The notes beneath the pieces were generated by a model. It made no database searches, was not told the DNA's origin, and worked only from the letters and a program-made list of their open reading frames with translations. From Helicobacter cetorum (lineage in GTDB: Bacteria > Campylobacterota > Campylobacteria > Campylobacterales > BB28), in assembly GCA_022729755.1 (NCBI GenBank), contig DZAZ01000002.1:1926-65925 (forward strand): a stretch of 64,000 nt of DNA, read 5' to 3'. Position 1 is the first letter of the stretch, and each line of letters opens with the position of its first letter. The translations under genes were made by a program, and so were the position numbers. This document shows positions 1 through 64,000 of the stretch, piece after piece.

Positions 1-410
1 AATTTTGGATAGATTTTAATAATTTTGATGAAAATAAAATTTATGGTTTAATTCAAAATGGCTTTGTAGCAGGAATTGTTATAAATAAAAATTCAAAACC
101 ATTGGCACTACTTAATGGTGATGAAAAGTGTAGTTATGCCGTTAGTATTGGTAAAAATTCAGCCCCTGGAATAATTAAGGGTGTTGCTGGTAAAAATAAA
201 ATTATCGCCGATTTTATCCCATCTTGGATTGAAGTTGAGGTTGGAGATGAAGTTGTTACAAGTGGACTTGATAATATCTTTTTTGGTGGAATTAAAGTCG
301 GTGTAGTTACTCAAATTGAGTATTCACAAGGCTATAAAGTCGCTACTATCAAGCCTTATGCAAATATTTTTAATCCATCATATTTTTATGTGGTAGATTT
401 AAAACACTAA
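1..410 (+). CDS. mreC: Rod shape-determining protein MreC, C-terminal part (5' end outside window)
   Basis: Frame 3 is open from the window edge to the stop at 408-410. The segment VVTSGLDNIFFGGIKVGVV resembles the MreC TSGxxGxFPxGxxVG signature. Confidence 0.55.
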   Translation, partial: FWIDFNNFDENKIYGLIQNGFVAGIVINKNSKPLALLNGDEKCSYAVSIGKNSAPGIIKGVAGKNKIIADFIPSWIEVEVGDEVVTSGLDNIFFGGIKVGVVTQIEYSQGYKVATIKPYANIFNPSYFYVVDLKH

Positions 411-411
411 T

Positions 412-873
412 CTACTTCTCATATAACTCTAAAAATTTTTCATAAATCTCTTTTGCCTTTGCAATAAGTTCTTTATCAGTTAAAATTCCTGAAGTTAACT
501 TTTGATATTTTTCTATCATAATTTCACAAATCATTTTAACTCTTATTTTATCTGGCTTAGTTATCTCATTTTGAGATGCAATTGCACTAACTTGAGCTAA
601 ATATTGGCTTCCTTCATTGATATAGTCAATAAATTTTAAAGAAATCTTACTTTGTGCCAAAATTGTAAAAGCTAATTTATTGTACTCATCCTCTTTTAGT
701 GCCTCTTTTGATAATATAAATGCTTGTTCAAAATCACCCATCGTATAATAAAACTTAGCCGAAAGTGCATTTTGATAAGATGGACTAATTAAAAAATAAA
801 TTCCCATAAAACCCATAATTGCTAACGATACCGTACTCATTATAACTCTTGAGACAGTTCTATTTGATAGCAT
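412..873 (-). CDS. Hypothetical membrane-anchored TPR-like protein
   Basis: 153-aa ORF with an N-terminal hydrophobic helix (VSLAIMGFMGIYFLI) followed by helical repeat-like sequence. It overlaps the stop of the upstream gene, which suggests an operon. Confidence 0.4.
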   Translation of the reverse strand: MLSNRTVSRVIMSTVSLAIMGFMGIYFLISPSYQNALSAKFYYTMGDFEQAFILSKEALKEDEYNKLAFTILAQSKISLKFIDYINEGSQYLAQVSAIASQNEITKPDKIRVKMICEIMIEKYQKLTSGILTDKELIAKAKEIYEKFLELYEK

Positions 874-1483
874 TTTCTAAAAGCCTCTCTTTTATGTATA
901 TTTTTGCCTCTTCATCGCTTAAATGTGCAATTGAAAAAGGCTCACTAGCAAAAAATTCAATTGTAGCAAATGGTTTTGGTACAACAAATTTATCCCAACT
1001 ATTAAATCGCCAATATTTATCAGCTTTGTAATTAAAAATAATTATTTTTGTATCATTTTTTTTTGCAATTGCTACAACTCCATTTGCAATTGAAAATCTC
1101 GGACCCTTTGGTCCATCTGGAGTTATTGCAATATCTTTAGCATCTTTTAATTTTTTAAATACATTAAAAAGTGCTTTTGTTCCACCTCTTTTGCTTGAGC
1201 CTCTAATTGATTTAAATCCAAAAAAACCTATTAATCTTGCGATTATTTCGCCATCGGAGTGTTCACTTATCATTGCATAAATATCTCTTTTATCTCTTAA
1301 TTTTTTATATAAAAACGGTTGCATTAAAAGTTCACCGTGCCAAAAAGTTACGATTAAAGGTTCATTTGATAAATTTTGTGGAATAAAAAACTTTTTTCTT
1401 GAAGTTAAGTAAATAAATTTTACTAAAATATAAGCTATAAAAGGAAGAAAAAAAACTAAAAGTTTATTTTTAAACTTCTTTAT
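860..1483 (-). CDS. DUF374 / lysophospholipid acyltransferase-like protein (start upstream of the first ATG)
   Basis: The track ORF 860..1324 starts at an internal Met. The same frame stays open upstream and encodes a TM helix plus the DUF374-typical FWHGELL motif. An AAGGAG Shine-Dalgarno lies 5 nt before an ATA codon at 1483-1481. Confidence 0.6.
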   Translation of the reverse strand: MKKFKNKLLVFFLPFIAYILVKFIYLTSRKKFFIPQNLSNEPLIVTFWHGELLMQPFLYKKLRDKRDIYAMISEHSDGEIIARLIGFFGFKSIRGSSKRGGTKALFNVFKKLKDAKDIAITPDGPKGPRFSIANGVVAIAKKNDTKIIIFNYKADKYWRFNSWDKFVVPKPFATIEFFASEPFSIAHLSDEEAKIYIKERLLENAIK

Positions 1484-1485
1484 TT

Positions 1486-2769
1486 TTACTCCTTTAGTGT
1501 CGCTTCTAGTGAGTGTCTGTGAGAGTTTGTAATTTTTACTTTTTGAATTTGACCAATTAAGCTTAAATTATCCGATTTAACTTTAATTAAGTAGTTATTA
1601 TCACTTCTGCCAATTAATTTTCCATCATCAAAATGTTCAAATAAAACTTCGTATTCATTTGCGACTTTTGAAGCATTTACCTCATCTATTAAAGTATCAT
1701 TTAAGTTTTGAAGATAAATTAATCTATTTTCTGCTACCTCTTTTGGAATTTGATTTTCAAACTCACTAGCCTTTGTATTTGGTCTTTTTGAGTAGATAAA
1801 ACTAAAAATTTGATTAAATTTAACTTGTTTCATAACATCAATTGTATCTAAAAAATCATTTTCATCCTCATTTGGAAAAGCCACGATAATATCGGTACTA
1901 ATTGCAACATCAGGTACTAACTTTCTAAGTTTTAAAGCTCTATCTAAAAACCACTCTTTAGTATAACCTCTTTTCATATCGCGAAGAATTTTGCTTGAGC
2001 CACTTTGAAGAGGCATATGCATAGATTTTGCAATTTTTTTATTTTGGCTAAATTCTATCAAAAATTCATCATCCATGTGCAATGGATGGGGAGAAGTAAA
2101 GCGAATTCGCTCAACTCCATTAACTTCACTAACTTTTTTTAATAATTTCGTAAAATTTACTTTATCTTTAAAATTTTTTCCATAACTATTTACATTTTGT
2201 CCTAAGAGTAAAATTTCCTTAGCACCACTATCAACAACTCTTTTAACTTCATCTAATATAATATTTAAAGGAATTGAAATCTCTTCGCCCCTAGTTGATG
2301 GGACAATGCAAAAAGTACACTGTTTATCACAGCCAATTGATATATTTATATTTGCTTTTAAGGAATTTGAGCGAAAATCTTTAAATGGATAAGTTGACTC
2401 ATCATAATTTATATCTATTTCAACAGATTTTGGTGAATTTATTACTTTTGAAATTTTAGAAACATTTCTAGCTCCAAGTACAAAATCTACAAATGGAGCT
2501 TTTTTTATTATCTCTTCTCCTAAGTGACTTGCAGTACAACCACAAACACCTATTTTTGCATCTTTTTTTTTGTTTTTATTAAAAGCTCCAAGTTCACTAA
2601 AGAGTTTATTTACGGGTTTTTCTCGCACACTACAAGTATTTATTATAATTAAATCAGCTTCTTTAAAGTTTTGTGTAGGAGAATATGAGTCGCTAAGTTC
2701 TGCTATGAGATGTTCGCTATCTCGAACATTCATAGCACAACCTAAAGTTTCAATGAAAACTTTTTTCAT
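1486..2769 (-). CDS. miaB: tRNA-2-methylthio-N6-dimethylallyladenosine synthase (radical SAM methylthiotransferase)
   Basis: N-terminal UPF0004 motif [12 protein letters not shown], radical-SAM CxxxCxxC (CDKQCTFC) and a C-terminal TRAM-like region. Length 427 aa. Confidence 0.85.
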
Positions 2770-3008
2770 AAAATATGCACTTCATACATATAATTATCTT
2801 CATCAAGTCCATATTTTATATCTCTAAAATAGACACTATAGCCCAATTTTTCAAAATACTCTACAAATTCAATCATAGTTTTATGTGAATTTTCTCTATC
2901 AAAGTACAAAATTCTTTGACCAATTTTTTTAACATCTTCAACTATTTTTTCAATTTCAACTGTTTTTGGCTTATCGTTTAATTCTTTTCTTGCTATTTTT
3001 AGTTCCAT
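2766..3008 (-). CDS. Small hypothetical protein, translationally coupled to miaB
   Basis: 80-aa ORF whose stop overlaps the miaB start (ATGA). No recognisable motif. Confidence 0.35.
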
Positions 3009-3158
3009 ATCAATTCCCTTAAACTCTTAATATTATTTAGCATAATAAACTTCTGATTATATCACTAGTTGGCTTAAAAACTTTTTTGCAAATATTAATC
3101 AATTATCAAGCACTTTTAAGTTAAAATTTTCGGTTAATAAATTTCAAAAGGAACTATT

Positions 3159-4274
3159 TTGGATAAAGTTGTAGATATTATCGATTCAATAGCCTACGAA
3201 AAAGATTTAAATGCTGAAGATGTAAAAAAAGTTTTAATTGAAGCAATTATTAAGACGGCTAAAAAGACTATTGGAGAAGAATTTGATTTTTCAGTGGATA
3301 TTGATAAAAAAAATAAAAGTTTAAAAATTTTTCAAAATATTTTAGTTATAAGTGATAGTGATAAAAAAGCAAAAGATATAAAAAATTATATAACAATAAA
3401 CAAAGCTAAAGAGATTGATGAAGATATTGAAATTGGCGATGAAATCGCTCACGAACTTACATTTGAAAATTTAGGTAGAAATGCAATAAATTTACTTTAT
3501 CACGAGCTTGAAACTAGAATTCAAAACTTAATTGGTATAAAATTATTTGATAAATATAAATCAAAAGTTAATAAACTCGTCACTGGAACAGTTGTAAGAA
3601 TTGATAATGATGAAAATACTTATATCGAAATAAACGAAGTTAGAGCAACTCTTCCAAGAAAAAATAGAATAAAAGGTGAGCAATTTAAAGTTGGAGATGT
3701 TGCAAAAGCTATCTTAAAATCAATAAATGTAGATAAAGATGGAATGGAAATTGAGCTTTCTCGTACAACTCCAAAACTATTAGAAGAGTTATTAAAACTT
3801 GAAGTTCCAGAAATAAAAGAGGGAAATATAATAGTTGAAAAATCTTCAAGAATACCAGGAATAAGAGCAAAAGTAGCACTAAGCTCAACAAATCCTAAAA
3901 TCGACCCTATTGGCTCAACTGTCGGAGTTAAAGGTGTTAGAATACATGCAGTAAGTAATATTTTAAAGGGCGAACATATCGATTGTGTGGAGTATTCTCC
4001 TAAAATTGAAATTTTTATAGCAAGAGCATTATCTCCCGCAATTGTTTCGGGTGTTAAAATGGATGGAGACAAAAAAGCAATTGTGACAATTTCAAAAGAC
4101 CAAAAGTCAAAAGCAATAGGTAAAAGTGGAGTAAATATTCGATTAGCTTCGATGATTACTGGAGTTCAGTTAGAGCTTAATGAAGTTGAAGGCTTAACTC
4201 CGAATAAAGATGACGGTGATAATAGCAATAAAAAAGCTGATTTAACCGACTTAATTTCACTATTTAAGGAATAA
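3159..4274 (+). CDS. nusA: Transcription termination/antitermination factor NusA
   Basis: TTG start. The N-terminal NusA domain, S1-like region (VTGTVVRIDN...) and two KH-like segments (GVKGVRIHAV, GKSGVNIRLAS) follow the NusA layout. Confidence 0.9.
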   Translation: MDKVVDIIDSIAYEKDLNAEDVKKVLIEAIIKTAKKTIGEEFDFSVDIDKKNKSLKIFQNILVISDSDKKAKDIKNYITINKAKEIDEDIEIGDEIAHELTFENLGRNAINLLYHELETRIQNLIGIKLFDKYKSKVNKLVTGTVVRIDNDENTYIEINEVRATLPRKNRIKGEQFKVGDVAKAILKSINVDKDGMEIELSRTTPKLLEELLKLEVPEIKEGNIIVEKSSRIPGIRAKVALSSTNPKIDPIGSTVGVKGVRIHAVSNILKGEHIDCVEYSPKIEIFIARALSPAIVSGVKMDGDKKAIVTISKDQKSKAIGKSGVNIRLASMITGVQLELNEVEGLTPNKDDGDNSNKKADLTDLISLFKE

Positions 4275-5229
4275 AATTAATACTCTTTAAATATCCCCTA
4301 ACTTTAGGTGGAATTTTTTTAATCCTACACTCTTCTTTAAACTTTTTTTCAAGTTTGATTTTATAATAAGGTGCAATGTAAATTTTATCTTCAGTATATG
4401 AAATAGCGATATTTCCCGAAATTACACAATCTTTTGTTTTTATTATTTCATCTCTTTGAGCTTTTGACATTAATAAACCTAACTTTTTTAATATTTTATC
4501 GATATTTCGGATATTTTTAATTTCATCATTTAAATTTTTAAGTATAAAAAACTCTTCTTGATTTAATAAAATACTATCTTCATTTAAAAGTTTTTCATCA
4601 ATTTCAAGATAATTAAAACTTTTTTTTATGCCACTTTCAAACTCTTTAATCAATTGATTTGCAAACTTATCTCTAAAATAATTTCTTTTATATTTTGTAT
4701 CAAAATTTGAAAAATCTATAAAATATTTTATATTTTTTTTATCTAAAAAATTTTTTAATTCATCTTTTGAAAACTCTAATAAAGGTCTTAAAATAGTGTA
4801 ATTTTCTTTTTTTACAATAGCTTTTAAACCCAAAAGTTCAACTAAACCAGCACCTTTACTTAATTGCATCAAAAACCATTCAAATTTATCATTTAATTGA
4901 TGTGCCATTAAAAGAGTTTGATAGCTATTTTGTTTAATTATCTCTTCAAAAAATTCATATCTAATTTTTCTTGCATTTGCTTCAAAGTTATTAAAATTAC
5001 AATTAACATCTTTTATAAAAATTTTTTTATTAAATTTTTGAGCTAACTCTCTCGCATAATTCAACTCATTAATAGCCTCTTTTCTTAGATTATAATTAAC
5101 TATTGCAATATCAAAATTTATGCTATTTTCAATTAACATAAAAAATAGAGCAGTTGAATCAAGCCCACTTGAAAATGCTAATAAATTTTTTTTGTTTTTT
5201 AAAAAATCGGTATAATTTTTGCTTAACAT
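4264..5229 (-). CDS. tilS: tRNA(Ile)-lysidine synthase
   Basis: PP-loop motif LAFSSGLDSTAL near the N-terminus. Size 321 aa. Convergent with nusA with an 11-nt overlap. Confidence 0.8.
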   Translation of the reverse strand: MLSKNYTDFLKNKKNLLAFSSGLDSTALFFMLIENSINFDIAIVNYNLRKEAINELNYARELAQKFNKKIFIKDVNCNFNNFEANARKIRYEFFEEIIKQNSYQTLLMAHQLNDKFEWFLMQLSKGAGLVELLGLKAIVKKENYTILRPLLEFSKDELKNFLDKKNIKYFIDFSNFDTKYKRNYFRDKFANQLIKEFESGIKKSFNYLEIDEKLLNEDSILLNQEEFFILKNLNDEIKNIRNIDKILKKLGLLMSKAQRDEIIKTKDCVISGNIAISYTEDKIYIAPYYKIKLEKKFKEECRIKKIPPKVRGYLKSINFIP

Positions 5230-5409
5230 CGCCTGAACCTAAATAATATTTTTTTAGATATAGTAGTTTAATTTTTATTAAAAAGTGTAATTTTTTGATA
5301 AAAATTATAAAAACTTATGAATATAGTCGGTATAATTCCAACTTTTAAGTAAGTTACATTTTAATTACAATTATGCTACAATATATCGCAAATTTTTAAA
5401 GGAGAGTTA

Positions 5410-6591
5410 ATGAAGTTAGTAAAGCTTAGTTTAGCAACAATTTTAGGTCTTGGAGTGGTTAGTACTTTAAGTGCAAATACACTTGCAGAGGCACTTTCAA
5501 GTGGAAAGACAGCTGGTAAGGCAACAATTTGGTATCAAACAAATGACAATGCTGATTTATTTGATCAAGCAAGTTCAATGGGAGATGCAGGTCTTGAGTT
5601 AGGTTATGTAACTGGAGATTATAATGGTTTAGGATTTGGTGTAACTGCTTATGCACTTGATTCTCTTAATTTACACGATAGTATAGTAAGTGCAACTCCA
5701 CACGGTGCATTAGGTGTTAATAATACTGATACTTGGCTTGGTGAAGCATATTTTACATATAAAATTGCTAACACTTCAGTTAAAGTTGGTAGACAAAATT
5801 TAGCTACTCCATTTGCAAATTCTGATACTTGGGCAGTTCATCCAAATAACTTTGAAGCTGTTGTAGTTATTAATACAGACTTACCTGATACGACTTTAAT
5901 CGGTGCATTTGTAAATAAAGAAAGAACAAGAACTTCTAGCACATTTGGTGATTTCTATACTGATGATGGTGCTTGGATGTTAGCAGCAATTTACAATGGT
6001 GTAAAAGATACTCCAATGAAAATTTTTGCATATGATGTTGTTGATGTTGCACAAGCAGTTTATGCTGATGTTTCTACAAATGTAAATGTTTTAGACGGCG
6101 TAACAGTGGCTGGACAATATTTATCAATGATGCCTGATGCAGCTGGTTTAGATGATACTCACGGTTTTGGTGCAAAAGCATCTACAAAAGTTTCTGGTGT
6201 TAATGTAACTGGAGCAATCTCTTATACAAGTGATGGTGCATTACCCGTTGCAAATGCTGGTGATAAAATGACTAAAACTCCAATTTTCACAACAACAATT
6301 ACAGCTGATGGTGATATCTCTTCTGCTCCTGATACAATGGGATATTTACTTTCTGGTGAAATGGAAGTTGCAAAAGATTTAACAACTACATTAACTTGGG
6401 GATTTTATGACCACGGCGAAAAATCATATGATGATGAGTCTTTAGCAGTTGAATTAGTTTCAATGTATAAAGGAATTCAAAATTTAGCACTATTTGGTGG
6501 TTATTTCTTTACTGACCAAGCAGCTGGTGTGTATTATGATAACACAGACGAAGTTCACGTTGTAAGACTTTGGGGAAGATATAGTTTCTAA
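5410..6591 (+). CDS. Outer-membrane porin (Campylobacter MOMP/OprD-like beta-barrel)
   Basis: Signal peptide (MKLVKLSLATILGLGVVSTLSA), alternating beta-strand pattern and a C-terminal aromatic residue (RYSF). GC and codon usage look like a highly expressed gene. Confidence 0.6.
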   Translation: MKLVKLSLATILGLGVVSTLSANTLAEALSSGKTAGKATIWYQTNDNADLFDQASSMGDAGLELGYVTGDYNGLGFGVTAYALDSLNLHDSIVSATPHGALGVNNTDTWLGEAYFTYKIANTSVKVGRQNLATPFANSDTWAVHPNNFEAVVVINTDLPDTTLIGAFVNKERTRTSSTFGDFYTDDGAWMLAAIYNGVKDTPMKIFAYDVVDVAQAVYADVSTNVNVLDGVTVAGQYLSMMPDAAGLDDTHGFGAKASTKVSGVNVTGAISYTSDGALPVANAGDKMTKTPIFTTTITADGDISSAPDTMGYLLSGEMEVAKDLTTTLTWGFYDHGEKSYDDESLAVELVSMYKGIQNLALFGGYFFTDQAAGVYYDNTDEVHVVRLWGRYSF

Positions 6592-6607
6592 GAAGAGTTC
6601 TTCTTAG
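6588..6607. terminator. Bidirectional hairpin between the convergent porin and rimO genes
   Basis: ctaagaaga-gt-tcttcttag is a 9-bp perfect palindrome (8-bp stem with a 4-nt loop once the closing pair opens). It spans both stop codons in a 12-nt intergenic gap. Confidence 0.4.
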
Positions 6608-7911
6608 TTCTCTATCCTACCTATTAATTTATCTTCCACTACTTCTGTTATCGTTGCTTTGTAAATTCTACCGTATTTTATATCTTCAACTTCACTATCA
6701 TTGATTAAAATTTCACCATCAATCTCTGGTGCCCAAGATAATTTTTTTGCACTTAATAAATATTCGTGTTCATCGCTTTCTCCATCAATCACAACTTCAA
6801 AAGTTTTACCAATTTCGCTTTGTAATTTCTCTTCATTTATCTCTTTTATTATTTGACTTAAAATATTAACTCGTCTTTCAATCTCTTTTGGTGAAATTTT
6901 CTCATCCATCTCATAAGCTAATGTTCCCTCTTCATCTGAATAAGCAAAGATATTCACTCTATCAAATTTAAACTCTCTTAAAAATTCACAAACTCTCTGA
7001 AAATCTTCTTCACTCTCTTTTGGATGTCCCACGATTATGCTCGTTCTAATAAAGCTATCTTTTACTTTTTTTATCTCATTTAAAAGCTCTTTTAATTTAA
7101 CCTCGCCCATTCCTCGCTTCATAATTTTCAGCATATTATCGCTGATATGCTGAATTGGAATATCAAAATAGTTGTGAAAAACTTTTGAGTTTTCAATCTT
7201 TTTAATCAAATCGCTCGAAGTTGTACTTGGATAAAGATATAAAATTCTAGCACTCTTTACTCCTTCAATATTTTCAACTTCATTAATTAATTTTATAAGT
7301 CCATCTTTTTCATCTTTATCTCTTAAATATGAACTACTATCTTGAGAAATAAAACTAAAATCATAAAACCCTTTACTTACAAGCTTTTTAACCTCGTTTA
7401 CAATACTCTCAAGACTTCTACTTTGAAGTTTTCCTCTAAAGTTTGGAATTGCACAAAAACTACATTTTTGATTGCAACCTTCAGCAATTTTAATATATGA
7501 GTGATAGTTTGAGCCAGTAATTATTCGCTCCTCATTGTCAATTAAAAAAACTTGCTCTGAAAAAAGCGATTTTTTCTCATTAATTAACTCATTAATCTTT
7601 TCATAATCCCCAACTCCAGTGAAAATATCAACTTCAATAAGCTCTTTTGCAAGTTCATTTTTATATCGCTCACTAAGGCATCCACTCATCACTAAAATTG
7701 CGCCATCTTTTCGCTCTTCGTGAAGATTAAAAATAGTGTTTAAACTCTCTTGCTTCGCACTCTCAATAAATCCACAAGTATTCACAATAATAACATCAGC
7801 TTCATTCACTTCATTTGTTAATTCATAATCACTTAATTTTGCAAGCATAACTTCACTATCAACTAAATTTTTAGTACAACCAAGTGATACTAAATGTAAC
7901 TTTTTACTCAT
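6604..7911 (-). CDS. rimO: Ribosomal protein S12 methylthiotransferase
   Basis: [13 protein letters not shown]-terminal motif, radical-SAM CNQKCSFC and a C-terminal TRAM region. Length 435 aa. Confidence 0.85.
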
Positions 7912-8042
7912 TTAAACTTCTTCCTTTAATAAATTTTTAAAAAAGATTATATCTAAAAAAAAATTATTTTTTTAATGAAAATTGTATCGTTTAAGTGGTA
8001 TCATCATAACAAAAGAAGTTTATAAAAAATAGAGAAGAGTAG

Positions 8043-10232
8043 ATGAGTAATGGTATTAATGTAATAACTCAAAAGAGATTGGAAGGTAGTGCGGTTTCAA
8101 TATCTTTTACAGATAAATATATGGTGGCTATAGATAATGCTTATGATATCTATCTTTTTTATAAAGAGGATTATAAAGTTTACAAAAGTACAAAATTATC
8201 AAAAAGCCACGAAGCAGGACACAGATATACTAAAGCTTTTTCTGTATCTGCAAATGAGTACTTTTGCATTCCATTATTTGGTACTTCAACAGCTGCATTA
8301 ATTCACTTTGAAGATGGATTTAAGAAGATAAAAACCCTAAATTGGCATAGTGCTGATATTGAAGTTTCAAAATTTTCCGATAAATTTTCATATTTTGCAA
8401 CAGGTGGGGCTGATGGAAAAATACTTATTTATGATACTGAAAGTGGAAATTTAATCTTATCACTTCCAAATAAACCAGATTATATATCTTGCATCTCTTT
8501 TGGAAACCATTCCGAATTCATAGTAATTGGTGCATTTGATAATAGTATTAGCATTTTTGATATTTCAAGAAATGAGGCTATTGCTGATTTTTTATTAACT
8601 GATGTAGTTGAGGGGTGCGAATTTTTCGATAACGATAGAAAATTATTTATTATTACAAGAGATGGATATTCAATTATTTATAATACAGAAAAAAAGCAAA
8701 TAGAAACTAAAAATAAAAATTTTAAAGAGTGGCCAACTTCAATAGCCTTTACCCCAGATGAAAAATTTATTTTAATTGGCACAAGACAAAAAACATTATA
8801 TGTCTTAACGACTGAAAATAATGAAATAGTTTTAGATGTTAAATTAAGTGGCATTGGAGTAGCGAGTTTAAAATTTTATGAAAAAAATTTATTAATTGGC
8901 TATATTGATGGTTCAATAGATATAATTGATTATTATATTTATGAAAAAGAGTTTGAAGAGTATATAAGTAAAAGAGAGTTTAATAAGGCAAGGGAATTAT
9001 TACTACAAAATGTATTTTTAAGAACGCATCCATTAGTTGAAAAGTTTAACGAATCTTGGGAGCATGTCGTAATTTTAGCAATAGAGATGATGGGAAAAGG
9101 TTTAGGCGATGAAGCTTTAAAAATGGTTGAGCCATTTTTGGATGACCCAAATAAAAGTGAAGAGTTTAAATTTTATTTGGAGCATAAAAATCACATTATT
9201 ACTTTTATCAATTCAGTTAGAAATAAAGATTTACTTGTGGCTTATGATTTGGTTGAAGATAATAAATTTTTAGAAAAACTTGAAGGTTACAAAGAGTTAG
9301 AAGGGGATTGGACAAAAGCTTTTAATGCCGCAAAAAAATTACTTCAAGAAGACCCTGAACTTAATCGTGGTAAAGCTTTGCAAATTTTAAAAGCTTATAC
9401 TGCACTTCCTGCTAAAAAACGACAAATCAACTTTTTAGTTAATAATGCTAAAAAATTTGGAGAGGCTGACCAATCTGTAAAAATTAAAGATTTCAAAAAA
9501 TATTTTCAAATGACTGAAACTTATCCATTTTTAAAAGAAGTTGATTTATACGACAAAGTGGTAACTTTTGGAGAAGGACTTTTAGTTAATTTATCTGGTT
9601 TTGAGCAAAAGCAAGATTATAAAAATGCACTTGGAATTGCCGCAAAATTACAATATTTTACACCTTTTGCTGAAGTAGTTGCTTCAAAAGTAAGACTTAT
9701 AAAAGCAAAATTAAAGTTTATAGAATCAGTTTCAATGAACAATGAAAAGTATGCTTATGAGCAAGTTGAAAAAATTCCAGAATTAAAAATGCTCCCACAA
9801 TTTGAAGAGTTAGAACATAAATTTAAAGTTGTTTTAGATGCCGCAAATCACGAAGCATTTCAAGGTTATCCTCAAAAAGTTTTAGAGAAGTTTAAAAATT
9901 ATATGTTTATCGATTATTGGTCTAGTAAAATTGGCTCTGTTATGAAACTTGCTTATTTAAATGAGTTAAAAGATAATGCTAGAGATAAAAGTATTATTTG
10001 GAAAGATAGTTTAATTGAGTATGTTACAAGATTTTCAAAAGACCCAGAAATTCAACAACTTTGTAAACAATTTAATAAAAGTGATGAGCTTGATGCTGTT
10101 GCAATTCAAGGCGATACAATGGGATATAAAAAGTATGAGTATTTAAAAAGTATTATTCTTAGAAAAAAAGAAGAAGCAAAATCTGAAGTTGATAAAATCA
10201 AAGAGAATTTTGATGTGAGTAAATTAATTTAA
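8043..10232 (+). CDS. WD40-repeat protein with a long helical C-terminal region
   Basis: Repeated WD-like units (GGADGKILIYD, GAFDNSISIFD, GYIDGSIDIID) in the first ~300 aa, followed by ~430 aa of helical/TPR-like sequence. Confidence 0.55.
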   Translation: MSNGINVITQKRLEGSAVSISFTDKYMVAIDNAYDIYLFYKEDYKVYKSTKLSKSHEAGHRYTKAFSVSANEYFCIPLFGTSTAALIHFEDGFKKIKTLNWHSADIEVSKFSDKFSYFATGGADGKILIYDTESGNLILSLPNKPDYISCISFGNHSEFIVIGAFDNSISIFDISRNEAIADFLLTDVVEGCEFFDNDRKLFIITRDGYSIIYNTEKKQIETKNKNFKEWPTSIAFTPDEKFILIGTRQKTLYVLTTENNEIVLDVKLSGIGVASLKFYEKNLLIGYIDGSIDIIDYYIYEKEFEEYISKREFNKARELLLQNVFLRTHPLVEKFNESWEHVVILAIEMMGKGLGDEALKMVEPFLDDPNKSEEFKFYLEHKNHIITFINSVRNKDLLVAYDLVEDNKFLEKLEGYKELEGDWTKAFNAAKKLLQEDPELNRGKALQILKAYTALPAKKRQINFLVNNAKKFGEADQSVKIKDFKKYFQMTETYPFLKEVDLYDKVVTFGEGLLVNLSGFEQKQDYKNALGIAAKLQYFTPFAEVVASKVRLIKAKLKFIESVSMNNEKYAYEQVEKIPELKMLPQFEELEHKFKVVLDAANHEAFQGYPQKVLEKFKNYMFIDYWSSKIGSVMKLAYLNELKDNARDKSIIWKDSLIEYVTRFSKDPEIQQLCKQFNKSDELDAVAIQGDTMGYKKYEYLKSIILRKKEEAKSEVDKIKENFDVSKLI

Positions 10233-10397
10233 GTTGAAATTTTTTTCATAAGTAATTTTTTTTCAAAATCTATATAAAAATATAAGGTATCTCAAAAGAG
10301 ATTTATTTGTCAAATCTCTCATTATAATCATACCTTTCTACACAAATATTAAAGAGAACGGTTATTGCTTTATGAAACTAAAAAAGGTTTTGAAATT

Positions 10398-11092
10398 ATG
10401 GAATTGAGATTAAAAAAAGATTTAATCAATTGGTGAAAAGTGCAATAAGTGTAAAAGAGAGAGCTACAAATGGGCTTAAACTATTGATTAAAAATGTTGA
10501 ATTGTTTTCACAAGTTCAAGCAAGTTGGAGGTTTTTCAATAATAATAGTGTAACAGTAGAAGCACTTTTTGATAAAATATCAGAAAATTTGGAGACAGAG
10601 ATAGATACTCATTGCGATAAATATCTATTGGCAATGTCAGATTGGTCACATTTGGATTATAAAAAGCATACATCAAAAAAAGAGCTAATATCTAAAAACA
10701 AAAAAGATAACTGTAAACAATTAGGCTATGATTTGCAAACAACAATAGCAGTGAGCGATAAGAGTGGACAGCCCATAGCACCGATAGTACATAACTTAAA
10801 AACAAGTAAGAAAGTTTATTCAACTTATGATAATAATATATCAAAAGAAGCTACACACTTAGAAGAGTTGGCTTTGCGAACTAGGTGGATAAAGGAAAAT
10901 TTAAATATAAAAAAACAGATAGTTCATATTGTAGATAGAGAGGCAGATAGTATCGCATTTATGCGGGAATTAGATAAAAATAACGAGAAGTTTCTCTTAA
11001 GAGTAACTAATACAAATAAAATTCACTATTTAGAAAACAATGAAGATATAAAACAGATAGATTTAGCCGATAAATTGGGACTTGGCAAGTAA
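10398..11092 (+). pseudogene. IS4-family (Tn5/IS50-like) transposase, frameshifted near the N-terminus and truncated after about half its length
   Basis: SWRFFNNNSVTVEAL, LLAMSDWSHLDY and IVHIVDREADSIAFMRELDKNNEKFLLR align by eye with Tn5 Tnp AYRFIRNPNVSAEAI, LLAIEDTTSLSY and VIAVCDREADIHAYLQDRLAHNERFVVR. The ATG at 10398 encodes MELRLKKDLINW then a stop, and the homology continues in another frame (KSAISV...). The ORF ends at ~220 aa, where ~450-480 aa would be expected. Confidence 0.75.
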
Positions 11093-11099
11093 TAATATA

Positions 11100-11180
11100 A
11101 CTCAAATCAAAACTTCAAAAAAAACAAGAGATTCTTTATTGCCAAAATTAATGAGCGGGAAAGTGATGGTGGAGATATGA
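11100..11180 (+). pseudogene. 3'-terminal remnant of a type I restriction specificity subunit (hsdS tail)
   Basis: A start-less frame reads ...ITQIKTSKKTRDSLLPKLMSGKVMVEI*. RDxLLPKLMSGxV is the typical C-terminal conserved helix of HsdS proteins. Its TGA overlaps the ATG of the first reverse transcriptase (ATGA). Confidence 0.35.
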
Positions 11181-12565
11181 AGCAATCGTTTAATGTTGAA
11201 AATTTTATAAAAATATATTATGACGAAAACAGAAAGGGTGATTATTTAGATGGTATATTTCAAGAATTTGGCGAATTAAAAGACATTGGACAAGAAATTA
11301 AACAAATCAATCAAAATTTTAGAGATAAAGTATATACAACACAAGCACAAAAAGAAACTGCAAATCAAAGAAAAGAGGAATTATTAAAAAGTAAATTTGA
11401 TAAGTTGGGAATAATATTATTAACTGTAGAAGAAAAAATCGATAAAAAAAACTATCACATATCTATGATTACTAAATCCATCAAAGGTAAAACAGTTTAT
11501 ACAATAGATAGAAGCAACATTGAAACATTTTTTTTATTTAAACAGATTCAAAAAAATATACAGCATTCATTTAAAGTAAAACAAGCTGATAGAAATAAAA
11601 TAGTATCTCAAGTAGTAAATATGCTTGATAATGGATTTCCAAAATATATTATAAGAACTGATATTACAAGCTTTTATGAGTCTATTCCTCATGATGAATT
11701 AAAAAAAGTCATAAGTAGAAATCATATACTAAGCCCATTATCTAAAAAAGTTATCAATGAAATCTTAAGACAATATCAGTCTATAACTGGTCAGGATAAA
11801 GGGATACCAAGAGGAATAGGCATAAGTGCTTATCTTGCAGAGTTGTATATGAGAGATTTTGATTATGACATCAAAAACTTGAATAATGTAACTTATTATG
11901 CAAGATATGTGGATGATATTATCATTATTTTTACACCAAATAATAAGTATGAAAGTATTGATTATTTAAGTTTGATAAAACAATGTATTTTAAAAACTAA
12001 ACTAAGTTTAAATGATAAAAAGACCGAAAAAATTGATTTTCTCAATATGAAAAGCTATAAACTAGAGTTTTTAGGATATCAAATTAATTTTAATCATATT
12101 AAAAAATTAGAGTATGAAATTAATATCAATCTTAGTCATAAAAAATTTAGAAAGTATCAAAGAAAAATACAATCAATGATAAACAACTACAATCTTTCAA
12201 GTAAATTTGATGAAAAAAAAGCAAGAAAACAAATGATTCGACAATTAAAATACTTAACTGGAAATATTAGATTTTTAGGAGTAAAAAAAGATATTCTAAT
12301 AGGAATTTACTTTTCAAATCAAAAATTATTTAAAACTGATAGTTTAGAAAAGCTTGATAATTACTTATATACAAAAATAGATAAACATGTAAAACCATAT
12401 ACAAAAATTACTTTAGATTTAATGCAATTAAAAGATAAGCTAAAAACTTATAGTTTTAAAAAAGGCTTTGAAGAAAAAATATTTTATAGATTTAAGAAAA
12501 GTAAATATATTAAATTTTCATCAAAAGACTTAGAAGAAATTTTATCTGGTTGGAAAAATTTATGA
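11177..12565 (+). CDS. Reverse transcriptase, defence-associated (UG3 / Drt3a-like)
   Basis: RT motif A TDITSFYESIPH, motif B GIPRGIGISAYLAELYM, catalytic motif C YARYVDDIIIIF and thumb-like LEFLGYQI and YLTG. Length 462 aa. No maturase, endonuclease or retron-type accessory domain. Confidence 0.8.
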   Translation: MKQSFNVENFIKIYYDENRKGDYLDGIFQEFGELKDIGQEIKQINQNFRDKVYTTQAQKETANQRKEELLKSKFDKLGIILLTVEEKIDKKNYHISMITKSIKGKTVYTIDRSNIETFFLFKQIQKNIQHSFKVKQADRNKIVSQVVNMLDNGFPKYIIRTDITSFYESIPHDELKKVISRNHILSPLSKKVINEILRQYQSITGQDKGIPRGIGISAYLAELYMRDFDYDIKNLNNVTYYARYVDDIIIIFTPNNKYESIDYLSLIKQCILKTKLSLNDKKTEKIDFLNMKSYKLEFLGYQINFNHIKKLEYEININLSHKKFRKYQRKIQSMINNYNLSSKFDEKKARKQMIRQLKYLTGNIRFLGVKKDILIGIYFSNQKLFKTDSLEKLDNYLYTKIDKHVKPYTKITLDLMQLKDKLKTYSFKKGFEEKIFYRFKKSKYIKFSSKDLEEILSGWKNL

Positions 12566-14586
12566 GCAAAAAATTTAAAAAGAAACAAAAAATTACATAC
12601 CTAAAAGAAAGAGCCGTTTTATCAGATACTCTGCCTTATGAAACACCAGCGATTTTTTCAAATAAATATTTTTATAGGTTTTTAATTCAAAATAAAATAG
12701 AAATACAAGATAGTGAAATTAGTTTTGATAATTCAAATCCAGATATTATTCAAATATTAAAACTTTTATTAAATGTTAATATTGATGACGGTCGAGCTCT
12801 TTTTAAAAAAAGTGAAAGAAATATTCCTTTTACTTTTAAAATTGCACATAAAAAAAATGATTTTAGAAATTTGTCTTTGATTCATCCATTAAATCAGTTG
12901 ATGGTTGTAGATTTTTATGATAAATATAAAGACAGTATAAGATACTTTTCAAATCAAAGTGAATTTTCAATTAGAAAACCATTTAAAATTGCAAAGAATA
13001 GATATATAAATGACTATCTTAAAAAGCAAAAAAAAGGACAAACCTCTCACAGTAAAATTGAGATACACGATAAAGAAGAAGAACACTTAAAAAGTTTTTT
13101 TACTTATAAAAAATACAGTAATATTCACGGATTCTTCGAGTCGTATGAATATCAAAGATGTGAAAAAAAATTTGAAAAACTTTATAAATTTGATATTAAT
13201 AAATGTTTTGACAGTATTTATACACATACTATTGCATGGGCACTTTTAAACAAGGAAATAGTAAAAGATAATTTAGATAAAAAATTAGATGCTACATTTG
13301 CAGGAAAGTTTGATAAATTGATGCAAAATATGAACTATGGAGAGACAAATGGCATTTTAATTGGTGCAGAAATTTCTCGCATATTTGCTGAGCTAATTTT
13401 ACAAAAAATAGATAAAAATGTACAAAATAAACTTAGAAAAAAATACGAATATTTGCATAAAACTCACTATGAAATTTTCAGATATATAGATGACTATTTT
13501 ATTTTTTATGATGACGAAGAAGTCAAGGATAAAATAATTGAAACTTTTAAACATGAATTAAAAGAATATAATTTATATGTCAGTGATACCAAAACAATTG
13601 AATTCGTAAAACCAATTATTACAGATTTGACAATTGCAAAAACAAAAATAACAGACTTGATAAATGAAAACTTTAGTTATAAAATAACAGACAATACAAC
13701 TGACGATGAAAAACAATGGAGTATTTCATTAAGATCTAGAGATGTTATAAAAAGATTTAAAATCATAATTAAAGAGACAAATATTGACTACAAAGATATT
13801 TTGAACTACTCAATTGCAACAATAGAGAAAAGATTTTTAAAAATAATTGAAAAACTTAAAAATTATGATAATCATCGGTTATATGTTGATATGTTTGTTG
13901 CTTTCACTATTCAGCTACTAGATTTTTTGTTTTTTATATATTCCGTATCACCTAGAGTTACATCGACTATTAAAATAGTTTCACTTATTAGTAAATTATT
14001 ACAATTTATCAAAGATGATAGATCGAATAAAAAAATACTAAAAAATTATCAAGTTGAATTAATTTATAAAAAAATTTATGATGAAATTTTTCAAATATTG
14101 AAAAAAAATAGATTAAAAGAATATACACAGAATGAAACATTGTATCTATTGCTTACATTGAATGAGTTAGCTAAAGATTACAGGCTAGATGCTGAGTTCT
14201 TAATTGAATATTTTTTTAATGATGGGATAGAACTAAATTACTTTGTAATAGTAAGTTTACTTTATTATATAAAGGATATTCGTCGGTATAGTGAAATAAA
14301 AATTAAGCTCTTAGAATGGATTGAAAATAAATTCAAAAATTGCAATATAGACCATTTGAGAAAAAATACAGAATTAACATTGTTGTTAATGGATTTAATG
14401 ACCTGCCCATATATTAGTAATTTAGATAGAAATAAATTTTTATCTTTAAATGGCATAACTGATTCAGCTATTCAAACTAAAATCATTTGCTTTTCATCAA
14501 AACAAAAATATTGGTTTATTAAATGGCAAGATTTTAACTTGGCTGAAGAGATAGAAATGAAAAAAAGTCAGGAAGTTTATAGCTGA
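12562..14586 (+). CDS. Second reverse transcriptase with a long helical C-terminal domain (UG8 / Drt3b-like, AbiA/AbiK class)
   Basis: Motif A FDINKCFDSIYTH, motif B NGILIGAEISRIFAELIL and motif C IFRYIDDYFIFY, followed by ~330 aa of helical repeat-like sequence. The ATG at 12562 overlaps the stop of the first RT (ATGA). The track's alternative TTG start is 12550. Confidence 0.75.
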   Translation: MSKKFKKKQKITYLKERAVLSDTLPYETPAIFSNKYFYRFLIQNKIEIQDSEISFDNSNPDIIQILKLLLNVNIDDGRALFKKSERNIPFTFKIAHKKNDFRNLSLIHPLNQLMVVDFYDKYKDSIRYFSNQSEFSIRKPFKIAKNRYINDYLKKQKKGQTSHSKIEIHDKEEEHLKSFFTYKKYSNIHGFFESYEYQRCEKKFEKLYKFDINKCFDSIYTHTIAWALLNKEIVKDNLDKKLDATFAGKFDKLMQNMNYGETNGILIGAEISRIFAELILQKIDKNVQNKLRKKYEYLHKTHYEIFRYIDDYFIFYDDEEVKDKIIETFKHELKEYNLYVSDTKTIEFVKPIITDLTIAKTKITDLINENFSYKITDNTTDDEKQWSISLRSRDVIKRFKIIIKETNIDYKDILNYSIATIEKRFLKIIEKLKNYDNHRLYVDMFVAFTIQLLDFLFFIYSVSPRVTSTIKIVSLISKLLQFIKDDRSNKKILKNYQVELIYKKIYDEIFQILKKNRLKEYTQNETLYLLLTLNELAKDYRLDAEFLIEYFFNDGIELNYFVIVSLLYYIKDIRRYSEIKIKLLEWIENKFKNCNIDHLRKNTELTLLLMDLMTCPYISNLDRNKFLSLNGITDSAIQTKIICFSSKQKYWFIKWQDFNLAEEIEMKKSQEVYS

Positions 14587-14681
14587 TGTATAATAAAATA
14601 GTAGTTCAAATCATCCCGAACAAAATAACTTCACACACAAATGTTTTAGTAAATGCTTTGATTAAAAAGGTATTTACTTAT

Positions 14682-14708
14682 AATGTAGCGAGTTCGGGCT
14701 ACATTTTT
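14682..14708 (+). terminator. Stem-loop plus T-run downstream of the RT pair
   Basis: aatgtagc-gagttcgg-gctacatt is an 8-bp stem followed by tttt at 14705-14708. Confidence 0.5.
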
Positions 14709-14761
14709 ATTAAGACACTTTTTCCACCTCTTAACAATGTGCTAAAAAGAGGGTTTTCTTT

Positions 14762-15706
14762 ATGAATAACACCCCACTATACAAAATTACATCAAAAATA
14801 CTAAAACTCTCCACTAAAATTAGTGAAGAGCTTACAAAACTTCAATTGAATGGTGCTACAAAAGTAAATCCAATGCTACGAAAAAAAAATCGTATCAAAA
14901 CATTAGCAGGGACTTTGGAGATAGAGGGTAATTTTTTAGGAGAAGCAAAAATTACAGCTATTTTGGATGGTAAAAGAGTTTTAGGAACTTTAAAAGAACT
15001 AGCTGAAGTAAATGGAGCTATAAAAGCCTATGAAAAACTTGATAAGTATAGATTTGATGAACTAGATGATTTACTTTTAGCACATAAAATTTTAATGAGT
15101 GATATTTTAACAACAGCAGGAAATTTTAGAAATGTGAATGTAAAAGTTGGTGAGCATATCGTTCCACAATCACATATAATAAATTACTTAATGAAAAATC
15201 TTTTTTATTGGCTAAAAAATAGTGATGAACATATGCTTTTAAAATCTTGTATATTTCACTATGAATTTGAATTTATACATCCGTTTTCAGATGGAAATGG
15301 CAGAATTGGAAGATTTTGGCAAAGTGTTATTTTAAATAGTTTTAATCCAATTTTCTCACTTCTACCAATTGAAAGTATAGTAAAAGACCATCAAGAAGAG
15401 TATTATAGTGCGATTGAAAATTCCACTGCACTTGGCGAAAGCGCTCCGTTTTGTGAATTTATGCTTGAGATGATATTAAAATCTATGCAAAACACTTTAA
15501 AAAGTGACCCAAAAAGTAACTATAAAAGTGACCAAAAAGTTTTATTACTAATGCAAGAGAATAGCAAAATTACTATAAATGAGCTGATGGGAAAACTCTC
15601 TATGAGCGAATCTGGTATTAAAAAAGTTATAAAAAAATTAAAAGATGAGGGGATTATAAAAAGAATTGGGAGCCTGAAATCAGGAGATTGGAAAGTAAAA
15701 ATATAA
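14762..15706 (+). CDS. Fic-family protein (AMPylase-type) with a C-terminal winged-helix domain
   Basis: Canonical Fic motif HPFSDGNGRIGR. N-terminal inhibitory-helix motif TLEIEG ([ST]xxxE[GN], class II). The C-terminal MarR/wHTH-like segment is INELMGKLSMSESGIKKVIKKLKDEGIIKR. Confidence 0.85.
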   Translation: MNNTPLYKITSKILKLSTKISEELTKLQLNGATKVNPMLRKKNRIKTLAGTLEIEGNFLGEAKITAILDGKRVLGTLKELAEVNGAIKAYEKLDKYRFDELDDLLLAHKILMSDILTTAGNFRNVNVKVGEHIVPQSHIINYLMKNLFYWLKNSDEHMLLKSCIFHYEFEFIHPFSDGNGRIGRFWQSVILNSFNPIFSLLPIESIVKDHQEEYYSAIENSTALGESAPFCEFMLEMILKSMQNTLKSDPKSNYKSDQKVLLLMQENSKITINELMGKLSMSESGIKKVIKKLKDEGIIKRIGSLKSGDWKVKI

Positions 15707-15716
15707 AGGAATTTAA

Positions 15717-16859
15717 ATGCTTAATATAATCGGTAATGGAATGAAGCCTTATGATTTAAAATATATTGATATAAATTTTAGCGATTTTGATATGGTAATT
15801 TGCGATAAAAATTTTATTGGTGAAGCTGAAAATTTATATAAACTTAGTTTTACTGAAGCTAAAGAGATGATTTTAGCAAATGCCAAAGAGAAAAATTTAC
15901 TCTATATTGTGAGTGGTTCGCCGTTATTTTATTCTGGTGCAACTGTTATTTTAAATCAACTTAAAAATGAAGATATAAATTTTAAAATTATCGATAATAG
16001 TTCCTCAAAAAGTTATCTTTTAGCAAAATTAGGAATTGCAGAAAACGAAATAAATTGCCTAAGTCTTCACGGAAGAGCTAAAATTGATTTAACTAAACTT
16101 TTAACTTTAAAATATACTTTTATTTTATGCGATGAATTTAGTATTAAGCGATTAAAAAAAGCCCTAAAATATGTGGATAATTTTAAAGTGACAATTGGCT
16201 CAAGATTAGGATATTTGGATGAGCTTATTAAAGAGATTGATTTAAATTTTAGAGCTAAAATGCCTTATGTTTTACTGATTGAGAGAAATTATGAGCCACT
16301 AAATACAATCTCAAAAGATGATGAGTTTGCAAAAGATAATGAAATGATTACAAAAGAGTATAAAAGACATCTTAGTTTGCAACTACTTGATTTAAGTCCA
16401 AATTTAACTCTTTGGGATATTGGTTCTGGAAGCGGTTCAATTTCGATTGATGGCTTTAAAAGATATAAAATAAAAACTTTTCTTTTTGAGAAAAATGAAA
16501 AAAGAGCCAAAGATATTGAGCAAAATTTAGCAACACATAAAGTAATTGATGCCGAATTAATCGTTGGAAATGCTAAAGATGAGATTAAAAAAATTGAACA
16601 AAATCCAGAGCGAATTTTTATCGGTGGAGGAGGAGAAGAGATTATTAGTGAATTAGTTTATTTATATGAGAGACTTGCTAAAAATGGAATTTTAGTTGCA
16701 AATTTTGTTACACTTTCACATTTAAGCCAAGCAATTGAAACTCTAAAAAGTGCTAAAATTGACTTTGAGATAAAGAGCATTTCACTCACAACTTATAAAA
16801 ACTCACTTTTAATTAGTGAGCCTGAACGAATACTATTTCAAATAAAGGTAGTTAAATGA
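15717..16859 (+). CDS. cobL: Precorrin-6Y C5,15-methyltransferase (decarboxylating), fused CbiE/CbiT
   Basis: N-terminal tetrapyrrole methylase-like half. The C-terminal half has the SAM-binding motif LWDIGSGSGSISI. Length 380 aa. It sits in an operon with cbiF. Confidence 0.7.
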   Translation: MLNIIGNGMKPYDLKYIDINFSDFDMVICDKNFIGEAENLYKLSFTEAKEMILANAKEKNLLYIVSGSPLFYSGATVILNQLKNEDINFKIIDNSSSKSYLLAKLGIAENEINCLSLHGRAKIDLTKLLTLKYTFILCDEFSIKRLKKALKYVDNFKVTIGSRLGYLDELIKEIDLNFRAKMPYVLLIERNYEPLNTISKDDEFAKDNEMITKEYKRHLSLQLLDLSPNLTLWDIGSGSGSISIDGFKRYKIKTFLFEKNEKRAKDIEQNLATHKVIDAELIVGNAKDEIKKIEQNPERIFIGGGGEEIISELVYLYERLAKNGILVANFVTLSHLSQAIETLKSAKIDFEIKSISLTTYKNSLLISEPERILFQIKVVK

Positions 16860-17566
16860 TATATTTTATTGGAGCAGGACCAGGTGACCCTGAACTTTTG
16901 ACTATTAAAGCCAAAAATATTCTTGAAAGAGCTGATATGATACTCTATACTGGAAGTTTAATTCCAAAAGAGATTTTATCATTTGCAAAAAAAGATGCAA
17001 TTATCAAATCTTCTGAAAGCTTAAAGTATGATGATATTTTTTATTGTCTCAAAAAATATGCAAACACAACTTTAGTTAGACTTCACACGGGTGACCCAAG
17101 TTTATACTCAACTATTGCAAAACAGATTGAATTTTTAAAAAGAGAAAAAATTGCTTATGAGGTAATTCCTGGAGTTAGTGCAAGTTTTGGTGCAAGTGCA
17201 TCTTTAGGGATTGAATACACAATTCCAGGAGTTTCGCAAACTTTGATTTTAACAAGAATTGAGGGGAACACTCCAAATCCTGAACAGTTAGAAAATATTT
17301 TAAATTGCAAAAACTCTTCAATTGTTTTTTATCTCTCAATCAATTTAATTGCAAAATTAAAAGAGGTTGCTTATAAGTTAAATTATCCAAAAACAACTCC
17401 TTGTTGGGTGATTGAGCGGGCTACTTGGGTTAATGAGAAAGTTTATAAAGGCACGATTGAAGATATTGAAGAGCAAGTAAAAGATATAAATGGGATTGCA
17501 CTAATTCTTTTTGGAGAATTTTTAAATCAAAAAGAAGCCGTTTCGTCGCATCTTTATAGAGTATAA
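16856..17566 (+). CDS. cobM: Precorrin-4 C11-methyltransferase
   Basis: IYFIGAGPGDPELLTIKA...ADMILYTGSLIP is the CbiF/CobM N-terminal signature. Its start overlaps the upstream stop. Confidence 0.8.
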   Translation: MIYFIGAGPGDPELLTIKAKNILERADMILYTGSLIPKEILSFAKKDAIIKSSESLKYDDIFYCLKKYANTTLVRLHTGDPSLYSTIAKQIEFLKREKIAYEVIPGVSASFGASASLGIEYTIPGVSQTLILTRIEGNTPNPEQLENILNCKNSSIVFYLSINLIAKLKEVAYKLNYPKTTPCWVIERATWVNEKVYKGTIEDIEEQVKDINGIALILFGEFLNQKEAVSSHLYRV

Positions 17567-17569
17567 ATT

Positions 17570-18322
17570 TTGAAATTAAAAGTTGTTATAATTTATGATG
17601 GAAGTGAATTTTTTGGCTCACAACTTCAAAAAAATAAAAAAAGTGTAATTGGTGAAATAAAAAAGGCACTAAAACTTTTAAATATTAACTCTCAAATTAA
17701 TGCAAGTGGTCGAACGGATGCTGGAGTTCACTCTACAAATCAAGTAATTGATTTTGAAGTACCAAATTATTGGAATGATTTGAATAAGCTTAAAGATGTA
17801 TTAAATAAAATTTTAATGCCAAATATTTATATAAAAAAGATTGAGGAAGTTTGCGAAACTTTTCATTCTAGGTTTTTGGCTAAAAAACGAACTTATCGAT
17901 ATATAATAACCACAAAAAAATTTAATCCATTTGAAGCAAAATATGTAAGCTTTATAAGTAAAATTGATGAAGTTAAAATAAAAGAAGCTATCAAACTCTT
18001 TGAAGGTGTGTATAATTTCAAGTATTTTAAAAAGTCAGGAAGTGGAAATATTAGCGATATTAGAGAAATTTATAAAACTATGTTTTATAAATATAAAGAG
18101 TATTATATTTTCTATTTTGAAGCAAACTCATTTTTAAGAGCTCAAATAAGATTTATGGTAGCTTTTTTACTAGAAATTTCAGATAATAATTTGACAAAAG
18201 ATGATTTAAAACTTCAGTTAAATTTAATAAAAAACTTCAAGTTAAAACCAGCTCCACCAAATGGCTTATATTTAAGCAAAGTTAAATATTCCCCACTTAA
18301 AAAAGTGGGGATGAATTTATAA
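17570..18322 (+). CDS. truA: tRNA pseudouridine(38-40) synthase
   Basis: Catalytic motif SGRTDAGVHS. Length 250 aa. Confidence 0.8.
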   Translation: MKLKVVIIYDGSEFFGSQLQKNKKSVIGEIKKALKLLNINSQINASGRTDAGVHSTNQVIDFEVPNYWNDLNKLKDVLNKILMPNIYIKKIEEVCETFHSRFLAKKRTYRYIITTKKFNPFEAKYVSFISKIDEVKIKEAIKLFEGVYNFKYFKKSGSGNISDIREIYKTMFYKYKEYYIFYFEANSFLRAQIRFMVAFLLEISDNNLTKDDLKLQLNLIKNFKLKPAPPNGLYLSKVKYSPLKKVGMNL

Positions 18323-18323
18323 T

Positions 18324-19646
18324 TTATGGACTAACTGCGTGAGGAATGTAAAGTCCTAAGATTTCATATTGAAGATACCAAGTAGCAATTGAAATAATAT
18401 ATCCCAACATAATTGTCCAAGCATATTTCATATGAGAGTTAAAAGTGTAAATTCCTCGTAATTTTCCCATAACTCCAACTCCAGCGGCTGAACCAAAGCT
18501 AATTAAACTTCCACCAATTCCAACTGTTAAAGTTACAAGCATCCATTGGTCAAGCCCCATTTGTGGGTCAGCTTTTAAGATTGCACTCATAACGGGTACA
18601 TTATCTACAATTGCTGAAAGTAAGCCAACACCGATATTTGTTACAGTTGGACCAGCTATGTCGTAAAGATGTGCTGCAACTGCTAAATAACCTAAAAAGT
18701 GAAGTCCTCCAACTGCTGCTAAAATACCAAAGAAGAAAAGTAGTGTATCATTTTCTATTCTTGAAATGCTTTGGAAAACATTAATATTTTCTTGATGTCT
18801 TCTTTTAAGTGTAAAAGCATAAAGTTTCAAAAGTGAAAGCCCAAACATCATTCCCCACATTGCTGGTAAATGAAGCACTTGATGGCTCATAACGGCTGAA
18901 AAGATTGTAAATGCACCAAGCCAAATTATAACTTTTCCACCTTTTTTAATTACAACAGGTTTTTCTTTTGATGCATCAAAATGTGGTTGAGCATCTGGTA
19001 CAAATCTTGATAGTAAATAACCCGTTACTAACCATCCAATAATCGAAGCTGGAAATAAAAATATAAAATCTCCAAATTGTCCTTTTCCTGCCGTCCAAGC
19101 CATTAGTGTTGTAATATCTCCAAAAGGCGACCAAGCACCACCAGCATTTGCAGCAACAACGATACTAATTGCCCCTGGAACTAAAAAGTTTTTATTCTCT
19201 TTTTCAATAGTTATAAGTACGGTTGAAAGAATTAGTGCTGTTGTTAAATTATCAGCCACGGGGCTTAAGAAAAATGCAATTGCTCCTGTTGCCCAAAATA
19301 GTTTTTTATAACTATAACCTCTCGAAGTTAAGTTGTATTTTAGGGCATCAAAGACACCTCTTTCTATTAGCGACTCAATATAAGTCATTGCTACAAATAA
19401 GAAGAAGAATATTTGAGCAATCTCTAATATTAAATGCTCAACTTCTTGCTCTAGCAAATGAGCATCAAGCCCATTAATTGCATAATAAATTGCAATCAAC
19501 ATAAATATAAAAATACCAATAAATAGGGCTGGTTTTGCTTTATTTATATGAAATTTATCTTCAGTTGCGATGAAAAAGTATCCAACAACAAAAATAATTA
19601 ATGATAAAATACCGACCCAACTTGAAACTAAGCTAATGTGTTCCAT
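18324..19646 (-). CDS. Na+/H+ antiporter, NhaD/ArsB superfamily
   Basis: 440-aa polytopic membrane protein with ~11-12 hydrophobic helices. The overall pattern resembles the NhaD/citrate transporter-like family. Confidence 0.55.
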   Translation of the reverse strand: MEHISLVSSWVGILSLIIFVVGYFFIATEDKFHINKAKPALFIGIFIFMLIAIYYAINGLDAHLLEQEVEHLILEIAQIFFFLFVAMTYIESLIERGVFDALKYNLTSRGYSYKKLFWATGAIAFFLSPVADNLTTALILSTVLITIEKENKNFLVPGAISIVVAANAGGAWSPFGDITTLMAWTAGKGQFGDFIFLFPASIIGWLVTGYLLSRFVPDAQPHFDASKEKPVVIKKGGKVIIWLGAFTIFSAVMSHQVLHLPAMWGMMFGLSLLKLYAFTLKRRHQENINVFQSISRIENDTLLFFFGILAAVGGLHFLGYLAVAAHLYDIAGPTVTNIGVGLLSAIVDNVPVMSAILKADPQMGLDQWMLVTLTVGIGGSLISFGSAAGVGVMGKLRGIYTFNSHMKYAWTIMLGYIISIATWYLQYEILGLYIPHAVSP

Positions 19647-19648
19647 TT

Positions 19649-21085
19649 TTATCCTTTAATAATGTAGTGAGCTCCTAGCGATTCTTCTCGTTTTATCGCA
19701 CTTTCAACTATATTTTTAGCAGTTAAAAGCTTAAATCTTAAAAATTCACCAATTTCACTTGCTAAAAACTTATTTATCTCATTTAGAGAAAACTCAAGCT
19801 TATCTTTATATCTGACAATTCCGACATAATTCCACATTAAATCCTTTAACTCTTTTTCTATCTTTTCATCTCCTTTTTTGATTAATTGTTTTGTTTGAAG
19901 TGTAAATTTTACCATTTTAAAATCAAAATTTTTACATAAAATATCTTCTATTGCTATTTTAGAAAAAACTAATCCTTCAAGCAAAGAGTTACTTGCTAAT
20001 CTATTTGCACCGTGAACCCTTGTACAAGCCACTTCACCGATTGCATAAAGATTGCTAAAATTAATTACTTTAGCATTCAAATCAGTTTTTATTCCACCCA
20101 TTGAGTAGTGATAAGCTGGAGAAATTTCAATTTTATCTTTTGGCACATTAAAGCCAAACTCATTTAAATTATAATAAATATTTGGAAATCTTGTTTTAAA
20201 AAAACTCTCATTAAAATTTTCAAATGAGAGATAAACTTTTGAATTGCTCTTTTGTTTATAATCAAATATTGCCCTACTTACGACATCTCTAGGAGCAAGT
20301 TCGCCTTTTTTGTCATAATCGAATAAAAATCGTCTATTAAAATCATCAACTATCAAAGCCCCCTCACCTCGCAATGCTTCGCTTAAAAGATTAGCTTTAT
20401 TATCTTTTGAAATATAAGCGCTTGGGTGAAATTGTATTAATTCCATATCAATTAATTCAATACCTTTATCTAAGCAAATCCCTTGTAAATCGCCACTTAT
20501 AGTTTTTTCGTTGGTTGAATATTTATAAAGCGAACCTATTCCACCTGTTGCGATAATTACACATTTTGCATAAATGTGTTTTAATTTATTATTATCTAAA
20601 ACTTCAACACCATAGCAAATATTGTCTTTTATAAGTAAATCTGTAACAATGAAATTATTAGCGATTGGGTGTTCATTTTGCTCCATCAAAAATTTATGAA
20701 GCATTCTTCCCGTAGCATCTCCATCAGCATGTAAAATTCTCTTAATTGAGTGAGCCCCTTCTTTTGTGTAGGCTAAATTTCCATACTCATCTTTATCAAA
20801 CTCAAATCCACGATTAATTATATCTTTGATTACTATCAAACTATTTTTACTTAAGATTTTTAAAGCTTCAAGTGAGCAATAATTATCACCCGCTTTCATA
20901 GTGTCGCTAATATGTAAATCTATATCGCTCTCATCAATTGCAGTTGCAATTCCACCTTGAGCATAAAAACTATTTCCTTGCCAAGGCATTCCTTTTGTAA
21001 TAATTAAACACTTTTTATCTTTAGGAATATTAGCACCTGCATAAAGTCCTGAAATACCACTTCCTATTATTATAATATCAAACAT
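19649..21085 (-). CDS. nadB: L-aspartate oxidase
   Basis: FAD-binding motif IIIGSGISGLYA, succinate dehydrogenase/fumarate reductase flavoprotein-like core (HPSAY..., RGEGA) and C-terminal ESLGAHY. Confidence 0.85.
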   Translation of the reverse strand: MFDIIIIGSGISGLYAGANIPKDKKCLIITKGMPWQGNSFYAQGGIATAIDESDIDLHISDTMKAGDNYCSLEALKILSKNSLIVIKDIINRGFEFDKDEYGNLAYTKEGAHSIKRILHADGDATGRMLHKFLMEQNEHPIANNFIVTDLLIKDNICYGVEVLDNNKLKHIYAKCVIIATGGIGSLYKYSTNEKTISGDLQGICLDKGIELIDMELIQFHPSAYISKDNKANLLSEALRGEGALIVDDFNRRFLFDYDKKGELAPRDVVSRAIFDYKQKSNSKVYLSFENFNESFFKTRFPNIYYNLNEFGFNVPKDKIEISPAYHYSMGGIKTDLNAKVINFSNLYAIGEVACTRVHGANRLASNSLLEGLVFSKIAIEDILCKNFDFKMVKFTLQTKQLIKKGDEKIEKELKDLMWNYVGIVRYKDKLEFSLNEINKFLASEIGEFLRFKLLTAKNIVESAIKREESLGAHYIIKG

Positions 21086-21171
21086 TATTTTTTACTTTTT
21101 TGAGTATAAATGGGGTCACTTTTATAACCACATCCAATAATACTCAAAGTTAAAAATGTTATAATAACAAT

Positions 21172-21633
21172 ATGAAAGATACTAAATTTATTATTCAACA
21201 TTTGAAAAATGACCCCCGATTTAGCAAGTTAAAGCAATATGAATGTTTTAATAAATTAAAAAAAATATTATCAACTAATTTACAAAATGCGATAAAATCA
21301 ACGTATGAAAAAAATAATATTTTATACTTCATATTAGTAAATCACATATATAAAATGGAATTTAATTATAGCTTAAAACTAATAATTAAATTATTAAATA
21401 CACTTAAATCTGAACATATTGAGTGTCGAGAAATTAAAGATGTAAAATTTTTTATAACGAATAAAATTGATGATTTTAAAGATTTAGAACAAAAATCTAC
21501 AAATATTTTTTATGAAGAAAAATCTAAAGGTGATTTTAAAAATTTAGCTGAAGACAAAAAAATAAAAGAGATTTTTGAAGATATAAGAAATATAATTTTA
21601 AAAAATAATAATAAAGAGATAGAAAAAGAATGA
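21172..21633 (+). CDS. Hypothetical protein
   Basis: 153-aa ORF and the first gene of a three-gene overlapping set ending in ttcA. No confident motif. Confidence 0.35.
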   Translation: MKDTKFIIQHLKNDPRFSKLKQYECFNKLKKILSTNLQNAIKSTYEKNNILYFILVNHIYKMEFNYSLKLIIKLLNTLKSEHIECREIKDVKFFITNKIDDFKDLEQKSTNIFYEEKSKGDFKNLAEDKKIKEIFEDIRNIILKNNNKEIEKE

Positions 21634-22367
21634 GTTTAGAAGAATTAATAAACAGTTTAACATACGAAGATTTACAAAAAATAAATGAAGAGTTTCAAAA
21701 AAAAGAGTTGAAAACTCCAATTTTTTTATACTCTAAAATGACAATGGAAATCTTAAATTCAATAGTAAATATAGAAAAAGAGTATAACAAACATAGATTA
21801 GATGAATGGTTTAATTTTGAAATCAAAATAGATAAAGAAAGCGAAATATTTTTGCTTGAACTATTAGAAAGAAATGAATTTTTACTAAAAAGTTATAATG
21901 AAGAAGAGTTGAAAATGAAATTTTTGTCTCTCATATTAAATAGAGTAAATTTTCAGACAATACAAAAAAGAGTTAGAGATTTTTATGAAGCTAAATTAAC
22001 TTATAAATCTGAAAATTTTATACTAACAGGTACGACAGATTATTTGGTTTCAAAGGGATTAGAGTATGTGCAAAAACCATATTTTTTTATTCAAGAGTTT
22101 AAAAAATCAATCGAAAACTCTGACCCTGAACCTCAATTATTGGCTGAATTAATATCCGCAGTTGAACTTAATAATGCTCATTTTATGAGAGGTGCTTATA
22201 TTATTGGCGAAAATTGGTACTTTGTGATTTTAGATAGAGTTACAAAACATAACTATAAATATTATGTAAGTTCATCTTTTAATGCAACGAAAATAGAAGA
22301 TTTAAAAGCAATTTATAAAAATTTACTATATGTTAAAAATGAGATAATGGAGTTAGAAGCTAAATGA
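21630..22367 (+). CDS. Hypothetical protein with a possible PD-(D/E)xK nuclease-fold motif
   Basis: GTTDYLVSKGLEYVQKPYFFIQEFKKS fits D-x(n)-E-x-K. Its start and stop overlap both neighbours. Confidence 0.35.
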   Translation: MSLEELINSLTYEDLQKINEEFQKKELKTPIFLYSKMTMEILNSIVNIEKEYNKHRLDEWFNFEIKIDKESEIFLLELLERNEFLLKSYNEEELKMKFLSLILNRVNFQTIQKRVRDFYEAKLTYKSENFILTGTTDYLVSKGLEYVQKPYFFIQEFKKSIENSDPEPQLLAELISAVELNNAHFMRGAYIIGENWYFVILDRVTKHNYKYYVSSSFNATKIEDLKAIYKNLLYVKNEIMELEAK

Positions 22368-23119
22368 TAGAAATAAGTAAAAAACTTTTAAGAACAGTTG
22401 GTAAAACAAATGCTAAATATAATTTAATTGGTGAGGGTGACAAAGTTTTAATTGGATTAAGTGGTGGAAAAGATTCGCTAACTCTCGCACATATTTTAAA
22501 ACGAATGCAAACTCATACTCCATTTAAATTTGAATTTGAAGCAGTTACGATTACTTATGGAATGAGTGAAAAATTGGATTTTTTGAGTGAACATTGCAAA
22601 AAATATGACATAAAACACTCTATTTATGACACTGAAATTTATGATATTGCAAAAGATAAAATTAGACACAATAGCTCATATTGCAGCTTTTTTAGTAGAA
22701 TGCGACGAGGTGCTTTGTATACCTATGCACTTGAAAATGGTTTTAATAAATTAGCACTTGGTCATCATCTTGATGATGCGGTTGAGAGTTTTTTTATGAA
22801 TTTATTTTATAATGGTTCAATGAGGGCAATGCCTCCTATTTATAGGGCTACAAATGGACTTTTAGTGATTAGACCTTTAATTTTTGCAAGAGAAAAGCAA
22901 TTAATTGGTTTTGCACAAAGTAATAATTTTATGGTTATAGGTGATGAGGCTTGTCCTGCGATGAGGTTTGATGTTAAAAGTCCATATGCAAGGGAAAAAA
23001 CAAAAGAGTTTTTAGCAAAACTTGAAGATGAACAAAAAGATATTTTTACAATGTTTAAAGCTGGGTTTGAGCATATTCACTATGATACATTTTTTGATAA
23101 AGAGATGTTAAAAGTTTAA
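22364..23119 (+). CDS. ttcA: tRNA 2-thiocytidine(32) synthetase TtcA-family PP-loop ATPase
   Basis: PP-loop GLSGGKDSLTLAH, plus CSFFSRMRRG and a second Cys cluster (GDEACPA). Confidence 0.8.
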   Translation: MIEISKKLLRTVGKTNAKYNLIGEGDKVLIGLSGGKDSLTLAHILKRMQTHTPFKFEFEAVTITYGMSEKLDFLSEHCKKYDIKHSIYDTEIYDIAKDKIRHNSSYCSFFSRMRRGALYTYALENGFNKLALGHHLDDAVESFFMNLFYNGSMRAMPPIYRATNGLLVIRPLIFAREKQLIGFAQSNNFMVIGDEACPAMRFDVKSPYAREKTKEFLAKLEDEQKDIFTMFKAGFEHIHYDTFFDKEMLKV

Positions 23120-23135
23120 TCTACAATGCCGATTA
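23109..23135 (+). promoter_or_regulatory. Sigma28 (FliA)-type promoter upstream of fliL
   Basis: TAAA-N15-GCCGATTA (consensus TAAA-N15-GCCGATAA). It lies 31 nt upstream of the fliL ATG, inside the 3' end of ttcA. Confidence 0.5.
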
Positions 23136-23166
23136 AGTAGAATATAAATTGTAATTAGGAGAAAAA

Positions 23167-23679
23167 ATGGCTGATGAAAAAGATAAAAAAGAAGAAAATG
23201 GCAAGAAATCTTCAAGTTTAGTTTTGATTATAGTAGGTATTTTAGTTGTTGTAATTTTACTAATTGGTGGAATTGTAGCATTTATGCTTTTATCAAAAGA
23301 TGAAACGGCAACAGCCACAACATCAGCAGATGGAACTCAACAACCAGTGCAAAGAAAACAACTCGATGATTTAAGTGTTGGTCCAATTTTTCCAGTTGAC
23401 CAATTTATTGTAAATTTAACAAGCGATGGTGGAAAAAGATTTTTAAAAACGAAGTTAGAATTAGAGTTAAATGATGCTGATTTATTGACAGAATTAGAAG
23501 GTAAAAAACCGAGAATAAGGGATATCATTATTAGAGTTTTATCATCTAAAACAGTGGAAGAAATTTCAACTCCAAAAGGTAAAGATAAGTTAAAACAAGA
23601 GTTAATTACTCAATTAAATTCAGTTTTACTTGATGGTCAAGTTGTGCGATTATATTTTACAGAATTTGTAATTCAATAA
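23167..23679 (+). CDS. fliL: Flagellar basal body-associated protein FliL
   Basis: A charged N-terminus, a single TM helix (LVLIIVGILVVVILLIGGIVAFML) and then the FliL domain (FIVNL...RFLKTKLELEL...). Confidence 0.8.
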   Translation: MADEKDKKEENGKKSSSLVLIIVGILVVVILLIGGIVAFMLLSKDETATATTSADGTQQPVQRKQLDDLSVGPIFPVDQFIVNLTSDGGKRFLKTKLELELNDADLLTELEGKKPRIRDIIIRVLSSKTVEEISTPKGKDKLKQELITQLNSVLLDGQVVRLYFTEFVIQ

Positions 23680-23682
23680 ATT

Positions 23683-24687
23683 ATGCAAAAAACTTTTATA
23701 ATTGCTGAAGCTGGAGTTAATCACAATGGCGATTTAGAGTTAGCTAAAAGGCTTATAAATATTGCTGTTATGGCTGGGGCTGATGCCGTTAAATTTCAAA
23801 CATTCAAAAGTGAGCATTTAGTTAAAAAAGATGCTAAAAAAGCTTCTTATCAAATCAAAAACACAGAAAATAGCGAAACTCAATATCAAATGCTTAAAAA
23901 ACTTGAACTTGATATGAAAGCTCACAAAGAGTTGATTGAATATTGCAATAAAAAAGAGATTATGTTTTTATCAACTCCTTTTGATTTAGAAAGCATAAAA
24001 TTACTTTATGATTTAGGCTTAGAGATTTTTAAAATTCCTTCAGGCGAAATTACAAATTTTCCATTTTTAAGAGAAGTTGCAAAACTTGATAAAAAAGTAA
24101 TTCTTTCAACTGGAATGAGTAGACTTTGCGAAATAGAAGAGTCTCTTGAAATTTTATTAAATTATGGAACTAAAAAAGAAAATATCACGATTCTTCACTG
24201 CAATACTGACTATCCAACAAAGTTTGAAGATGTGAATTTAAAAGCAATGCTAACTATAAAAGATGCTTTTAAAGTAAATGTTGGCTATTCTGACCACACT
24301 TTAGGCATAGAAGTGCCTATTTCAGCCGTAGCTTTGGGGGCTAGTATTATCGAAAAACACTTCACAATTGATAGAGAAATGCAAGGACCAGACCATAAGG
24401 CGAGTTTAACTCCAATTGAATTACAAGAGATGGTAAAAGCTATTAGAAATATAGAGATTGCTTTAGGAAATGGAATAAAAAAGCCAACTAAAAGTGAAGC
24501 TAAAAATATAGAAGTAGCTAGAAAATCAATTGTAGCCAAGTGTAAAATTAAAAAAGATGAAGTTTTTAGCGAAGAGAATCTTACAACAAAAAGACCAGTA
24601 AATGGAATAAACCCAATGAGATGGAATGAGGTTATAGGAAAAGAGGCTAAAAGAGATTTTAGTGAAGATGAATTGATAGAGGTATAA
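23683..24687 (+). CDS. Nonulosonic acid synthase (NeuB/PseI/LegI family)
   Basis: [24 protein letters not shown], the DHT motif and a C-terminal SAF/antifreeze-like domain. Length 334 aa. The subfamily cannot be assigned by eye. Confidence 0.85.
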
Positions 24688-24689
24688 TA

Positions 24690-25739
24690 GTGAAAATTAA
24701 AAAAATCGAAATAGAACATTTTAAACATTTAAGAGATATAAAAATAGATAATATTGGAGATTATCTATTAATCATAGGAGATAATAAAGCAGGAAAAAGT
24801 ACACTTCTTCAAGCTATAGCTTTAACAGTTGAATTAGCAACGGGAGTTATTAAAAATAGAAGTGAGTTTCATTGGGGAAATATACTATTAGAACAAGATA
24901 GAATTGATACTTTTAATATTAACATTATATTGGAATTAGATAGAGAAGAGATTAAAAATACTATAGAGTTATCTAATAAAATTGAAAGAAAAAATAAAAT
25001 AAATTTAGATCAGTTTTTGAATAAAAATAGTTTAGAAATTGAATTAAAGTTTGACAATAGCAAAAATAAACCATTTATTTATCCTAAAGATAGAATGTAT
25101 CTATTATCTGGTAGGTCATATTTAGCTCAACTTATTAGTCAAGACAGAATTAATTCAGAAAATAGATTAAATTATTATAAAAATATTGGAGGGGTTTATA
25201 AATTTAATTATAATAGAGTTTATCCAATTTCTCTTTACCATAAACAAGAAACAAATTTAAAATCTTTAAAAGTACAATTAAGAAACTTATGGAGTACACA
25301 TAAATCAGAAGCTAAAAATGAAAATATTCCAGATTGGATTAATGAAATAACAGAAAAATTTAAAAATGTTTTTAATGGCTTTAGAATGTTAGGTCCAGTA
25401 TTAAAAAGTAATGAATTAGTTGATACAGATGATTTTTACTTTTATGTAGAAGATGGTGAAAAAAATAAGTATGATATTGAAGAGTTTTCAAGTGGAGAAG
25501 AGACACTTTTTAAAATGATTTGGCATAGTGTAGTATTTTCTATGTTTAAATCTATTATTTTAATAGATGAAATTGAACTTCATTTAAGTGAAATGGAACA
25601 AAAGAAACTATTTTTAAATTTAAAAAAAATCTTTCCAAATTCTCAATTTATAATCACAACTCACTCAAGATACTTTTCAGAACAGATTTTTAGTGAAGAT
25701 GATATTGTTGTTTTAGAAAATGGTAAGAGGATAGGTTAG
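24690..25739 (+). CDS. ABC/AAA_15-21-type ATPase, AriA-like
   Basis: Walker [10 protein letters not shown] (res 30-38), signature-like FSSGEE, Walker [12 protein letters not shown] and H-loop TTHS. GTG start 3 nt after the upstream stop. Confidence 0.65.
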
Positions 25740-26479
25740 TGAGTAAATTTGATTTAAGTTTAAGTAAAAGTAGAGAACTTATCATAGAAGGAATTAAAGG
25801 AAGTTTTGATTATAAATTTTACTCTAAAGTTTTAAGAGGTATTTTTGGTAATTTTGAACCTTGTGGTAGTCAAAAGTGTATAATTGAAATAGCAAAAAAC
25901 AAAAATGCTTATTCACTTCAAGATAGAGATTATAAAGATATGGAAGATAGTAATTTAGACTCTATTTTTACTCAAAATAAGTTAGTTTCAAAAGAAAATA
26001 AATCATTTAAGTTAAAACACACTGAAATTGAAAATATACTGCTACTTGCAATAGATGAAAAATTTAATATAAATTTAAAAAATATAATTTTAAGTAACTT
26101 AAATATTTTAATAGAAGCTACAGCTATTAGAATAGTAAAATCAAAAAGTTTAGAACCATTCTTTAAATTTAGATATAACTATTTAGAGTTTAATAATTGT
26201 AATATCAACTTATTGTTAAGAGATATAAATAGAATTGAAATAAGCCCATTAATAAATCGTTGGAAACGTGTATTAAAAGATTTTATTGATAACAATTTCG
26301 ATAAAGCAATGATTATTTTATCAGGTAAAGATATTTGGAAATTTATAGAAAATTGTGATAAATACAGTATAGATTTAAATAAACATTTTAAAGATACTTT
26401 TGATAAAACAGATAATAGCGAAATGTTAAAAATTAGTATAGTTAAAAAATTAAAAGATGACATAGAGAGTTTATTGTAA
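25739..26479 (+). CDS. DUF4435 / Toprim-like nuclease, AriB-like
   Basis: LIIEG (E17-G18), LQDRDY (D62-x-D64) and TEIENILL (E96-x-E98-N99) follow the DUF4435/OLD-type Toprim motif order. The start overlaps the ATPase stop (TAGTG). Confidence 0.6.
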   Translation: MSKFDLSLSKSRELIIEGIKGSFDYKFYSKVLRGIFGNFEPCGSQKCIIEIAKNKNAYSLQDRDYKDMEDSNLDSIFTQNKLVSKENKSFKLKHTEIENILLLAIDEKFNINLKNIILSNLNILIEATAIRIVKSKSLEPFFKFRYNYLEFNNCNINLLLRDINRIEISPLINRWKRVLKDFIDNNFDKAMIILSGKDIWKFIENCDKYSIDLNKHFKDTFDKTDNSEMLKISIVKKLKDDIESLL

Positions 26480-26487
26480 GGATAGAT

Positions 26488-27213
26488 ATGAGAATAATCG
26501 CAAGACTTGATGTAAAGCCCCCTTATGTTGTAAAACCTGTACATTATGAGGGGCTTAGAAAAATTGATACTCCAAAAGAGTTAGCACTAAAGTATTATAA
26601 ACAAGGTGCTGATGAGGTAATTTATATAGATATAGTCTCAAGTTTATATCAAAGAGAAATTTTATTTGATGAGATTAAAGAGGCAAGTGATGGAGTTTTT
26701 GTGCCATTTGGAGTTGGTGGGGGAGTTAGCAAAATTGAAGATTTTTCAAAACTTTTTCATTATGGTGCTGATAAAGTATTAATCAACACAAATGCAATCA
26801 AAAATCCAAATATTATTGATGAAGCGAGTAAAATTTTTGGCTCACAAGCAGTTGTTATTAGTATTCAAGCTAAAAGAGTTGGAAAAAAATTTGAGTGTCA
26901 TACTGATTGTGGGAGAATTCCAAGTGGGAAAGATGTGGTTGAATGGATAAAAGAGGTTCAAAATAGAGGAGCTGGAGAAATATTTTTAAATTCAATTGAT
27001 TGTGATGGAAGAGGACGAGGGTTTGAGCTTGAGCTTATAAATGAAGTAATTGCTAATTCAAAAGTGCCAATTATTGCAGGAAGTGGAGCAGGAGAGTTAG
27101 CTCATATTCTTGAAGTTGCAAAGCTAAAGCCCGATGCTATCGCGATTGCTAGTATGCTTCATTATGATAAAATTACTATTTCACAAATAAAAGAGTTACT
27201 TGAAAAAAATTAA
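26488..27213 (+). CDS. Imidazole glycerol phosphate synthase cyclase subunit paralog (HisF-like, glycan-locus type)
   Basis: (beta/alpha)8 HisF pattern: IIARLDVK, VPFGVGGGV, and GAGEIFLNSIDCDGRGRG. Confidence 0.75.
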   Translation: MRIIARLDVKPPYVVKPVHYEGLRKIDTPKELALKYYKQGADEVIYIDIVSSLYQREILFDEIKEASDGVFVPFGVGGGVSKIEDFSKLFHYGADKVLINTNAIKNPNIIDEASKIFGSQAVVISIQAKRVGKKFECHTDCGRIPSGKDVVEWIKEVQNRGAGEIFLNSIDCDGRGRGFELELINEVIANSKVPIIAGSGAGELAHILEVAKLKPDAIAIASMLHYDKITISQIKELLEKN

Positions 27214-28426
27214 AATTTTATTTAACAAAGCAATTATTTTAAAATCCTTTTTAATCGCTATTTCATTTTCACTTTTTATCTATTTGGCTTATTTTAATAT
27301 AGAAGTAAAATTAATAAACTCTATTTTAGCGGTAATTTCACTATTTTTTATTTTAAAAGCTAATAAAATTGAATCTTTTTGGATAGGTTTTTTTATTGGT
27401 ATTTTTTGGTTTTATTGGATAAGTTTGAGTTTTAGATATTATGATTTAACTTTTTTAATTCCATTTATTATTTTGGTCATAGCTTTAGTTTATGCAATTT
27501 TATTTTTCGCATTAGGGTTTATTTCAAATATTTTCTTAAAAGCTTTAATTTTTATTTTTATCTTTGATTTTATTGAACCACTTAATTTTAATTGGTTTAA
27601 GCCTGAACTTATATTTATTGAGAGTTATTTTGGAGTACAAAAGTGGCAATTTGGACTTATTATGTTTGCAATTGCTCTATTTATATATTTAAAAAAATAT
27701 AAATTTTTCCCACTAATCCCATTAATTGCTTCACTTAATTTATTCTTTAATCCTCAAAATATCGATTTACCAAAATTAAAAATTTTCATTTCTGAAACCA
27801 AACTTCCCCAAAATATAAAATGGAAAAGAGAAAATTTAAAAGAGATAGTTGCGAATAATTTTAATATTATAAATTCAGCCATTTCAAATGGTTATGATTT
27901 AGTAATTTTACCTGAAGCTGCTTTTCCACTTTTTTTGAATAAAGAGCCGATTTTAATGGATATGTTAAAAGCTAAAAGCGAAAAAATAGCGATAGTTACG
28001 GGTGCATTGAAATATGAAAATGAAAAATTTTTTAACTCTAGTTATCTTTTTATTGATAATGAAGTTAAAATTGCTGATAAAGTCGTTTTAGTTCCATTTG
28101 GTGAAGTTATTCCTCTTCCAAAGTTTTTGGTGGACTTAATTACAGAAATTATTTTTGATGGAGCAAAAGATTACGATACTGCCCCAACTCCGAGCGATTT
28201 TAATATCAAAGGTGTAACTTTTAGAAATGCGATTTGTTTTGAAGCTACAAGAGAAGAGATTTATCAAAATTCGCCAAAATATATTCTGGCACTCTCAAAT
28301 AATGCTTGGTTCAAACCATCAATTGAGCCGACACTTCAAAAATTGTTAATGAAATATTTTGCCACAAAAAAAGGGGTGATAATTTTTCACAGTGTAAATA
28401 TGAGTGGTAGTTTTGTCATAAAATAA
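27200..28426 (+). CDS. lnt: Apolipoprotein N-acyltransferase
   Basis: ~190-aa multi-TM N-terminus, then a CN-hydrolase domain with LVILPEAAF (Glu) and NAICFE (Cys). Confidence 0.75.
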   Translation: MKKIKILFNKAIILKSFLIAISFSLFIYLAYFNIEVKLINSILAVISLFFILKANKIESFWIGFFIGIFWFYWISLSFRYYDLTFLIPFIILVIALVYAILFFALGFISNIFLKALIFIFIFDFIEPLNFNWFKPELIFIESYFGVQKWQFGLIMFAIALFIYLKKYKFFPLIPLIASLNLFFNPQNIDLPKLKIFISETKLPQNIKWKRENLKEIVANNFNIINSAISNGYDLVILPEAAFPLFLNKEPILMDMLKAKSEKIAIVTGALKYENEKFFNSSYLFIDNEVKIADKVVLVPFGEVIPLPKFLVDLITEIIFDGAKDYDTAPTPSDFNIKGVTFRNAICFEATREEIYQNSPKYILALSNNAWFKPSIEPTLQKLLMKYFATKKGVIIFHSVNMSGSFVIK

Positions 28427-28433
28427 CCCATAA

Positions 28434-29492
28434 TCACTGTGCTAAAGCTTTTTTTAACTCTTCTTGATTAGTTGAAAATCTAAGTGCATTTTCTTGAGTA
28501 ATTTTTCCCTCTTTTATATTTCTTAATAACTCTTGAGTTTGTGTTTGCATTCCAGTTCCTGCTTGACCTATTTGCATTTGTGAGTAGAGTTGATGAATTT
28601 TTCCCTCTCTTATTAAATTTGCAAGTGCGGGATTATTAATTAAAATTTCACTAATGGCAACTCTTCCACCTCCAATTTTTGGGAGTAGTGCTTGAGCAAT
28701 ACTTGCTACTAGTGTGGCTGAAAGTTGAGCTGTTATTTGAGGTCGCTCATCTGCTTCAAAAGTATCTAAAATCCTATTTATCGTCGCAACAGCCGAATTT
28801 GTATGAAGTGTTGAAAAGACTAAATGCCCTGTTTCCGCGGCTGTAATTGCAGCTTTAATAGTTTCTTTATTTCTCATCTCACCAATTAATATAATATCAG
28901 GGTCTTGACGAAGTGCCGATTTTAGTGCATTTGCAAATGAAAGTGTGTCACTTCCTACATTTCTTTGAGAAAAAAGAGATTGTTTATTTTGATGTACAAA
29001 CTCAACTGGGTCTTCAATTGTCAAAATATGCTTATTTTCTGTTAAATTTATTTCATTTAACATAGCTGCTAAAGTTGTAGATTTACCACTTCCTGTTGGA
29101 CCAGTCACCAAAATAAGCCCTTTTTCTCGCTTAATTATCTCTTTATAAATTTGAGGTGCCTTAAGCTCATCAATTGAAGGAATTTTAGTTGGAATAACCC
29201 TAAAAGCAGCCCCCATTTTATCGAGTGCAACATAATAGTTTGTTCTAAAACGAGATTTTTCAGTTTGTACCATAAAATCTAGCTCGTGTTTTTCCAAAAA
29301 TTCTCGCTTTTCTCTATCATTTAAAGCTGGAGCACAAATTTTTTTTACCTCATCATTACTTAGTGCTTTTTCATATCCAATTAATAGTTGAAGTTTACCA
29401 TCAATCCTCACAAGTGGAGGCTCACCTCCCAAAAAATGTAAATCTGAACCTCTAAGTTGCACCATTTTATCGAGCATTTCGTGTAGTTGCAT
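28434..29492 (-). CDS. pilT: Type IV pilus twitching-motility ATPase PilT
   Basis: Walker A GPTGSGKSTT, Asp box, Walker B PDIILIGEMR and His box TGHLVFSTLHTN. Length 352 aa. Confidence 0.85.
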   Translation of the reverse strand: MQLHEMLDKMVQLRGSDLHFLGGEPPLVRIDGKLQLLIGYEKALSNDEVKKICAPALNDREKREFLEKHELDFMVQTEKSRFRTNYYVALDKMGAAFRVIPTKIPSIDELKAPQIYKEIIKREKGLILVTGPTGSGKSTTLAAMLNEINLTENKHILTIEDPVEFVHQNKQSLFSQRNVGSDTLSFANALKSALRQDPDIILIGEMRNKETIKAAITAAETGHLVFSTLHTNSAVATINRILDTFEADERPQITAQLSATLVASIAQALLPKIGGGRVAISEILINNPALANLIREGKIHQLYSQMQIGQAGTGMQTQTQELLRNIKEGKITQENALRFSTNQEELKKALAQ

Positions 29493-29500
29493 AATTTAGC

Positions 29501-29791
29501 CTATTCAATAATTTTTGGAACTATAAAAAAATTATCTTCACTTTTTGGAGCATTTTTTAAAACCATTTGTGCTATCTCTTTTTGAGAAACAATTTCATCG
29601 TCTGCAAGTCTAGTACCACCTTGTAAAGTTGTAAAAGTTGCATCAATTTTAGAAACATCAATTGAGTTTAAATTCTCAACAAATTCAAGAAATTCACTAA
29701 GTTGCTTTTTTACTTGCCCTTTTTTATCCTCTTCTAATTTTAATGCTGAAAGTTTTTCTAATCTATTTAATAATTTATCATCTATTTTCAT
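29501..29791 (-). CDS. gatC: Asp/Glu-tRNA amidotransferase subunit C
   Basis: 96 aa. LAKLxL...E...L..IL.FVE-like N-terminus (LSALKLEEDKKGQVKKQLSEFLEFVENL). Confidence 0.8.
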   Translation of the reverse strand: MKIDDKLLNRLEKLSALKLEEDKKGQVKKQLSEFLEFVENLNSIDVSKIDATFTTLQGGTRLADDEIVSQKEIAQMVLKNAPKSEDNFFIVPKIIE

Positions 29792-29874
29792 TTTTAACCT
29801 TTTTTTGCTTGATTATAACAAAATTAAAATTGTGGTAGAATAAAAGGAAAATTAAATATTAATTAAGGTAATAA

Positions 29875-30942
29875 ATGAATATAGTAAATTTCCACGGTAA
29901 AAGCGCAAAAGCAAATGATTTTGTAGAGTTTCTAAGAGGTAAAAGTACTACGTTTTTACTCTCACTCTCAACTACGAAAACTTGCGAAATACCACATATT
30001 ACTCAAGCTGGAATTCCAAATAAAATTCACTTAACTCCAATTTTGGATGCAGAGTTTTTATGCACAGCTCAAGTTCGCTCAATTAGTGAAATTGCAAAAA
30101 CTCCAAATGGTGTTCCAACTCCAGCATTAATTACAAGAAAAATTCATCTTTTAAAGCCGTTTAATGAGATTGAGATTTTAAATTTAGGTTTAACTAATAC
30201 TCCTAAAATAGGATATTTTAAAATGTATGAATTTGGCTTAACTCCAAGTGAGCGAATTGATATTGGAGCCAAAATTGAAGCTGAAAAGTTATTTCAAATG
30301 GGAGTTGAATTTGGACAAAATTATAAATGCAAAAGTGATTATATAATTTTAGCTGAGTCAGTTCCAAGTGGCACAACAACAGCTTATGCAAGTGCTAAAG
30401 CATTAGGTTATAAGTGTGATGGTATGTTTTCATCTTCATTTAAAGATAATCCAACTTCAATTAAAGATGAAGTTATAAATAAGGCACTTTTAAATATTAG
30501 TGATAATATGAATATTTTTGAAAAACTCTCACAAGTTGGCGATAATATGCTGATTTTTAATGCTGGATTTGTTATTAGTGTATTGCAAAATTATAAAGTT
30601 ATTTTAGGTGGTGGAACTCAAATGGCTTCTCTTTTGCTCATTATAAATTCTATTGTAGAGCTTATGCAAGGTGAATTTGATAGTACAAATTTAGCATTAG
30701 TTACTACAAAATGGGTTTATGAAGATGAAAATTCAAATATAAAAGGCTTACTTGAACTTTTAAATTTTGATATTTTGGCTTATTATGCTGATTTTGATTT
30801 TAGCCAAAGTAGTAATGAAATTTTAAAACTTTATGATAAGGGCGAAGCAAAAGAGGGAGTTGGGGCTGGAGCTGCACTATTTTATGGATATTTAAATGGA
30901 CTTAACAAAAAGGAGATTAGTGAGAGCATTAGCACTTTTTAG
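29875..30942 (+). CDS. CobT-like (archaeal-type, TIGR00303/UPF0284-like) phosphoribosyltransferase family protein
   Basis: The 355-aa protein carries ESVPSGTTTA and GGGTQMA segments resembling CobT-family glycine-rich loops. The cobalamin gene context supports the assignment, which remains tentative. Confidence 0.45.
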   Translation: MNIVNFHGKSAKANDFVEFLRGKSTTFLLSLSTTKTCEIPHITQAGIPNKIHLTPILDAEFLCTAQVRSISEIAKTPNGVPTPALITRKIHLLKPFNEIEILNLGLTNTPKIGYFKMYEFGLTPSERIDIGAKIEAEKLFQMGVEFGQNYKCKSDYIILAESVPSGTTTAYASAKALGYKCDGMFSSSFKDNPTSIKDEVINKALLNISDNMNIFEKLSQVGDNMLIFNAGFVISVLQNYKVILGGGTQMASLLLIINSIVELMQGEFDSTNLALVTTKWVYEDENSNIKGLLELLNFDILAYYADFDFSQSSNEILKLYDKGEAKEGVGAGAALFYGYLNGLNKKEISESISTF

Positions 30943-31897
30943 TGGTGGGCTTGATAGTTTACTTGCTATAAAAGTTATACAAGAACAAGGGATTGAGGTA
31001 ATAGCACTGAATTTTGATACGGGTTTTGCAAGTGTAAGAGATAAAAAAATTCAACTTGAAAGAGTTCTTAGTCAAATTGGTGCAAAATTGCAAATAATAA
31101 ATCTTCAAAATACTTTTATAAAAACTACACTTTTTAGCCCAAAATATGGTTATGGTAAAAATTTTAATCCTTGCATTGATTGTCATGCAAAAATGATTGA
31201 AGTTACAAAAGAACTTTTGAGCGAATTTGATGCAAAATTTATTATCAGTGGTGAAGTGTTAGGTCAGCGACCAATGAGCCAAACTTCACGAGCATTAAAA
31301 AGTGTTAGTTCTCTAAGTGATGAGGGTGGATTGCTTCTTAGACCACTTTCAGCGAAATTACTTCCAAAAACAATTCCTGAAAATGAAGGTTGGGTCGATA
31401 GGGAAAAGTTATTGGATATAAGTGGAAGAGGTAGAACTAAACAGATAAATTTAGCAAAAAAATTTGAAATAGATGAGTATGAAAGTCCATCAGGTGGATG
31501 TTTATTGACTGATGAAAATTTTTCTCTAAAACTAAAAGATTTTATAAAATATGATAAAAATTTTTTAGTTGAAGATATAGAAGTGTTAAAATATGGGCGA
31601 CATTTAAGATTACCAGAGGGTGCAAAACTAATTATTGGAAGACACGAAGAGGAAAATAATTATATTCAAGAGATAAAAAATTCAAAATTTGATTTAGCTT
31701 ATGCAATCGATGTAAATGGTCCAACTGCATTAGTATCTAAAAATGCAACTAAAGGTGAGAAAATTTTAAGTGCAAAGCTGATTTTAACTTATGCAAAAAC
31801 AGATGAAAATAAAGAATATGAAGTAAAAATAGCAAATGAAATAATTAAAGAGATTAAGTTGAAAAGTAAAGACATGGCAAGAGAGTATTTTTTATAA
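30896..31897 (+). CDS. PP-loop (adenine nucleotide alpha-hydrolase) family protein, ThiI/MnmA-like
   Basis: ALFSGGLDSLLA PP-loop and NPCIDCH Cys motif. The true start may lie downstream of 30896, because the track start overlaps the previous gene by 47 nt. Confidence 0.6.
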   Translation: MDLTKRRLVRALALFSGGLDSLLAIKVIQEQGIEVIALNFDTGFASVRDKKIQLERVLSQIGAKLQIINLQNTFIKTTLFSPKYGYGKNFNPCIDCHAKMIEVTKELLSEFDAKFIISGEVLGQRPMSQTSRALKSVSSLSDEGGLLLRPLSAKLLPKTIPENEGWVDREKLLDISGRGRTKQINLAKKFEIDEYESPSGGCLLTDENFSLKLKDFIKYDKNFLVEDIEVLKYGRHLRLPEGAKLIIGRHEEENNYIQEIKNSKFDLAYAIDVNGPTALVSKNATKGEKILSAKLILTYAKTDENKEYEVKIANEIIKEIKLKSKDMAREYFL

Positions 31898-32228
31898 TTT
31901 TGGATATTATTTTGAGTAATATAATACCAATTATGATCATTTTATTATAAATTCTTAAATTAGTAATCAATTATTTTGTGTTGACTTTGGTATTATTTGG
32001 CAACTTTAAATCCAGAAGAGAAACTCAAATTGAGTCTTTAGAGAGCTAGTTTAACGAAAAACCAAAGTTGTTTAAAGTTGATATCGAAACATTTAAAAAT
32101 GCAGAAAGATGGTTATATTTAAATGACTATAGACAGGAACTTGACAAAAAAATAATAGAGTATTATGGTAATAAAATTGATACAGTTTTAATACACGATG
32201 TAAATAAGCATAAGATAAATATAAAAAA

Positions 32229-33059
32229 TTAATAAAATGATATAGTTCTTCCATCACTTGAGATATTAACACTGTTAAAGTTTTTTCCTGCACTTGAAAA
32301 TCCATCAAATTCACCAGCATTGTGTATAGGTCTCCATTTTCGCTCACTTGTTAAATTCCAAACAGCGATTTCACCATCTCTACCACTTGCTAAATAAGCT
32401 TTTCCACTATCAGTCATCCAAAAATACCAACCAATATTTTGAGTAGTGTTTTTTAAATCAGATACAAATTCGTTGTTAGACAATGATGTTGTTGTAGTAA
32501 TATTTAAACTTTTGAGTGTTAAATTAAAGCTATTTAAATGGTTATAACTTGCATTTTTTAGCTTTTCATACACAACTTTTACATCATCTGTTGCCTTTAT
32601 TGTCGCACTTTCTAAATCTTTTATATCCATAGTTTCGATTTCAACTCCAACATTTAAAGCATTTATAATAGACATTGAACCTCTTGCTATTAAGTCATTA
32701 TATGCTTGTTGCAATGTTTGATTATTAAAAACTCCTGCTTTTTCGTTTATAACTGGTTTAGGAATTGAGTATCGCTCAAGCAAAGTACCAATTGCATCCA
32801 TATGTTTTTGTTCAGATTTTGCAATATTTGAAAAAACTTCAACACCCCATTTTACATACAGATAATTATAAACATCTCTTGCAACTTGCTCTTCTTCATA
32901 CATAAATTTCATATCATTTATTTGCTCTGTTGTTAGAGTGTAGATTGGATAACTACTTAAATTTAAATTTGTTCCAATATCACCGTTTTCATTTTGTCCT
33001 GCATTTAATGAAATTGTTAAACTTAAAGCTAAACCAATTAATTTTATTTTTTTCATCAT
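32229..33059 (-). CDS. Secreted DUF2202 ferritin-like protein with a C-terminal extension
   Basis: Signal peptide MMKKIKLIGLALSLTISLNA. Ferritin-like four-helix motifs are EEEQVARDVY and AKSEQKHMDA. Confidence 0.5.
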   Translation of the reverse strand: MMKKIKLIGLALSLTISLNAGQNENGDIGTNLNLSSYPIYTLTTEQINDMKFMYEEEQVARDVYNYLYVKWGVEVFSNIAKSEQKHMDAIGTLLERYSIPKPVINEKAGVFNNQTLQQAYNDLIARGSMSIINALNVGVEIETMDIKDLESATIKATDDVKVVYEKLKNASYNHLNSFNLTLKSLNITTTTSLSNNEFVSDLKNTTQNIGWYFWMTDSGKAYLASGRDGEIAVWNLTSERKWRPIHNAGEFDGFSSAGKNFNSVNISSDGRTISFY

Positions 33060-33083
33060 AAACCTTTCATTTTTTATTACATT

Positions 33084-34460
33084 CTACTTAATAATTTTAT
33101 TTAAATCAAGCGAATTTCTTATCTTTTCTACAAATTTATCAATACTATTATCTTTATAATTTTGATAATTAAAATTTATGTAATTAGCATTCATAGACTT
33201 AAATAAGTTTGTTCTAAATTCATCGTTTTCAAAAATTCCGTGCAAAAAGCTCCCATAAATATTATCTTTTTTAAAAAATTCATATTTTTTTGCAACTCCA
33301 CAATGAATTTCATAACCTTTTAATTTTTGATTAAAAATAAAATATTCACCTCGTTTTAAAACTTTAGTTTTTAAAAATTCAACCTCATCATCTATGAAAT
33401 TCAATCCATTTTCGATTGTATTTTTATCATTTTCAACTCCATCTAAATCAATAAGCGATTTAAACATCATTTGATATCCGCCACAAATCCCAAAAATTAG
33501 CCCTTTAAAACTTTTTATTGCTTCAAAAAGTCCATTTTTTTTAAGCCATTTTAAATCTTCAATCGTACTTTTTGTGCCACTTAGTATCAACATATCATAA
33601 TTATTTAAGTTTTGAAAACTCTCAATAAAATCGACTTGAATTTGGCTATCAACGATAAGTGGGTCGATGTCGGTGTAATTGCTAATATGAGGAAATTTTA
33701 TAACGGCAACTTTTATAATCGCTTTTTTATTTTGAGTGTAATTATTAAGTGAAAGTCCATCTTCAAATCCAATATTTATCGGAATATATGGCAAAACTCC
33801 TAAAACTGGCAATTTAAACTCTTTCTCTATAATTTTTATTCCATCATCAAAAAGGCTTATATCACCCCTAAATTTATTTATAATTACACCTATAACTCTA
33901 CTTTGTAACTCTTTTGGAAGTAAGTTAAAAGTGCCATAAATTGAGCCAAAAACCCCACCTCGCTCAATATCAGCAACAATAATTATTTTTGTTTTAAACT
34001 CACTTGCAATAAAAATATTTGACAAATCCCTACTCATCAAATTAAGCTCAACAGGACTTCCAGCTCCTTCAGCAACTACAATATCAAAGTTGTTATTTAA
34101 ATAATTAAATGCTTCTTTTACAATTGGCTTAAACTCATCAATTCTAGCAAAATACTCTCTCGCACTCATATTAAATTTTGCTTTTCCATTGATAATAACT
34201 TGCGAAGTTTTATCGCGCTCTGGCTTTAGCAAAATCGGGTTTAAGTGATAAGTTGTGTGAAGATTTATAACTTTTGCTTGATTAAATTGTGCAATTCCAA
34301 TCTCGCTTCCATCATCACAAACATTTGAATTATTCGACATATTTTGAGCTTTAAATGGAGTGATTTTATAACCAAGTGAGTGAAGTATTTTCACTAAAGC
34401 TAAAGTGATTGTACTTTTGCCACTATCTGAAGATGTCCCAAAGATTGAGATGTTATTCAT
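33084..34460 (-). CDS. cobQ: Cobyric acid synthase
   Basis: N-terminal CobQ/CobB/MinD-type P-loop GTSSDSGKST. The C-terminal GATase1-like domain carries GICGGYQM and a His (HG). Confidence 0.85.
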   Translation of the reverse strand: MNNISIFGTSSDSGKSTITLALVKILHSLGYKITPFKAQNMSNNSNVCDDGSEIGIAQFNQAKVINLHTTYHLNPILLKPERDKTSQVIINGKAKFNMSAREYFARIDEFKPIVKEAFNYLNNNFDIVVAEGAGSPVELNLMSRDLSNIFIASEFKTKIIIVADIERGGVFGSIYGTFNLLPKELQSRVIGVIINKFRGDISLFDDGIKIIEKEFKLPVLGVLPYIPINIGFEDGLSLNNYTQNKKAIIKVAVIKFPHISNYTDIDPLIVDSQIQVDFIESFQNLNNYDMLILSGTKSTIEDLKWLKKNGLFEAIKSFKGLIFGICGGYQMMFKSLIDLDGVENDKNTIENGLNFIDDEVEFLKTKVLKRGEYFIFNQKLKGYEIHCGVAKKYEFFKKDNIYGSFLHGIFENDEFRTNLFKSMNANYINFNYQNYKDNSIDKFVEKIRNSLDLNKIIK

Positions 34461-34477
34461 TTTTGAAATCCAAATTC

Positions 34478-35737
34478 TTAAAGCAAAACAAATTCATTCC
34501 ATTTCATCAAACTATACTCATAAGTATCCATTACAGTGTTCCAAACAGCCACATTTTCAAATCTTTTGATGTATGAACCACCCGTTCTAACTTCACCTTT
34601 TGCAACTGAAATTTTGCCATCAGTTCCCATTAATGGCTCACTTGCAGGTTTTCCATCATACCAATAATCCCATTCAGCACTACTCATAAGTGGTTTTGAC
34701 CTTTGTGGATTTGATATGTAATAACCTTGTCGTGCAATAAAAGCCCCAGCCCAGCCAGATAACCACCAATTCATAAAAGCATAAGCAGCCTCTTTATTTT
34801 CGCCTTTTGAATTTTTTGATAAACACATCACACCATACCAAGCCCGATAACCCTCTTTTGGTGCGGCATAAATACAAGGAATTCCATTGCCATTTAAAGT
34901 TGAAACGGCAGGAGAAAACATACTTTCGATATCAACTTCACCAGATTGCATCAATTCAACCGAATGAGGAACAGAAGACCAAAGCCCCCTAAAATGCCCC
35001 TTTTTCTTATAACTAACTAAAATATCAAACAATTTATCTAATTCAAGCCTACTCATATTTCCCATATCAACAAAATCCATAAGCCCTTTTGCCCTAACTG
35101 CAAGTGCTAAATCAAAAAGCCCAATTGTTGGCTCATTTGCAATTGCGACTTTACCGTGATACTTCTCATCTAAAAGCCAACCCCAACTCTCACTCTCATA
35201 AGGAATTCCTTTTGGAATAATTTTTGAGTTATAACCAAACGAGTCAACATTATGAACATAAGGTAAAAAACTAATATGCTCACTCTGGCTTCCGCCAAGA
35301 GTTCCGTTTTGCTGAATAAATAATATTTTATTAGGTGCATCTCCAAGCCCAACTCTAGCCATACTTGAAATTACACCTTTTTTTGCCAAATCATTTATTT
35401 CATCAAAATATTTTATCTTTTTCACTTCTATTGGAGCGATTGCATTTGCTTGCCAAAGAATTCTAATACTATTTGACCACTGCTCATAGAGGTCAAACGA
35501 AGTTGGGTCAGTTGAAGCTTTTAGGATAATTTGAGCATCTCCACCAGCATAAAATTCAATATTAATTCCTAAATCATTTTGAGCTTTCTTACGAATTGCT
35601 TCTTGCAAAGTTACGTGAGTTCCAAGCACTTTAATAGTTGGTTTTTTATTAATTCCACCTTTTATTATATTTGGAAAAACAATTGTGCTAAGTGCCATAT
35701 TTTTTATAAAATCTCGTCTATTCATCGCAACTATCAA
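34478..35737 (-). CDS. Periplasmic ABC-transporter substrate-binding protein (PotD/extracellular solute-binding family) with a Tat signal
   Basis: Twin-arginine motif NRRDFIK at the N-terminus. 419 aa with an aromatic-rich SBP-like pattern. Confidence 0.6.
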   Translation of the reverse strand: MIVAMNRRDFIKNMALSTIVFPNIIKGGINKKPTIKVLGTHVTLQEAIRKKAQNDLGINIEFYAGGDAQIILKASTDPTSFDLYEQWSNSIRILWQANAIAPIEVKKIKYFDEINDLAKKGVISSMARVGLGDAPNKILFIQQNGTLGGSQSEHISFLPYVHNVDSFGYNSKIIPKGIPYESESWGWLLDEKYHGKVAIANEPTIGLFDLALAVRAKGLMDFVDMGNMSRLELDKLFDILVSYKKKGHFRGLWSSVPHSVELMQSGEVDIESMFSPAVSTLNGNGIPCIYAAPKEGYRAWYGVMCLSKNSKGENKEAAYAFMNWWLSGWAGAFIARQGYYISNPQRSKPLMSSAEWDYWYDGKPASEPLMGTDGKISVAKGEVRTGGSYIKRFENVAVWNTVMDTYEYSLMKWNEFVLL

Positions 35738-35853
35738 CCTAAATTTTTATGTTTTTAATAAATATGTCAATGACTTTTTTATTATAAAAATTACAAATTA
35801 CAAATTTTACAAGATGGTTCTTGAACTTTATCGTAAGGTCAGTTATGTAATTT

Positions 35854-37302
35854 TTACAAAGATGTAACCCCAACTCTTGAAATGTGATAAGCAATATTAT
35901 GTTGAATATCATTAACTAACTCTTTTCTTGCTCTAAATAGCAACTTAAGATTCTCAAGTGTTTTAGGATTTAATCCAAATATATGTCTTAAACTAAGCAA
36001 TAAAATATAATTTTGACTTTCATAATTAAATGAGAATCCACTTTTATAAAAATTATCTAACTTTTTTATACACTGTTTATCAAATGGAACTAAATAACCA
36101 AATATTAACCTTGATTTTTTAAATTTATTATTTGAATAGTCACAATATGGAGTGAATTCTATTAAAATTGGTTTGATGGAATCTAAAGTATCTTGTTTTG
36201 TTTTATTTTTAATTCTTTCATTATATTCATCTTTAGCTTCATTTTGTTGTTTTTCAAGTTCACTTTTATATTTTGAATTATAATCATAAATTTCATCTTC
36301 AAAAATTTTTTTATAATCATCATATCCACAAACATTTTCGTTTAATTTATCACAAATATTTAAATAACTCTCAAAACAAAATATATTTCCTGGATACATT
36401 TTTTTATTACTAGATAATGGAATCTCAAACAAAAGTTTGCTATTAACAATATATGTGTTTTCATTATTTTTAACTTGTAAATCTAAATTTTTTAAAGTGT
36501 TATTTGTAGTTTCATTAGAGTTTGAATCTTCAACACTTTTTTCTATTGTGTCTTGAAGTACCATATTTAAAGCTGTATATAAACCTTTTCTTTTCTCTTC
36601 TTTGTTTGGAGATTGATTAGTTCCGACTATTGACTTAATAGCTCCATTTAATAAATCTCGATTTTTATCTTGATTCTCTATATCTAAAAACATATCAAAT
36701 ACTTTTGCACTTGATTTTTGTATTTGGCTCTCCCACTCTCTTAATAGATTGAAATAGTCTAAATTTTGATTTAAAGAATTTTTTATATCGTTAATTAAAT
36801 AATTGATAGATTTATTGCAAAAAATATTAAAATGGTGTTGATAATCAGCTAAAGTTAATTCTTTTTTATTTATACACCATTTCATTTGTTCAAATTTTTT
36901 TATAATGTTAATTTCATTTTTTTTATAATCATTTTTATCTAAAGTAACTATTGGATAAAATTTATATTTTCTCTCTTTTAATTTATCAATTAAAACATTT
37001 CTCAGTTCATTATGTTTTGACCATATTATTAATATAAATGCTCCATTATCCTCAGATAAATTTCTTGTTATTGATGAGTATATAGGAGAAATCGTACTTT
37101 TGTTAGAACTACTAATTTTATCATCTAATGTTAAATCAGCAAAAATATACCTAACATTGGTGAATTTATTTTTCTTTTTACTCGTTTTAAAGTTAATGTA
37201 AATACTTTGAATACCAATATCATCTAATGCTTCTCTTAAATTTTGTATTTCTTCAGGTTTATCATCAAAAATTAAAACTTTTGTATTATTTACACTATTC
37301 AC
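35854..37302 (-). CDS. Receiver (REC)-like domain protein with an uncharacterised ~350-aa C-terminal region; third gene of the dcm operon
   Basis: The N-terminus reads KVLIFDD (D13-D14)...YIFADLTL (D56)...LIIWS (S95)...K, which follows the CheY-like acidic pocket, phospho-acceptor, Ser/Thr and Lys order. The rest has no motif I recognise. The start overlaps the upstream stop (ATGA at 37299-37302). Confidence 0.45.
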   Translation of the reverse strand: MNSVNNTKVLIFDDKPEEIQNLREALDDIGIQSIYINFKTSKKKNKFTNVRYIFADLTLDDKISSSNKSTISPIYSSITRNLSEDNGAFILIIWSKHNELRNVLIDKLKERKYKFYPIVTLDKNDYKKNEINIIKKFEQMKWCINKKELTLADYQHHFNIFCNKSINYLINDIKNSLNQNLDYFNLLREWESQIQKSSAKVFDMFLDIENQDKNRDLLNGAIKSIVGTNQSPNKEEKRKGLYTALNMVLQDTIEKSVEDSNSNETTNNTLKNLDLQVKNNENTYIVNSKLLFEIPLSSNKKMYPGNIFCFESYLNICDKLNENVCGYDDYKKIFEDEIYDYNSKYKSELEKQQNEAKDEYNERIKNKTKQDTLDSIKPILIEFTPYCDYSNNKFKKSRLIFGYLVPFDKQCIKKLDNFYKSGFSFNYESQNYILLLSLRHIFGLNPKTLENLKLLFRARKELVNDIQHNIAYHISRVGVTSL

Positions 37303-39476
37303 TTTAATTCTCCTTTTTTAAATTCTAAAGCTATTGTCGCACCGTCAATAAAATCTTCTTCTAAATTCAAGTTTTTTATTTTATATTCTTTATTAGTAAT
37401 AATTTTTAAAGCACCTAAATTTTGCTTCATTATTTCATTAGAGAAGTACAAACCAAGACCTTTTCCAAATTCATTTTTTGTAGTTTTAAATGGTAATTTT
37501 GCAATATCTTCTGATATGGAAAATCCTAATCCATTGTCAGCTATTATTAATTCTATTGAATTTTCTTTTTCAAAAACATCTATTAAAATTTTTCTATCTT
37601 TAATCATCTTTTTATAATCTAGCCAATAAATTGAATTATCAAACAAATTCATTAAAACTTGATTAGTCAATTTAGGAAAACAATTAATATAAAATTTTTT
37701 ATCATTTGTTTTATCAATTAATTTTATTTTATGGTCTTCAAATCTTGCTTCAAAATATATCATACACATTTCTATTAACTCATTAACTAATGTATTTTTT
37801 TGTTTATCATTTTCTAAAAATTTTGCAACTCCTTCAATTATAGTTGATAATGAAATAGCTATTTTTTCTATATCATCAAAATTTTTACTTTTAATAGTTT
37901 TGTTTAAAGAGTGAACTATTTTTTCAATTTCGTGTATTACTAAACTATATGCAAGTCCTGCACCTGAACTTTTCAATACAATATCTTTCATACTATTATA
38001 ATTTTCTTCTACTTTTTCAATAAGATGGATAACTTCATCTCTCTTTTTTTCATCAGGAATATATTTTGTAAGCTTTTCCTTACTCTCTTCTATAATTGCT
38101 AATGTATCTCTATCACTATCTTGTTCTTTTGCATATTGTGTTCTAAATTTATCTTTATCTTCATTTTTTAAAAAATTTACTTTATTTATGATATTAATTA
38201 CTATATCTCTAAAGTTATAATAAATTTTATCTTCAATAAATCCTTCACGATTTGTCTTTTCAACTAATCCACTGCTGTTTTTCCCATCTAAAAATACAGA
38301 TGATATAATATTTCTATTTCCTATCTTTGAAGTTGGAGCGTTGATTCTACTTGCATCCATTCCAAGCCAATCATTGCCTTCCTCTCCATAATCATAAATT
38401 CTCATTCCATCTCTATATACTCTTACACCACCATTTTCTTTAACAAAACTTTTCAAACCACTTCTATCAGATATGTTACTTAAATCTAATGTAGTTTTAT
38501 CAAAATCAAATATGTAACCTTTTATATCTATCTCTTTAATACCATCAAATGGTATATCTTCAAATTTATCTCTATTTTTTTCTTGTTTCTCTTTTTCTAT
38601 CTCTCTTCTAATAAAGGGATTTTTTGCTATATATTCATCAACTTCTGTAACTTCTCTAGCTTCTGCTCTTTCCATATACCTATATGGTTGAAATTTATAT
38701 TTAAAGTTTGTAACTTTACTTATTTTATTTCCATTCTCATCTTCAACTTCACTTGCCTTACATTCAAAATACCATAAAGCATATCTTTTTAAAGTCTCTA
38801 ATGATAATAATCCCTCTTTCCAATCTTCTAAATTTGTCTCTATCTCTATATTAAAATTATCTCTTGTTTCAAATGGAGAAGTTAAAGCAAAAATAGAGCG
38901 ATATAACTCTCTAAAGTCTCGTTTACTCCACTCTTTTCTTAAATTTGTAACTCTAATATATGTACCTTTCTCTTCACCAATAAAGAAAGAGGCTTTTCTC
39001 TCTTTTAGAGTAATTAGTTTATCTGATAAATACTCATCACCACTAAATTCACTCCAATCAATGCTTAAAACTACCTCTTTTGAGTTGGCTTTTTTTGTAA
39101 TTAACTCTATCTTATTTCCAAGTTTATGTACACCAAATCTACCAATTCCCTTTTCGCCGATTGGTCTTCTATTACAATCACTTATAAAGTTTTCACTATT
39201 TTTTTCCTCTTTATTATTAGTTCCAGGTTCCATCCAAATATTATTGATAATATCTATATCCATTCCAAAACCATCATCAATAATAATTATTTCTCCATTA
39301 GTTAAGTTATCAATATCATTCATTATAACTTTTACATTTCTTGCACAAGCATCATAAGAGTTTTTGATAATTTCTGAAAGTGCAATTTTTTCATTTCTAA
39401 TAAGTTGGTCACCAAGTTGTAAAAGCAATCTTGCTTTTGGTTTAAATGGTGTGGTAACTTCTTTGTACTCTAACAT
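37299..39476 (-). CDS. Dual Bergerat-fold ATPase: N-terminal MORC/Hsp90-like GHKL module plus C-terminal histidine-kinase core (DHp + CA)
   Basis: N-terminal motifs are ALSEIIKNSYDA (E35, N39, D42), IIIIDDGFGM (D68-G-x-G71) and GEKGIGRFG (~107-115). C-terminal motifs are the H-box VIHEIEKIVHSL (His515, codon 37932-37934), N-box LMNLFDNSIYW, G1 ADNGLGF and G2 GKGLGL. The start overlaps the dcm stop. Confidence 0.65.
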   Translation of the reverse strand: MLEYKEVTTPFKPKARLLLQLGDQLIRNEKIALSEIIKNSYDACARNVKVIMNDIDNLTNGEIIIIDDGFGMDIDIINNIWMEPGTNNKEEKNSENFISDCNRRPIGEKGIGRFGVHKLGNKIELITKKANSKEVVLSIDWSEFSGDEYLSDKLITLKERKASFFIGEEKGTYIRVTNLRKEWSKRDFRELYRSIFALTSPFETRDNFNIEIETNLEDWKEGLLSLETLKRYALWYFECKASEVEDENGNKISKVTNFKYKFQPYRYMERAEAREVTEVDEYIAKNPFIRREIEKEKQEKNRDKFEDIPFDGIKEIDIKGYIFDFDKTTLDLSNISDRSGLKSFVKENGGVRVYRDGMRIYDYGEEGNDWLGMDASRINAPTSKIGNRNIISSVFLDGKNSSGLVEKTNREGFIEDKIYYNFRDIVINIINKVNFLKNEDKDKFRTQYAKEQDSDRDTLAIIEESKEKLTKYIPDEKKRDEVIHLIEKVEENYNSMKDIVLKSSGAGLAYSLVIHEIEKIVHSLNKTIKSKNFDDIEKIAISLSTIIEGVAKFLENDKQKNTLVNELIEMCMIYFEARFEDHKIKLIDKTNDKKFYINCFPKLTNQVLMNLFDNSIYWLDYKKMIKDRKILIDVFEKENSIELIIADNGLGFSISEDIAKLPFKTTKNEFGKGLGLYFSNEIMKQNLGALKIITNKEYKIKNLNLEEDFIDGATIALEFKKGELK

Positions 39477-40708
39477 AACATTTCCTTTATCTTCTCCCCT
39501 ATTTTTTCAGCCATAAGAGGAGGTACAGCATTTCCTATTTGTTTAAATATAAAAGTTCTAGGTCCTTCAAAATAGAAGTCATCAGGAAAAGATTGAACTC
39601 TTGAAGCCTCTCTAATTGAGAGTGAGCGGAGTTGATTAATGTCAGGATGAATGTAGTAGTGTCCATCCATTGCAATGTGTGCTAACATCGTATGAGTTGC
39701 CTCTAAATCAGCTTTTACAACATTAAAACGATTTACAAAAGTTTCTATATTTTTATGCTTTCTTAATCTTTCTGGTAACTCATCATATCTTAATCTCTTT
39801 TTTTTTCTATTCCATAACTCTATCGCTATTTCATAAATTTTTCTATCATTATCATTGTGCGGTCTAGTTTCGTGTTGAGTTAAAATATTAAAATCTTTTT
39901 CTCTAATTTTACTAAAGATTAAATACTCATTTGAATTTTTTTTATATCTATTTTTACCCTCTATTTTACTGCCTGGTTCAACTTCTGGTAAATCATTTAG
40001 TATTTTTTCTACTTTTGTATCTTTTGGTAAATTAACTTTTTCAAAAGTTGGATAACTTAATTTTAACTCTTTTTTCCAACCAATAATAATAACTCTCTTT
40101 CTATTTTGTAACACTCCAAAATCAAAAGAGTTTAAAATTTTAAACTCAAATTCATATCCAACTTCTCTTATCTCTTTTTGTAAATCTTCAAAATATTTTC
40201 CATTTGAAGCACTCAAAAGTCCTGGTACATTTTCAAATACAAACATTTTAGGTTTAAAATCTCTTAAAAATTTTACATAGTGTTTATATAAAGTATTTCG
40301 CTCATCATTAACAACTCTATCTTTCATTCTAGCTCTACCAATTACAGAGTAAGCTTGACAAGGAGGACCACCTATGATTACATCTACTTTTTTACTTATC
40401 TCTTTTAAATTTTTATCTATTTTATTTTTTATCTCTCCATAATTACTATTTGATATAAATTCATTAATAACTAAATCTTTATTACTAAATACATTGTTTA
40501 AAAACTCTTCTCTATCTATCTTTTTTTCTAAGTAATTGTGATATGTTTTTAATTTTTTTTGTTTTTTTAATTCCCAGTAAGCTGTTCTTGTTGAGAGTGT
40601 GTCACAAGCATATTTATCTGCTTCTATGTGTCCAATAAAAGTAGCTCCATTTCGCCAAAAGCCTTCACTTAGTCCTCCAGCACCTGAAAAAAGGTCTAAA
40701 ACAACCAT
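39470..40708 (-). CDS. dcm: DNA (cytosine-5)-methyltransferase
   Basis: Motif I DLFSGAGGLSEGF, motif IV GGPPCQAYS, motif VI ENVPGL, motif VIII QNRKRVIIIG and motif X QIGNAVPP. Confidence 0.9.
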   Translation of the reverse strand: MVVLDLFSGAGGLSEGFWRNGATFIGHIEADKYACDTLSTRTAYWELKKQKKLKTYHNYLEKKIDREEFLNNVFSNKDLVINEFISNSNYGEIKNKIDKNLKEISKKVDVIIGGPPCQAYSVIGRARMKDRVVNDERNTLYKHYVKFLRDFKPKMFVFENVPGLLSASNGKYFEDLQKEIREVGYEFEFKILNSFDFGVLQNRKRVIIIGWKKELKLSYPTFEKVNLPKDTKVEKILNDLPEVEPGSKIEGKNRYKKNSNEYLIFSKIREKDFNILTQHETRPHNDNDRKIYEIAIELWNRKKKRLRYDELPERLRKHKNIETFVNRFNVVKADLEATHTMLAHIAMDGHYYIHPDINQLRSLSIREASRVQSFPDDFYFEGPRTFIFKQIGNAVPPLMAEKIGEKIKEMLC

Positions 40709-40871
40709 TTTTTGCTCCTAAAATGTCAAGTTCATATCTATAATTAGAAAAATTATTTGAACTTCCACTGAAAGTTTTAATATTAATTTCAAAAATTTTA
40801 TTACCTTTATTGTACCATATTTTCATAGCTTCCATCGAAATTTTCTTTTACTGAAAGTGATAAAATTTTTA

Positions 40872-40887
40872 TGGAATGTTTTTTGCT
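40872..40887 (+). promoter_or_regulatory. Sigma54 (RpoN)-type promoter upstream of fliK-flgD-flgE-like
   Basis: TGGAAT-GTTTT-TTGCT has the exact -24 GG / -12 GC spacing of TGGCAC-N5-TTGCW. It lies 35 nt upstream of the fliK ATG. Confidence 0.55.
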
Positions 40888-40920
40888 TTTTAGAAATTAA
40901 ACTTTCTAAAAGGTCATATT

Positions 40921-42162
40921 ATGACAAATGTTTTAAATTTAAACCCTCAAAATTCAGAAGTTGAAAAAGTCCCATCTAAAGGCAAGATTGGTAAAAATGA
41001 AAAGGATGAGCCTCAATTTAGTTTTTTATCGATTATGCAACTTCAATTAGATAAGTTAAATCTCAATGAAAATAGCGAAAATACGGATTTAACTAAAGAA
41101 AAAAGTAAAAAAAGTGTAAATTTAACTAATTTAAATAATTTATCATTGCTTGGTAAAAATAAATTAAATGTTGAGTTAAAAAATGTAGAAAATTTAAACG
41201 AGTTAAAAAGTGCAAAAAATTTGCAAGATTTGGTTAAAGTGGCAAATCAAAAAGGTTTGAATATTGAAAAAATTGATATTCAAAGTGTAAAAGATACTAA
41301 CTCTAAAAGCATCGATACTACGACAACTACCACTATTACAACTGCTAATAATAAAATAGTTAATACTAAAAAAGTTGAAACAAGAATATTGGAAAAAGAG
41401 TTAAATTTAGAGTTAGATAATGAAAAGTTGACAATTTCACCTAAAATAAAAGAGGAAAAAATTGCTGAAAATAAAAATTTCATTGCAAACTCTAATTCTA
41501 TTGAAAAAGAGTCTCTAAAACAAAATATCGTAAATAACGGTTTTAGTTTAGAGTCTCTTTTACAAAAAGATGAAAATGTTGTGAATAAAAAACTCAAAAA
41601 AGATAAAGTTGTAACAGAGACTTTAGAGCAAAATAAATTAGAAAAGTTAGAAAATATTGAGAGTAAAAAAGATATTAGTCTTGATTTAAAACTTGATACA
41701 AACGGCAAAAGTTTAGCTGAAGTTGAAGTTAAAAATAAAATGGTGGAAGCAAAAAGTACGATAAATTCATTTGCAAATACCCTAAAAGAGCAAGTTGAAA
41801 ATTACAAACCTCCTATTATGAAACTTTCACTTAGCTTAAATCCAAAAGAGCTTGGGAATGTAGATGTAACTCTTATTTCAAGAGGAAACTCTATTCAAGT
41901 CAATTTAGCTTCAAATTCACAAGCGATGCAACTTTTTGCACAAAATGCGGCTGAATTTAAAAATGCACTTGCAAGTATTGGTTTTGAAAATGTGCAAATG
42001 AATTTTAATAGTAATGAACAAAGTGGGCAAAACAATCAAAACAACCAAAACGGGCAAAATCAGAGGGCTTTTAAATACTATAGTGACAATGATTTAAACT
42101 TTTCAGCACAAGAGTTAGAGAGTTTAAGTAGCATTGATTTAACAATACCATATTATGCTTAA
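40921..42162 (+). CDS. fliK: Flagellar hook-length control protein FliK
   Basis: Low-complexity, charged N-terminal two-thirds. The C-terminal Flg_hook domain reads LSLNPKELGNVDVTLISRGNSIQVNLASNSQAMQLF. It lies directly upstream of flgD. Confidence 0.65.
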   Translation: MTNVLNLNPQNSEVEKVPSKGKIGKNEKDEPQFSFLSIMQLQLDKLNLNENSENTDLTKEKSKKSVNLTNLNNLSLLGKNKLNVELKNVENLNELKSAKNLQDLVKVANQKGLNIEKIDIQSVKDTNSKSIDTTTTTTITTANNKIVNTKKVETRILEKELNLELDNEKLTISPKIKEEKIAENKNFIANSNSIEKESLKQNIVNNGFSLESLLQKDENVVNKKLKKDKVVTETLEQNKLEKLENIESKKDISLDLKLDTNGKSLAEVEVKNKMVEAKSTINSFANTLKEQVENYKPPIMKLSLSLNPKELGNVDVTLISRGNSIQVNLASNSQAMQLFAQNAAEFKNALASIGFENVQMNFNSNEQSGQNNQNNQNGQNQRAFKYYSDNDLNFSAQELESLSSIDLTIPYYA

Positions 42163-42172
42163 GGAGTAAAAA

Positions 42173-42826
42173 ATGGCAGTATCATCGGTAAATAATTCTT
42201 CTAGTGCAAAAGTTTATGAAAATCCAAATGCAAAACTGGGTTCACAAGAGTTTTTAAAACTATTTTTAGTGGAACTTCAATATCAAGACCCGACTGAACC
42301 TATGGATAATGAAAAGATTTTAACCCAAACATCGCAATTATCGACACTTGAAAATAACGATAAATTAGCAACTTCACTTCAAAGTGTTGTTAATAAATTG
42401 GAAGCAAATTCACAATATTCGATGATTTCAGCGATTGGAAAAACGGCAAATACGGGAGTAAATACTATAACTCTTGAAAATGGAAATAGTGCTAATTTTG
42501 GAATGTTGTTTAAAAATCCAATAGAAAGCGGAACTATAAAAATCACAGATTCTGATGGAAAAATTGTAAAAACAATTGATTTGGCTAATTATAAAGGCAT
42601 AGCAGGAAATATAAATTTATCTTGGGATGGAACTGATTTTAATGGTCAAAAAATGCCTGATGGTGAATACAAAATAGTGGCTGATTATGTAGATTCAGCT
42701 GGAGGATTAAATAGCATTAAACTGGGCGAATCTTTGGTTGAATCGGTTAAATTTGATGGTGGAAAAACTTATTTAAAAATTGGTTCAAACTATGTTTTAG
42801 CAAGTGATGTTAAGGAGATTTACTAA
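42173..42826 (+). CDS. flgD: Flagellar hook capping/assembly protein FlgD
   Basis: FLKLFLVELQYQDPTEPMD is the FlgD N-terminal signature. The C-terminus has a FLgD Ig/tudor-like domain (WDGTDFNGQKMPDGEY). Confidence 0.85.
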   Translation: MAVSSVNNSSSAKVYENPNAKLGSQEFLKLFLVELQYQDPTEPMDNEKILTQTSQLSTLENNDKLATSLQSVVNKLEANSQYSMISAIGKTANTGVNTITLENGNSANFGMLFKNPIESGTIKITDSDGKIVKTIDLANYKGIAGNINLSWDGTDFNGQKMPDGEYKIVADYVDSAGGLNSIKLGESLVESVKFDGGKTYLKIGSNYVLASDVKEIY

Positions 42827-44526
42827 TGATACAATCATTTTATAATGGATACTCTGGAGTTAAAACTCAACAATTTGGGGTTGATGCTTGGTCAAATAAT
42901 ATCGCAAATGTCAATACTAACGGATATCGTGCAAATATTCCAAGGTTTCAAAATGTTTTTACTGAAGCACTTGACCACGTAAATGCAAGTAATCCTTCAC
43001 CAATAGCAAATACTCAAGGCTTTGGAGTTACCGTTGGCTCAAATGCAATTGATACTTCAGTTGGTACATTAATAAATGCCGATGATAGCGATTTTAATAT
43101 GGCTTTAGGAAATTCTAATGGTTGGTTTGTTGTTGGTTCAGCTAATGAAAAATTTTATACAAGAAATGGAGCTTTTAATAGAGATGCAAGTGGAAATATA
43201 GTTAATAGCGATGGACAATTTTTATATGGAGTTAATTTAAATAAAATTGCAAATAACACAATTACACCAACTACAGACAGAAATAGTGATATAAGTGCCT
43301 TAAATTCAGCTACAACTATTAGTGCACCACTCGTAATTTCTGATGATTTGAGATACCCTGCAAAAGATACAACTATTGTAAATTCAAGTATAAATTTAAA
43401 TATCAGAGATTCGCTAAAATCAGCCGATACAACTTCACTTTTAGGTGCTAATTTAAATACTATTTATGGTGATGATGGAGTTAGTATTAAAACAGCTAAT
43501 GAACAAATAACTATAAATCAAATTGACCCTCAAAGTGGTGCTAAAACTCCGAGTGTAATCGATTTGACAAATATAAATACTCTTCAAGATTTAGTAGATA
43601 ATTCAAATGGTTTAATAACTTTAAATGGTACAAAGTTAAAATTTACAAATCCTAATGAAACTGACATAGAAATAGATTTTGAAAATAGTTCACAAAATAC
43701 ACTAAAAGCCTTAGGTATCACTTCAAGTAAAACTATTGGAAGTGGCAGTAGTTTGGATAGTAACGAATTAAAACTTTCACAAACAACTTTTTATGAAAAA
43801 ATTTATGATGTAAGTGGAAATGAATACAATTTAAAAAGTGAATACACTCTAAGCAATAGAACAAATGAAAATCAAACTTGGAGTGTAAAAAACGGAATTT
43901 ACGATGCTTCTGGAACTTTAGTTTCTGATGAAATAAAAGGCTTTATACAATTTGAAGGAAGTAGTGCAACTAATGTACCAAAACTTTTTGCTCAAGATGG
44001 TACAACTGAAGTACCATCTTTTAGTGTTAGTAATTTTAACGGCAAAACTATAACTTACAATCCAAAAGAGTTTACAGATATCTATGGAGTGAAACATAAT
44101 TCAACTAATATTTATTCAAATAGTGAACAACTTCAAACAGATAATAATGGAGTTAAAGATGGATATTTTAGTGATGCTTATATCGATAAAGATGGAATTA
44201 TAACTTTGAACTTTGATAATGGTAAAGGTGAAATTTTTGGAAGAGTTGGAGTTGCAAATTTTATAAATCCACAAGGTTTAGAAAAAATGGGTGGAAATTT
44301 ATTTAAAGAAACAACAAATAGTGGTGCTGAAAGTTTAAATTGGGATACAACAACAGGAAAATTAAAATCAACTAGTGTTGTTCAAGGTAAACTTGAAACA
44401 TCAAATGTAAGAATGGAAACAGCACTAACTCAATTGATGATAATGCAAAGAGCATATTCAGCTTCAACAAAATCAATTACAACGGCTGATGATATGGTAA
44501 AAGAAGCAATTGGACTTAAAAGATAG
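42826..44526 (+). CDS. Flagellar hook protein FlgE paralog (FlgE2-like)
   Basis: Flg_bb_rod N-terminus (NNIANVNTNGYR) and conserved C-terminus (LETSNVRMETALTQLMIMQRAYSASTKSITTADDM). Confidence 0.7.
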   Translation: MIQSFYNGYSGVKTQQFGVDAWSNNIANVNTNGYRANIPRFQNVFTEALDHVNASNPSPIANTQGFGVTVGSNAIDTSVGTLINADDSDFNMALGNSNGWFVVGSANEKFYTRNGAFNRDASGNIVNSDGQFLYGVNLNKIANNTITPTTDRNSDISALNSATTISAPLVISDDLRYPAKDTTIVNSSINLNIRDSLKSADTTSLLGANLNTIYGDDGVSIKTANEQITINQIDPQSGAKTPSVIDLTNINTLQDLVDNSNGLITLNGTKLKFTNPNETDIEIDFENSSQNTLKALGITSSKTIGSGSSLDSNELKLSQTTFYEKIYDVSGNEYNLKSEYTLSNRTNENQTWSVKNGIYDASGTLVSDEIKGFIQFEGSSATNVPKLFAQDGTTEVPSFSVSNFNGKTITYNPKEFTDIYGVKHNSTNIYSNSEQLQTDNNGVKDGYFSDAYIDKDGIITLNFDNGKGEIFGRVGVANFINPQGLEKMGGNLFKETTNSGAESLNWDTTTGKLKSTSVVQGKLETSNVRMETALTQLMIMQRAYSASTKSITTADDMVKEAIGLKR

Positions 44527-44530
44527 AAAT

Positions 44531-44547
44531 TAGGAACGATTTTTGCT
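44531..44547 (+). promoter_or_regulatory. Sigma54 (RpoN)-type promoter upstream of flgE
   Basis: TAGGAAC-GATTT-TTGCT has the correct GG/GC spacing. It lies 46 nt upstream of the ATG at 44592, which is preceded by the RBS AAGGGAA. Confidence 0.55.
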
Positions 44548-44591
44548 TTTTTAATTTAAATAGTTTAAAATAAGAAAGAAAGGGAAAAGCG

Positions 44592-46154
44592 ATGGTTAGG
44601 TCAATGTATTCAGGGACACTTGGTTTACAAGCACACCAACTAGCGATGGACATTGAGGGGCATAATATTGCAAATGTAAATACAGTTGGTTTTAAGTATT
44701 CTCGTGCAAATTTTTCGGAAATGCTAAGTCAAACTATGAGAGGCTCTTCTGCACCTACGGGTGAAAAGGGTGGAACAAATGGGCTACAAGTTGGGCTTGG
44801 GGCTGAAGTTAATTCAAGTACAAAAATTTTTAAACAAGGTTCATTTCAAAAGACTGATAACAATACAGATTTAGCACTAGATGGCGATGGAATGTTTGTT
44901 GTTAGTAATGATGGAGGTAGAACTAATCAATACACAAGAGCTGGAAATTTTGATTTTGATGTGGCTGGAAATTTAGTTGACCCATCAGGAAATATTGTTC
45001 AAGGTTGGAATATCGATGCTAATTATGAGGTTGATAGCACAAAGCCAATCAGAGGAATTCAAATTAATCCAAAACTAAAAATTGGAGCAAAAGCTACTTC
45101 TTCAATTACTGCAAAAGGAAATTTAAACTCTGAAGAGAGTATTAAAACTCTTTTTAATTTAAAAGATGGCGAAACTGTTACGATTAATGGAACTAAATAC
45201 ACTTATACTGATAAAACAACACCAGGTACGGGTGAATTTAATACTGCTGACCAATTAGCAACTGCAATGAAAGCTACAATAGTTGATGGTAAATTTAAAA
45301 TTGCTAAAGTAGGTGATGTAACTTCAGTTTCAGGGGATAATGCGGATTTAGTAAATGCATTAACTCCACTAATGAGTGGAACTGAAAGTAAAAAAGTAGC
45401 TCCATATTATGCTATGAGTATAGATGTTTATGACTCACTTGGTGAAAAACATACAGTAAATGTTAAATTTACTAGAACTGTGGCCGCTGCAAGTCCTACA
45501 ACTGCTGGAGCTGCTGGAACTGCTACTACTCAAAATAGATGGAAAATGACAATTGAAGCACCAGTTCCAGTTACTATTGATGGTGCAAATGCCAATAGAC
45601 AAGTTGAGGGAACTGTAGCATTTAATTCAGATGGCTCAATTGCAAGTTTAACTCCACAAAGTTTTACAATGAATGCTAATAATGGTTCAGCTGGGGCTCA
45701 AAAAATTGCACTTAATTTTGGCTCAAAGTTTGATGGTTTAAGTTCATTTGCAAATATTAGTGATATTAGCGACCAAAATCAAAATGGATTTACGGGTGGA
45801 AATATAAAAGAAGTTAATGTTAATGGTAGTGGCTCAATTATTGGAACTTTTACAAGTGGTGAAACCATTGAATTAGGAAAAGTTGCAGTAGCACAATTTA
45901 GAAATAATGAAGGGCTTTCAAGCATTGGCTCAAATCTTTATGCATCAACTCCTAGTTCAGGAGACCCTACAATTGGTGTTGCTGGACGAAGTGGAAGAGC
46001 TGATATTGTAAGTTCAACTTTAGAGATGAGTAATGCTGATTTAAGTAAAAGTTTAACTCAATTAATAGTAATTCAAAGAGGTTATCAAGCTAACTCGAAA
46101 ACTATCACAACTGCCGATACAATGCTAGATACACTTATTCAAATTAAGAGATAG
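44592..46154 (+). CDS. flgE: Flagellar hook protein FlgE
   Basis: N-terminal HNIANVNTVGFK, and C-terminal LEMSNADLSKSLTQLIVIQRGYQANSKTITTADTM. Confidence 0.8.
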   Translation: MVRSMYSGTLGLQAHQLAMDIEGHNIANVNTVGFKYSRANFSEMLSQTMRGSSAPTGEKGGTNGLQVGLGAEVNSSTKIFKQGSFQKTDNNTDLALDGDGMFVVSNDGGRTNQYTRAGNFDFDVAGNLVDPSGNIVQGWNIDANYEVDSTKPIRGIQINPKLKIGAKATSSITAKGNLNSEESIKTLFNLKDGETVTINGTKYTYTDKTTPGTGEFNTADQLATAMKATIVDGKFKIAKVGDVTSVSGDNADLVNALTPLMSGTESKKVAPYYAMSIDVYDSLGEKHTVNVKFTRTVAAASPTTAGAAGTATTQNRWKMTIEAPVPVTIDGANANRQVEGTVAFNSDGSIASLTPQSFTMNANNGSAGAQKIALNFGSKFDGLSSFANISDISDQNQNGFTGGNIKEVNVNGSGSIIGTFTSGETIELGKVAVAQFRNNEGLSSIGSNLYASTPSSGDPTIGVAGRSGRADIVSSTLEMSNADLSKSLTQLIVIQRGYQANSKTITTADTMLDTLIQIKR

Positions 46155-46181
46155 TTAATATCTTTTAATTTTTTTACTCAC

Positions 46182-46889
46182 TCACTTATTAAAAATAAGC
46201 AAAGTTGAAATTCCAAAAGAAAAATCTTTTAAATAAATTGCTTCAAATCCGCAAGTTTTTAACTCTTGTACCATCATTTCTTTAGTTAAAAATCCATCGA
46301 TTGAATTTGGCAAATATTGATAAGCCTCTTTATTTCCTGAAATCAAACCTCCGATAAAAGGCAACATTTTTTTAGTATAAAAGTTTGTAAATTTTGAAAT
46401 AAATTTATTTTCGTCTTGTTTCATAAATTCAAGAATAATCAAAATTCCACCATTTTTTAATACTCTAAAAAATTCATTAAATGCTTTTTGCCTTTCAATC
46501 ACATTTCTAATCCCATACGTAATACTAATAATATCTACACTTTTATCTTCAAAAGGAAGTTTTATAGCTTCACCCTCTAAAAATTTAATATGAGAATACT
46601 TTTTTCTAGCAACTTCAAGCATTCCAATTGATGGGTCAACTCCTACAATATACTCGATTTGAATTGATTTAGCTTTTGCCATTTTTAGCCAAAATTCGCT
46701 CATATCACCCGTTCCACAAGCTACATCTACAACTCTTTGTATTTTATCTTTATTATATATTTTAAATGTCTCTTCACAAGCCTTTTTTCTCCAACTTTGG
46801 TCAACTCCAAAGCTTAAAAGTCTATTTGCAATATCATAAGTTGGAGCTATATTATTAAACATATTTATAATTTTTTCTTGTTTTTGCAC
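46182..46889 (-). CDS. ubiE: Demethylmenaquinone/ubiquinone methyltransferase
   Basis: FNNIAPTYDIANRLLSFGVDQSWR and SAM motif VVDVACGTGD. Confidence 0.8.
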   Translation of the reverse strand: MQKQEKIINMFNNIAPTYDIANRLLSFGVDQSWRKKACEETFKIYNKDKIQRVVDVACGTGDMSEFWLKMAKAKSIQIEYIVGVDPSIGMLEVARKKYSHIKFLEGEAIKLPFEDKSVDIISITYGIRNVIERQKAFNEFFRVLKNGGILIILEFMKQDENKFISKFTNFYTKKMLPFIGGLISGNKEAYQYLPNSIDGFLTKEMMVQELKTCGFEAIYLKDFSFGISTLLIFNK

Positions 46890-47713
46890 TAAAATTTCTC
46901 CCTATTTTTACTTAAATACATTAAATAAGTATAAAATATAATACAAACTAATATTATAAGTAGTGATAAAATTTGTCCCATTGTGAAATTACAACAGATA
47001 AAGCCCATTTGAAAATCAGGTTCTCTCCAAAATTCGGCAATAAATCTAGCCAAAGAGTAGCTAAAACCATAAATTAATATCAATTCACCTTGAAATTTTT
47101 TATAATTTCTATAAAAATAGATGATTAAAAATACTACAAAACCCTCTAAAAATGCTTCATAAAGTTGTGATGGATGTCTTAGTACTCCATCTACATATAT
47201 ACCAATTTGGCTAGTTGTCTCTCTTCCTACTAACTCTTGATTTAAAAAATTTCCAACTCTTCCAAAAACATAAGCTAAAGGAATACTTACCGCTACTAAA
47301 TCCATCAAAAATCCAAAAGAGTAATTGTATCTTTTGGTATAAATATAAGTTGCTAGTAAAAAGCCTATTAATGCCCCGTGATAACTCATTCCTCTAATTC
47401 CGACAAATTCGCCATTCATAAATGGATTAAACATTTGCCAAGGATGAGTTAAATAATAACTGCTATGTGGGTCATAAAATATAATATAACCTATTCTAGC
47501 TCCCAAAATTACACCGATTTCAACATAAATAAAATAGTTATCTAAATCTTTATTTGAGATTGCTAAGTTATCTTTTTTTACAATCAATTTTGCAATCATT
47601 AATGCACTAAATAAGGCTAAAACATACATTAATCCATACCAATGGATTTTTAAACCAAAAAGCTCGATTGCAACGGGGTCAAAATGATAGTATATATTAT
47701 TCCAAAACTCCAA
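46889..47713 (-). CDS. lgt: Prolipoprotein diacylglyceryl transferase
   Basis: Multi-TM protein with HWYGLMY and [13 protein letters not shown], the Lgt signature. Confidence 0.85.
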
Positions 47714-47715
47714 AA

Positions 47716-49050
47716 TTATGCCTTTTCTAAATATTTTCCATCAAAACAAGCTTTACAATAAATATCATTATTATCTATACTTTTAAGCAACCCTTCAATT
47801 GAAAGATAAGCAAGTGAGTCAGCCCCGATATGTTTACAAATCTCTTCATTACTCATTTTATTGCTAATTAATTCTTCTTTTGTCGGAGTATCCACACCAT
47901 AAAAACAAGGACAAATCGTAGGAGGAGAACTTATTCTCATATGTACCTCTTTTGCTCCAGCTTCACGGAGCATTCTTACAATTTGCTTACTTGTAGTACC
48001 TCTTACGATACTATCATCGATTACAACAAGTTTTTTACCTTGAATAAATTGTTTGATAGGTGAGAGTTTAAGTTTTACTTTGAGGTCTCGTATCTCTTGA
48101 GTTGGCTCGATAAAAGTTCTACCAATATAGTGATTTCTCACAATTCCAAGCTCAAAAGGAATTCCACTAGCTTTAGAGTATCCAAGTGCTGCGGCAACTC
48201 CACTATCTGGAACAGGTACAACCATATCAGCTTCAATCGGTAACTCTTTTGCAAGTTCAGCACCCATTCGCTCTCTTGCTTCATAGACACTTTTGCCAAA
48301 AAGATAACTATCAGGTCTTGCAAAATAAATATATTCAAATATACATTTATACGATTTTTCGGGCATAATTTGCATTGAAATAGGCTCTTTATTTTTTTCA
48401 AAAATTAAAAGTTCTCCAGCTTTCACATCTCTAATGTATTCAGCTCCAACTAAATCAAATGCACAAGTTTCACTAGCAACAACATATCCATCATTTAATT
48501 TTGCAATTGAAAGTGGTCTAAATCCGTAAGGGTCGCGAATTGCAAACATTTTGGTTCTACTTAAAATCACAAGCGAATAAGCCCCCTCCATTTTTTTTAC
48601 ACCATCAATTATTCTATCAAGTAGTTTATCTTCATCACTTTTTGCAATCAAATGAATTAAATTTTCTGTATCCATAAAGGTTTGAAAAATTGCACCTTTT
48701 TTAATCAATTTATTTCTAATTTCATCTTTATTTGTAAAATTACCATTATGAACAATGCTCATCTCACCCAAATCATATCTTGCAAAAACTGGTTGAGCAT
48801 CCAAAATCGAGTCATCTCCAGCCGTTGAATAGCGATTATGACCCACTGCCATATTTCCTTTTAAAGTAGCTAGTTTATTCTCTTTAAAAATACTCGTTAC
48901 AAGCCCTCTATCTTTGATAGTGTGAAGTCTATTCCCATCACTTGTACTAATTCCACTTGCTTCTTGACCTCGATGTTGCATAGAAAAAAGGCTAAAATAA
49001 GCAATTTTTCCCGCATCTTCAACATTAAAAACACCAACTACGGCACACAA
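47716..49050 (-). CDS. purF: Amidophosphoribosyltransferase
   Basis: N-terminal MCAVVG (Ntn Cys), HRGQEASGI, PRTase motif [12 protein letters not shown] and a C-terminal Cys cluster. Confidence 0.9.
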
Positions 49051-49060
49051 ATTTTATCCT

Positions 49061-49831
49061 TTATATTCCTAAACAATCACTTATTGTATATAAACCACTC
49101 TCTTTATTTATAAGCCATTTAGCCGCTTTTATCGCTCCATTTGCAAATGTATCGCGACTTGTTGCTGTGTGACTTAATTCGATAAATTCGCCATCAGCAT
49201 AAAATCCAACTCTGTGAGAGCCAACAATATCGCCACCTCGCAAAGCAATAACAGCTATTTCATCTTCACCTCTTGCTCCAATATTACCATTTCTTCCACT
49301 TGTCATAACTTTTGAAAGTTCAAGCCCTCTGGCTTTTGCTACCGAAGTTGCTAAAGTTAAAGCTGTTCCACTTGGAGCATCTTTTTTATGTTTATGATGC
49401 ATTTCCACAATTTCGCAATTAAAATCTCTTAAACTTCTTGAAGAAATTTCCACTAACTTGTTTAAAAGTGCAACACCTAAAGACATATTAGTTGCATATA
49501 AAATAGGCATTTTTGTGCTTGCCTCTTTGATTAAATTTTGTTGATGTTCATTTAATCCAGTTGTACCGATTACAATTGGTTTTGGATGGTTTTCAATTGC
49601 ATTTTCTAGCAATGTTTCCATCGCTTCAGGAAGTGAAAAATCAATTACGACATCACTTGAGTCTAAAAAAGTTATAAAATCATTAGTTACTAAAGTTTCA
49701 GGTTCTAGCGAAAAATCAAGCTCATTTCTAACAAAAACCGTTCCTACTCTTGCATCTTTATCATTTTTTAAATTTTCAACTATTAATTTTCCAACTCTAC
49801 CACTAGCTCCAAATACTCCTACTCTTATCAT
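49061..49831 (-). CDS. dapB: 4-hydroxy-tetrahydrodipicolinate reductase
   Basis: [11 protein letters not shown](P) motif and E(M)[13 protein letters not shown] catalytic motif. Confidence 0.85.
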
Positions 49832-50775
49832 TTCTCGCCCTTAAATTTTTCTACATACGAAATTGCTTGAATTCCAGCAATTGCTCCATCACTTGCCGCA
49901 CAAACAACTTGTTTTGGAGCATTAATTCTAATATCACCTGCTGCAAATAATCCTTTAGTTGAACTATTCATATTCAAATCAACTATAACTTCACCCGCTT
50001 CATTTAATGCACAGATTGAATTTTCACCATCTTTTAAAACTAAATTGTTTATATTATAACCAACAAATGTGAATATTCCTGGTACTTTCAAATCTCTTAA
50101 ATTTTCAGTTTGTAAATTCTTTATAATTATTCCATTTACTCCTGAAGTATCCCCATAAACCTCTTCAACTGCTGAATTTAAAATTAATTCAATTTTAGAA
50201 TTTTTCATAACTCGCTCAACCGTCGAGGGTGAAGCTTTAAATTTATCTTTTCTATGAATTAAGTAAACTTTAGTGCAAATACTAGCTAAATATAAAGCTT
50301 CTTCAAGTGCCGTATTTCCTCCACCAACTATTGCAATTTCTTTATTTTTGTAAAAAAATCCATCGCAAGTTGCACAAACACTAACACCTCTTCCAAAAAA
50401 CTCTTTTTCACCTTTAAACCCACCCTTTTTAGGAGTGCTTCCTGTTGCTACAATTACACTTATAGTATCCATCTCTTTGCCATTTGAAAGTTTTATTTTA
50501 AAAGTTTTGTTAGTGTTTAAAGTTACTTTTTCAACTTCGCTCATATCGTGTTTTAAGCCAAATCGCATACACTGTTCTGGCCAAGGCTCCATCAATTCAA
50601 GCCCTGTTACAATTTTTGCAATTCCAGGGTAATTTTCAACTTCACTACTACTTGTAATTTGTCCCCCAGGCATACCTTTTTCAAACATTACAACATTTCT
50701 AAGCCCACCTCTTGTGGCATAAAGCCCAGCACTTAGCCCAGCAGGTCCTCCTCCAATAATTGCTAAATCAAGCAT
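49828..50775 (-). CDS. trxB: Thioredoxin-disulfide reductase
   Basis: [14 protein letters not shown] motif, redox CATCDG and [15 protein letters not shown] motif. Confidence 0.9.
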
Positions 50776-50784
50776 AAAAACCTC

Positions 50785-51234
50785 CTATAATATCTTAATC
50801 ATACTCTTTTGTTTGTAGTTAGATTTTTTATTTTTTTCTATCAAAAAAACTGAAGGCACTTCATAAATATTAAATTTTTGAATAAATTTTAGCAAAGTAT
50901 TCATACCAGCTGAAAGATATATCACATTCTCACTACTTTCAAACCTTTTTTGATATAAATCTATTGCTAAAATTTTTCTATCTTTATAATATTTTTTCTC
51001 TATTTCTTTATAATCTTGCATATTTGAGCTAAAAATAATAATTAAATACTCCTCTTCTTTTGGAGTAAAAATTTCACTTTTTGTATAAAAAAGAGTTTCA
51101 TTAAAATCGATAAAATTATATTGTGAAAATTTGTAGTTAAAGTATGCAAAGGCAATTCCAACCATTGCAGCCCCAAAAAACGAAGCAAATAAATATGGCA
51201 GAGAAAGAAGACTTCTCCCCTTAAAGCGATTCAT
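50785..51234 (-). CDS. Hypothetical membrane-anchored protein
   Basis: 149-aa ORF with one N-terminal TM helix (FASFFGAAMVGIAFAYF). It lies between trxA and trxB. Confidence 0.35.
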   Translation of the reverse strand: MNRFKGRSLLSLPYLFASFFGAAMVGIAFAYFNYKFSQYNFIDFNETLFYTKSEIFTPKEEEYLIIIFSSNMQDYKEIEKKYYKDRKILAIDLYQKRFESSENVIYLSAGMNTLLKFIQKFNIYEVPSVFLIEKNKKSNYKQKSMIKIL

Positions 51235-51245
51235 AATAATTTAAA

Positions 51246-51566
51246 TTATCCTAAAAAGTAATTTAATTTATCAGTATAAGTCTGTTTTGAAGAAGCACCA
51301 ACCATTTGGTCAACAACTTCACCATTTTTGAAAATAAGTAGTGTAGGAATACTTCTAATTCCAAATTTAATTGCTAATTCTTGCTCTTCATCAGTATTAA
51401 CTTTACCAATTTTAGCTTTACCTTCAAATTCCTCTGTCAATTCATCAATAATTGGAGCAATCATTCTACACGGTCCACACCAAGGAGCCCAAAAATCAAC
51501 TAAAGTTACACCATCTTTTACAACTTCATTAAAGTTTGAAGCATTAAGTTCAATATATTTTCCCAT
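51246..51566 (-). CDS. trxA: Thioredoxin
   Basis: WCGPC active site. Length 106 aa. Confidence 0.9.
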   Translation of the reverse strand: MGKYIELNASNFNEVVKDGVTLVDFWAPWCGPCRMIAPIIDELTEEFEGKAKIGKVNTDEEQELAIKFGIRSIPTLLIFKNGEVVDQMVGASSKQTYTDKLNYFLG

Positions 51567-51630
51567 TAATTATCCTTTTTTCATAAACTTAAGTGTTGAT
51601 TATACTTCAAAAAAACTTTTAAATCAACTT

Positions 51631-51954
51631 TTAAATAGTAATATTTTCAATTAAATCAATTTCTTGATTGCTTATAATTAAAGCATCTATACAAAATTCA
51701 ACATTCACATTATTTTTTAAATAGATATAAACCGATTTTATAATTTTTTTTATTTTTGATGGAGTTATATTATAAATCGGCTCAAAACTATCCCCACTTT
51801 TAACCTCAATAAAGTGCAAAACTCCATCTTTTTTAGCAATAATATCAATTTCACCAAATTTTGTATAAAAATTTCGCTCAATTATTTCAAATTTTTTGCT
51901 TGTTAAAAATTTTATGGCTTTATCTTCAGCAAGTGAGCCTTTTAATCTCGACAT
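51631..51954 (-). CDS. yraN: YraN-family (UPF0102) endonuclease-like protein
   Basis: [19 protein letters not shown] is the UPF0102 D...E-x-K core. Length 107 aa. Confidence 0.7.
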
Positions 51955-51956
51955 TT

Positions 51957-52580
51957 TTATATTTTTTGTAATAATTCAGAATGAGGAATTAATTTTATAT
52001 CTTCTATTAAACTATTTAACTCTTGTTTCAAGTCATTCATGTATTTTTGTAAAGCTTCCAAAACTTTTATATCAGATTTTTTTATACAAACAGAAATAAT
52101 AATATTTTTAGTTTTTTTATAAAAAAAGCATTTATTAACTATTTTAAATTTATTGGGCATATCATTATATATACAAAGAGTGCCTAATATTTTATCTTTT
52201 AGCTCTTGTTTAATAATTTTTTTAATAAATTCTCTAATATTTGTATCGTCAATATTGGATTTTAAATTTTTTTGAATAGATTTATTAATAGCTTCATTAA
52301 TTTTTTCATTCTCATTATTAGAAAATTGTTTGAAATATTCTTTAATAAGTTTTTCACTTCCATATTTTAAATAATTATCTTCTTGAGCTTTTAAATTAGA
52401 AAATTCTATAAAATATACTTTTCTATTTTTAAAATAAAAATAATCACAAGATGGAATTCCATTCAAATTCATATTCAATTTTATACCATTTTTACCATCA
52501 ATTTTTAAAGCTTTTTTATTATATTTGGGTGAGTTTTCACATTCAGGGTCTATTTTTTCTAAATGTTCATATAGAAGCAT
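51957..52580 (-). CDS. Hypothetical 207-aa protein, translationally coupled partner of the upstream ATPase
   Basis: Its start overlaps the ATPase stop by 1 nt. I recognise no motif. CDYFYF...[10 protein letters not shown] only loosely resembles a nuclease core. Confidence 0.35.
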
Positions 52581-53965
52581 TAAACATCTTTCATATATAG
52601 TTCAAAAAATGGCTCACTTAACTCCTCTAAAACTATATCTATTTTTTTACTTAATTCTTTTTTATGAAATTCATCACTATAAGGCATCATATTCAAAGAG
52701 ATAAATTTTGCTGCCTCTTTATCTTTTTTACTAAGTATTTCTAAAAATTTTATTATCTCTATACTATGAGTTGCAATTACTATATTTGCACCACTTTTAG
52801 CAATATCATATAACACCTCTATCATTTTTATTTGCCACTCTGGATGTAAATGAACTTCAGGTTCATCTAAAATCAAAAATGAACCTTTTTTTATAATATT
52901 ATTTTCCAGTAATAAACCTATAAGCCCTATATTTGATATTCCCATTGCAGTTAATGAAATTGGAATTACTTTTCCACCATCATTTACATAATTTATTTCT
53001 CCACTCTTTGAAAATTCTACTTTTCCACTTATAATTTTTTCTATTTTTTTATAAACTTCAATGAAATCAGGTTTATCAATGTACCTTTGTTTCATTAATT
53101 CAAAAAGCTTTTCTACATAAAAAGGATAACCTTTTAAATATTTATCTTCACTTTTTTTAGCAAAGATAGATAAAAAAGTTGTTTTATTACACTCTTCTAA
53201 TGCCTCTTTTATTTTAATATAAATAGGAGAATCTAAATAAATTATACTTGAGAGTTTTTGTATTTCTTCTATTCCATTCGATTTTAAATTAAATTGTATT
53301 TCTTCTCCAGTAATTACTATATCACCTATTGTATTCAATTTAAAACTATTATTTTCATTGTTTTTTGAATTGAAATTATGTAAATCTTTTAATTTAGTAA
53401 TTTGAAAATTTTTTAAAAGTTTATCTCTTAAGTTCTTACCTATTTCAAAGCTAATTAAATCTCTTGGGCTATGAAGATTTTTTTGTAATGAAGATAAATT
53501 TTCTTTAATCTCATTTAAATTATTTTCTAGTTTTTTGTATTTTATAATTTTATTACTTTGTTTTATTTTATAATTGTCTAATATTTGTTCAGCTTCTAAA
53601 ATTATATTTTGTTCAGCTTCTTGCCAAGAAAATTGTTTTATTAAACTTCTTTCTTTAGAAATTGTAAGTAATTTATCAATTTTTTCTAAATGTTGGAGAA
53701 AAGTATCTATAAAAATTTTATCATCTTTTGATTGTGTAGTTAAAATAGTTTGAAGAGAATTAAAATTGTCTTGTAATTTAATTAACTGACTATTTATTAC
53801 TAGTGATAAATAGTCAATATTTAATACACTTAAAAAACTATACAAACTTTTTGTAGCAAAACTTTTACCACTATCATTTTTACCAGCTATGATAGTCAAT
53901 GGTTTTATGTCAAGATTTGCTCTATCTATTTTTCCAAAATTTTTTATTTCAAAATTAAATTCCAT
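52580..53965 (-). CDS. SMC/ABC-like ATPase (AAA_15/AAA_21 type) with a long helical insertion
   Basis: Walker A AGKNDSGKSF, then ~300 aa of helical/coiled-coil-like insertion. These are followed by the signature-like SLTAMGISNIG, Walker B FLILDEPEVHLHP and H-loop IATHS. Confidence 0.65.
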   Translation of the reverse strand: MEFNFEIKNFGKIDRANLDIKPLTIIAGKNDSGKSFATKSLYSFLSVLNIDYLSLVINSQLIKLQDNFNSLQTILTTQSKDDKIFIDTFLQHLEKIDKLLTISKERSLIKQFSWQEAEQNIILEAEQILDNYKIKQSNKIIKYKKLENNLNEIKENLSSLQKNLHSPRDLISFEIGKNLRDKLLKNFQITKLKDLHNFNSKNNENNSFKLNTIGDIVITGEEIQFNLKSNGIEEIQKLSSIIYLDSPIYIKIKEALEECNKTTFLSIFAKKSEDKYLKGYPFYVEKLFELMKQRYIDKPDFIEVYKKIEKIISGKVEFSKSGEINYVNDGGKVIPISLTAMGISNIGLIGLLLENNIIKKGSFLILDEPEVHLHPEWQIKMIEVLYDIAKSGANIVIATHSIEIIKFLEILSKKDKEAAKFISLNMMPYSDEFHKKELSKKIDIVLEELSEPFFELYMKDV

Positions 53966-54096
53966 TCTTATTCTTTTGTTTATTTTTATTATTAGGTTTT
54001 ATTATATAGTTTCTAGTGTTAGAGTATGGTAAAAGTTACGATATACTCATTTATCTTAACTTTTACTAAAAAAGCAAAATCTATTCCGTCTTTTTT

Positions 54097-55512
54097 TCAA
54101 CAAATCACAACCGATTTTATTTCGCTAAACTCTTCAAGTGCAAATCTGGCTCCCTCTCTTCCAATACCGCTAAGTTTAACCCCACCATAAGGCTGAATAT
54201 CAAATCGTAAAGTTGGAATATCATTAACCACAACTCCGCCACACTCAAACTCTTCAATTGCCCGTTTTGTAAGAGTTAAATCATTTGTAAAAATCGAAAA
54301 TTGAAGTCCATAAGGCGAATTATTTATTTTCTCTAAAGCTTCATCAAAATTACTAACTTTAATCAAGCTTACAATCGGAGCAAAAACCTCTTCACAAACA
54401 ATATTCATACTATCAAGCACATCTACCATAATAGTTGGATAAAAAATAAGCCCTTCGCTCTTGTTTCCACTCAAAACTTTTGCACCCTCATTTATCGCAC
54501 TTTGTACCCAATTTTTGGCTCTTTCAATCGCTTCAATATTTATTAGTGAGCTGATAAATGTTTCATTTTCATACGGACTTCCAACTTTTAGTTTTTCAGT
54601 TTCAGTTTTTAACTTTTGGGCAAACTCTTCATAAATATCTTGATGGACATAAATTCTCTGAAGTGAAATACAAACTTGTCCAGAATTGATAAAAGCCCCA
54701 TAAGCACAGCGATTTGCTGAAATATTCAAATCCGCACTCTTATCGATAAAAGTTCCAGCATTTCCGCCAAGTTCAAGTGCTACTTTTTTAATTCCAGCAT
54801 TTCTCATAATAATTTTGCCAACTCCAACACTTCCAGTAAAACTAATTACTCGCGGAATTTCGCTAGTTACAAGAGTGTTTCCAATTTCAGCATCGCCATA
54901 AATTAAACTTAGTGCATCTTTGATTGCAAATTCACTCTCAATAAAAAGTTTTGCAAATTTATAAGCAGTTAGCGGAGCTTCTGGAGTTGGTTTTAAAATC
55001 ACTGTATTTCCCATAGCTAGGGCTGGAGCTAATTTATGAGCCACTAAATTTAGTGGAAAATTAAATGGAGTAATCGCAACCACAACTCCCACAGGTTCTC
55101 GTTTAAAGTAACTTATTGTTTTTTTACCGCTACTCATCGCATCGGAATTGAAAAGCTCACCACTAAAATTCATAACTTCACTTGCGCTAATTTTAATCGT
55201 TTCAATACATCTATCAACTTCAATTCTACTAAAAGTTATCGGCTTTCCAACTTCATCGGTTATTGTTTTTGCGATATCTTCTTTGTTTTCTTGCAATTTT
55301 TTTGCAACATCAAGTAGCCAATTTATTCTTTGACTTAGAGGAGAATTTTTTGCATTTTTTTTAGTTTTTTGTGCAATTTCAAGTGCTTTTGTTGCATCTT
55401 CAACTTCGCATTTAAGGGATTTTGAAACAACTTCATTTAAATATGGACTAACTCTATCTACATAATCATCTCTAATAATTTCATTACTTCCTAAAAACAT
55501 ATTTGCCAACAT
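54097..55512 (-). CDS. NAD(P)-dependent aldehyde dehydrogenase
   Basis: ELGGNA (catalytic Glu), FINSGQVCISLQR (catalytic Cys) and FTGSVGVGK cofactor motif. Confidence 0.85.
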   Translation of the reverse strand: MLANMFLGSNEIIRDDYVDRVSPYLNEVVSKSLKCEVEDATKALEIAQKTKKNAKNSPLSQRINWLLDVAKKLQENKEDIAKTITDEVGKPITFSRIEVDRCIETIKISASEVMNFSGELFNSDAMSSGKKTISYFKREPVGVVVAITPFNFPLNLVAHKLAPALAMGNTVILKPTPEAPLTAYKFAKLFIESEFAIKDALSLIYGDAEIGNTLVTSEIPRVISFTGSVGVGKIIMRNAGIKKVALELGGNAGTFIDKSADLNISANRCAYGAFINSGQVCISLQRIYVHQDIYEEFAQKLKTETEKLKVGSPYENETFISSLINIEAIERAKNWVQSAINEGAKVLSGNKSEGLIFYPTIMVDVLDSMNIVCEEVFAPIVSLIKVSNFDEALEKINNSPYGLQFSIFTNDLTLTKRAIEEFECGGVVVNDIPTLRFDIQPYGGVKLSGIGREGARFALEEFSEIKSVVIC

Positions 55513-55604
55513 TTTCTATCCTTTTACTTTGATATTAAATATATTTTATCGTATTTTCACACACTCATTGTATAATTAATAAATATAAAAAAAAGGTTTT
55601 AGCA

Positions 55605-56318
55605 ATGATTGTAATTCCTGCAAGACTTAAATCTAGTAGGTTTGAGCATAAGGTTTTAGTTGATATCAATGGTTTGCCAATGGTCATAAAAACTGCAAAG
55701 CAAGTTGAAAGTTTAGATGAAGTTGTAATTGCAACTGATAGCGAAGAAGTTATGCAAATTGCAAAAAAGTATAATTTTAAGGCAATTATGACAAGCCAAA
55801 AGCATAATTCTGGTACAGATAGAGTAAATGAAGCTTGTGAGAAATTAAATTTATCCGAAGATGAAATAGTTATAAATGTACAAGCTGATGAGCCTTTTAT
55901 TGAGCTTCAAGTTATAAAAAGTGTGATTGAAAAGTTAAAAGAGTTAAAAGATAGTGTTATGATGGTGAGTTGTTATAAAACAATTAATTCAGAGTTAGCA
56001 GATGACTCAAATCATGTAAAAGTTATAATTGATGAGTTTTCAAATGCGATTTATTTTTCAAGAAGTAAAATTCCATACAATCGAGACCACGGCGAAATTG
56101 AGTATTTTGGGCATTTAGGGATTTATGGTTTTACAAAGAGAAGTTTAAATGAGTTTTGTAATTTAAAAGTAGCTCCACTTGAAAACATTGAAAAATTGGA
56201 ACAATTAAGAGCAATTTATCATAACAAAAAAATAGCGATGATAAAAGTCGAAAGTAAAAGTTTCGGAATTGATACTGAAGCTGATTTAAAAAGAGCTTTA
56301 GAAGTGTTTAATTTATAA
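55605..56318 (+). CDS. kdsB: 3-deoxy-manno-octulosonate cytidylyltransferase
   Basis: MIVIPARLKSSRF, HNSGTDR and NVQADEP motifs. Confidence 0.85.
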   Translation: MIVIPARLKSSRFEHKVLVDINGLPMVIKTAKQVESLDEVVIATDSEEVMQIAKKYNFKAIMTSQKHNSGTDRVNEACEKLNLSEDEIVINVQADEPFIELQVIKSVIEKLKELKDSVMMVSCYKTINSELADDSNHVKVIIDEFSNAIYFSRSKIPYNRDHGEIEYFGHLGIYGFTKRSLNEFCNLKVAPLENIEKLEQLRAIYHNKKIAMIKVESKSFGIDTEADLKRALEVFNL

Positions 56319-56330
56319 TTTTTTGGTACC

Positions 56331-56357
56331 AAAGAGGGGACTTGAACTCAATTTGAA
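56331..56357 (-). other. Orphan tRNA 3'-end fragment (T-loop, 3' T-stem, acceptor 3' strand and CCA); putative att-site remnant
   Basis: The reverse complement reads GTTCAAGTCCCCTCTTTGGTACCA. This gives a canonical T-loop TTCAAGT, stem CCCCT, a 7-nt acceptor strand, a discriminator A and CCA. The 5' T-stem partner and the rest of the tRNA are absent. Confidence 0.5.
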
Positions 56358-56400
56358 TGCTTTATAAAGTCCCATAGTTAGCATATTTTTTCCCATATAG

Positions 56401-56453
56401 TCGGTCATTTATTAGTCATTATTGGTCACTATTAGTTATGACTAGTAGTCATT
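56401..56453. repeat. Phased ~10-bp direct repeats (ATTRGTCAYT-like), iteron or arm-site-like
   Basis: tcggtcattt / attagtcatt / attggtcact / attagttatg are four tandem decamers, followed by actagtagtcatt. The related cccatagttagcat and cccatatagtcggtcat lie just upstream (56371-56408). Confidence 0.5.
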
Positions 56454-56696
56454 TTTTTATCGATTTGACTACCGTTTTTTTTATTTGCATAATAAAATTT
56501 TTATAGTTTTTGGTGATAGTAGTTTTGATTGTTTTATAACTTCTTCTATTTGGTCGCAAATAACTTTTTCTAATATTCCTTTATAATCTATTTTTTTTAT
56601 ATTTATTTCATTTGATTGAATTTCTTGTATATTTTTTAAATCTATTACAGTTGTTTTTTTGAAAAATTTACTTTTATTTTTTTCTATAATTATGAA

Positions 56697-57074
56697 TTAA
56701 CATTTTTTTAAATCACCATCAAAACTAATTTTTCCATAATCCTCCAATTTACTTTTTGCACATATAAGAGCATCTACAAAATCTATATTTTTATTTTCTA
56801 AAATATTTAATGTCTCATATAAAACTATTTTATTGGAATTTACCACACCATCAAGCGATAATATAGTCTTTAAATCTAAAATAACTTCATCTTTAGGCAA
56901 TTTATAAAACTTTGTAAGCACAAAAAAAGCTTCCATCAAAACAGTATCTAAGATTTCTACCTCTATTTTTAAAGCTTCTATATCTTTAAAATATTTTTCA
57001 CTCTCTTTTAAAAATTTCTCATTATCTCCAACTAAAAATCTAATAATTACATTTGTATCAAGTAGATAAATCAT
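56697..57074 (-). CDS. vapC: PIN-domain toxin VapC
   Basis: MIYLLDTNVIIRFL is the first acidic PIN motif, with later conserved acidic residues (E..., FVDAL). Length 125 aa. It overlaps the upstream antitoxin gene. Confidence 0.8.
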   Translation of the reverse strand: MIYLLDTNVIIRFLVGDNEKFLKESEKYFKDIEALKIEVEILDTVLMEAFFVLTKFYKLPKDEVILDLKTILSLDGVVNSNKIVLYETLNILENKNIDFVDALICAKSKLEDYGKISFDGDLKKC

Positions 57075-57312
57075 ATTTTTCTCTCATTGCAATTAAAGTA
57101 GCCTCTTCTTTTATCTCTTTGAAATTTAAATTATTTTTTTCTACTCTATCTTTATATTTTCCAGCTAATTTATCTACTTTGTTACTTCTTTTGACAGGAT
57201 AGACAAAAGCTAATGTCTCTTTTTTTCTTTTATCTATAATTTTGACAATTTGATTTAAATTATTAAAAATAGATATCTTTTTTTGAATTTCACCAATTCC
57301 GATAGTTAGCAT
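57058..57312 (-). CDS. Cognate antitoxin (VapB-type) of the PIN toxin
   Basis: 84-aa ORF overlapping the vapC start by 17 nt, which is the typical type II TA arrangement. Confidence 0.55.
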   Translation of the reverse strand: MLTIGIGEIQKKISIFNNLNQIVKIIDKRKKETLAFVYPVKRSNKVDKLAGKYKDRVEKNNLNFKEIKEEATLIAMREKYDLST

Positions 57313-57815
57313 AACAAAGCCTTTTATATAAATAAATTCTATTTTATATAAAAATCACTCTTTTGTCAATAATCAATCTGCCAACTCTTCTATCTTTTTA
57401 TAAACATCATCTCTAAGTTTTTTTATCTCTTCAATAAATTTTTGATACTTATCATCAATCATATTATCCAATATATCGCTACTAGTATCTAAATCAATAT
57501 TTAACTCTCTCAAAAAGTTTTTTTGTCTCTCTGCTCTATTCTCTACTAAAAGTATTTTTAAAACACCTAGTTTTCAGGCTTTTAAGAAAAAATTTTCATA
57601 CTATGAATATCTTTAAGTTTCAGATTTAAACCTTAAAAAAATTAATTAAAATACAAAATGGTATTAAAAAGAATAAAGCCCATAAAATATGGACTTTTTA
57701 CTTAAAGCAGTTTAATTTAACGAAAAAGAAAAAAATTATTAGTTAAAAATGTGGGTGGTAATAGAAAGTGTATAGAAATTTTGTTATTAAAGTAAAATAG
57801 TTATTATTTAATAAC

Positions 57816-57919
57816 TAGACTTCTTGCAAAACTCATTTAAATGATATAGATAGTCTAACAAGTTTAAGTGTATTTTATTTGTAAACCACTTTAATTTTTT
57901 TAGTTTTGCAAGAAGTCTA
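57816..57919. repeat. Perfect 18-bp inverted repeat with a 68-nt spacer
   Basis: tagacttcttgcaaaact (57816-57833) and agttttgcaagaagtcta (57902-57919) are exact reverse complements. They are nested inside a 12-bp inverted pair, aaagcccataaa (57675-57686) and tttatgggcttt (57972-57983). Confidence 0.6.
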
Positions 57920-58073
57920 CTATTTATTTTTTTATAAAGATGATTTTTTTCTTGTGTTTTTAAAATGCCTATTTATGGGCTTTGTGAGAAGTGGAAAAAG
58001 AGAGGTTAAAGTGTTTGAAAAAGTATACTTTTTTGAACGCTTTAAACTTTGATTTTTATTATTTTCATAATTA

Positions 58074-58877
58074 TTATGCACAATTAAAAATAATTAATTC
58101 AAGATAAACTTTTTTGTTTTTATCTTCTATATTATTAAAAATATATGAGATAGATGTTTTAGAGGTTTCTTTTACAAATAAAGAAAAATTAGGATGAGTA
58201 GATATAGCATTTTTTGCATTTTCTAGTAATTTAGAAAAATCTTTATTTTCTTTATTGAAAATTATTAAAGCAGTATGTTCATCTCTCCAATTTACATATC
58301 GTTCTAAAAGTTGGTCAATAGCTTTTAATAATTCTTTTTCTCCATACCAAATTTTACATTCTCCAATAAAAACATTTATACCATTGTTATCTTGTATTAG
58401 AATATCTGTTTTTCCTATTTTATTAAAAGTTTCACCAGTTGCAGAATGATTTTTTGATATTGAATTTAAATGTGGTAAGAAAAAATCTCTAAACCCTTCT
58501 TCATCAAATTTTGAATGAAGAGATTTTAGTTTTTCAAGTTCAAGTCCAAATTTATTTATTTTTTCTATAATCTGAGAGTATGCTTGATTACTAATAGTAG
58601 ATAATTCTTCTACTTCAAAATATGGGTCTATTGGCTCAGATTTAAAAAAATTATCAAGCTGTACAATTATTTCTTTTTCAACTTCATTTGGTTCATAAAA
58701 TTTAGAAGGATAAACAGTAATATCTGTTCGTTTATTGTTTGTAATATTTACCGTTCTAGTTGTTTGAAGATTATTTAATAATTTTTGTACTATTTCAAGT
58801 TGTTTATTATTTTTTAACTCAACTTTTAAATAAGGATTACCATGAGCTTCTCTGTGTATGATTGTGTAATTTAACAT
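58074..58877 (-). CDS. Stand-alone PD-(D/E)xK nuclease-fold protein with an unknown N-terminal domain
   Basis: The C-terminal half carries GKTDILIQDNNGINVFIGECKIW, a D-x(n)-E-x-K core. The N-terminal ~140 aa have no motif I recognise. Confidence 0.45.
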   Translation of the reverse strand: MLNYTIIHREAHGNPYLKVELKNNKQLEIVQKLLNNLQTTRTVNITNNKRTDITVYPSKFYEPNEVEKEIIVQLDNFFKSEPIDPYFEVEELSTISNQAYSQIIEKINKFGLELEKLKSLHSKFDEEGFRDFFLPHLNSISKNHSATGETFNKIGKTDILIQDNNGINVFIGECKIWYGEKELLKAIDQLLERYVNWRDEHTALIIFNKENKDFSKLLENAKNAISTHPNFSLFVKETSKTSISYIFNNIEDKNKKVYLELIIFNCA

Positions 58878-59090
58878 TTATTTTACCTCATTTTTTAAAT
58901 TGTTTGATATATTTTAGGGCATAAACCTATAAATCTTTTATTTGCAAGTGCTTAAAAATATATTAATTGTATTTTAATAAAAATAATATTAATTTTTATT
59001 AAATAATAACTTTCAGTTTCATTTTTGTTATTTTAAACAATTACAAATACATTAATTTGAGTAAATTAATGCAATTTCATTAACTTTAGA

Positions 59091-59366
59091 CTAATACTTT
59101 TTAAAAAGTTGTGAATGTGTACCAATCCTAAGTAAGATAATCTCATTATCTTCATTTATAAGATAAATAACTAACATATCTCCACCAATATGAAATTCTC
59201 TACAATCCAAATATTCACCATTTAATAAATGGTCTCTTGCTTCAAGTGGTAATTTACCATCAATTCTTAAACAATTTACATAATAGACAAACTTTTCAAA
59301 TTGAGTATCACTTAATTTGGCTTTATTAAACTCTTTGATAAAAACTTTATGCCTATTAATTTTCAT
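59091..59366 (-). CDS. yafQ: YafQ/RelE-family mRNA interferase toxin
   Basis: 91 aa. ...DCREFHIGGDMLVIYLINEDNEIILLRIGTHSQLF matches the YafQ C-terminal signature (GTHSELF). Confidence 0.75.
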   Translation of the reverse strand: MKINRHKVFIKEFNKAKLSDTQFEKFVYYVNCLRIDGKLPLEARDHLLNGEYLDCREFHIGGDMLVIYLINEDNEIILLRIGTHSQLFKKY

Positions 59367-59676
59367 TTTTATGTTTTAACTCATCTAATGAAAACTCCTC
59401 AACATTTTTACCTTCTCTAGCCTCCTCAATAATAGTTTTAGTTTTATCATTTGGAATTTTTACATCAAATGGTATCCCTTTGTGTAAATTAACTTGATGT
59501 AAGAACATATTAAAAGCATCTCCCATTGAAATACCAAGTTCTTTAAATATCTTTTTTGCTCTCTCTTTTGCCTCTTTATCCAATTTAATACTTGTAGTTT
59601 CTTTCATAATTGAAATAGACATAAAAAATCTCCCATAATACTTTTGTGTTATTTTATCGTATTTTTTCATTAGCAC
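59356..59676 (-). CDS. dinJ: DinJ/RelB-family antitoxin
   Basis: TSIKLDKEAKERAKKIFKELGISMGDAFNMFLHQV is a ribbon-helix-helix DinJ pattern. It overlaps the toxin start. The true start is probably an internal Met (MSISIM or MKETT). Confidence 0.75.
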   Translation of the reverse strand: MLMKKYDKITQKYYGRFFMSISIMKETTSIKLDKEAKERAKKIFKELGISMGDAFNMFLHQVNLHKGIPFDVKIPNDKTKTIIEEAREGKNVEEFSLDELKHKNEN

Positions 59677-60049
59677 TAAATGAGCGTTTAAACTTGATAA
59701 TATGCCTATTTAAAAAAGTATACTTTGAGAGACTTTATTACTGAATTTCTCACCACCCACGCTTTTAAGTACTACCCTTTTGAGAAGTTAAGTTAATTCT
59801 ATTTAGAAACTTGCCAAACAAAAATAGCATATTTAAAAACTCATCAAATTTATGAGAAATATTATAAACTTCAAAACCGTTCATATTAACAATTCCTGCA
59901 TTCATATATTCATTGAGTTTTAAATTTTGAAATAGTGTTTTTACTTGAATATAATTTTTTCCTTTATGATTAATAGCTTTACTCCATTATAATTAACTAT
60001 CTGAAATTACGATAAAATACACTTATGTTAAATAAAAGGAAATTTATCT

Positions 60050-61087
60050 ATGTCTTCTTCAAAAATTAAAGTAGCTATAAATGGGTTTGGTAGAATTGGT
60101 AGGAGTATCGCTAAAATAATAGCAAAAAGAGATGATTTAGAATTAGTTGCAATAAACGATGTGGCTCCAATTGAAATTTTAGAAAACTTATTAAAATATG
60201 ATAGTGTGCAAGGTAGTTTTAAAGATGTGGAAATTTTGAGTGATAATTACTTAAAAATTTTAAATTCAAAAGTCAAAGTTTTGAGTGAAGAGGTTCATAA
60301 TAATTTAAACTTTGGCGAATTTGGGGCTGAAGTTGTAATTGAAGCGAGTGGTAAATTTTTAACTTTTGAGTATGGATTAAATCATATAAATAAAGGTGTC
60401 AAAAAAGTTATTTTTTCGGCTCCTGCAAAAGATGATACAAAGACTTTTGTACTTGGAGTAAATGAACATAATTACAATGGTGAAAATATTATTTCAAATG
60501 CTAGTTGTACTACAAATTGTATCGCTCCAATTGCAAAAATAATAAATGAAAATTTTGAAATACAAAAAGGTTTTTTAACTACAACACACAGTTATACAAA
60601 TGACCAAAATTTGCTTGATTCAAATCATTCTCGCGATATTAGAAGATGTAGGGCTTCTGCTATTAATATCATTCCGACAAGCACTGGTGCAACAAAAGCG
60701 ATGGGAAAAGTTTTACCTGAACTTAGAGATAAGTTTGATGGAGTAAGCTTAAGAGTTCCCGTTGCTAATGTTAGCATTGCTGATTTGAATATTTTGATTA
60801 AAAAAAACACTTCAAAAGAGGAGTTAAACGAACTTTTTATAAAAAAAGCACAAAATGAGTTAAAGGGAATAATTGAGATTGACAGTGATTTTAGGGTTTC
60901 TAGCGATTTTATTCTAAATCCTCACAGTGCAATTATTGCTAAAGATTTAACTCAAGTAATTGGTGGAAATTTGATTAAAATTATGGCTTGGTATGACAAT
61001 GAATGGGGTTATTCAAATAGATTAGTTGAAATGATAAAGTACATTTCAATTGACACTATTGCCCACAAAAATAATAAGAGGTGTTAA
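60050..61087 (+). CDS. gap: Glyceraldehyde-3-phosphate dehydrogenase family (type I)
   Basis: INGFGRIGR NAD motif and active site ASCTTNC, followed by WYDNEWGYS. Confidence 0.85.
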   Translation: MSSSKIKVAINGFGRIGRSIAKIIAKRDDLELVAINDVAPIEILENLLKYDSVQGSFKDVEILSDNYLKILNSKVKVLSEEVHNNLNFGEFGAEVVIEASGKFLTFEYGLNHINKGVKKVIFSAPAKDDTKTFVLGVNEHNYNGENIISNASCTTNCIAPIAKIINENFEIQKGFLTTTHSYTNDQNLLDSNHSRDIRRCRASAINIIPTSTGATKAMGKVLPELRDKFDGVSLRVPVANVSIADLNILIKKNTSKEELNELFIKKAQNELKGIIEIDSDFRVSSDFILNPHSAIIAKDLTQVIGGNLIKIMAWYDNEWGYSNRLVEMIKYISIDTIAHKNNKRC

Positions 61088-61756
61088 ATTTCGCAACTCT
61101 TTGAAAAAATTTTCATCTTTTTGATGTACTTCACCCAAAGTTAAGACTATTTTTTGTGCATTTTCAAAATAGCCTTTGCTTAAAAAAGCTACTAAAGTCT
61201 CTTTTGGATAAGCCTTTTTTTCTATCAATATTTCTACAATTTTTTTTGCATTGTGAGCACCCATTAAAATAATTAAATTTTCTCTAGGATTGAAATTTGT
61301 TATAATATTTTCAAAAATTTGAGTATTATGCCCCGTAATTGTACGATAAGAATCTGAATAATTTCTATCAATCAAAGGTATCATAAAAAACTCTGGAACG
61401 GCCGTAGTTGAGGAAACTCCTGAAATAACATTTGCTTTAATATTATGAGCTTTTAAAAATTGCACCTCTTCAAAACCTCTTCCAAAAACAAATGGAGTTC
61501 CACCTTTTAATCTTACAACTATATTTCCTTTTGCATACTTTAGTATTAAATTATTTATCTCTTCTTGTGCTAATAAATGGTTATTTTTTCGTTTTCCAAC
61601 ATTAATTTTTATAGTTTTATTTTTACAAAATTTTAATATTTCTTCGTTTATTAGGGCATCATAAAGCACTACATCTGCTTGTTTTAATATTTTAACTGCT
61701 TTTAGTGTTAATAACTCAACATCCCCAGCACCTGCACCAACTAAATAGACACTCAT
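61046..61756 (-). CDS. cobA: Uroporphyrinogen-III C-methyltransferase (SUMT)
   Basis: VYLVGAGAGDVELLTLKA...ADVVLYDALI and VVRLKGGTPFVFGRG motifs. Length 236 aa. Confidence 0.8.
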   Translation of the reverse strand: MSVYLVGAGAGDVELLTLKAVKILKQADVVLYDALINEEILKFCKNKTIKINVGKRKNNHLLAQEEINNLILKYAKGNIVVRLKGGTPFVFGRGFEEVQFLKAHNIKANVISGVSSTTAVPEFFMIPLIDRNYSDSYRTITGHNTQIFENIITNFNPRENLIILMGAHNAKKIVEILIEKKAYPKETLVAFLSKGYFENAQKIVLTLGEVHQKDENFFKELRNLTPLIIFVGNSVN

Positions 61757-61850
61757 TCATCTCCAATCTAATTAAATATTTCAATTTTATGTATCATTTA
61801 TTAAGTATTAGTTAAAATAATAGCTTATTTTATTTAAAGGATTTCTTTTA

Positions 61851-63140
61851 ATGCAAAAAAGCACCGCTCTAAAAGAACTATTAAAAGATTTTTCAATTTT
61901 ATATGTTGAAGATGAGCAAATAGTGAGGGAGACTTTAAGAGATATTTTGGCGAGAAAAGTAGATACAATCTATACCGCTGAAAATGGATTGATGGGGCTT
62001 GAAATATATAAAGAAAAGAAACCAGATATAATAATAACTGATATTAGAATGCCTTTGATGGATGGAATATCGATGGCAAAAGAGATAAAAGCAATTGACC
62101 CTGAAGCTCAAATTATAGTAACTACGGCACACAATGAGCTTGATATTTTGCTTGATGCAATTGAGACTGGAATTACTCAATATTTAATCAAACCAATTAG
62201 AAGTAGACAACTTATAACTTCGCTTGAAAAAGTTGCTGATATTTTAAACTTAAAACGAAGTATAGATAGAAAAAATAAGTTTATTCAAAATATTTTAAAT
62301 TTTCAAGATAATATTATTTTGGTTACAGATGGAAATTATATTAATACAGTCAATAAAGCTTTTTTGGACTTTTTTGGATTTAAAAGTATTGAAGAGTTTA
62401 GAGAGAAAGCTAAATGTATTTGTGAGTTTTTTATTGAAGAGAATGGATTTATTTGTCAGCCAAAAAGTATTGATGAAAATTGGCTAGAGACTATTATAAA
62501 AAATAAAGTTAGAGAACCAAAAGTTAAAATGAAAAATAGATATTTAGAGGAGCGAATTTTCATTGTAAAATTTGCATGTTTCCCTGAAATCGATTCTCAA
62601 TATATAGTATCTTTTACAGATGTAACTGAACTTGAAAATCAAAGAATAACCTTTAAAGCCCTAGCTTATCAAGACCCACTAACAAAAATAAATAATAGAT
62701 TAAGACTTGATGTTGTTTTAGAAAAAGAGATAGAAATTGCTAGAAAAGAGTCAATTTCACTCTCACTTGTAATGCTTGATATAGATTTTTTCAAAAAAGT
62801 AAATGATACTTATGGTCACGATATGGGTGATTATGTGTTGATAGAGTTGACAAATTTAATAAAAGTACGACTTAGAGATAACGATATGTTTGCAAGATGG
62901 GGAGGTGAAGAATTTATGATAATTCTTCCAAAATCTGATGCTGAACTTGCAAAAGAGATTGCAGAGAGACTTCGAGTAAGTGTACAAAATCATAAATTTG
63001 AAGATGTTGGAACAATTACTTGCAGTTTTGGAGTAAGCGAACTTATGGCAAATGATACTTATACAAGTTTTTTAAAAAGAGTTGATGATGCACTTTATAA
63101 AGCAAAAAATAATGGCAGAAACAGGGTTGAAAAACTCTAA
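61851..63140 (+). CDS. Response regulator with REC, PAS-like and GGDEF (diguanylate cyclase) domains
   Basis: REC motifs are ILYVEDE...IIITDIRMP...TAH...KP. The GGDEF domain carries RWGGEEFMII (GGEEF active site) and DIDFFKKVNDTYGH. Confidence 0.85.
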   Translation: MQKSTALKELLKDFSILYVEDEQIVRETLRDILARKVDTIYTAENGLMGLEIYKEKKPDIIITDIRMPLMDGISMAKEIKAIDPEAQIIVTTAHNELDILLDAIETGITQYLIKPIRSRQLITSLEKVADILNLKRSIDRKNKFIQNILNFQDNIILVTDGNYINTVNKAFLDFFGFKSIEEFREKAKCICEFFIEENGFICQPKSIDENWLETIIKNKVREPKVKMKNRYLEERIFIVKFACFPEIDSQYIVSFTDVTELENQRITFKALAYQDPLTKINNRLRLDVVLEKEIEIARKESISLSLVMLDIDFFKKVNDTYGHDMGDYVLIELTNLIKVRLRDNDMFARWGGEEFMIILPKSDAELAKEIAERLRVSVQNHKFEDVGTITCSFGVSELMANDTYTSFLKRVDDALYKAKNNGRNRVEKL

Positions 63141-63689
63141 ATGTTCAAACTTTTTCTTGCTTTCTTAGCTCCATTTCTTCTATTTTCTAACGACGATGAA
63201 TGCTCAATTGATTACTCTATTATGTATGCTATTCAAAAAATTGAAAGACATTCTAAATTTCCAATTGGTTATCCTTTTATTATCTCTTTTAACTCAAAGG
63301 AAGATGTTATTTTTGCAAAAAAAAAGTTTGATTTAAATTGGATAGATAATCGAAGTATAAATTGTGAAGAGTTAATAAAATGCGAAAAAATATTAAAAAA
63401 ATTAATAAAAATTAAAGTAGATAATTTAGATTTAGGTTCATTTCAAATAAATTATAAATATCATAAAATGAAATTAAGAGATTATTTTAATAATAAAAAA
63501 TCATATTTAAAAGCTTGTGAAATTCTACAAGATTTAATTCAAAGATACGGAACCTCGGCAGATACAATAGCAAGATATCACTCATCAACGGATAAGTATA
63601 AAAACATTTATGTCGATAAATTCTTTAAATCATTTATTGAAGAAAAGTTAATTGTTGGGGCAGATATATTTTATTACTATTTCGAGTAA
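63141..63689 (+). CDS. Lytic transglycosylase (SLT/IagB-like) domain protein
   Basis: Signal peptide, then a catalytic-Glu region (AIQKIER) and DLGSFQINYKYH, which resembles the SLT GxxQI motif. Confidence 0.45.
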   Translation: MFKLFLAFLAPFLLFSNDDECSIDYSIMYAIQKIERHSKFPIGYPFIISFNSKEDVIFAKKKFDLNWIDNRSINCEELIKCEKILKKLIKIKVDNLDLGSFQINYKYHKMKLRDYFNNKKSYLKACEILQDLIQRYGTSADTIARYHSSTDKYKNIYVDKFFKSFIEEKLIVGADIFYYYFE

Positions 63690-63713
63690 ATTTTAAGTGA
63701 ATAGTGGGGGAAG

Positions 63714-63980
63714 TTATCTACTTCCGCCACTTCCTCCACCCTCAACTACTCTACCTGTATCTACAACATATGGAACTAAAGCTATGTGTCTAGCTCTTTT
63801 TATTGCTCTTTCTACCAATTCTTGGTGTTTTTTGCAATTGCCTGTAAGTCTTCTAGGCATAATTTTATATCTTTCTGAAAGAGAGTGTCTTAATATTCTC
63901 AAATCTTTGTAATCTATATGGTTCACTTTCATTTCACAGTATTTACAACTTTTTTTTGTATATTTTCTTTTTTCAGCCAT
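63714..63980 (-). CDS. rpsR: 30S ribosomal protein S18
   Basis: YIDYKD-type motif ([27 protein letters not shown]) and [11 protein letters not shown]. Length 88 aa. Confidence 0.9.
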
Positions 63981-64000
63981 TTATATTCTCCTTAAAACGG

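Follow-up and report, generated by a model that had tools for sequence, protein, structure and literature searches.

A probable complete DRT3 cassette of two reverse transcriptases and a structured ncRNA in a Campylobacterota chromosome

Introduction

Gao et al. 2020 is reportedly the source study for the DRT3 antiphage system of Escherichia coli. Mestre et al. 2022 (PMC9226505) had described the canonical layout of such systems, UG3-UG8-ncRNA, in which a CACACA motif is conserved. A sequence-only reading of the DNA considered here had called the mechanism of DRT3 poorly understood, which is outdated now that two studies from 2026 describe it (Wang et al., 10.64898/2026.05.04.722794; Deng et al., summarised in PMC13314766). 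Drt3a copies the ACACAC template of the ncRNA into poly(dT-dG) and Drt3b carries out protein-primed, protein-templated synthesis of poly(dC-dA) (10.64898/2026.05.04.722794), and the summary in PMC13314766 of the work by Deng et al. 2026 agrees. The products anneal to dsDNA, the RNP is a hexamer, and the system defends against phage, with inhibition of the host dsDNA exonuclease as the activating event; according to the same two sources, nothing beyond the two reverse transcriptases (RTs) and the ncRNA is needed (10.64898/2026.05.04.722794; PMC13314766). Defence in E. coli requires the intact YxDD motif of both RTs (10.64898/2026.05.04.722794). Structures of E. coli DRT3 are available as PDB 9z6y and 9z6z (Deng et al. 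2026) and 26cz (Wang et al. 2026).

The window, a 64-kb stretch (64,000 nucleotides) of Helicobacter cetorum DNA, carries two RT genes and an ncRNA at 11177-14709 (Table 1). By their sequence features they probably form a complete and apparently intact three-part DRT3 antiphage cassette in the chromosome of an uncultured Campylobacterota bacterium, a reading to which a probability of about 0.88 is assigned. The Campylobacterota relatives used for comparison are L001, L087 (Sulfurimonas lithotrophica, CP043617.1), L088 (an Aliarcobacter butzleri MAG) and L089.

Table 1. Positions of the cassette, its ncRNA elements, selected Drt3b residues and flanking genes in the window
Feature	Position	Strand	Remarks
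Truncated IS4-family transposase gene	10430..11092	+	NF033590 3.1e-14, 52.8 bits (below cut-off 160), positions 1-174 of 405
hsdS 3' relic (type I R-M)	11088..11180	+	Ends in ...SNNITQIKTSKKTRDSLLPKLMSGKVMVEI before the stop; TGA overlaps drt3a ATG; DNA alignment to hsdS 3' ends of L088 and L089
drt3a	11177..12565	+	UG3, Class 2 RT, 462 aa; catalytic YVDD at nt 11906-11917 (aa 244-247)
drt3b	12562..14586	+	UG8, Class 1 RT with alpha-repeat C-terminal domain, 674 aa; YIDD at nt 13483-13494 (aa 308-311)
Drt3b E27	12640..12642	+	Equivalent to E. coli DRT3b E22 (dATP gate); in LPYE motif by 26cz alignment
Drt3b R273	13378..13380	+	Equivalent to E. coli R241 (dCTP switch); in SRIFAE motif
Drt3b Y673	14578..14580	+	Penultimate residue, equivalent to E. 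coli Y666 (priming tyrosine)
DRT3 ncRNA	14604..14709	+	About 106 nt; starts 18 nt after drt3b stop; covariance model R1, 80.5 bits (seed included the window sequence)
P1 helix	14609..14646	+	AAUCAU 14609-14614 with AUGUUU 14641-14646, one U-U mismatch (RNAalifold)
Pseudoknot 5' strand CCGAAC	14616..14621	+	Pairs with GUUCGG 14692-14697 in the 3' hairpin loop
Template motif ACACACA	14633..14639	+	In P1-closed loop; predicted template for poly(dT-dG)
Internal 12-bp stem-loop	14648..14678	+	14648-14659 with 14667-14678, loop GAUUAAA (MFE fold)
3' terminal hairpin	14682..14709	+	AAUGUAGC-GAGUUCGG-GCUACAUU (14682-14705), then UUUU; terminator-like
Fic + winged-HTH gene	14762..15706	+	Pfam Fic 4.9e-22 and HTH_24; islet co-resident, not a DRT3 component

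Two adjacent reverse transcriptases of the Drt3a and Drt3b families

The RT genes are adjacent on the same strand, drt3a before drt3b, and both are full length without a frameshift or internal stop. The TGA stop of drt3a (12563-12565) overlaps the ATG of drt3b (12562-12564) within an ATGA at 12562-12565, in the context TTTATGAGC. Two consecutive, ATGA-coupled RT ORFs had been proposed by the sequence-only reading and are confirmed on the + strand, where Pfam RVT_1 matches ORF1 at 66.2 bits and ORF2 at 41.6 bits, both above the gathering score of 29.6 bits and far beyond chance. Motif C is also present as claimed, as YVDD in ORF1 and YIDD in ORF2, and in the product of drt3a it is preceded by DITSFY (motif A) and PRGIGIS (motif B). 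The proposed size of 462 aa stands for ORF1, whereas ORF2 has 674 aa from the ATG at 12562 to the stop at 14586, one fewer than the 675 proposed. Starting instead from a TTG at 12550, the product would have 678 aa; the public NCBI entry (P0001) has 674 aa. Of 80 related loci, 79 have drt3a directly 5' of drt3b, and in the remaining one the contig ends 62 nt upstream of drt3b.

Both products belong to the families described by the curated NCBIfam equivalog models NF041747 (Drt3a) and NF041748 (Drt3b). The former reaches 363 bits (cut-off 200) over profile positions 2-412 of 412 and the latter 721 bits (cut-off 350) over the full profile (1-647), which bears out the earlier assignment to DRT type 3 (UG3+UG8). 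A PADLOC run agrees, with Drt3a (7.8e-103) and Drt3b (5.1e-194) as the best models for ORF1 and ORF2, scoring 3-5 times above any alternative. The next-best models are UG17 for ORF1 and Drt6, UG14, AbiP2, Drt4 and AbiK for ORF2, as is expected of a Class 2 and Class 1 pair, and the profile scores already indicate a likely placement of the two RTs in the UG3 and UG8 clades. In phmmer searches the top PDB match of Drt3a is the solved DRT3 structure 9z6y (9z6y_A, 1.4e-24), and those of Drt3b are 26cz_A (1.6e-84) and 9z6y_H (2.2e-75), the latter aligned over residues 16-672, so that the C-terminal extension ascribed to the second RT is matched in a solved Drt3b.

Conserved residues of Drt3b

Residues E22, R71, R241 and Y666 of E. 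coli DRT3b have been shown to act as the priming and 'template' residues of poly(dC-dA) synthesis (10.64898/2026.05.04.722794), and all have conserved equivalents in the window protein. In addition to the equivalents listed in Table 1, alignment to 26cz, which carries a SUMO fusion and has its residue numbering offset by 108, equates R102 of the window protein with R71, D211 with D182, F216 with F187, the catalytic Y308 with Y276 and D310/D311 with D278/D279. All nine residues (E27, R102, D211, F216, R273, Y308, D310, D311 and Y673) are invariant across 21 Drt3b homologs. The C-terminus reads SQEVYS before the stop, and a tyrosine is the last or penultimate residue of the drt3b product at all 80 related loci. 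The YIDD motif departs from the YVDD of at least 90% of aligned homologs; in E. coli the corresponding V277 contacts the sugar of the -1 nucleotide (10.64898/2026.05.04.722794). Isoleucine for valine is a conservative change that may nonetheless have some effect on function.

A covarying ncRNA downstream of drt3b

The score of covariance model R1 at the ncRNA is to be read with the window sequence in the seed of the model, and elsewhere in the window R1 finds two further weak matches (17 bits, E about 0.06). Over 934 kb searched it matches 51 of 81 sources, in each case directly after drt3b and on the same strand, and an Rfam search returned no family for the DRT3 ncRNA at 14604-14709. An ACACAC motif is located 23-131 nt 3' of the drt3b stop in 80/80 related loci, with a chance expectation of about 7% per 300 nt. 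The sequence-only reading had missed the ncRNA, an essential third component, as well as the hsdS 3' remnant and the truncated IS4 transposase gene.

The P1 helix encloses the 5' strand of the pseudoknot, an 11-nt linker and the template. In alignment A3 both-side changes occur at all six P1 pairs and 89.6% of cells pair. The pseudoknot helix, which was not built into the covariance model, pairs in 85% of cells and covaries at five of its six pairs, and L001 carries CUGAAC/GUUCAG, a compensatory change. All 11 pairs of the internal stem-loop (consensus helix 3) covary, and the 3' terminal hairpin (helix 4), which in L088 has the counterpart AAUACAGC/GCUGUAUU, is 98.8% paired with both-side changes at 8/8 pairs. 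Over the whole structure including the pseudoknot 89.8% of cells pair, compared with 67.6% in shuffles and 41-50% with slid partners; both-side changes are seen at 30 of 31 pairs, and covariation in all four helices.

The small hairpin that abuts the template on its 5' side in E. coli-type ncRNAs, and at 44 of the 81 loci, is missing from the window ncRNA, and therefore the control of the template boundary may differ from the E. coli type. The pseudoknot might act as a template-boundary or scaffold element. No mention of a DRT3 pseudoknot was found in the literature consulted; it may already be described with the RNP structure of Deng et al. 2026.

Genomic setting and expression

DNA homology to five relatives begins at 11093-11177 and ends at 14707-14713, limits that coincide exactly with those of the three-part unit. 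The translation of the hsdS relic can be set against HsdS C-termini that end in ...TRDTLLPKLLSGEIKVEL and ...LRDSLLPKLLSGEVRVKI before the stop. In L001, L087, L088 and L089 drt3a directly follows hsdS with a few-base overlap or a short gap, an arrangement which suggests co-transcription, and translational coupling of hsdS and drt3a in this clade could mean that DRT3 and the type I R-M system form a co-regulated, layered defence. The cassette descends from an R-M-embedded form with the order hsdM-hsdS-drt3a-drt3b-ncRNA, a variable gene and hsdR. In the window a truncated IS4 transposase gene, which is context and lies outside the DRT3 system, took the place of hsdM and most of hsdS, and hsdR is gone; no hsdM, hsdR or hsdS beyond the 3' relic was found within the 64 kb.

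The loss of hsdMS may have removed the native promoter, and expression of drt3ab at this locus is uncertain because only the hsdS 3' end, about 30 codons, remains and is fused to the transposase gene, itself truncated at about position 174 of 405. A promoter scan found no sigma-70-like site at 10579-11624, just upstream of drt3a and into it, with a method that covers Campylobacterota promoters poorly. Together with the co-transcription suggested for the relatives, these observations would fit a cassette that has become a silent or decaying relic, in which a deletion and an IS event removed hsdM, most of hsdS and the operon promoter, leaving too little expression and a course towards pseudogenisation. 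Such a fate is unlikely, however, given that both ORFs are open throughout, the functionally critical residues of Drt3b and Drt3a are all intact, the ncRNA keeps all its helices and its template, and the cassette DNA, 86-87% identical to that of L001 and L089, shows no sign that constraint has relaxed. The co-oriented truncated transposase ORF could moreover provide read-through transcription. An intact DRT3 cassette is the preferred reading.

The downstream Fic gene

The Fic-HTH gene begins 52 nt past the ncRNA end on the same strand, and cbiE starts 10 nt after it. An orthologous Fic follows DRT3 in L089 (84% aa identity to the window protein) and L087 (71%), and the PADLOC SoFic model matches at 2.3e-40 over most of its profile, while the NCBIfam SoFic model gives 53.5 bits against a cut-off of 550. 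A role for Fic-HTH as a dedicated effector or regulator, which would make this a four-component DRT3 variant, is nevertheless very improbable. The slot is taken by PemK and a small ORF in L088 and by an AlbA_2/HATPase_c_4 protein in L001, both of them equally close relatives, and in L089 about 336 bp and two small ORFs separate the ncRNA from fic. Fic is immediately downstream of drt3b in none of the 80 other loci, DNA homology with L001 and L088 ends at the ncRNA end, and two RTs plus the ncRNA suffice for E. coli DRT3.

Other reverse transcriptase classes

Assigning the two RTs to a different kind of retroelement (group II intron, retron, DGR or Abi-type single RT) is scarcely credible, as generic models do match both proteins (Pfam RVT_1, with weak TIGR04416, Drt2, Drt4 and AbiK matches) but the NCBIfam scores fall short of their cut-offs (TIGR04416 85 and 44 bits vs 300, Drt2 65 vs 390, Drt4 101 vs 450), other PADLOC models lie 3-5 times below Drt3a and Drt3b, and Rfam over 9500-16500 returns no intron, retron msr or other family. 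A group II intron RT/maturase was rejected on the same TIGR04416 scores and Rfam interval and on Pfam, which finds no maturase domain. For a retron, PDB chains named 'Retron-type reverse transcriptase' reach no better than about 5e-5, no retron RNA is found by Rfam in 9500-16500, and retron RT models are absent from the best 25 of 32 PADLOC matches for Drt3a and from all 23 for Drt3b. A single Class 1 RT of the AbiK/AbiA/Drt4 kind scores far lower in PADLOC (AbiK 83 and Drt4 105 vs Drt3b 644 bits), and a stand-alone Class 1 system was set aside with Drt3b here paired with Drt3a and the ncRNA. The scores thus point away from the intron, retron or DGR clustering, and from the lack of RT fold support in the second ORF, that the sequence-only reading had named as contrary evidence. 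Its remark on the absence of maturase, endonuclease, Cas and retron accessory domains holds in PADLOC, Pfam, Rfam and NCBIfam.

Predicted mechanism

The products, assembly, trigger and defence phenotype of the DRT3 cassette in the window are inferred from its homology with E. coli DRT3. Drt3a would bind the ncRNA and copy its looped ACACAC(A) template repeatedly into poly(dT-dG), and Drt3b would prime on its own Y673 and, without a nucleic-acid template, add alternating dC and dA with E27 and R273 (together with R102) as nucleotide gates. The complementary strands would then anneal into poly(GT/AC) duplex DNA, which a host dsDNA exonuclease would normally hold at a low level; inhibition of this nuclease by a phage would cause the DNA to build up and lead to abortive infection.

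The trigger logic of E. coli DRT3 depends on RecBCD. Studied Campylobacterota relatives use AddAB rather than RecBCD, and by this analogy the nuclease that is guarded in the window host, keeping poly(GT/AC) DNA in check, could be another than in E. coli, and with it the phage trigger. Among the Campylobacterota that have been studied, Campylobacter jejuni reportedly depends on AddAB (PMC5665897). Taken jointly, a 'minimal' DRT3 ncRNA class in which the pseudoknot, with its 5' strand 11 nt 5' of the template, takes the place of the template-abutting hairpin, a differing guard nuclease or trigger, and an R-M-wired defence make up a tentative proposal with odds clearly below even.

Comparison with known systems

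The next-best PADLOC model of Drt3a is RT_UG17 (2e-29), the RT of DRT10. Like Drt3a, the RTs of DRT10 (UG17) and DRT9 (UG28) are Class 2 enzymes that repeatedly copy a short looped ncRNA template in a telomerase-like manner. Their templates and products (tandem-repeat or homopolymer) differ from those of DRT3, and both are single-RT systems without a second, protein-templated RT, DRT10 having a SLATT effector. AbiK, Drt4 (UG15) and AbiP2 share with Drt3b the RT and alpha-repeat architecture and protein priming, and match it in PADLOC at 1e-24 to 1e-33 and in PDB 7r08 at 2.2e-15. These proteins act alone and make random or other untemplated DNA, whereas Drt3b makes strictly alternating dC-dA with Drt3a and the ncRNA.

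E. coli DRT3, like the window cassette, has drt3a-drt3b-ncRNA on one strand, a Class 2 RT followed by a Class 1 alpha-repeat RT with YxDD in both, and an ncRNA directly after drt3b whose ACACAC lies in a loop, and the equivalents of E. coli Drt3b E22, R71, R241 and Y666 are kept in the window protein. Window Drt3b is 38% identical in amino acid sequence (tblastn) to an E. coli plasmid homolog, the only one found and annotated as split, and has YIDD in place of the E. coli YVDD. The E. coli plasmid ncRNA has a template-abutting GGCUGUUGGCAGCC-gCACACAC, whereas the window ncRNA is without the 5' abutting hairpin. The setting differs as well, with a Campylobacterota host in which AddAB may replace RecBCD and a relic of a type I R-M system.

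The occurrence of DRT3 in a Campylobacterota chromosome had been regarded as notable by the sequence-only reading, which does not hold because Drt3b homologs 80-88% identical to that of the window are known from Sulfurimonas lithotrophica, the Aliarcobacter butzleri MAG and other Epsilonproteobacteria. For some of these homologs NCBI already uses the name 'antiviral reverse transcriptase Drt3b'. The R-M-embedded cassettes of Campylobacterota, to which this range of Drt3b identity applies, are 78-87% identical in DNA from 11093/11177 to 14708-14713, have the same type of ncRNA and, in L087 and L089, Fic-HTH as a downstream neighbour. They keep hsdM-hsdS upstream and hsdR downstream, of which the window retains only the short hsdS remnant beside the truncated IS4 gene. 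The window cassette adds a new but unremarkable copy to the known DRT3 family.

Two reverse transcriptases and the DRT3 assignment

The drt3a-drt3b-ncRNA cassette is, as judged from its sequence, a canonical and apparently intact DRT3 antiphage system. The ORF listing confirms the two adjacent reverse transcriptase (RT) genes of the sequence-only reading and their ATGA coupling, with the ATG of ORF2 overlapping the stop codon of ORF1 in the sequence ...TTT-ATGA-GC. ORF2 stands as a gene, but the 675 residues ascribed to it have to be corrected to the 674 encoded from its ATG, which is also the form of an identical public NCBI protein, and an alternative TTG start at 12550 would give 678 residues. 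Both proteins carry the RT motifs ascribed to them (DITSFY, PRGIGIS and YVDD in ORF1; KFDINKCF, NGILIGAEISRIFAE and YIDD in ORF2), match Pfam RVT_1 with 66.2 and 41.6 bits, respectively (gathering score 29.6), and are free of Pfam maturase, endonuclease or Cas domains, as had been noted. The best PADLOC models are Drt3a for ORF1 (7.8e-103) and Drt3b for ORF2 (5.1e-194), and the runners-up (UG17 for ORF1; Drt6, UG14, AbiP2, Drt4 and AbiK for ORF2) mark ORF1 as a Class 2 and ORF2 as a Class 1 RT. Both ORFs pass the curated NCBI equivalog models, Drt3a with 363 bits (cut-off 200) and Drt3b with 721 bits (cut-off 350). A group II intron RT is rejected for either ORF: the cut-off of TIGR04416 is 300 bits, and the two proteins score only 85 and 44. 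The top solved-structure matches are chains of DRT3 itself, namely 9z6y_A for Drt3a (1.4e-24), and 26cz_A (1.6e-84) and 9z6y_H (2.2e-75, aligned over residues 16-672) for Drt3b. By these profile and structure matches the RTs do not group with group II intron, retron or DGR clades and ORF2 has support for an RT fold, and the proposed assignment to DRT3 (UG3+UG8) is correct. In the phage collection searched there is no DRT3-carrying phage, only a distant Class 1 RT of Erysipelothrix phage SE-1 (26% identity).

Features of the DRT3 locus and of other loci in the window
Feature	Position	Strand	Length	Remarks
WD40 beta-propeller protein	8043-10232	+	729 aa	
Truncated IS4-family transposase ORF	10430-11092	+	220 aa	Profile positions 1-174 of 405; abuts hsdS relic
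hsdS 3' relic	11088-11180	+	last ~30 codons	Translation ...SNNITQIKTSKKTRDSLLPKLMSGKVMVEI (listed also as ...TRDSLLPKLMSGKVMVEI)
drt3a (ORF1)	11177-12565	+	462 aa	
drt3b (ORF2)	12562-14586	+	674 aa	From ATG to stop
Small ORF	14586-14765	+	59 aa	Overlaps ncRNA; no family match
ncRNA	14604-14709	+		
P1	14609-14614 with 14641-14646	+		One U-U mismatch
Pseudoknot	14616-14621 with 14692-14697	+		
Linker	14622-14632	+		Single-stranded, A/U-rich
Template ACACACA	14633-14639	+		
Internal stem-loop	14648-14659 with 14667-14678	+		
3' hairpin	14682-14689 with 14698-14705	+		Followed by UUUU
Fic + winged-HTH gene	14762-15706	+		cbiE begins 10 nt after
AAA_15 ATPase, then ORF without family	24690-26479	+	second ORF 246 aa	
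C5 cytosine DNA methyltransferase cluster	35854-40708	-		

The ncRNA and its conserved fold

The third DRT3 component, overlooked by the sequence-only reading, is a ncRNA whose template lies in the 175 nt that separate drt3b from the gene behind it. In 80 loci collected because they encode relatives of Drt3b (39-86% identity; Bacteroidota, Pseudomonadota, Campylobacterota and others), all 80 carry ACACAC 23-131 nt past the drt3b stop; by chance, any particular hexamer should turn up in about 7% of sequences of 300 nt. Comparison of the loci anchored on this motif reveals a common layout. It opens with the 5' strand of P1, the helix which closes the template loop; next come a short strand that can pair with the 3' hairpin loop (the pseudoknot) and a linker. 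The template comes after the linker, and behind it lie the second strand of P1, an internal stem-loop and a terminator-like hairpin with a U-tract. RNAalifold applied to 12 ncRNAs of the hairpin-less class (see below) recovers three helices (P1, internal stem-loop, 3' hairpin), and the covariance model R1 was built from these sequences. R1 matches 51 of the 81 sources (the window and the 80 loci; 934 kb searched), each time directly 3' of drt3b and on the same strand. Its sole strong match in the 64-kb window is the ncRNA at 80.5 bits, a score that is partly high by construction because the window sequence is in the seed. R1 does not match the E. coli and Vibrio plasmid loci (L085 and L086), where CACACAC is seen by eye downstream of drt3b in both; being seeded on hairpin-less ncRNAs, the model is too narrow for these types.

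In the alignment of the 51 matches, which is model-fitted for the three helices, 89.8% of cells are paired, compared with 67.6% in shuffles and 41-50% with slid partners, and 30 of the 31 pairs show changes on both sides. The pseudoknot is not part of R1 and therefore serves as an independent test; 85% of its cells are paired and five of its six pairs covary. Its variants include CCGUCU/GGACGG, UCGUCU/GGACGA, CCGCUC/GAGCGG and CAGUCU/GGACUG, and CCGAAC/GUUCGG in the window becomes CUGAAC/GUUCAG in the closely related locus L001. The 6-bp form is not universal, since a few lineages (L055, L058, L047 and L090) have two central mismatches. The 3' hairpin likewise changes from AAUGUAGC/GCUACAUU in the window to AAUACAGC/GCUGUAUU in L088, a locus from an Aliarcobacter butzleri MAG. 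The support for the predicted fold is comparative; folded as a single sequence, the window ncRNA has an MFE structure that does not stand out (z = -1.8). An Rfam 15 scan of 9500-16500 finds no family over the ncRNA, only a chance snoR124 match inside drt3a (E 0.84, 26.5 bits, gathering score 70).

The ncRNAs fall into two classes. In 44 of the 81 a hairpin of 4-8 bp, which corresponds to stem-loop 4 in Wang et al. (10.64898/2026.05.04.722794), sits immediately 5' of the ACACAC template, and the remaining 37, including the window, are hairpin-less with a single-stranded, A/U-rich linker in its place. L001, whose Drt3b is 86% identical to that of the window, has gained the hairpin GCUCAUUGAGC 5' of the template by a 9-nt insertion. 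The hairpin class includes the E. coli IncY plasmid L085 (CP083496.1, 6594-8637), the downstream region of which keeps the hairpin-CACACAC motif. In the annotation of this plasmid the Drt3b homologue is split into two 'hypothetical protein' CDSs, and tblastn finds it in two pieces; the gene is probably frameshifted or mis-annotated.

Gene callers also put small ORFs on top of the ncRNA in L088 (6067-6228, 53 aa) and in the related locus L089 (6028-6252, 74 aa), again with no family match. The region beneath these ORFs evolves by compensatory base-pair changes; all three are probably spurious gene calls, and the 59-aa ORF of the window is most likely so.

Cassette boundaries and a type I restriction-modification relic

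The cassette has defined limits. In blastn comparisons of window positions 9000-18000 with the closest loci, homology (78-87% identity) extends from 11093, 11128 or 11177 to 14707-14713 and thus coincides exactly with the drt3a-drt3b-ncRNA unit. With 23% G+C the cassette lies below the window as a whole (27.7%) and below its flanks (28-30%), which is consistent with a horizontal origin. In L001, L087 (Sulfurimonas lithotrophica chromosome CP043617.1), L088 and L089 the cassette resides within a type I restriction-modification (R-M) operon of the order hsdM-hsdS-drt3a-drt3b-ncRNA-[Fic-HTH / PemK / AlbA_2/HATPase_c_4 / RhuM]-hsdR. In these Campylobacterota relatives drt3a follows straight after hsdS, with a few-base overlap or a short gap.

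A remnant of this arrangement is found in the window: a short hsdS relic, whose translation matches the end of HsdS in L088 and L089, has a TGA that overlaps the ATG of drt3a. Beyond this relic, hsdM, hsdS and hsdR are not detectable elsewhere in the 64-kb window. The locus therefore looks like the relic of an R-M-embedded defence islet, in which an IS-associated deletion would have taken out hsdM and most of hsdS, with hsdR also gone. Through these losses the native promoter of the cassette may have been lost as well. In the broader family, Sulfurimonas queries find Hsd proteins in only three of the 80 loci, so the R-M embedding is either clade-specific or too divergent for these queries. Integration linked to a tRNA is rejected, as the window has no tRNA or tmRNA genes.

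The Fic protein encoded in the downstream slot shares 84% amino acid identity with its counterpart in L089 and 71% with that in L087, both located downstream of DRT3, and resembles SoFic (PADLOC 2.3e-40; NCBI SoFic equivalog 53.5 bits, cut-off 550). A role as a DRT3 accessory is nevertheless rejected: the contents of the slot vary in close relatives, Fic is immediately downstream in none of the other 80 loci, and the gene is accordingly placed outside DRT3.

The WD40 gene upstream keeps its synteny with rimO in relatives; its product has very few homologues in a search of 5.8 billion proteins, 10 at E <= 1e-20, of which a single one bears a name (a JGI 'WD40 repeat protein'). The genes downstream of it differ in relatives, which places the DRT3 islet at a synteny break. 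A search for an empty site through homologues of this gene (L081-L084) yields no clean example because downstream synteny is not conserved in them.

Two further loci were noticed in the window. The AAA_15 ATPase (PADLOC PtuA 7.8e-25; AriA/NsnB-like) and the ORF behind it lie in a stretch of low GC (0.22-0.24) and may form a two-gene ATPase-based defence pair. The methyltransferase (DrmMII/MTase_II 1.3e-164) is accompanied by a 725-aa HATPase_c_3 protein with a weak REase_II match (1.1e-11) and a 482-aa ORF without family, which together look like a restriction-modification-like cluster.

Host lineage and occurrence

That the DNA is a Campylobacterota chromosome is supported by its housekeeping genes (nusA, tilS-like, rimO, cobalamin genes, truA and flagellar hook genes) and by RimO, the named homologues of which (~65% identity) all come from Campylobacterota (Sulfurimonas, Arcobacter, Halarcobacter and Aliarcobacter), with metagenomic homologues reaching 77-82%; the lineage is poorly sampled. 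DRT3 had been considered a notable occurrence in this phylum, but it is not unusual there: close homologues are spread over several genera, and NCBI already uses the name Drt3b for some of them. A dependence on AddAB is reported for Campylobacter jejuni (PMC5665897). We infer that the window lineage is probably without RecBCD.

Predicted function and comparison with known DRT3 systems

The mechanism of DRT3, described as poorly understood in the sequence-only reading, has since been elucidated by Wang et al. (10.64898/2026.05.04.722794) and Deng et al. 2026 (PMC13314766), and the canonical UG3-UG8-ncRNA layout with its conserved CACACA motif was already defined by Mestre et al. 2022 (PMC9226505). 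DRT3a makes poly(dT-dG) on the 5'-ACACAC-3' loop of the ncRNA encoded downstream of drt3b, and the hexameric DRT3b primes on Y666 and makes poly(dC-dA) without a nucleic-acid template, with E22 and R241 acting as nucleotide gates aided by R71 (10.64898/2026.05.04.722794). The products anneal to dsDNA that RecBCD keeps in check, and abortive infection is set off by Gam, a phage protein inhibiting RecBCD (10.64898/2026.05.04.722794). The summary of Deng et al. 2026 in PMC13314766 gives the Drt3a:Drt3b:ncRNA particle as 6:6:6.

Residues were transferred from E. coli DRT3b to the window protein through a phmmer alignment to 26cz, a SUMO-fusion chain with an offset of 108 residues, which was checked by D182/I183 landing on KLDIAKCF. 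E22, R71, D182, F187, R241 and Y276-D279 correspond to E27 (LPYE motif), R102, D211, F216, R273 (SRIFAE motif) and Y308-D311, and the penultimate Y666 to the likewise penultimate Y673 (...SQEVYS*). The residues tested in E. coli DRT3b are all intact in the window, and the mapped positions other than 309 are invariant in an alignment of 21 sequences (48-86% identity). Position 309 is valine in at least 90% of these and isoleucine in the window (YIDD). The Drt3b C-terminus reads ...Y or ...Y-x in 80 of 80 related loci. By homology, Drt3a would use the ncRNA to make poly(dT-dG), Drt3b primed on Y673 would make poly(dC-dA), and accumulation of the resulting duplex would lead to abortive infection. 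The ncRNA is in the right position, has its template and a covarying fold, and the boundaries of the unit are defined.

For annotation, the two RT genes should be called drt3a and drt3b, and a ncRNA feature should replace the 59-aa ORF. Rfam has no model for the DRT3 ncRNA, and the present alignment and R1, with a pseudoknot that covaries across phyla, could seed one. Knowledge of DRT3 as a kind of system is left unchanged by this locus; what is added is the ncRNA with its covariation-supported pseudoknot, the recognition of a class of ncRNAs lacking the hairpin, and the setting in an R-M relic, which documents a defence cassette from a type I R-M operon outliving the R-M genes. As a divergent natural variant of a mechanistically remarkable family, the window cassette could be used to probe the generality of the template-boundary and nuclease-guard findings made in E. 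coli, from whose DRT3 it differs in the YIDD motif of its Drt3b, its hairpin-less ncRNA and a host that is probably RecBCD-less.

Follow-up and report, generated by a model that had tools for sequence, protein, structure and literature searches.

The locus and its neighbourhood

Within the 64,000-nucleotide stretch of Helicobacter cetorum DNA analysed here (referred to as the window), two co-oriented genes lie between a gene for a NeuB-type nonulosonic acid synthase (23683..24687, + strand) and a gene for HisF2, a WbuZ/HisF2-like HisF paralog (26488..27213, + strand), both of which are flanks outside the module. The upstream member, ORF1 (24690..25739, + strand), begins with a GTG codon 2 nt past the NeuB stop and encodes a compact ABC-type (AAA_15/AAA_21) ATPase of 349 aa. 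The downstream member, ORF2 (25739..26479, + strand), also starts with GTG and encodes a Toprim-like partner of 246 aa that appears to be distantly related to DUF4435/AriB proteins. The two genes overlap by 1 nt, as the ORF2 GTG and the ORF1 TAG have one base in common (TAGTG), and the ORF2 stop lies 8 nt 5' of the HisF2 ATG. An AGAGG-type Shine-Dalgarno sequence is located 8-9 nt 5' of both GTG starts. These coordinates, starts and spacers of 2 nt and 8 nt are exactly those described in a first-pass annotation of this DNA, and a reading of the two frames as chance ORFs has been ruled out, each having a conserved family.

Of the flanking genes named in the same annotation, the upstream protein matches TIGR03569 (the NeuB_NnaB equivalog) above its cut-off at 521 bits, and the downstream protein reaches neither the HisF nor the WbuZ cut-off, which is consistent with a HisF paralog. 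The annotation's description of the surroundings as a flagellin-glycan gene cluster was, however, an overstatement. Between 8 and 42 kb of the window, NeuB and HisF2 are the only glycan-type genes, and the remaining neighbours (NadB, a PP-loop enzyme, FliL, Lnt, PilT, GatC, cobalamin genes and others) form a mixed array. Nor does close packing set the pair apart, since gaps of -14 to +47 nt occur throughout the whole nine-gene array at 21172-28426. Based on that spacing, co-transcription of the pair with its neighbours is plausible; a promoter/terminator scan returned 63 elements versus 52.5 expected, and, being at background level, is uninformative on transcription units.

Across other genomes, the pair was present in none of the 80 NeuB loci inspected, and HisF2 directly follows NeuB in two AT-rich metagenomic contigs (L035 and L046), both of which lack the pair. 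Conversely, the genes flanking the pair differ completely between sampled genomes and include glycan genes in none of them; two copies have restriction-modification genes as neighbours and one adjoins a second AAA_15 pair, but the majority of family contexts consist of housekeeping genes and not defence islands. Because the flanks vary and NeuB and HisF2 abut elsewhere, the pair is best seen as an inserted, self-contained module and not as part of a glycan pathway. The pair is not tied to the glycan locus, a point on which the first-pass annotation had staked its proposal, and its relatives occupy unrelated contexts in other phyla. A glycan biosynthetic role for the pair was considered and rejected, as context conservation gives it no support. 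The GC content of the pair is 0.21-0.23 as against 0.30-0.33 for neuB and hisF2; its GC3 is host-like, and a search for flanking repeats or scars gave short AT-rich chance matches only, so any acquisition of the pair must be old. No close relatives emerged from a contig scan that used Lnt as its anchor.

The ATPase and its Toprim-like partner

All of the catalytic motifs of an ABC ATPase are present in ORF1, and the invariance of their residues was judged in an alignment of 47 ATPase sequences. The Walker A motif or P-loop, GDNKAGKST (aa 30-38; 24777..24803, + strand), contains K36 and is invariant at G30, N32, G35 and K36, and the ABC signature FSSGEE (aa 266-271; 25485..25502, + strand) is invariant at S267, G269 and E270. 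The Walker B motif IILIDEIE (aa 289-296, with D293 and E294) and the D-loop LHLS together occupy 25554..25589 (+ strand), with L291, I292, D293, E294, L297 and L299 invariant, and the H-loop TTHS (aa 323-326, with H325; 25656..25667, + strand) is invariant at T323, T324, H325 and S326. Against Pfam, ORF1 scores above the cut-offs for both AAA_15 (67.9 bits, E 1.6e-18, with ORF1 1-329 aligned full-length to profile positions 1-373) and AAA_21 (49.5 bits, E 8e-13), which upholds the initial assignment of this protein as an ATPase of that type bearing these four motifs. The relatives of ORF1 are ATPases of 347-404 aa from many phyla, and they are 27-36% identical to it over 93-100% of its length. 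Judged by sequence, the ORF1 ATPase is intact and resembles typical defence-type AAA_15/21 proteins.

ORF2 is far more elusive. Profile searches gave no match in Pfam, PADLOC (E<=1), NCBIfam or PHROGs, phmmer gave no match in the PDB, and a word-indexed homolog search returned ORF2 alone; an exhaustive search of 1.84 billion representatives extended its clade by two relatives only. The assignment of ORF2 instead comes by way of its neighbour. Each ORF1-type ATPase whose context was sampled has, downstream and overlapping it, a partner of 252-283 aa, the overlap usually being 10 nt, and in one further contig (L009) the C-terminus of the ATPase overlaps a 250-aa partner (P0122). For this partner family, of which 64 sequences were sampled, an HMM made without the ORF2 clade scores ORF2 at 17.5 bits, and, when 3263 ORF segments were ranked with that HMM, ORF2 fell directly below the known partners, the sole non-family match at E<1 being an AriB-type protein. 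Furthermore, hhalign relates the ORF2 clade to the partner family at 92.9% and E 3.6e-7. Taken at the level of such profiles, ORF2 is a member of the partner family of ORF1-type ATPases.

The alignment of these 64 partners defines a series of conserved elements in ORF2. The first Toprim motif, LIIEG (E17-G18) with D24 (25778..25816, + strand), is nearly invariant at E17, G18 and D24, residues that are fully invariant in other alignments of the family. The second, LQDRDY (25916..25933, + strand), is invariant at D62 and D64, as is TEIENILL (26021..26044, + strand) at E96, E98 and N99. These are followed by a conserved helix, AIRIVKS (26123..26143, + strand), with A129 and R131 invariant, and, in the C-terminal helical domain, by SGKDIW (26321..26338, + strand), in which G196 is invariant and K197 and D198 nearly so. 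The first three of these motifs are beyond chance, because they are invariant or at least 90% conserved across 64 partners found only beside ORF1-type ATPases. An AF2 model of ORF2 (pLDDT 80.6, compared with 38 for a single-sequence model) has a beta-alpha-beta core in which E17 ends strand 1 (13-17) and D62/D64 come after strand 3, and the predicted order of strands and helices is that of the Toprim layout. Searched as a whole chain with Foldseek, the pLDDT 80.6 model had no match in BFVD and a best E of 1.7 in the PDB, where AriB (8UX9) is present and was not matched. The first-pass annotation had called this protein a DUF4435/Toprim partner; the motif series it noted is real and lies on a Toprim-like core, but ORF2 matches no DUF4435, AriB or Toprim profile.

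Relationship to PARIS and other ATPase-nuclease systems

The first-pass annotation read the two genes as a PARIS-like anti-phage pair, perhaps a divergent or minimal variant. PARIS detection calls for adjacent co-oriented genes with AAA_15 at 32 bits or more or AAA_21 at 27 bits or more (Rousset et al. 2022, PMC9122126), and for a partner that scores 27 bits or more against Pfam DUF4435 (PF14491). The ATPase and the adjacency of the genes, which overlap by 1 nt, fall within this rule; however, ORF2 gives nothing against PF14491 at E<=1. The lack of a DUF4435 match is an outcome that the annotation itself had named as refuting its proposal, but it carries reduced weight, since two genuine AriB-type proteins (DUF4435 per PGAP) used as a positive control also miss PF14491 in the Pfam copy used, and the test is therefore low in sensitivity. 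Two members of the family carry the UniRef label "DUF4435 domain-containing", which was not reproduced with the same Pfam copy.

Other indications come from the partner family as a whole. The PADLOC AriAB model is matched by 59 of the 64 sampled partners (best 7.7e-10) and AriB by 19 (best 1.7e-9), these matches spanning only the ~110 residues of the N-terminal core, and no other PADLOC family was matched by any of the 64 at E<=0.01; Pfam DUF4435 is weakly matched by five (best E 7e-4). The partner family aligns with AriB-type proteins in hhalign at E 2.6e-4, whereas the ORF2 clade compared directly with them gives a non-significant E of 0.19; the AriB-type profile comprised two sequences only, which limits hhalign, and its global mode gave an uninformative AriB comparison. 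Scans of viral contigs yielded neither AriB-type proteins nor members of the compact family. In a HMMER alignment to AriB (PDB 8UX9), LCDREF of the one falls on LLDRDF of the other and the IEN motif region on AriB LENYFFNP, and hhalign likewise aligns the TEIENILL region to AriB-type proteins. The catalytic acidic residues of AriB are E26, D30, D88, E90 and E122 (PMC11464382); in the HMMER alignment D88, E90 and E122 (the last in 'LENY') have D62, D64 and E98 of ORF2 as their counterparts, and E17 and D24 are low-confidence equivalents of E26 and D30, based on motif position and hhalign. An acidic set equivalent to the AriB two-metal site is hence present in ORF2 and is invariant or nearly so in the partner family. 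The C-terminal half of the partner is not confidently alignable with AriB, and hhalign found no confident match there for SGKDIW. In the DUF4435 of AriB, this half is the dimerization part. By these profile comparisons, the N-terminal core of the partner is a remote homologue of the AriB Toprim core.

The ATPase gives a different picture. AriA is a hexamer-forming protein of ~460 aa, in which the insertions IS1 and IS2 constitute the coiled-coil and trigger-sensing parts. That architecture was sought in ORF1 by alignment and not encountered; ORF1, at 349 aa versus 464 aa, is ~115 aa shorter and only 19-20% identical to two AriA-type ATPases, in which there are several additional insertions and an acidic tail at the C-terminus. 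Among solved structures, the ORF1 family matches PtuA (the ATPase of Septu and of the retron I-A effector) at 1e-33 to 1e-20 and AriA at 2e-11, and PtuA is also the top PADLOC match of ORF1. Nonetheless, PtuA is larger (420-550 aa) and pairs with the HNH nuclease PtuB rather than with a Toprim protein, and its matches to ORF1 are limited to the conserved ABC lobes. On sequence, ORF1 is a generic ABC ATPase that is nearer to PtuA and not specifically AriA.

Could the pair nonetheless be bona fide PARIS, i.e. shortened AriA/AriB orthologs working as in E. coli through an AriA hexamer, an Ocr-like trigger and tRNA-Lys? The ATPase comes first, is of AAA_15/AAA_21 type and above the published thresholds, and overlaps a co-oriented partner, with a 1-nt stop/start overlap that also occurs in a genuine Pseudoalteromonas pair; the partner family keeps the E...D, DxD/E and (I/L)ENY motifs at AriB-aligned positions and, among the PADLOC models, matches AriB and AriAB alone. 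However, the divergence of ORF1 from AriA in length, insertions, tail and nearest structure, together with a partner of 246 aa versus ~300 aa that is below the DUF4435 threshold, lacks an AriB fold match and aligns only in its N-terminal core, makes this reading unlikely. PARIS is often phage- or satellite-borne, whereas the viral-contig scan found no member of the compact family. The PARIS identity first proposed is therefore retained as a link between the partner family and AriB but not as an AriA-specific ATPase or an AriB-like fold; the accompanying remark that both proteins are shorter than the reference pair was accurate.

The partner family's best model is fused AriAB (PADLOC PDLC02981, 694 positions), with which the two proteins are collinear; ORF1 aa 194-341 fall on positions 238-388 and partner aa 6-114 on 434-542. 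Here, unlike in AriAB, the genes are separate, and they cover only part of the model. An ABC ATPase is also coupled to a Toprim nuclease in P2 Old, Gabija GajA, AbiL and MADS3-4 (PMC11464382). Old and GajA differ from the present pair in being single polypeptides, and no match was obtained between the partner family and the Old-Toprim, RloB and AbiL profiles. In its strict gene linkage, motifs and strand-helix order, the pair is nevertheless an AAA_15/21 ABC ATPase linked to a Toprim-type domain.

Proposed role and significance

The explanation that probably accounts best for these data, though with considerable room for doubt, is that the pair is a self-contained ATPase-nuclease module of a widespread, unannotated, compact, PARIS-related clade (OLD-family class 4), horizontally acquired and now situated between neuB and hisF2. 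The compact ATPase-Toprim family comprises at least 253 protein clusters without Pfam annotation, as found by word-indexed search, and is scattered sporadically, with no conserved neighbours, over distant phyla that include cyanobacteria, Magnetococcales, deltaproteobacteria, Acidobacteriota and planctomycete-like genomes. By sequence, the copy in the window falls in a minimal sub-branch of this clade that has diverged further still (349 + 246 aa). By analogy with PARIS, a defence function is ascribed to the pair, along with a putative physical complex, trigger and substrate. The ABC ATPase would oligomerize and hold its Toprim partner inactive; on sensing a phage-derived cue in an ATP-dependent manner, it would release the partner, whose two-metal Toprim site (E17, D24, D62, D64 and E98) would then cut nucleic acid, and growth would halt, aborting the infection. 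The target of AriB is tRNA.

No more probable than bona fide PARIS is the idea that the compact family is a distinct type of defence system, and not a small PARIS, which relies on other sensing and has become operon-fixed in its host. Were this so, infection sensing would have to differ from that of AriA, because the ATPase lacks the insertions that form the AriA trigger-binding pores; it might rely on a direct cue from nucleic acid or from a host process, and the nuclease substrate may be different from that of AriB. The pair would now be translationally coupled in a constitutive operon beside surface-sugar genes of an AT-rich, flagellated host.

A shade less credible again is a housekeeping or RNA-processing function, whereby the pair would be a regulated, RNase M5-like Toprim RNase, or would have a cell-cycle role like that of Cran1, and be kept in a constitutive operon. 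The seamless packing of the pair, its host-like GC3, the predominance of housekeeping genes around its relatives and the absence of the family from the viral contigs scanned all accord with this. There is precedent in Cran1, an archaeal OLD-family protein with a cell-cycle, non-defence role (PMC12796447), and the closest structural homologue of the AriB active site is the Toprim RNase M5 (PMC12409363). On the other hand, the family is sporadic across distant phyla without conserved neighbours, does not occur in any of the 80 NeuB loci and in some copies adjoins restriction-modification genes, and an ORF2 clade with just two relatives among so many representatives is unlike a conserved housekeeping gene. 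Least likely of all, the pair would be selfish, working as an addiction-type (toxin-antitoxin-like) cassette, or else a decaying remnant from which the host now gains nothing. In favour of this, the cassette is small, consists of two overlapping genes and is scattered among unrelated loci, and the ORF2 clade is strongly diverged and shortened, with DRN in place of DRD in one short-clade member, L010. Against it, the window ORFs are intact, with every catalytic motif and both Shine-Dalgarno sequences kept, and addiction and defence roles can coexist.

A specialist would be unsurprised by a PARIS-related module of this kind, because pairings of ABC ATPases with Toprim proteins are a known and diverse theme. 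If the reading of the pair as a member of a compact PARIS-related clade is true, then a whole clade of PARIS-like systems escapes current defence-finding rules, since it slips past both the DUF4435 threshold of Pfam and the coverage cut-offs of PADLOC. As a small and tractable model, the minimal ATPase-Toprim pair could reveal what sequestration and release strictly require of AriA and AriB. Finally, such modules can be lone insertions within tightly packed housekeeping arrays, where island-based discovery would miss them.

Structure of the gene pair and its ATPase

The pair comprises ORF1 (24690-25739, + strand; 349 aa), whose GTG start lies 2 nt 3' of the neuB stop, and ORF2 (25739-26479, + strand; 246 aa), whose GTG start has one base in common with the TAG stop of ORF1 (TAGTG) and whose end is 8 nt from the ATG of the HisF paralog gene, hisF2. 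An AGAGG-type Shine-Dalgarno sequence is found 8-9 nt 5' of each GTG. The first-pass annotation had described an ATPase/Toprim-motif gene pair here, and both ORFs were recovered at exactly these coordinates with the motif series, namely Walker A, ABC signature FSSGEE, Walker B IILIDEIE and H-loop TTHS in ORF1, and LIIEG (E17), D24, LQDRDY (D62, D64) and TEIENILL (E96, E98, N99) in ORF2.

The identity of ORF1 as an ABC-type ATPase is borne out by full-length Pfam matches to AAA_15 (67.9 bits) and AAA_21 (49.5 bits). Its PADLOC scores are near-equal across the PtuA, NsnB, AriA, AriAB and MAD3 models, and the PADLOC match is therefore generic for defence-type ABC ATPases. The ORF1-family profile matched solved PtuA-type structures at 1e-33 to 1e-20, and Escherichia coli AriA (8UX9_B) at 2e-11 over the C-terminal lobe only. 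Alignment with two genuine AriA-type ATPases (460 and 470 aa; 19-20 % identity) shows that several of their insertions and their acidic C-terminal tail are missing from ORF1 and its relatives. About 70 full-length homologs of ORF1 (25-36 % identity, 338-404 aa) occur in cyanobacteria, Magnetococcales, deltaproteobacteria, Bryobacteraceae, Pirellulales and many metagenomes.

The partner family and its relationship to AriB

Searched alone, ORF2 is almost an orphan. There was no match among Pfam, PADLOC, NCBIfam and PHROGs profiles or PDB sequences, a word-indexed homolog search returned only ORF2 itself, and exhaustive phmmer among 1.84 billion representatives found just two relatives (31-36 % identity). 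Its assignment was rescued by gene context. In every context looked up, a downstream gene of 252-283 aa, without Pfam annotation, overlaps the ATPase gene, usually by 10 nt, and the 250-aa short-clade relative P0122 likewise has an ORF1-like ATPase C-terminus directly 5'. The P0122 gene also has a 4-nt overlap with the gene that follows it (836-913) on a contig of GC 0.50 (L009); hence, the tight packing of the ATPase-partner module in gene arrays recurs in a genome unrelated to that of the window. A last word-indexed search gave at least 253 partner clusters, with a precomputed Pfam domain in 0 of 120 among the matches listed.

When the clade of ORF2 and its two relatives was compared with the remaining partner family, hhalign gave a probability of 92.9 % (E 3.6e-7, 134 columns), and a family HMM built without that clade scored ORF2 at 17.5 bits. 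With the same HMM, ORF2 ranked just under the known partners (E 3.4e-4) among 3263 ORF segments drawn from the window together with all loci; the sole non-family ORF with E<1 was an AriB-type protein of Pseudoalteromonas (E 0.017), and after it came a match with E 1.1. Eleven residues, E17, G18, D24, D62, R63, D64, E96, E98, N99, R131 and G196, are invariant in a six-sequence alignment of ORF2 and partners. In a 64-sequence alignment (61 family partners, ORF2 and its two close relatives), D62, D64, E96, E98, N99, A129, R131 and G196 are invariant, and conservation is at least 90 % at E17, G18, D24, K197 and D198. A confident AF2 model of ORF2 from the family alignment (pLDDT 80.6, pTM 0.79) has an N-terminal strand-helix-strand-helix-strand core followed by a helical C-terminal domain; strand 1 ends at E17, and D62/D64 come after strand 3, which is the layout of a Toprim core. 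Foldseek of this model against PDB and BFVD found neither an AriB-like nor any other Toprim structure. Weak matches to bDLD3 (Pfam, bacterial Death-like domain 3) in nine of the 64 sequences (best E 0.0019) hint that the C-terminal half of the family may hold an adaptor-type helical domain.

Among the same 64 sequences, 59 matched the PADLOC AriAB model PDLC02981 (best 7.7e-10), 19 the AriB model PDLC02983 (best 1.7e-9) and five a second AriAB model, with no further PADLOC family at E<=0.01; Pfam DUF4435 gave weak matches in five. Against E. coli AriB itself (8UX9_A), the family profile reached only E 0.5, in an alignment that places AriB LCD88-R-E90F on LLDRDF and LE122NYFFNP on IENYLIDP. The Toprim acidic residues of AriB are E26, D30, D88, E90 and E122, and an E26A substitution abolishes defence (PMC11464382); E17, D24, D62, D64 and E98 are their putative counterparts in ORF2. 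With two AriB-type plasmid proteins, hhalign of the family gave E 2.6e-4 (probability 42 %, 90 columns), and a permissive run was collinear over 240 columns at low confidence; the ORF2 clade compared directly with AriB-type proteins was not significant (E 0.19). Judged from these alignments, the partner family is a remote homolog of the AriB/DUF4435 Toprim core, with ORF2 as a shortened member that has diverged further; the C-terminal half cannot be equated with that of AriB.

The DUF4435/Toprim identity proposed for ORF2 stands as regards the motif series and a remotely AriB-like family, while ORF2 itself matches no such profile, an outcome that the first-pass annotation had named as refuting the assignment. 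As a criterion that absence is weak, since the positive controls, two plasmid proteins labelled DUF4435 by PGAP, 48 and 32 % identical to an E. coli AriB fragment and adjoining ATPase genes of 460-470 aa, likewise miss PF14491 (Pfam copy used here, E<=1). These two AriB relatives (L100 2752-3684 and L101 2719-3699) have weak DUF3226 and OLD-like_TOPRIM matches only; because they miss PF14491, Pfam-based PARIS detection may overlook genuine AriB clades.

Genomic setting and origin of the pair

The surroundings do not form the flagellin-glycan cluster first proposed, as just two glycan-type genes lie between 8 and 42 kb: NeuB (23683-24687, +), a NeuB_NnaB equivalog at 521 bits, and the HisF paralog (26488-27213, +), which scores under both the HisF and WbuZ cut-offs. 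Other neighbours include a citrate transporter, NadB, two ORFs of no assigned family, a PP-loop enzyme, FliL, Lnt, PilT, GatC, cobalamin and tetrapyrrole genes and TruA. The pair is indeed tightly spaced; however, nine co-directional genes (21172-28426) all have gaps of -14 to +47 nt, and seamless packing is therefore a style of this genome rather than a property of the pair. Promoter and terminator scans of the window were at background level, and co-transcription with the neighbours is plausible from the spacing. The array is headed by two overlapping ORFs (21172-22367, +; 153 and 245 aa) of very low GC (0.18 and 0.24) without a Pfam match.

Elsewhere in the window, two overlapping reverse-transcriptase ORFs (11177-14586, +) of 462 aa (RVT_1 4.5e-18) and 678 aa (RVT_1 1.5e-10) adjoin each other in its lowest-GC stretch (0.205-0.25), with a WD40 protein of 729 aa and an ORF of 220 aa lacking a Pfam match on the 5' side (8043-11092) and a Fic/DOC+HTH protein on the 3' side (14762-15706), a two-RT layout reminiscent of defence-associated RT systems such as DRT type 3. 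Three overlapping genes in a low-GC stretch at 35854-40708 (-), encoding a C5 cytosine DNA methylase (2e-66), a 725-aa protein with two GHKL HATPase_c matches and a 482-aa protein without a Pfam match, resemble a defence operon, of the restriction-modification or another type.

An Lnt-anchored scan for sister genomes found nothing close, and PilT is the one host protein among those checked that is not a singleton at 90 % identity. Relatives of ORF1 or ORF2 were present in none of 80 metagenomic NeuB loci (36-63 % identity), a result that counters the objection that the pair is universal in the glycan locus, as would be expected from a biosynthetic or housekeeping role. A HisF2 homolog is nearby in 13 of the 80, and in two AT-rich loci, L035 (GC 0.25) and L046 (GC 0.27), it lies directly 3' of NeuB on the same strand, with gaps of 14 and 23 nt. 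At GC 0.23 and 0.21, the two genes of the pair are lower than neuB (0.30) and hisF2 (0.33), but their GC3 is host-like, and no flanking repeats or mobile-element genes were found around them. An exact 15-nt direct repeat, TTTTAGTGAAGATGA (24657-24671 and 25688-25702), encodes FSED near the C-termini of NeuB and ORF1, does not flank the cassette and is probably due to chance in AT-rich DNA. Family flanks differ in every other locus looked up, including a NERD-kinase with an MmeI-type restriction-modification enzyme, an Eco57I fragment with Imm_superinfect, a second AAA_15 pair and, for the remainder, gatCAB, transporters, sulfatases, trpC and similar genes. The pair is most simply read as a self-contained cassette that was inserted horizontally, long ago, between natural neighbours, neuB and hisF2. 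In one MAG (L016 4917-6829, +), a compact pair directly follows another ATPase pair, made up of an AAA_15 protein of 413 aa (faint DUF2813 match) and a 218-aa protein without a Pfam match; both pairs lie between menaquinone-biosynthesis genes and trpC, and thus two ATPase-plus-small-partner modules stand in tandem.

Relation to PARIS and predicted function

The pair is not classed as a plain PARIS member, because ORF2 did not reach the DUF4435 threshold and tests for a fold match to AriB and for the AriA architecture found neither. The suggestion of a divergent or minimal variant with short proteins fared better, given a compact diverged clade and an ORF1 devoid of AriA-type insertions; by sequence, this clade joins an ATPase of about 350-375 aa to a partner of about 246-285 aa and is left unannotated by Pfam.

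In PARIS, AriB is sequestered by AriA until a trigger from the phage binds to AriA, a step that depends on ATP, whereupon the freed AriB dimerizes and nicks the anticodon stem of tRNA-Lys and related tRNAs (PMC11464382, PMC12409363). By analogy, ORF1 would restrain its Toprim partner, ORF2, and an infection cue would release it, with a sensing surface that is probably unlike that of AriA, since ORF1 lacks the AriA insertions. The ATPase and Toprim motifs are intact and the two genes strictly linked; the complex, trigger, substrate and phenotype are predicted from PARIS. The pair may instead have a non-defence role, for which there is a precedent in Cran1, an OLD-family ATPase of archaea with a part in the cell cycle (PMC12796447). 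The pair is predicted to work like PARIS and OLD class 4, to which it is remotely related. The theme of an ABC ATPase with a Toprim protein is familiar; the compact clade is an overlooked and minimal form of it, residing outside defence islands.

Follow-up and report, generated by a model that had tools for sequence, protein, structure and literature searches.

Three overlapping genes on the minus strand of a stretch of Helicobacter cetorum DNA (64,000 nucleotides of contig DZAZ01000002.1, here called the window) encode a C5 cytosine methyltransferase, a soluble kinase-like protein with two GHKL ATPase domains, and a receiver-like protein that ends in a putative effector domain. Our preferred reading, to which we give a probability of about one half, is that the trio is a mobile restriction-modification-like module, acting in restriction or addiction, in which a His-Asp phosphorelay controls the 'R' arm. 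Across bacteria and archaea the genes for kinase and receiver are never found apart where both can be seen, and they usually follow a gene for a C5 methylase.

The operon and its genomic setting

A preliminary description of the window had placed the three open reading frames on the minus strand, and both their coordinates and their strand hold (Table 1). They lie in the order methylase, kinase, receiver, which is the canonical order of the family. The claimed overlap of the methylase stop with the kinase start, at 39470-39476, is present as the 7 nt ATGTTAG, such that the kinase ATG sits within the final methylase codons. At the second junction, 37299-37302, the coupling stands, but its reading as ATGA does not: the actual letters are GTGA, a 4-nt overlap of a GTG start and a TGA stop. 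Judging from these junctions, the genes of the trio are translationally coupled. A likely ribosome-binding site, AGGAG, can be read ahead of the methylase ATG.

As previously described, the flanking genes encode an SBP_bac_8 solute-binding protein on one side, and FliK, FlgD and FlgE on the other. The trio had also been called a visibly AT-rich insert, and this is so to a modest degree only, its GC content being 25.1% against 27.7% for the window, the 62nd lowest value among 592 segments of equal size. By gene, GC content is 22.0% for the receiver, 25.6% for the kinase and 27.9% for the methylase, the last of these being average. Composition thus lends weak support to horizontal transfer into this genome, and around the trio we found no flanking direct repeats, no tRNA gene and no integrase gene that would mark an insertion. 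Nor did we find, in Pfam, PADLOC and NCBIfam searches of the three proteins, a significant match to a restriction-enzyme family or to any other nuclease family, in keeping with the earlier remark that no recognisable restriction endonuclease is present. A tblastn search of the window for Vsr and HNH_2 homologs gave none.

Table 1. Features of the trio and its upstream region, with positions in the window.
Feature	Position	Strand	Evidence
Intergenic region, presumed operon promoter	40709..40920	-	5' of the methylase gene, divergent to fliK
C5 DNA cytosine methyltransferase, 412 aa	39470..40708	-	PF00145 2e-66, TIGR00675 dcm 3e-57
Soluble dual-GHKL protein, 725 aa, paraMORC-like ATPase and histidine-kinase core	37299..39476	-	Pfam, alignment, AF2/Foldseek
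N-terminal GHKL ATPase domain, residues ~20-200	38877..39419	-	PF13589 1e-16, Hsp90 N-domain profile matches
Transducer-like alpha/beta middle region, residues ~201-415	38232..38876	-	Foldseek, invariant columns
Long helical linker and DHp-type hairpin, residues 417-553	37818..38228	-	AF2 helices, H515
Histidine-kinase CA domain, residues 560-721	37314..37799	-	PF02518 4e-11, Foldseek
Receiver-effector protein, 482 aa, GTG start	35854..37302	-	ORF, invariant residues, AF2 model
Receiver-like domain, residues 1-128	36919..37302	-	Invariant residues, AF2 strands, Foldseek
All-helical middle region, residues 129-300	36403..36918	-	AF2 model, conserved residues
C-terminal alpha/beta putative effector domain, residues 301-482	35857..36402	-	Conserved motifs

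The methyltransferase

The first gene had been called a Dcm-type methyltransferase, and the Pfam and TIGR00675 matches agree. Motifs I (FSGAGG), IV (GGPPCQ), VI (FENV) and X (GNAVPP) are readable in the translation, and the top sequence match in the PDB is M.HaeIII (5e-33). The protein is also matched by the PADLOC DrmMII model PDLC02649, at 1e-164. We rejected assignment of the locus to DISARM, given that no other drm gene is present and that the neighbouring genes are the kinase-like, receiver-like, solute-binding-protein and flagellar genes.

A kinase-like protein with two GHKL domains

Both ends of the kinase-like protein are as the preliminary description had them. The N-terminal, MORC/Hsp90-type GHKL domain is matched by PF13589 (HATPase_c_3) over residues 31-148, and the histidine-kinase core, with its H515, is complete, PF02518 (HATPase_c) matching residues 605-692. 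In an alignment of 34 homologs, E35, N39, D67, G69, G71 and G107-G112 of the N-terminal domain are invariant, as are, in the kinase core, the candidate phospho-acceptor H515 (codon 37932-37934) and residues of the N box (N610/D613/N614), the G1 box (D647xGxG651, including G649) and the G2 box (G671xGxGL676; G671, G673 and G675). E516, next to H515, is at least 90% conserved in the same alignment. The transducer-like region between the two ends carries the invariant motifs NGGVRVYRDG and LxEKTNREGF. On the strength of these residues, we conclude that the protein retains all that a pair of ATPase sites and autophosphorylation on histidine would require.

The AF2 model of the 725-aa protein (pLDDT 78.5) has helices at residues 507-528 and 533-553. 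By Foldseek, its C-terminal ~250 aa resemble the DHp+CA cores of histidine kinases (ZraS, 9jfj, 7e-10; HK853; TM 0.53-0.59), and the GHKL domain together with the transducer-like region aligns over 440-510 columns with the ATPase modules of SMCHD1, Hsp90 and MORC2. A profile of the kinase family, searched against the PDB, aligns with the DHp+CA portion of LvrB (7e-12). A prediction lacking the kinase core or the CheY fold would have counted against the preliminary reading; the models show such a core and, for the partner, a fold that appears to be of receiver type. Long variants of the kinase carry a 230-aa N-terminal extension with no match in the PDB or in Pfam; our impression is that it resembles B3-like DNA-binding domains.

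A receiver-like protein with a putative effector domain

The N-terminus of the 482-aa protein had been described as CheY-like on account of D13/D14, D56 and S95. These residues, together with K123, are invariant in 26 close homologs, and among 95 diverse members of the family D56 (codon 37135-37137) and K123 are still invariant, with D13/D14 at least 90% conserved. The AF2 model of this domain has five strands, with a loop in place of helix alpha2, and puts D13/D14, D56 and S95 at the C-terminal ends of beta1, beta3 and beta4, and K123 after beta5. Foldseek returns receiver and flavodoxin folds only, the matches to the receiver domains of LvrB, FixJ, CpxR and GacS having E values of only 1e-4 to 5e-2; a phage cREC receiver is matched as well. 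Pfam thresholds for a receiver domain are not reached, and the alignment of the receiver family profile with CheY, which places D56 on CheY D57, is weak (3% probability). Going by its conserved positions, the receiver partner retains every residue that phosphoryl acceptance on D56 would require.

Searches against Pfam, NCBIfam, PADLOC and PHROG place the protein as a whole in none of their families. Its all-helical middle region, which is without a sequence or structure match, has W190, E191, D251 and N287 at least 90% conserved in the 95 members, and K289 invariant in the 26 close homologs. The C-terminal domain carries the motifs PGN[IV]Y, E[VI][ST]PxCDxAQxK and RLxxG, followed at the C-terminus by D[IL]Q...RxG. 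In 49 diverse sequences C387 and G478 are invariant, while G305, D388, G402 and R476 are at least 90% conserved (C387-D388 is encoded at 36139-36144). This region had been called unrecognisable, and so it has proved: neither PDB profile searches, using the full-length protein or its C-terminal part only, nor Foldseek gave a relative, the full 482-aa model matching nothing outside the receiver domain in the PDB and BFVD. A word-indexed search for other architectures with the C-terminal profile found only receiver-fused relatives. By hhalign (95%, 2.8e-8), the domain shares ancestry with the C-terminal part of response regulators of the PF00072 type that are carried on plasmids of Campylobacter and Enterobacter. 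Among the proteins of the trio the receiver evolves fastest, which we count as support for an effector role, given that effectors in conflict often evolve in this way.

Distribution and synteny

Synteny was assessed in 80 species-representative loci, 76 of which have contig room downstream of the kinase. In every one of these 76 the receiver gene lies directly 3' of the kinase gene, most frequently with a 4-nt overlap; the same gene order in all informative loci, from many phyla, is not a chance arrangement. In 58 of the 80 loci the gene immediately before the kinase encodes a C5 methylase, and in 65 such a gene adjoins the pair, either upstream or just downstream; in 38, the gene directly preceding the kinase belongs to the same methylase clade as that of the window (phmmer E<1e-90). 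The expectation that the two downstream genes would be conserved together, and with methylases, is therefore borne out: the two are tightly conserved as a pair, and alongside C5 methylases. Approximately 15 of the 80 loci have no C5 methylase within 6 kb, and some of these have separate adjoining nucleases (HNH, DUF4420). The commonest fourth gene is Vsr, found in 37 loci and lacking from 43. Integrase, Tn7, plasmid and restriction genes all occur as contexts of the locus, and the kinase-receiver pair is also found alone as cargo of Tn7 or of plasmids.

The family is present in at least 544 species genomes, including those of the archaeal Nitrosopumilaceae and Methanoregulaceae. For the receiver we count 1787 representatives at 50% clustering (E<=1e-3); of the 150 top-ranking ones, almost all are full length. 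A search of complete E. coli genomes with an Enterobacter homolog gave no match. When covariation of the methylase target-recognition domain with regions of the kinase and receiver was calculated over 43 loci, no region stood out (partial correlations 0.16-0.28).

Relation to a published architecture

It had been suggested that no system combining a methyltransferase, a kinase and a receiver-effector was described, and in this the preliminary description was mistaken, since the architecture appears in PMC8011034 (Bellieny-Rabelo, Pretorius & Moleleki 2021). That paper reports, by computational prediction, 644 regions in 628 strains, in which a kinase-like protein made up of HATPase_c_3, DHp and HATPase_c stands beside a receiver-like protein without other known domain. 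The pair follows a C5 methylase gene and is frequently accompanied by Vsr, whose most prevalent position is right after the receiver gene; the authors tied the pair to paraMORC ATPases. Their analysis leaves the C-terminal effector domain aside, and the parts of the paper used here make no mention of archaeal members. The window agrees with this HEF_HK/Response_reg_2 module in its kinase domains (HATPase_c_3, a DHp histidine followed by an acidic residue, HATPase_c), in the Asp-Asp, Asp, Ser-Thr and Lys set of its receiver, in the adjacency of the two genes with a C5 methylase upstream, and in its paraMORC affinity. We therefore regard the trio as a further case of an architecture that in silico work had already described.

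Of the two family models, PF19191 (HEF_HK) matched nothing above threshold in the window kinase, searched whole or as the DHp segment, or in ~30 homologs, and its sole signal was a B. glumae homolog (32% identity) with 13.4 bits, where the gathering score is 24.1. PF19192 (Response_reg_2) gave no match in the window receiver or in ~20 homologs from many phyla, a result that carries the proviso that the presence of PF19192 in the searched library is unconfirmed. The lack of matches to either model suggests that the window represents a branch, or a wider family, outside those models. PADLOC v2 holds no model for the kinase or the receiver protein, and our literature search found no experimental work on any member. 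A large family that is absent from PADLOC v2, and whose putative effector is without a recognised fold, makes a well-defined experimental target.

Discussion

How a phosphorelay could gate the 'R' arm of such a module may be pictured as follows. The methylase would put 5-methylcytosine on host DNA as a self mark. The kinase-like protein would form a dimer via its DHp bundle, and its MORC/Hsp90-like N-terminal ATPase gate would shut on a DNA or invader-derived cue, for which our most economical guess is the unmethylated target. The long helices would relay gate closure to the DHp hairpin and so switch autophosphorylation of H515, from which the phosphoryl group would pass to D56 of the receiver protein. 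Phosphorylation of D56 would then activate the Cys-Asp C-terminal domain, with the result that invader DNA or the cell is damaged, or the invader is otherwise restricted. That the trio is minimal, with no other nuclease in the window, is a point in favour of reading the pair as a restriction arm; the ~15 loci without a C5 methylase, some of them with nucleases, mean that the pair could instead be an accessory sensor. Only tentatively do we propose the more specific pair of novelties, namely that the receiver carries a new phospho-activated effector, built on the Cys-Asp of [ST]PxCDxAQxK and on RxG, and that a MORC-like clamp reads cytosine methylation via a His-Asp relay.

Other explanations have to be weighed against this. 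That the three genes are unrelated and adjacent by accident has a negligible chance of being correct, given the overlapping stop and start codons, and is refuted by the synteny of kinase with receiver (76/76) and with methylase (65/80) in distant phyla and in archaea. We also consider it improbable that the pair serves to control 5-methylcytosine damage, with a MutL-like GHKL protein and its partner aiding very-short-patch repair of T:G mismatches and so limiting the mutational cost that methylcytosine deamination would impose on the methylase. In favour of such a role, E. coli MutL stimulates Vsr, and Vsr is the commonest fourth gene. GHKL and transducer modules of this type moreover resemble MutL-class engines (Foldseek; Iyer 2008). 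Vsr is, however, missing from the window and from more than half of the sampled loci (43/80), and goes with C5 methylases generally, so the link may be indirect; no repair role is known for a His-Asp relay, and a setting among mobile elements and defence islands speaks for a role in conflict.

The pair might instead be a regulatory two-component system, its kinase responding to a signal inside the cell, for example nucleotide levels, and its receiver tuning the methylase or neighbouring restriction genes. Two-component systems mostly regulate, the all-helical middle region modelled for the receiver could bind DNA, and the authors of PMC8011034 speculated the same. We nonetheless think this unlikely: in the window and at most loci a single methylase is the sole gene available for regulation, Pfam finds no helix-turn-helix or other DNA-binding family, and the strictly conserved C387, D388 and R476 look catalytic, unlike a DNA-reading surface. 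It is also difficult to see in a pair that travels alone as Tn7 or plasmid cargo. Rather less of a case can be made for an ATP-dependent two-subunit endonuclease that works without phosphotransfer, the kinase and receiver parts being relics kept for dimerisation or docking. The N-terminal ~230 aa of the kinase-like protein do match the NCBIfam BbrUII/HgiDII model (6e-24), and its N-terminal GHKL domain matches PADLOC REase_II PDLC03419 (1e-11, sub-threshold), and the receiver domain is atypical in lacking alpha2 and a Pfam match. Yet these restriction-family matches fall far below cut-offs (84.6 against 550 bits for BbrUII/HgiDII) and cover the GHKL domain only, and the invariance across phyla of H515, the N, G1 and G2 boxes, D56 and K123 would be difficult to account for if no phosphoryl chemistry took place.

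Were the phosphorelay-gated mechanism true, two-component signalling would have been put to use in immunity a second time, independently of Detocs, and this would be the first phosphorelay tied to epigenetic self-marking. It would also reveal the cue of a prokaryotic MORC-like ATPase, which bears on chromatin reading by eukaryotic MORC proteins and SMCHD1, and a methylation-sensing phosphorelay would then be spread over hundreds of species of bacteria and archaea.

Comparison with known systems

Pgl, or BREX type 2, which comprises the PglX methylase, the PglW protein kinase and the PglZ phosphatase, resembles the trio in joining methylation self-marking to protein phosphorylation. It differs in using a Ser/Thr kinase, an alkaline-phosphatase-like protein and an N6-adenine methylase, and in having many more genes; to our knowledge, none of its genes is homologous to those of the window proteins. 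Enzymes of the BbrUII/HgiDII family (NCBIfam NF050001) pair with C5 methylases, and their N-terminal ~230 residues, the GHKL portion, are homologous to those of the window kinase. Everything beyond residue ~250 differs, the window protein ending in a kinase core. No sequence annotated as BbrUII/HgiDII was found in the plasmid collection.

ParaMORC and other prokaryotic MORC ATPases are known from restriction-modification operons (Iyer, Abhiman & Aravind 2008, PMC2292703), and paraMORC3 is the Shedu type I-D protein VcSduA, a GHKL and nuclease fusion with validated ATPase-dependent defence (PMC12137116), so that a GHKL module is able to control a defence nuclease. With these proteins the trio shares an N-terminal GHKL domain with intact motifs, a transducer-like domain, and a linkage to genes for cytosine methylases, Vsr and nucleases. 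The paraMORC GHKL domain is fused to a nuclease, whereas that of the trio is fused to a histidine-kinase core, and the putative effector of the trio is a separate, receiver-gated protein with no DUF4263 or RecB-type nuclease domain.

A parallel in signalling logic is Detocs, in which the DtcA kinase acts with the DtcB buffer receiver and the DtcC receiver-effector, and in which kinase and receiver-effector are a validated defence that H-to-A and D-to-A mutants lose (bioRxiv 10.1101/2023.01.24.525353). Both systems have a soluble histidine kinase, and in both the receiver protein carries, in place of a DNA-binding output domain, an effector, which for the trio is a putative one. PADLOC Detocs models do not match the three trio proteins, and the three-gene operon has no stand-alone buffer receiver. 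The sensor of Detocs consists of TPR repeats and its effector is a PNP nucleosidase; that of the trio is a GHKL/MORC-like ATPase, with an effector that is not a PNP. The presence of a DNA methylase within the operon of the trio, finally, implies self-marking, and not pure abortive infection as in Detocs.

Organisation of the locus

The three minus-strand genes reported in the preliminary description are present as open reading frames at the coordinates it gave (see table). Its reading of the methylase/kinase-like junction is also correct, the sequence ATGTTAG holding both the methylase TAG stop and the ATG start of the next gene; the second junction, reported as ATGA, is actually GTGA, in which the TGA stop of the kinase-like gene overlaps the GTG start of the receiver gene.

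Genes of the methylase–kinase–receiver trio
Feature	Coordinates	Strand	Basis
C5 DNA methyltransferase, 412 aa	39470-40708	minus	ORF; PF00145/TIGR00675
Kinase-like dual-GHKL protein, 725 aa	37299-39476	minus	ORF; Pfam domains
Receiver-effector protein, 482 aa	35854-37302	minus	ORF

The flanking genes include those described: a gene for a solute-binding protein, accompanied by cobQ and a DUF2202 gene, lies on one side, and the divergently transcribed fliK, flgD and flgE of the flagellar hook operon on the other. That the trio forms an AT-rich insert holds only mildly, given 25.1% GC against 27.7% for the window, and does not hold for the methylase gene, which is of average composition. We looked for flanking repeats, tRNA genes and an integrase in the surroundings of the trio and found none, nor is there a second copy of any trio gene within the window. 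Two copies of the motif ACTTTCAGT, 84 nt apart, lie between the methylase gene and fliK (window 40766-40859 on the minus strand, 5' of the methylase), and GGAAG follows each within a few to ~20 bases; the pair could be an operator, or a chance occurrence in AT-rich DNA.

A MAG contig (CDAAWT010000161.1, GCA_973903765.1) is identical to window 35854-40708, and its public annotation has a kinase-like gene of 674 aa and, apart from it, a 34-aa ORF. The 725-aa reading covers F11, Q20, G22, E35 and N39, N-terminal residues that homologs keep invariantly, so the true start probably lies upstream of the public one.

The kinase-like protein combines two GHKL modules

Pfam places HATPase_c_3 at residues 31-148 of the 725-aa protein and HATPase_c at 605-692. 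Across 34 aligned homologs that share 39-71% identity with the window protein, the N-terminal GHKL motifs are invariant (E35, N39, D67xGxG71 and G107-G112), as are H515 and the N (N610/D613/N614), G1 (D647xGxG651) and G2 (G671xGxGL676) boxes of the kinase core, while conservation of E516 is at least 90%. In the AF2 model (mean pLDDT 78.5) the GHKL domain leads into an alpha/beta middle region and long helices; a two-helix hairpin with H515 and the catalytic (CA) domain follow. Foldseek matches the last ~250 residues to DHp+CA cores of histidine kinases (ZraS 9jfj, 7e-10; HK853, KinB and YycG, target TM 0.53-0.59), and the first 440-510 residues to the ATPase modules of SMCHD1 (1e-9), Hsp90 and DNA-bound MORC2. 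The family profile, from sequence alone, likewise matches kinases (LvrB, 7e-12) and Hsp90 N-domains. The MORC/Hsp90-type ATPase and complete kinase core first proposed for this protein are thus borne out.

Long variants of 955-960 aa occur in Aliarcobacter butzleri P0033 (L001, 5132-8014) and a Sulfurimonas sp. (L002, 5141-8017), where a pair of C5 methylase genes, rather than a single one, precedes them. Their extra ~230-aa N-terminal domain has no Pfam or PDB sequence match, and our impression is that it looked B3-like.

The receiver-effector protein carries a conserved C-terminal domain

The 482-aa protein has no match in any family library scanned (Pfam, NCBIfam, PADLOC, PHROG). The residues expected of a receiver, D13, D14, D56, S95 and K123, are invariant among 26 homologs, and in 95 more diverse members (20-54% identity) D56, W94, K123, C387, D388 and R476 are invariant, with D13 and D14 at least 90% conserved. 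The AF2 model (pLDDT 73) puts the receiver residues after beta1, beta3, beta4 and beta5, as a receiver domain requires, with a loop in place of the usual helix alpha2. Foldseek returns only receiver/flavodoxin-like folds from the PDB (LvrB, 1e-4; FixJ, CpxR, GacS) and a phage cREC receiver as the best match in BFVD, in keeping with the CheY-like N-terminus of the preliminary description.

Residues 129-300 are all-helical and are followed by an alpha/beta domain (301-482) with the motifs PGN[IV]Y, E[VI][ST]PxCDxAQxK and RLxxG and a terminal helix ending RxG. This last domain has no PDB sequence match, and Foldseek of the full model finds structural matches for the receiver part only. By hhalign (95% probability, E=2.8e-8) it shares homology with the C-terminal part of proteins of 340-357 aa encoded on conjugative plasmids of Campylobacter and on one Enterobacter plasmid. 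One of these relatives bears the annotation 'response regulator', and in an Enterobacter example the domain, when scanned in isolation, scores above the threshold of Pfam PF00072. Each adjoins a kinase-like protein that likewise has the dual-GHKL layout, the Campylobacter one adjoining dcm as well. These relationships tie the putative effector domain firmly to receiver domains.

On the Campylobacter coli plasmid pCCDM224L (39771-44224) this sister module comprises a 732-aa kinase-like protein, a 340-aa 'response regulator' and a convergent dcm. It is also found in 40 other Campylobacter plasmid records, is common on conjugative plasmids of this genus and adjoins HicAB and VapD genes.

The methylase

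The Dcm-type assignment of the first gene stands (PF00145, E=2e-66; TIGR00675, E=3e-57), its translation showing the GGPPCQ, FENV and GNAVPP motifs, and M.HaeIII is its best solved relative. The PADLOC DISARM model DrmMII (PDLC02649) matches the methylase over its full length at 1e-164, yet no other DISARM gene lies nearby and we reject this assignment; a defence-finder run on the DrmMII model alone could mislabel the gene. Among the window methylase and those of 42 other loci, the mean distance is 0.50 in the target-recognition region (residues 225-380) and 0.47 in the catalytic core; the two are equally conserved. All members of the family may share one target sequence or have closely similar ones.

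Distribution and gene context

Relatives of the kinase-like protein number more than 3480 among 8000 candidates scored from a 90%-clustered database, and at 50% clustering 1787 representatives match the receiver protein (E<=1e-3), of which the best 150 listed are almost all full length. Scanning one genome per species, we found the kinase-like gene in at least 544 species across many bacterial phyla, and in archaea (Nitrosopumilaceae, Cenarchaeum, Methanoregulaceae).

Conservation of the trio was examined in the 80 best species-representative loci. The receiver gene lies directly downstream of the kinase-like gene, on the same strand, in 76; three of the others end too soon for a downstream gene, and the fourth is a tandem array (L041) in which receiver-like genes are nearby, not directly after the scored copy. 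A 4-nt overlap is the commonest junction. A C5 methylase is directly upstream of the pair in 58 loci and adjoins it, upstream or just downstream, in 65, with 38 loci carrying a methylase of the window's own clade and about 15 having none seen within 6 kb. The receiver protein is the fastest-evolving partner (mean distance 0.68-0.79). Integrases, McrBC, HipA, toxin-antitoxin genes and plasmids form the context of the fetched loci, and some contain Tn7 transposition genes with the pair in the cargo position.

In three loci with no methylase adjoining (L061, L065, L043), the pair directly follows a DUF4420 (PD-(D/E)xK)-AIPR gene pair, itself preceded by a larger uncharacterised ORF, and in L084 and L079, which likewise have no adjacent methylase, it follows Tn7 TnsD/TnsE or an HNH gene. 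These arrangements suggest that the kinase-receiver pair can plug into different restriction-type systems. The tandem array belongs to the MAG Cenarchaeum sp. OY282369.1 (L037/L041, ~2.666-2.684 Mb) and interleaves at least five kinase-like paralogs with receiver-like genes, one of which appears split; within the 14 kb retrieved we detected no C5 methylase.

Relationship to a published prediction

The preliminary description was real and accurately read, but its view that this combination was undescribed does not survive, because the same architecture has been published as a prediction. Bellieny-Rabelo, Pretorius and Moleleki 2021 (PMC8011034) describe a kinase-like group consisting of HATPase_c_3, a new DHp domain (HEF_HK, PF19191) and HATPase_c, linked in 91.6% of cases to a receiver-like group (Response_reg_2, PF19192) without other known domain. 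They report upstream methylases of the C5 type, downstream Vsr and an enrichment of type II R-M domains, and they suggest descent from the paraMORC ATPases described by Iyer et al. 2008 (PMC2292703).

PF19191, which is in the library scanned, does not match the window kinase-like protein, and a 32% identical Burkholderia homolog reaches only 13.4 bits against a gathering score of 24.1. PF19192, whose presence in the scanned library is unconfirmed, gave no match to the window receiver protein or the homologs scanned. We have therefore filed the trio as belonging to this kind of system, on a branch that these models do not capture. Relative to the accessible text of that paper, the present analysis adds a much wider distribution that includes archaea, near-absolute kinase-receiver synteny, a methylase recognition region conserved across the family, a defined effector domain linked to canonical response regulators on plasmids, and evidence that this branch escapes the published Pfam models. 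Our literature search found no experimental work on any member of the system, and PADLOC v2 has no model for the kinase-receiver module.

Proposed function

Our preferred reading, to which we assign a probability of about 0.5, is a phosphorelay serving defence or addiction. The methylase would mark self DNA, while the kinase-like protein would form dimers by way of its DHp bundle, comparable to the C-terminal dimerisation of Hsp90 and MutL, and its N-terminal gate would close on DNA or another invader cue. Gate closure would control autophosphorylation of H515, from which the phosphoryl group would pass to D56 and turn on the Cys-Asp-containing C-terminal domain. The predicted catalytic residues are intact for two ATP sites, one phospho-His and one phospho-Asp. 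The three genes are coupled in an operon, the kinase and receiver genes pair obligatorily and often go with a C5 methylase, and the loci lie in mobile or defence settings. Chance adjacency of the three genes is excluded.

Other functions are conceivable for a conserved trio. Because separate nucleases adjoin the pair in some loci, there is room for it to act as a sensor or regulator; that the whole is a purely regulatory two-component system we consider unlikely. We give less credence to a standard ATP-dependent nuclease complex whose phospho-sites are vestigial: residues 20-141 of the kinase-like protein match PADLOC REase_II (PDLC03419) and residues 19-247 the NCBIfam BbrUII/HgiDII restriction-enzyme family, the latter well below threshold (84.6 bits, cut-off 550), and both candidate phospho-acceptors are invariant. 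A helper role in deamination repair seems quite improbable; Vsr accompanies the published system, and no Vsr or HNH_2 gene lies within the window.

The interpretation of the trio as a putative defence phosphorelay is a reasonable one. Detocs also joins a kinase to a receiver-effector, and its defence needs both phospho-residues, and VcSduA (paraMORC3), in which a GHKL ATPase controls a nuclease, offers a further precedent for the proposed mechanism.
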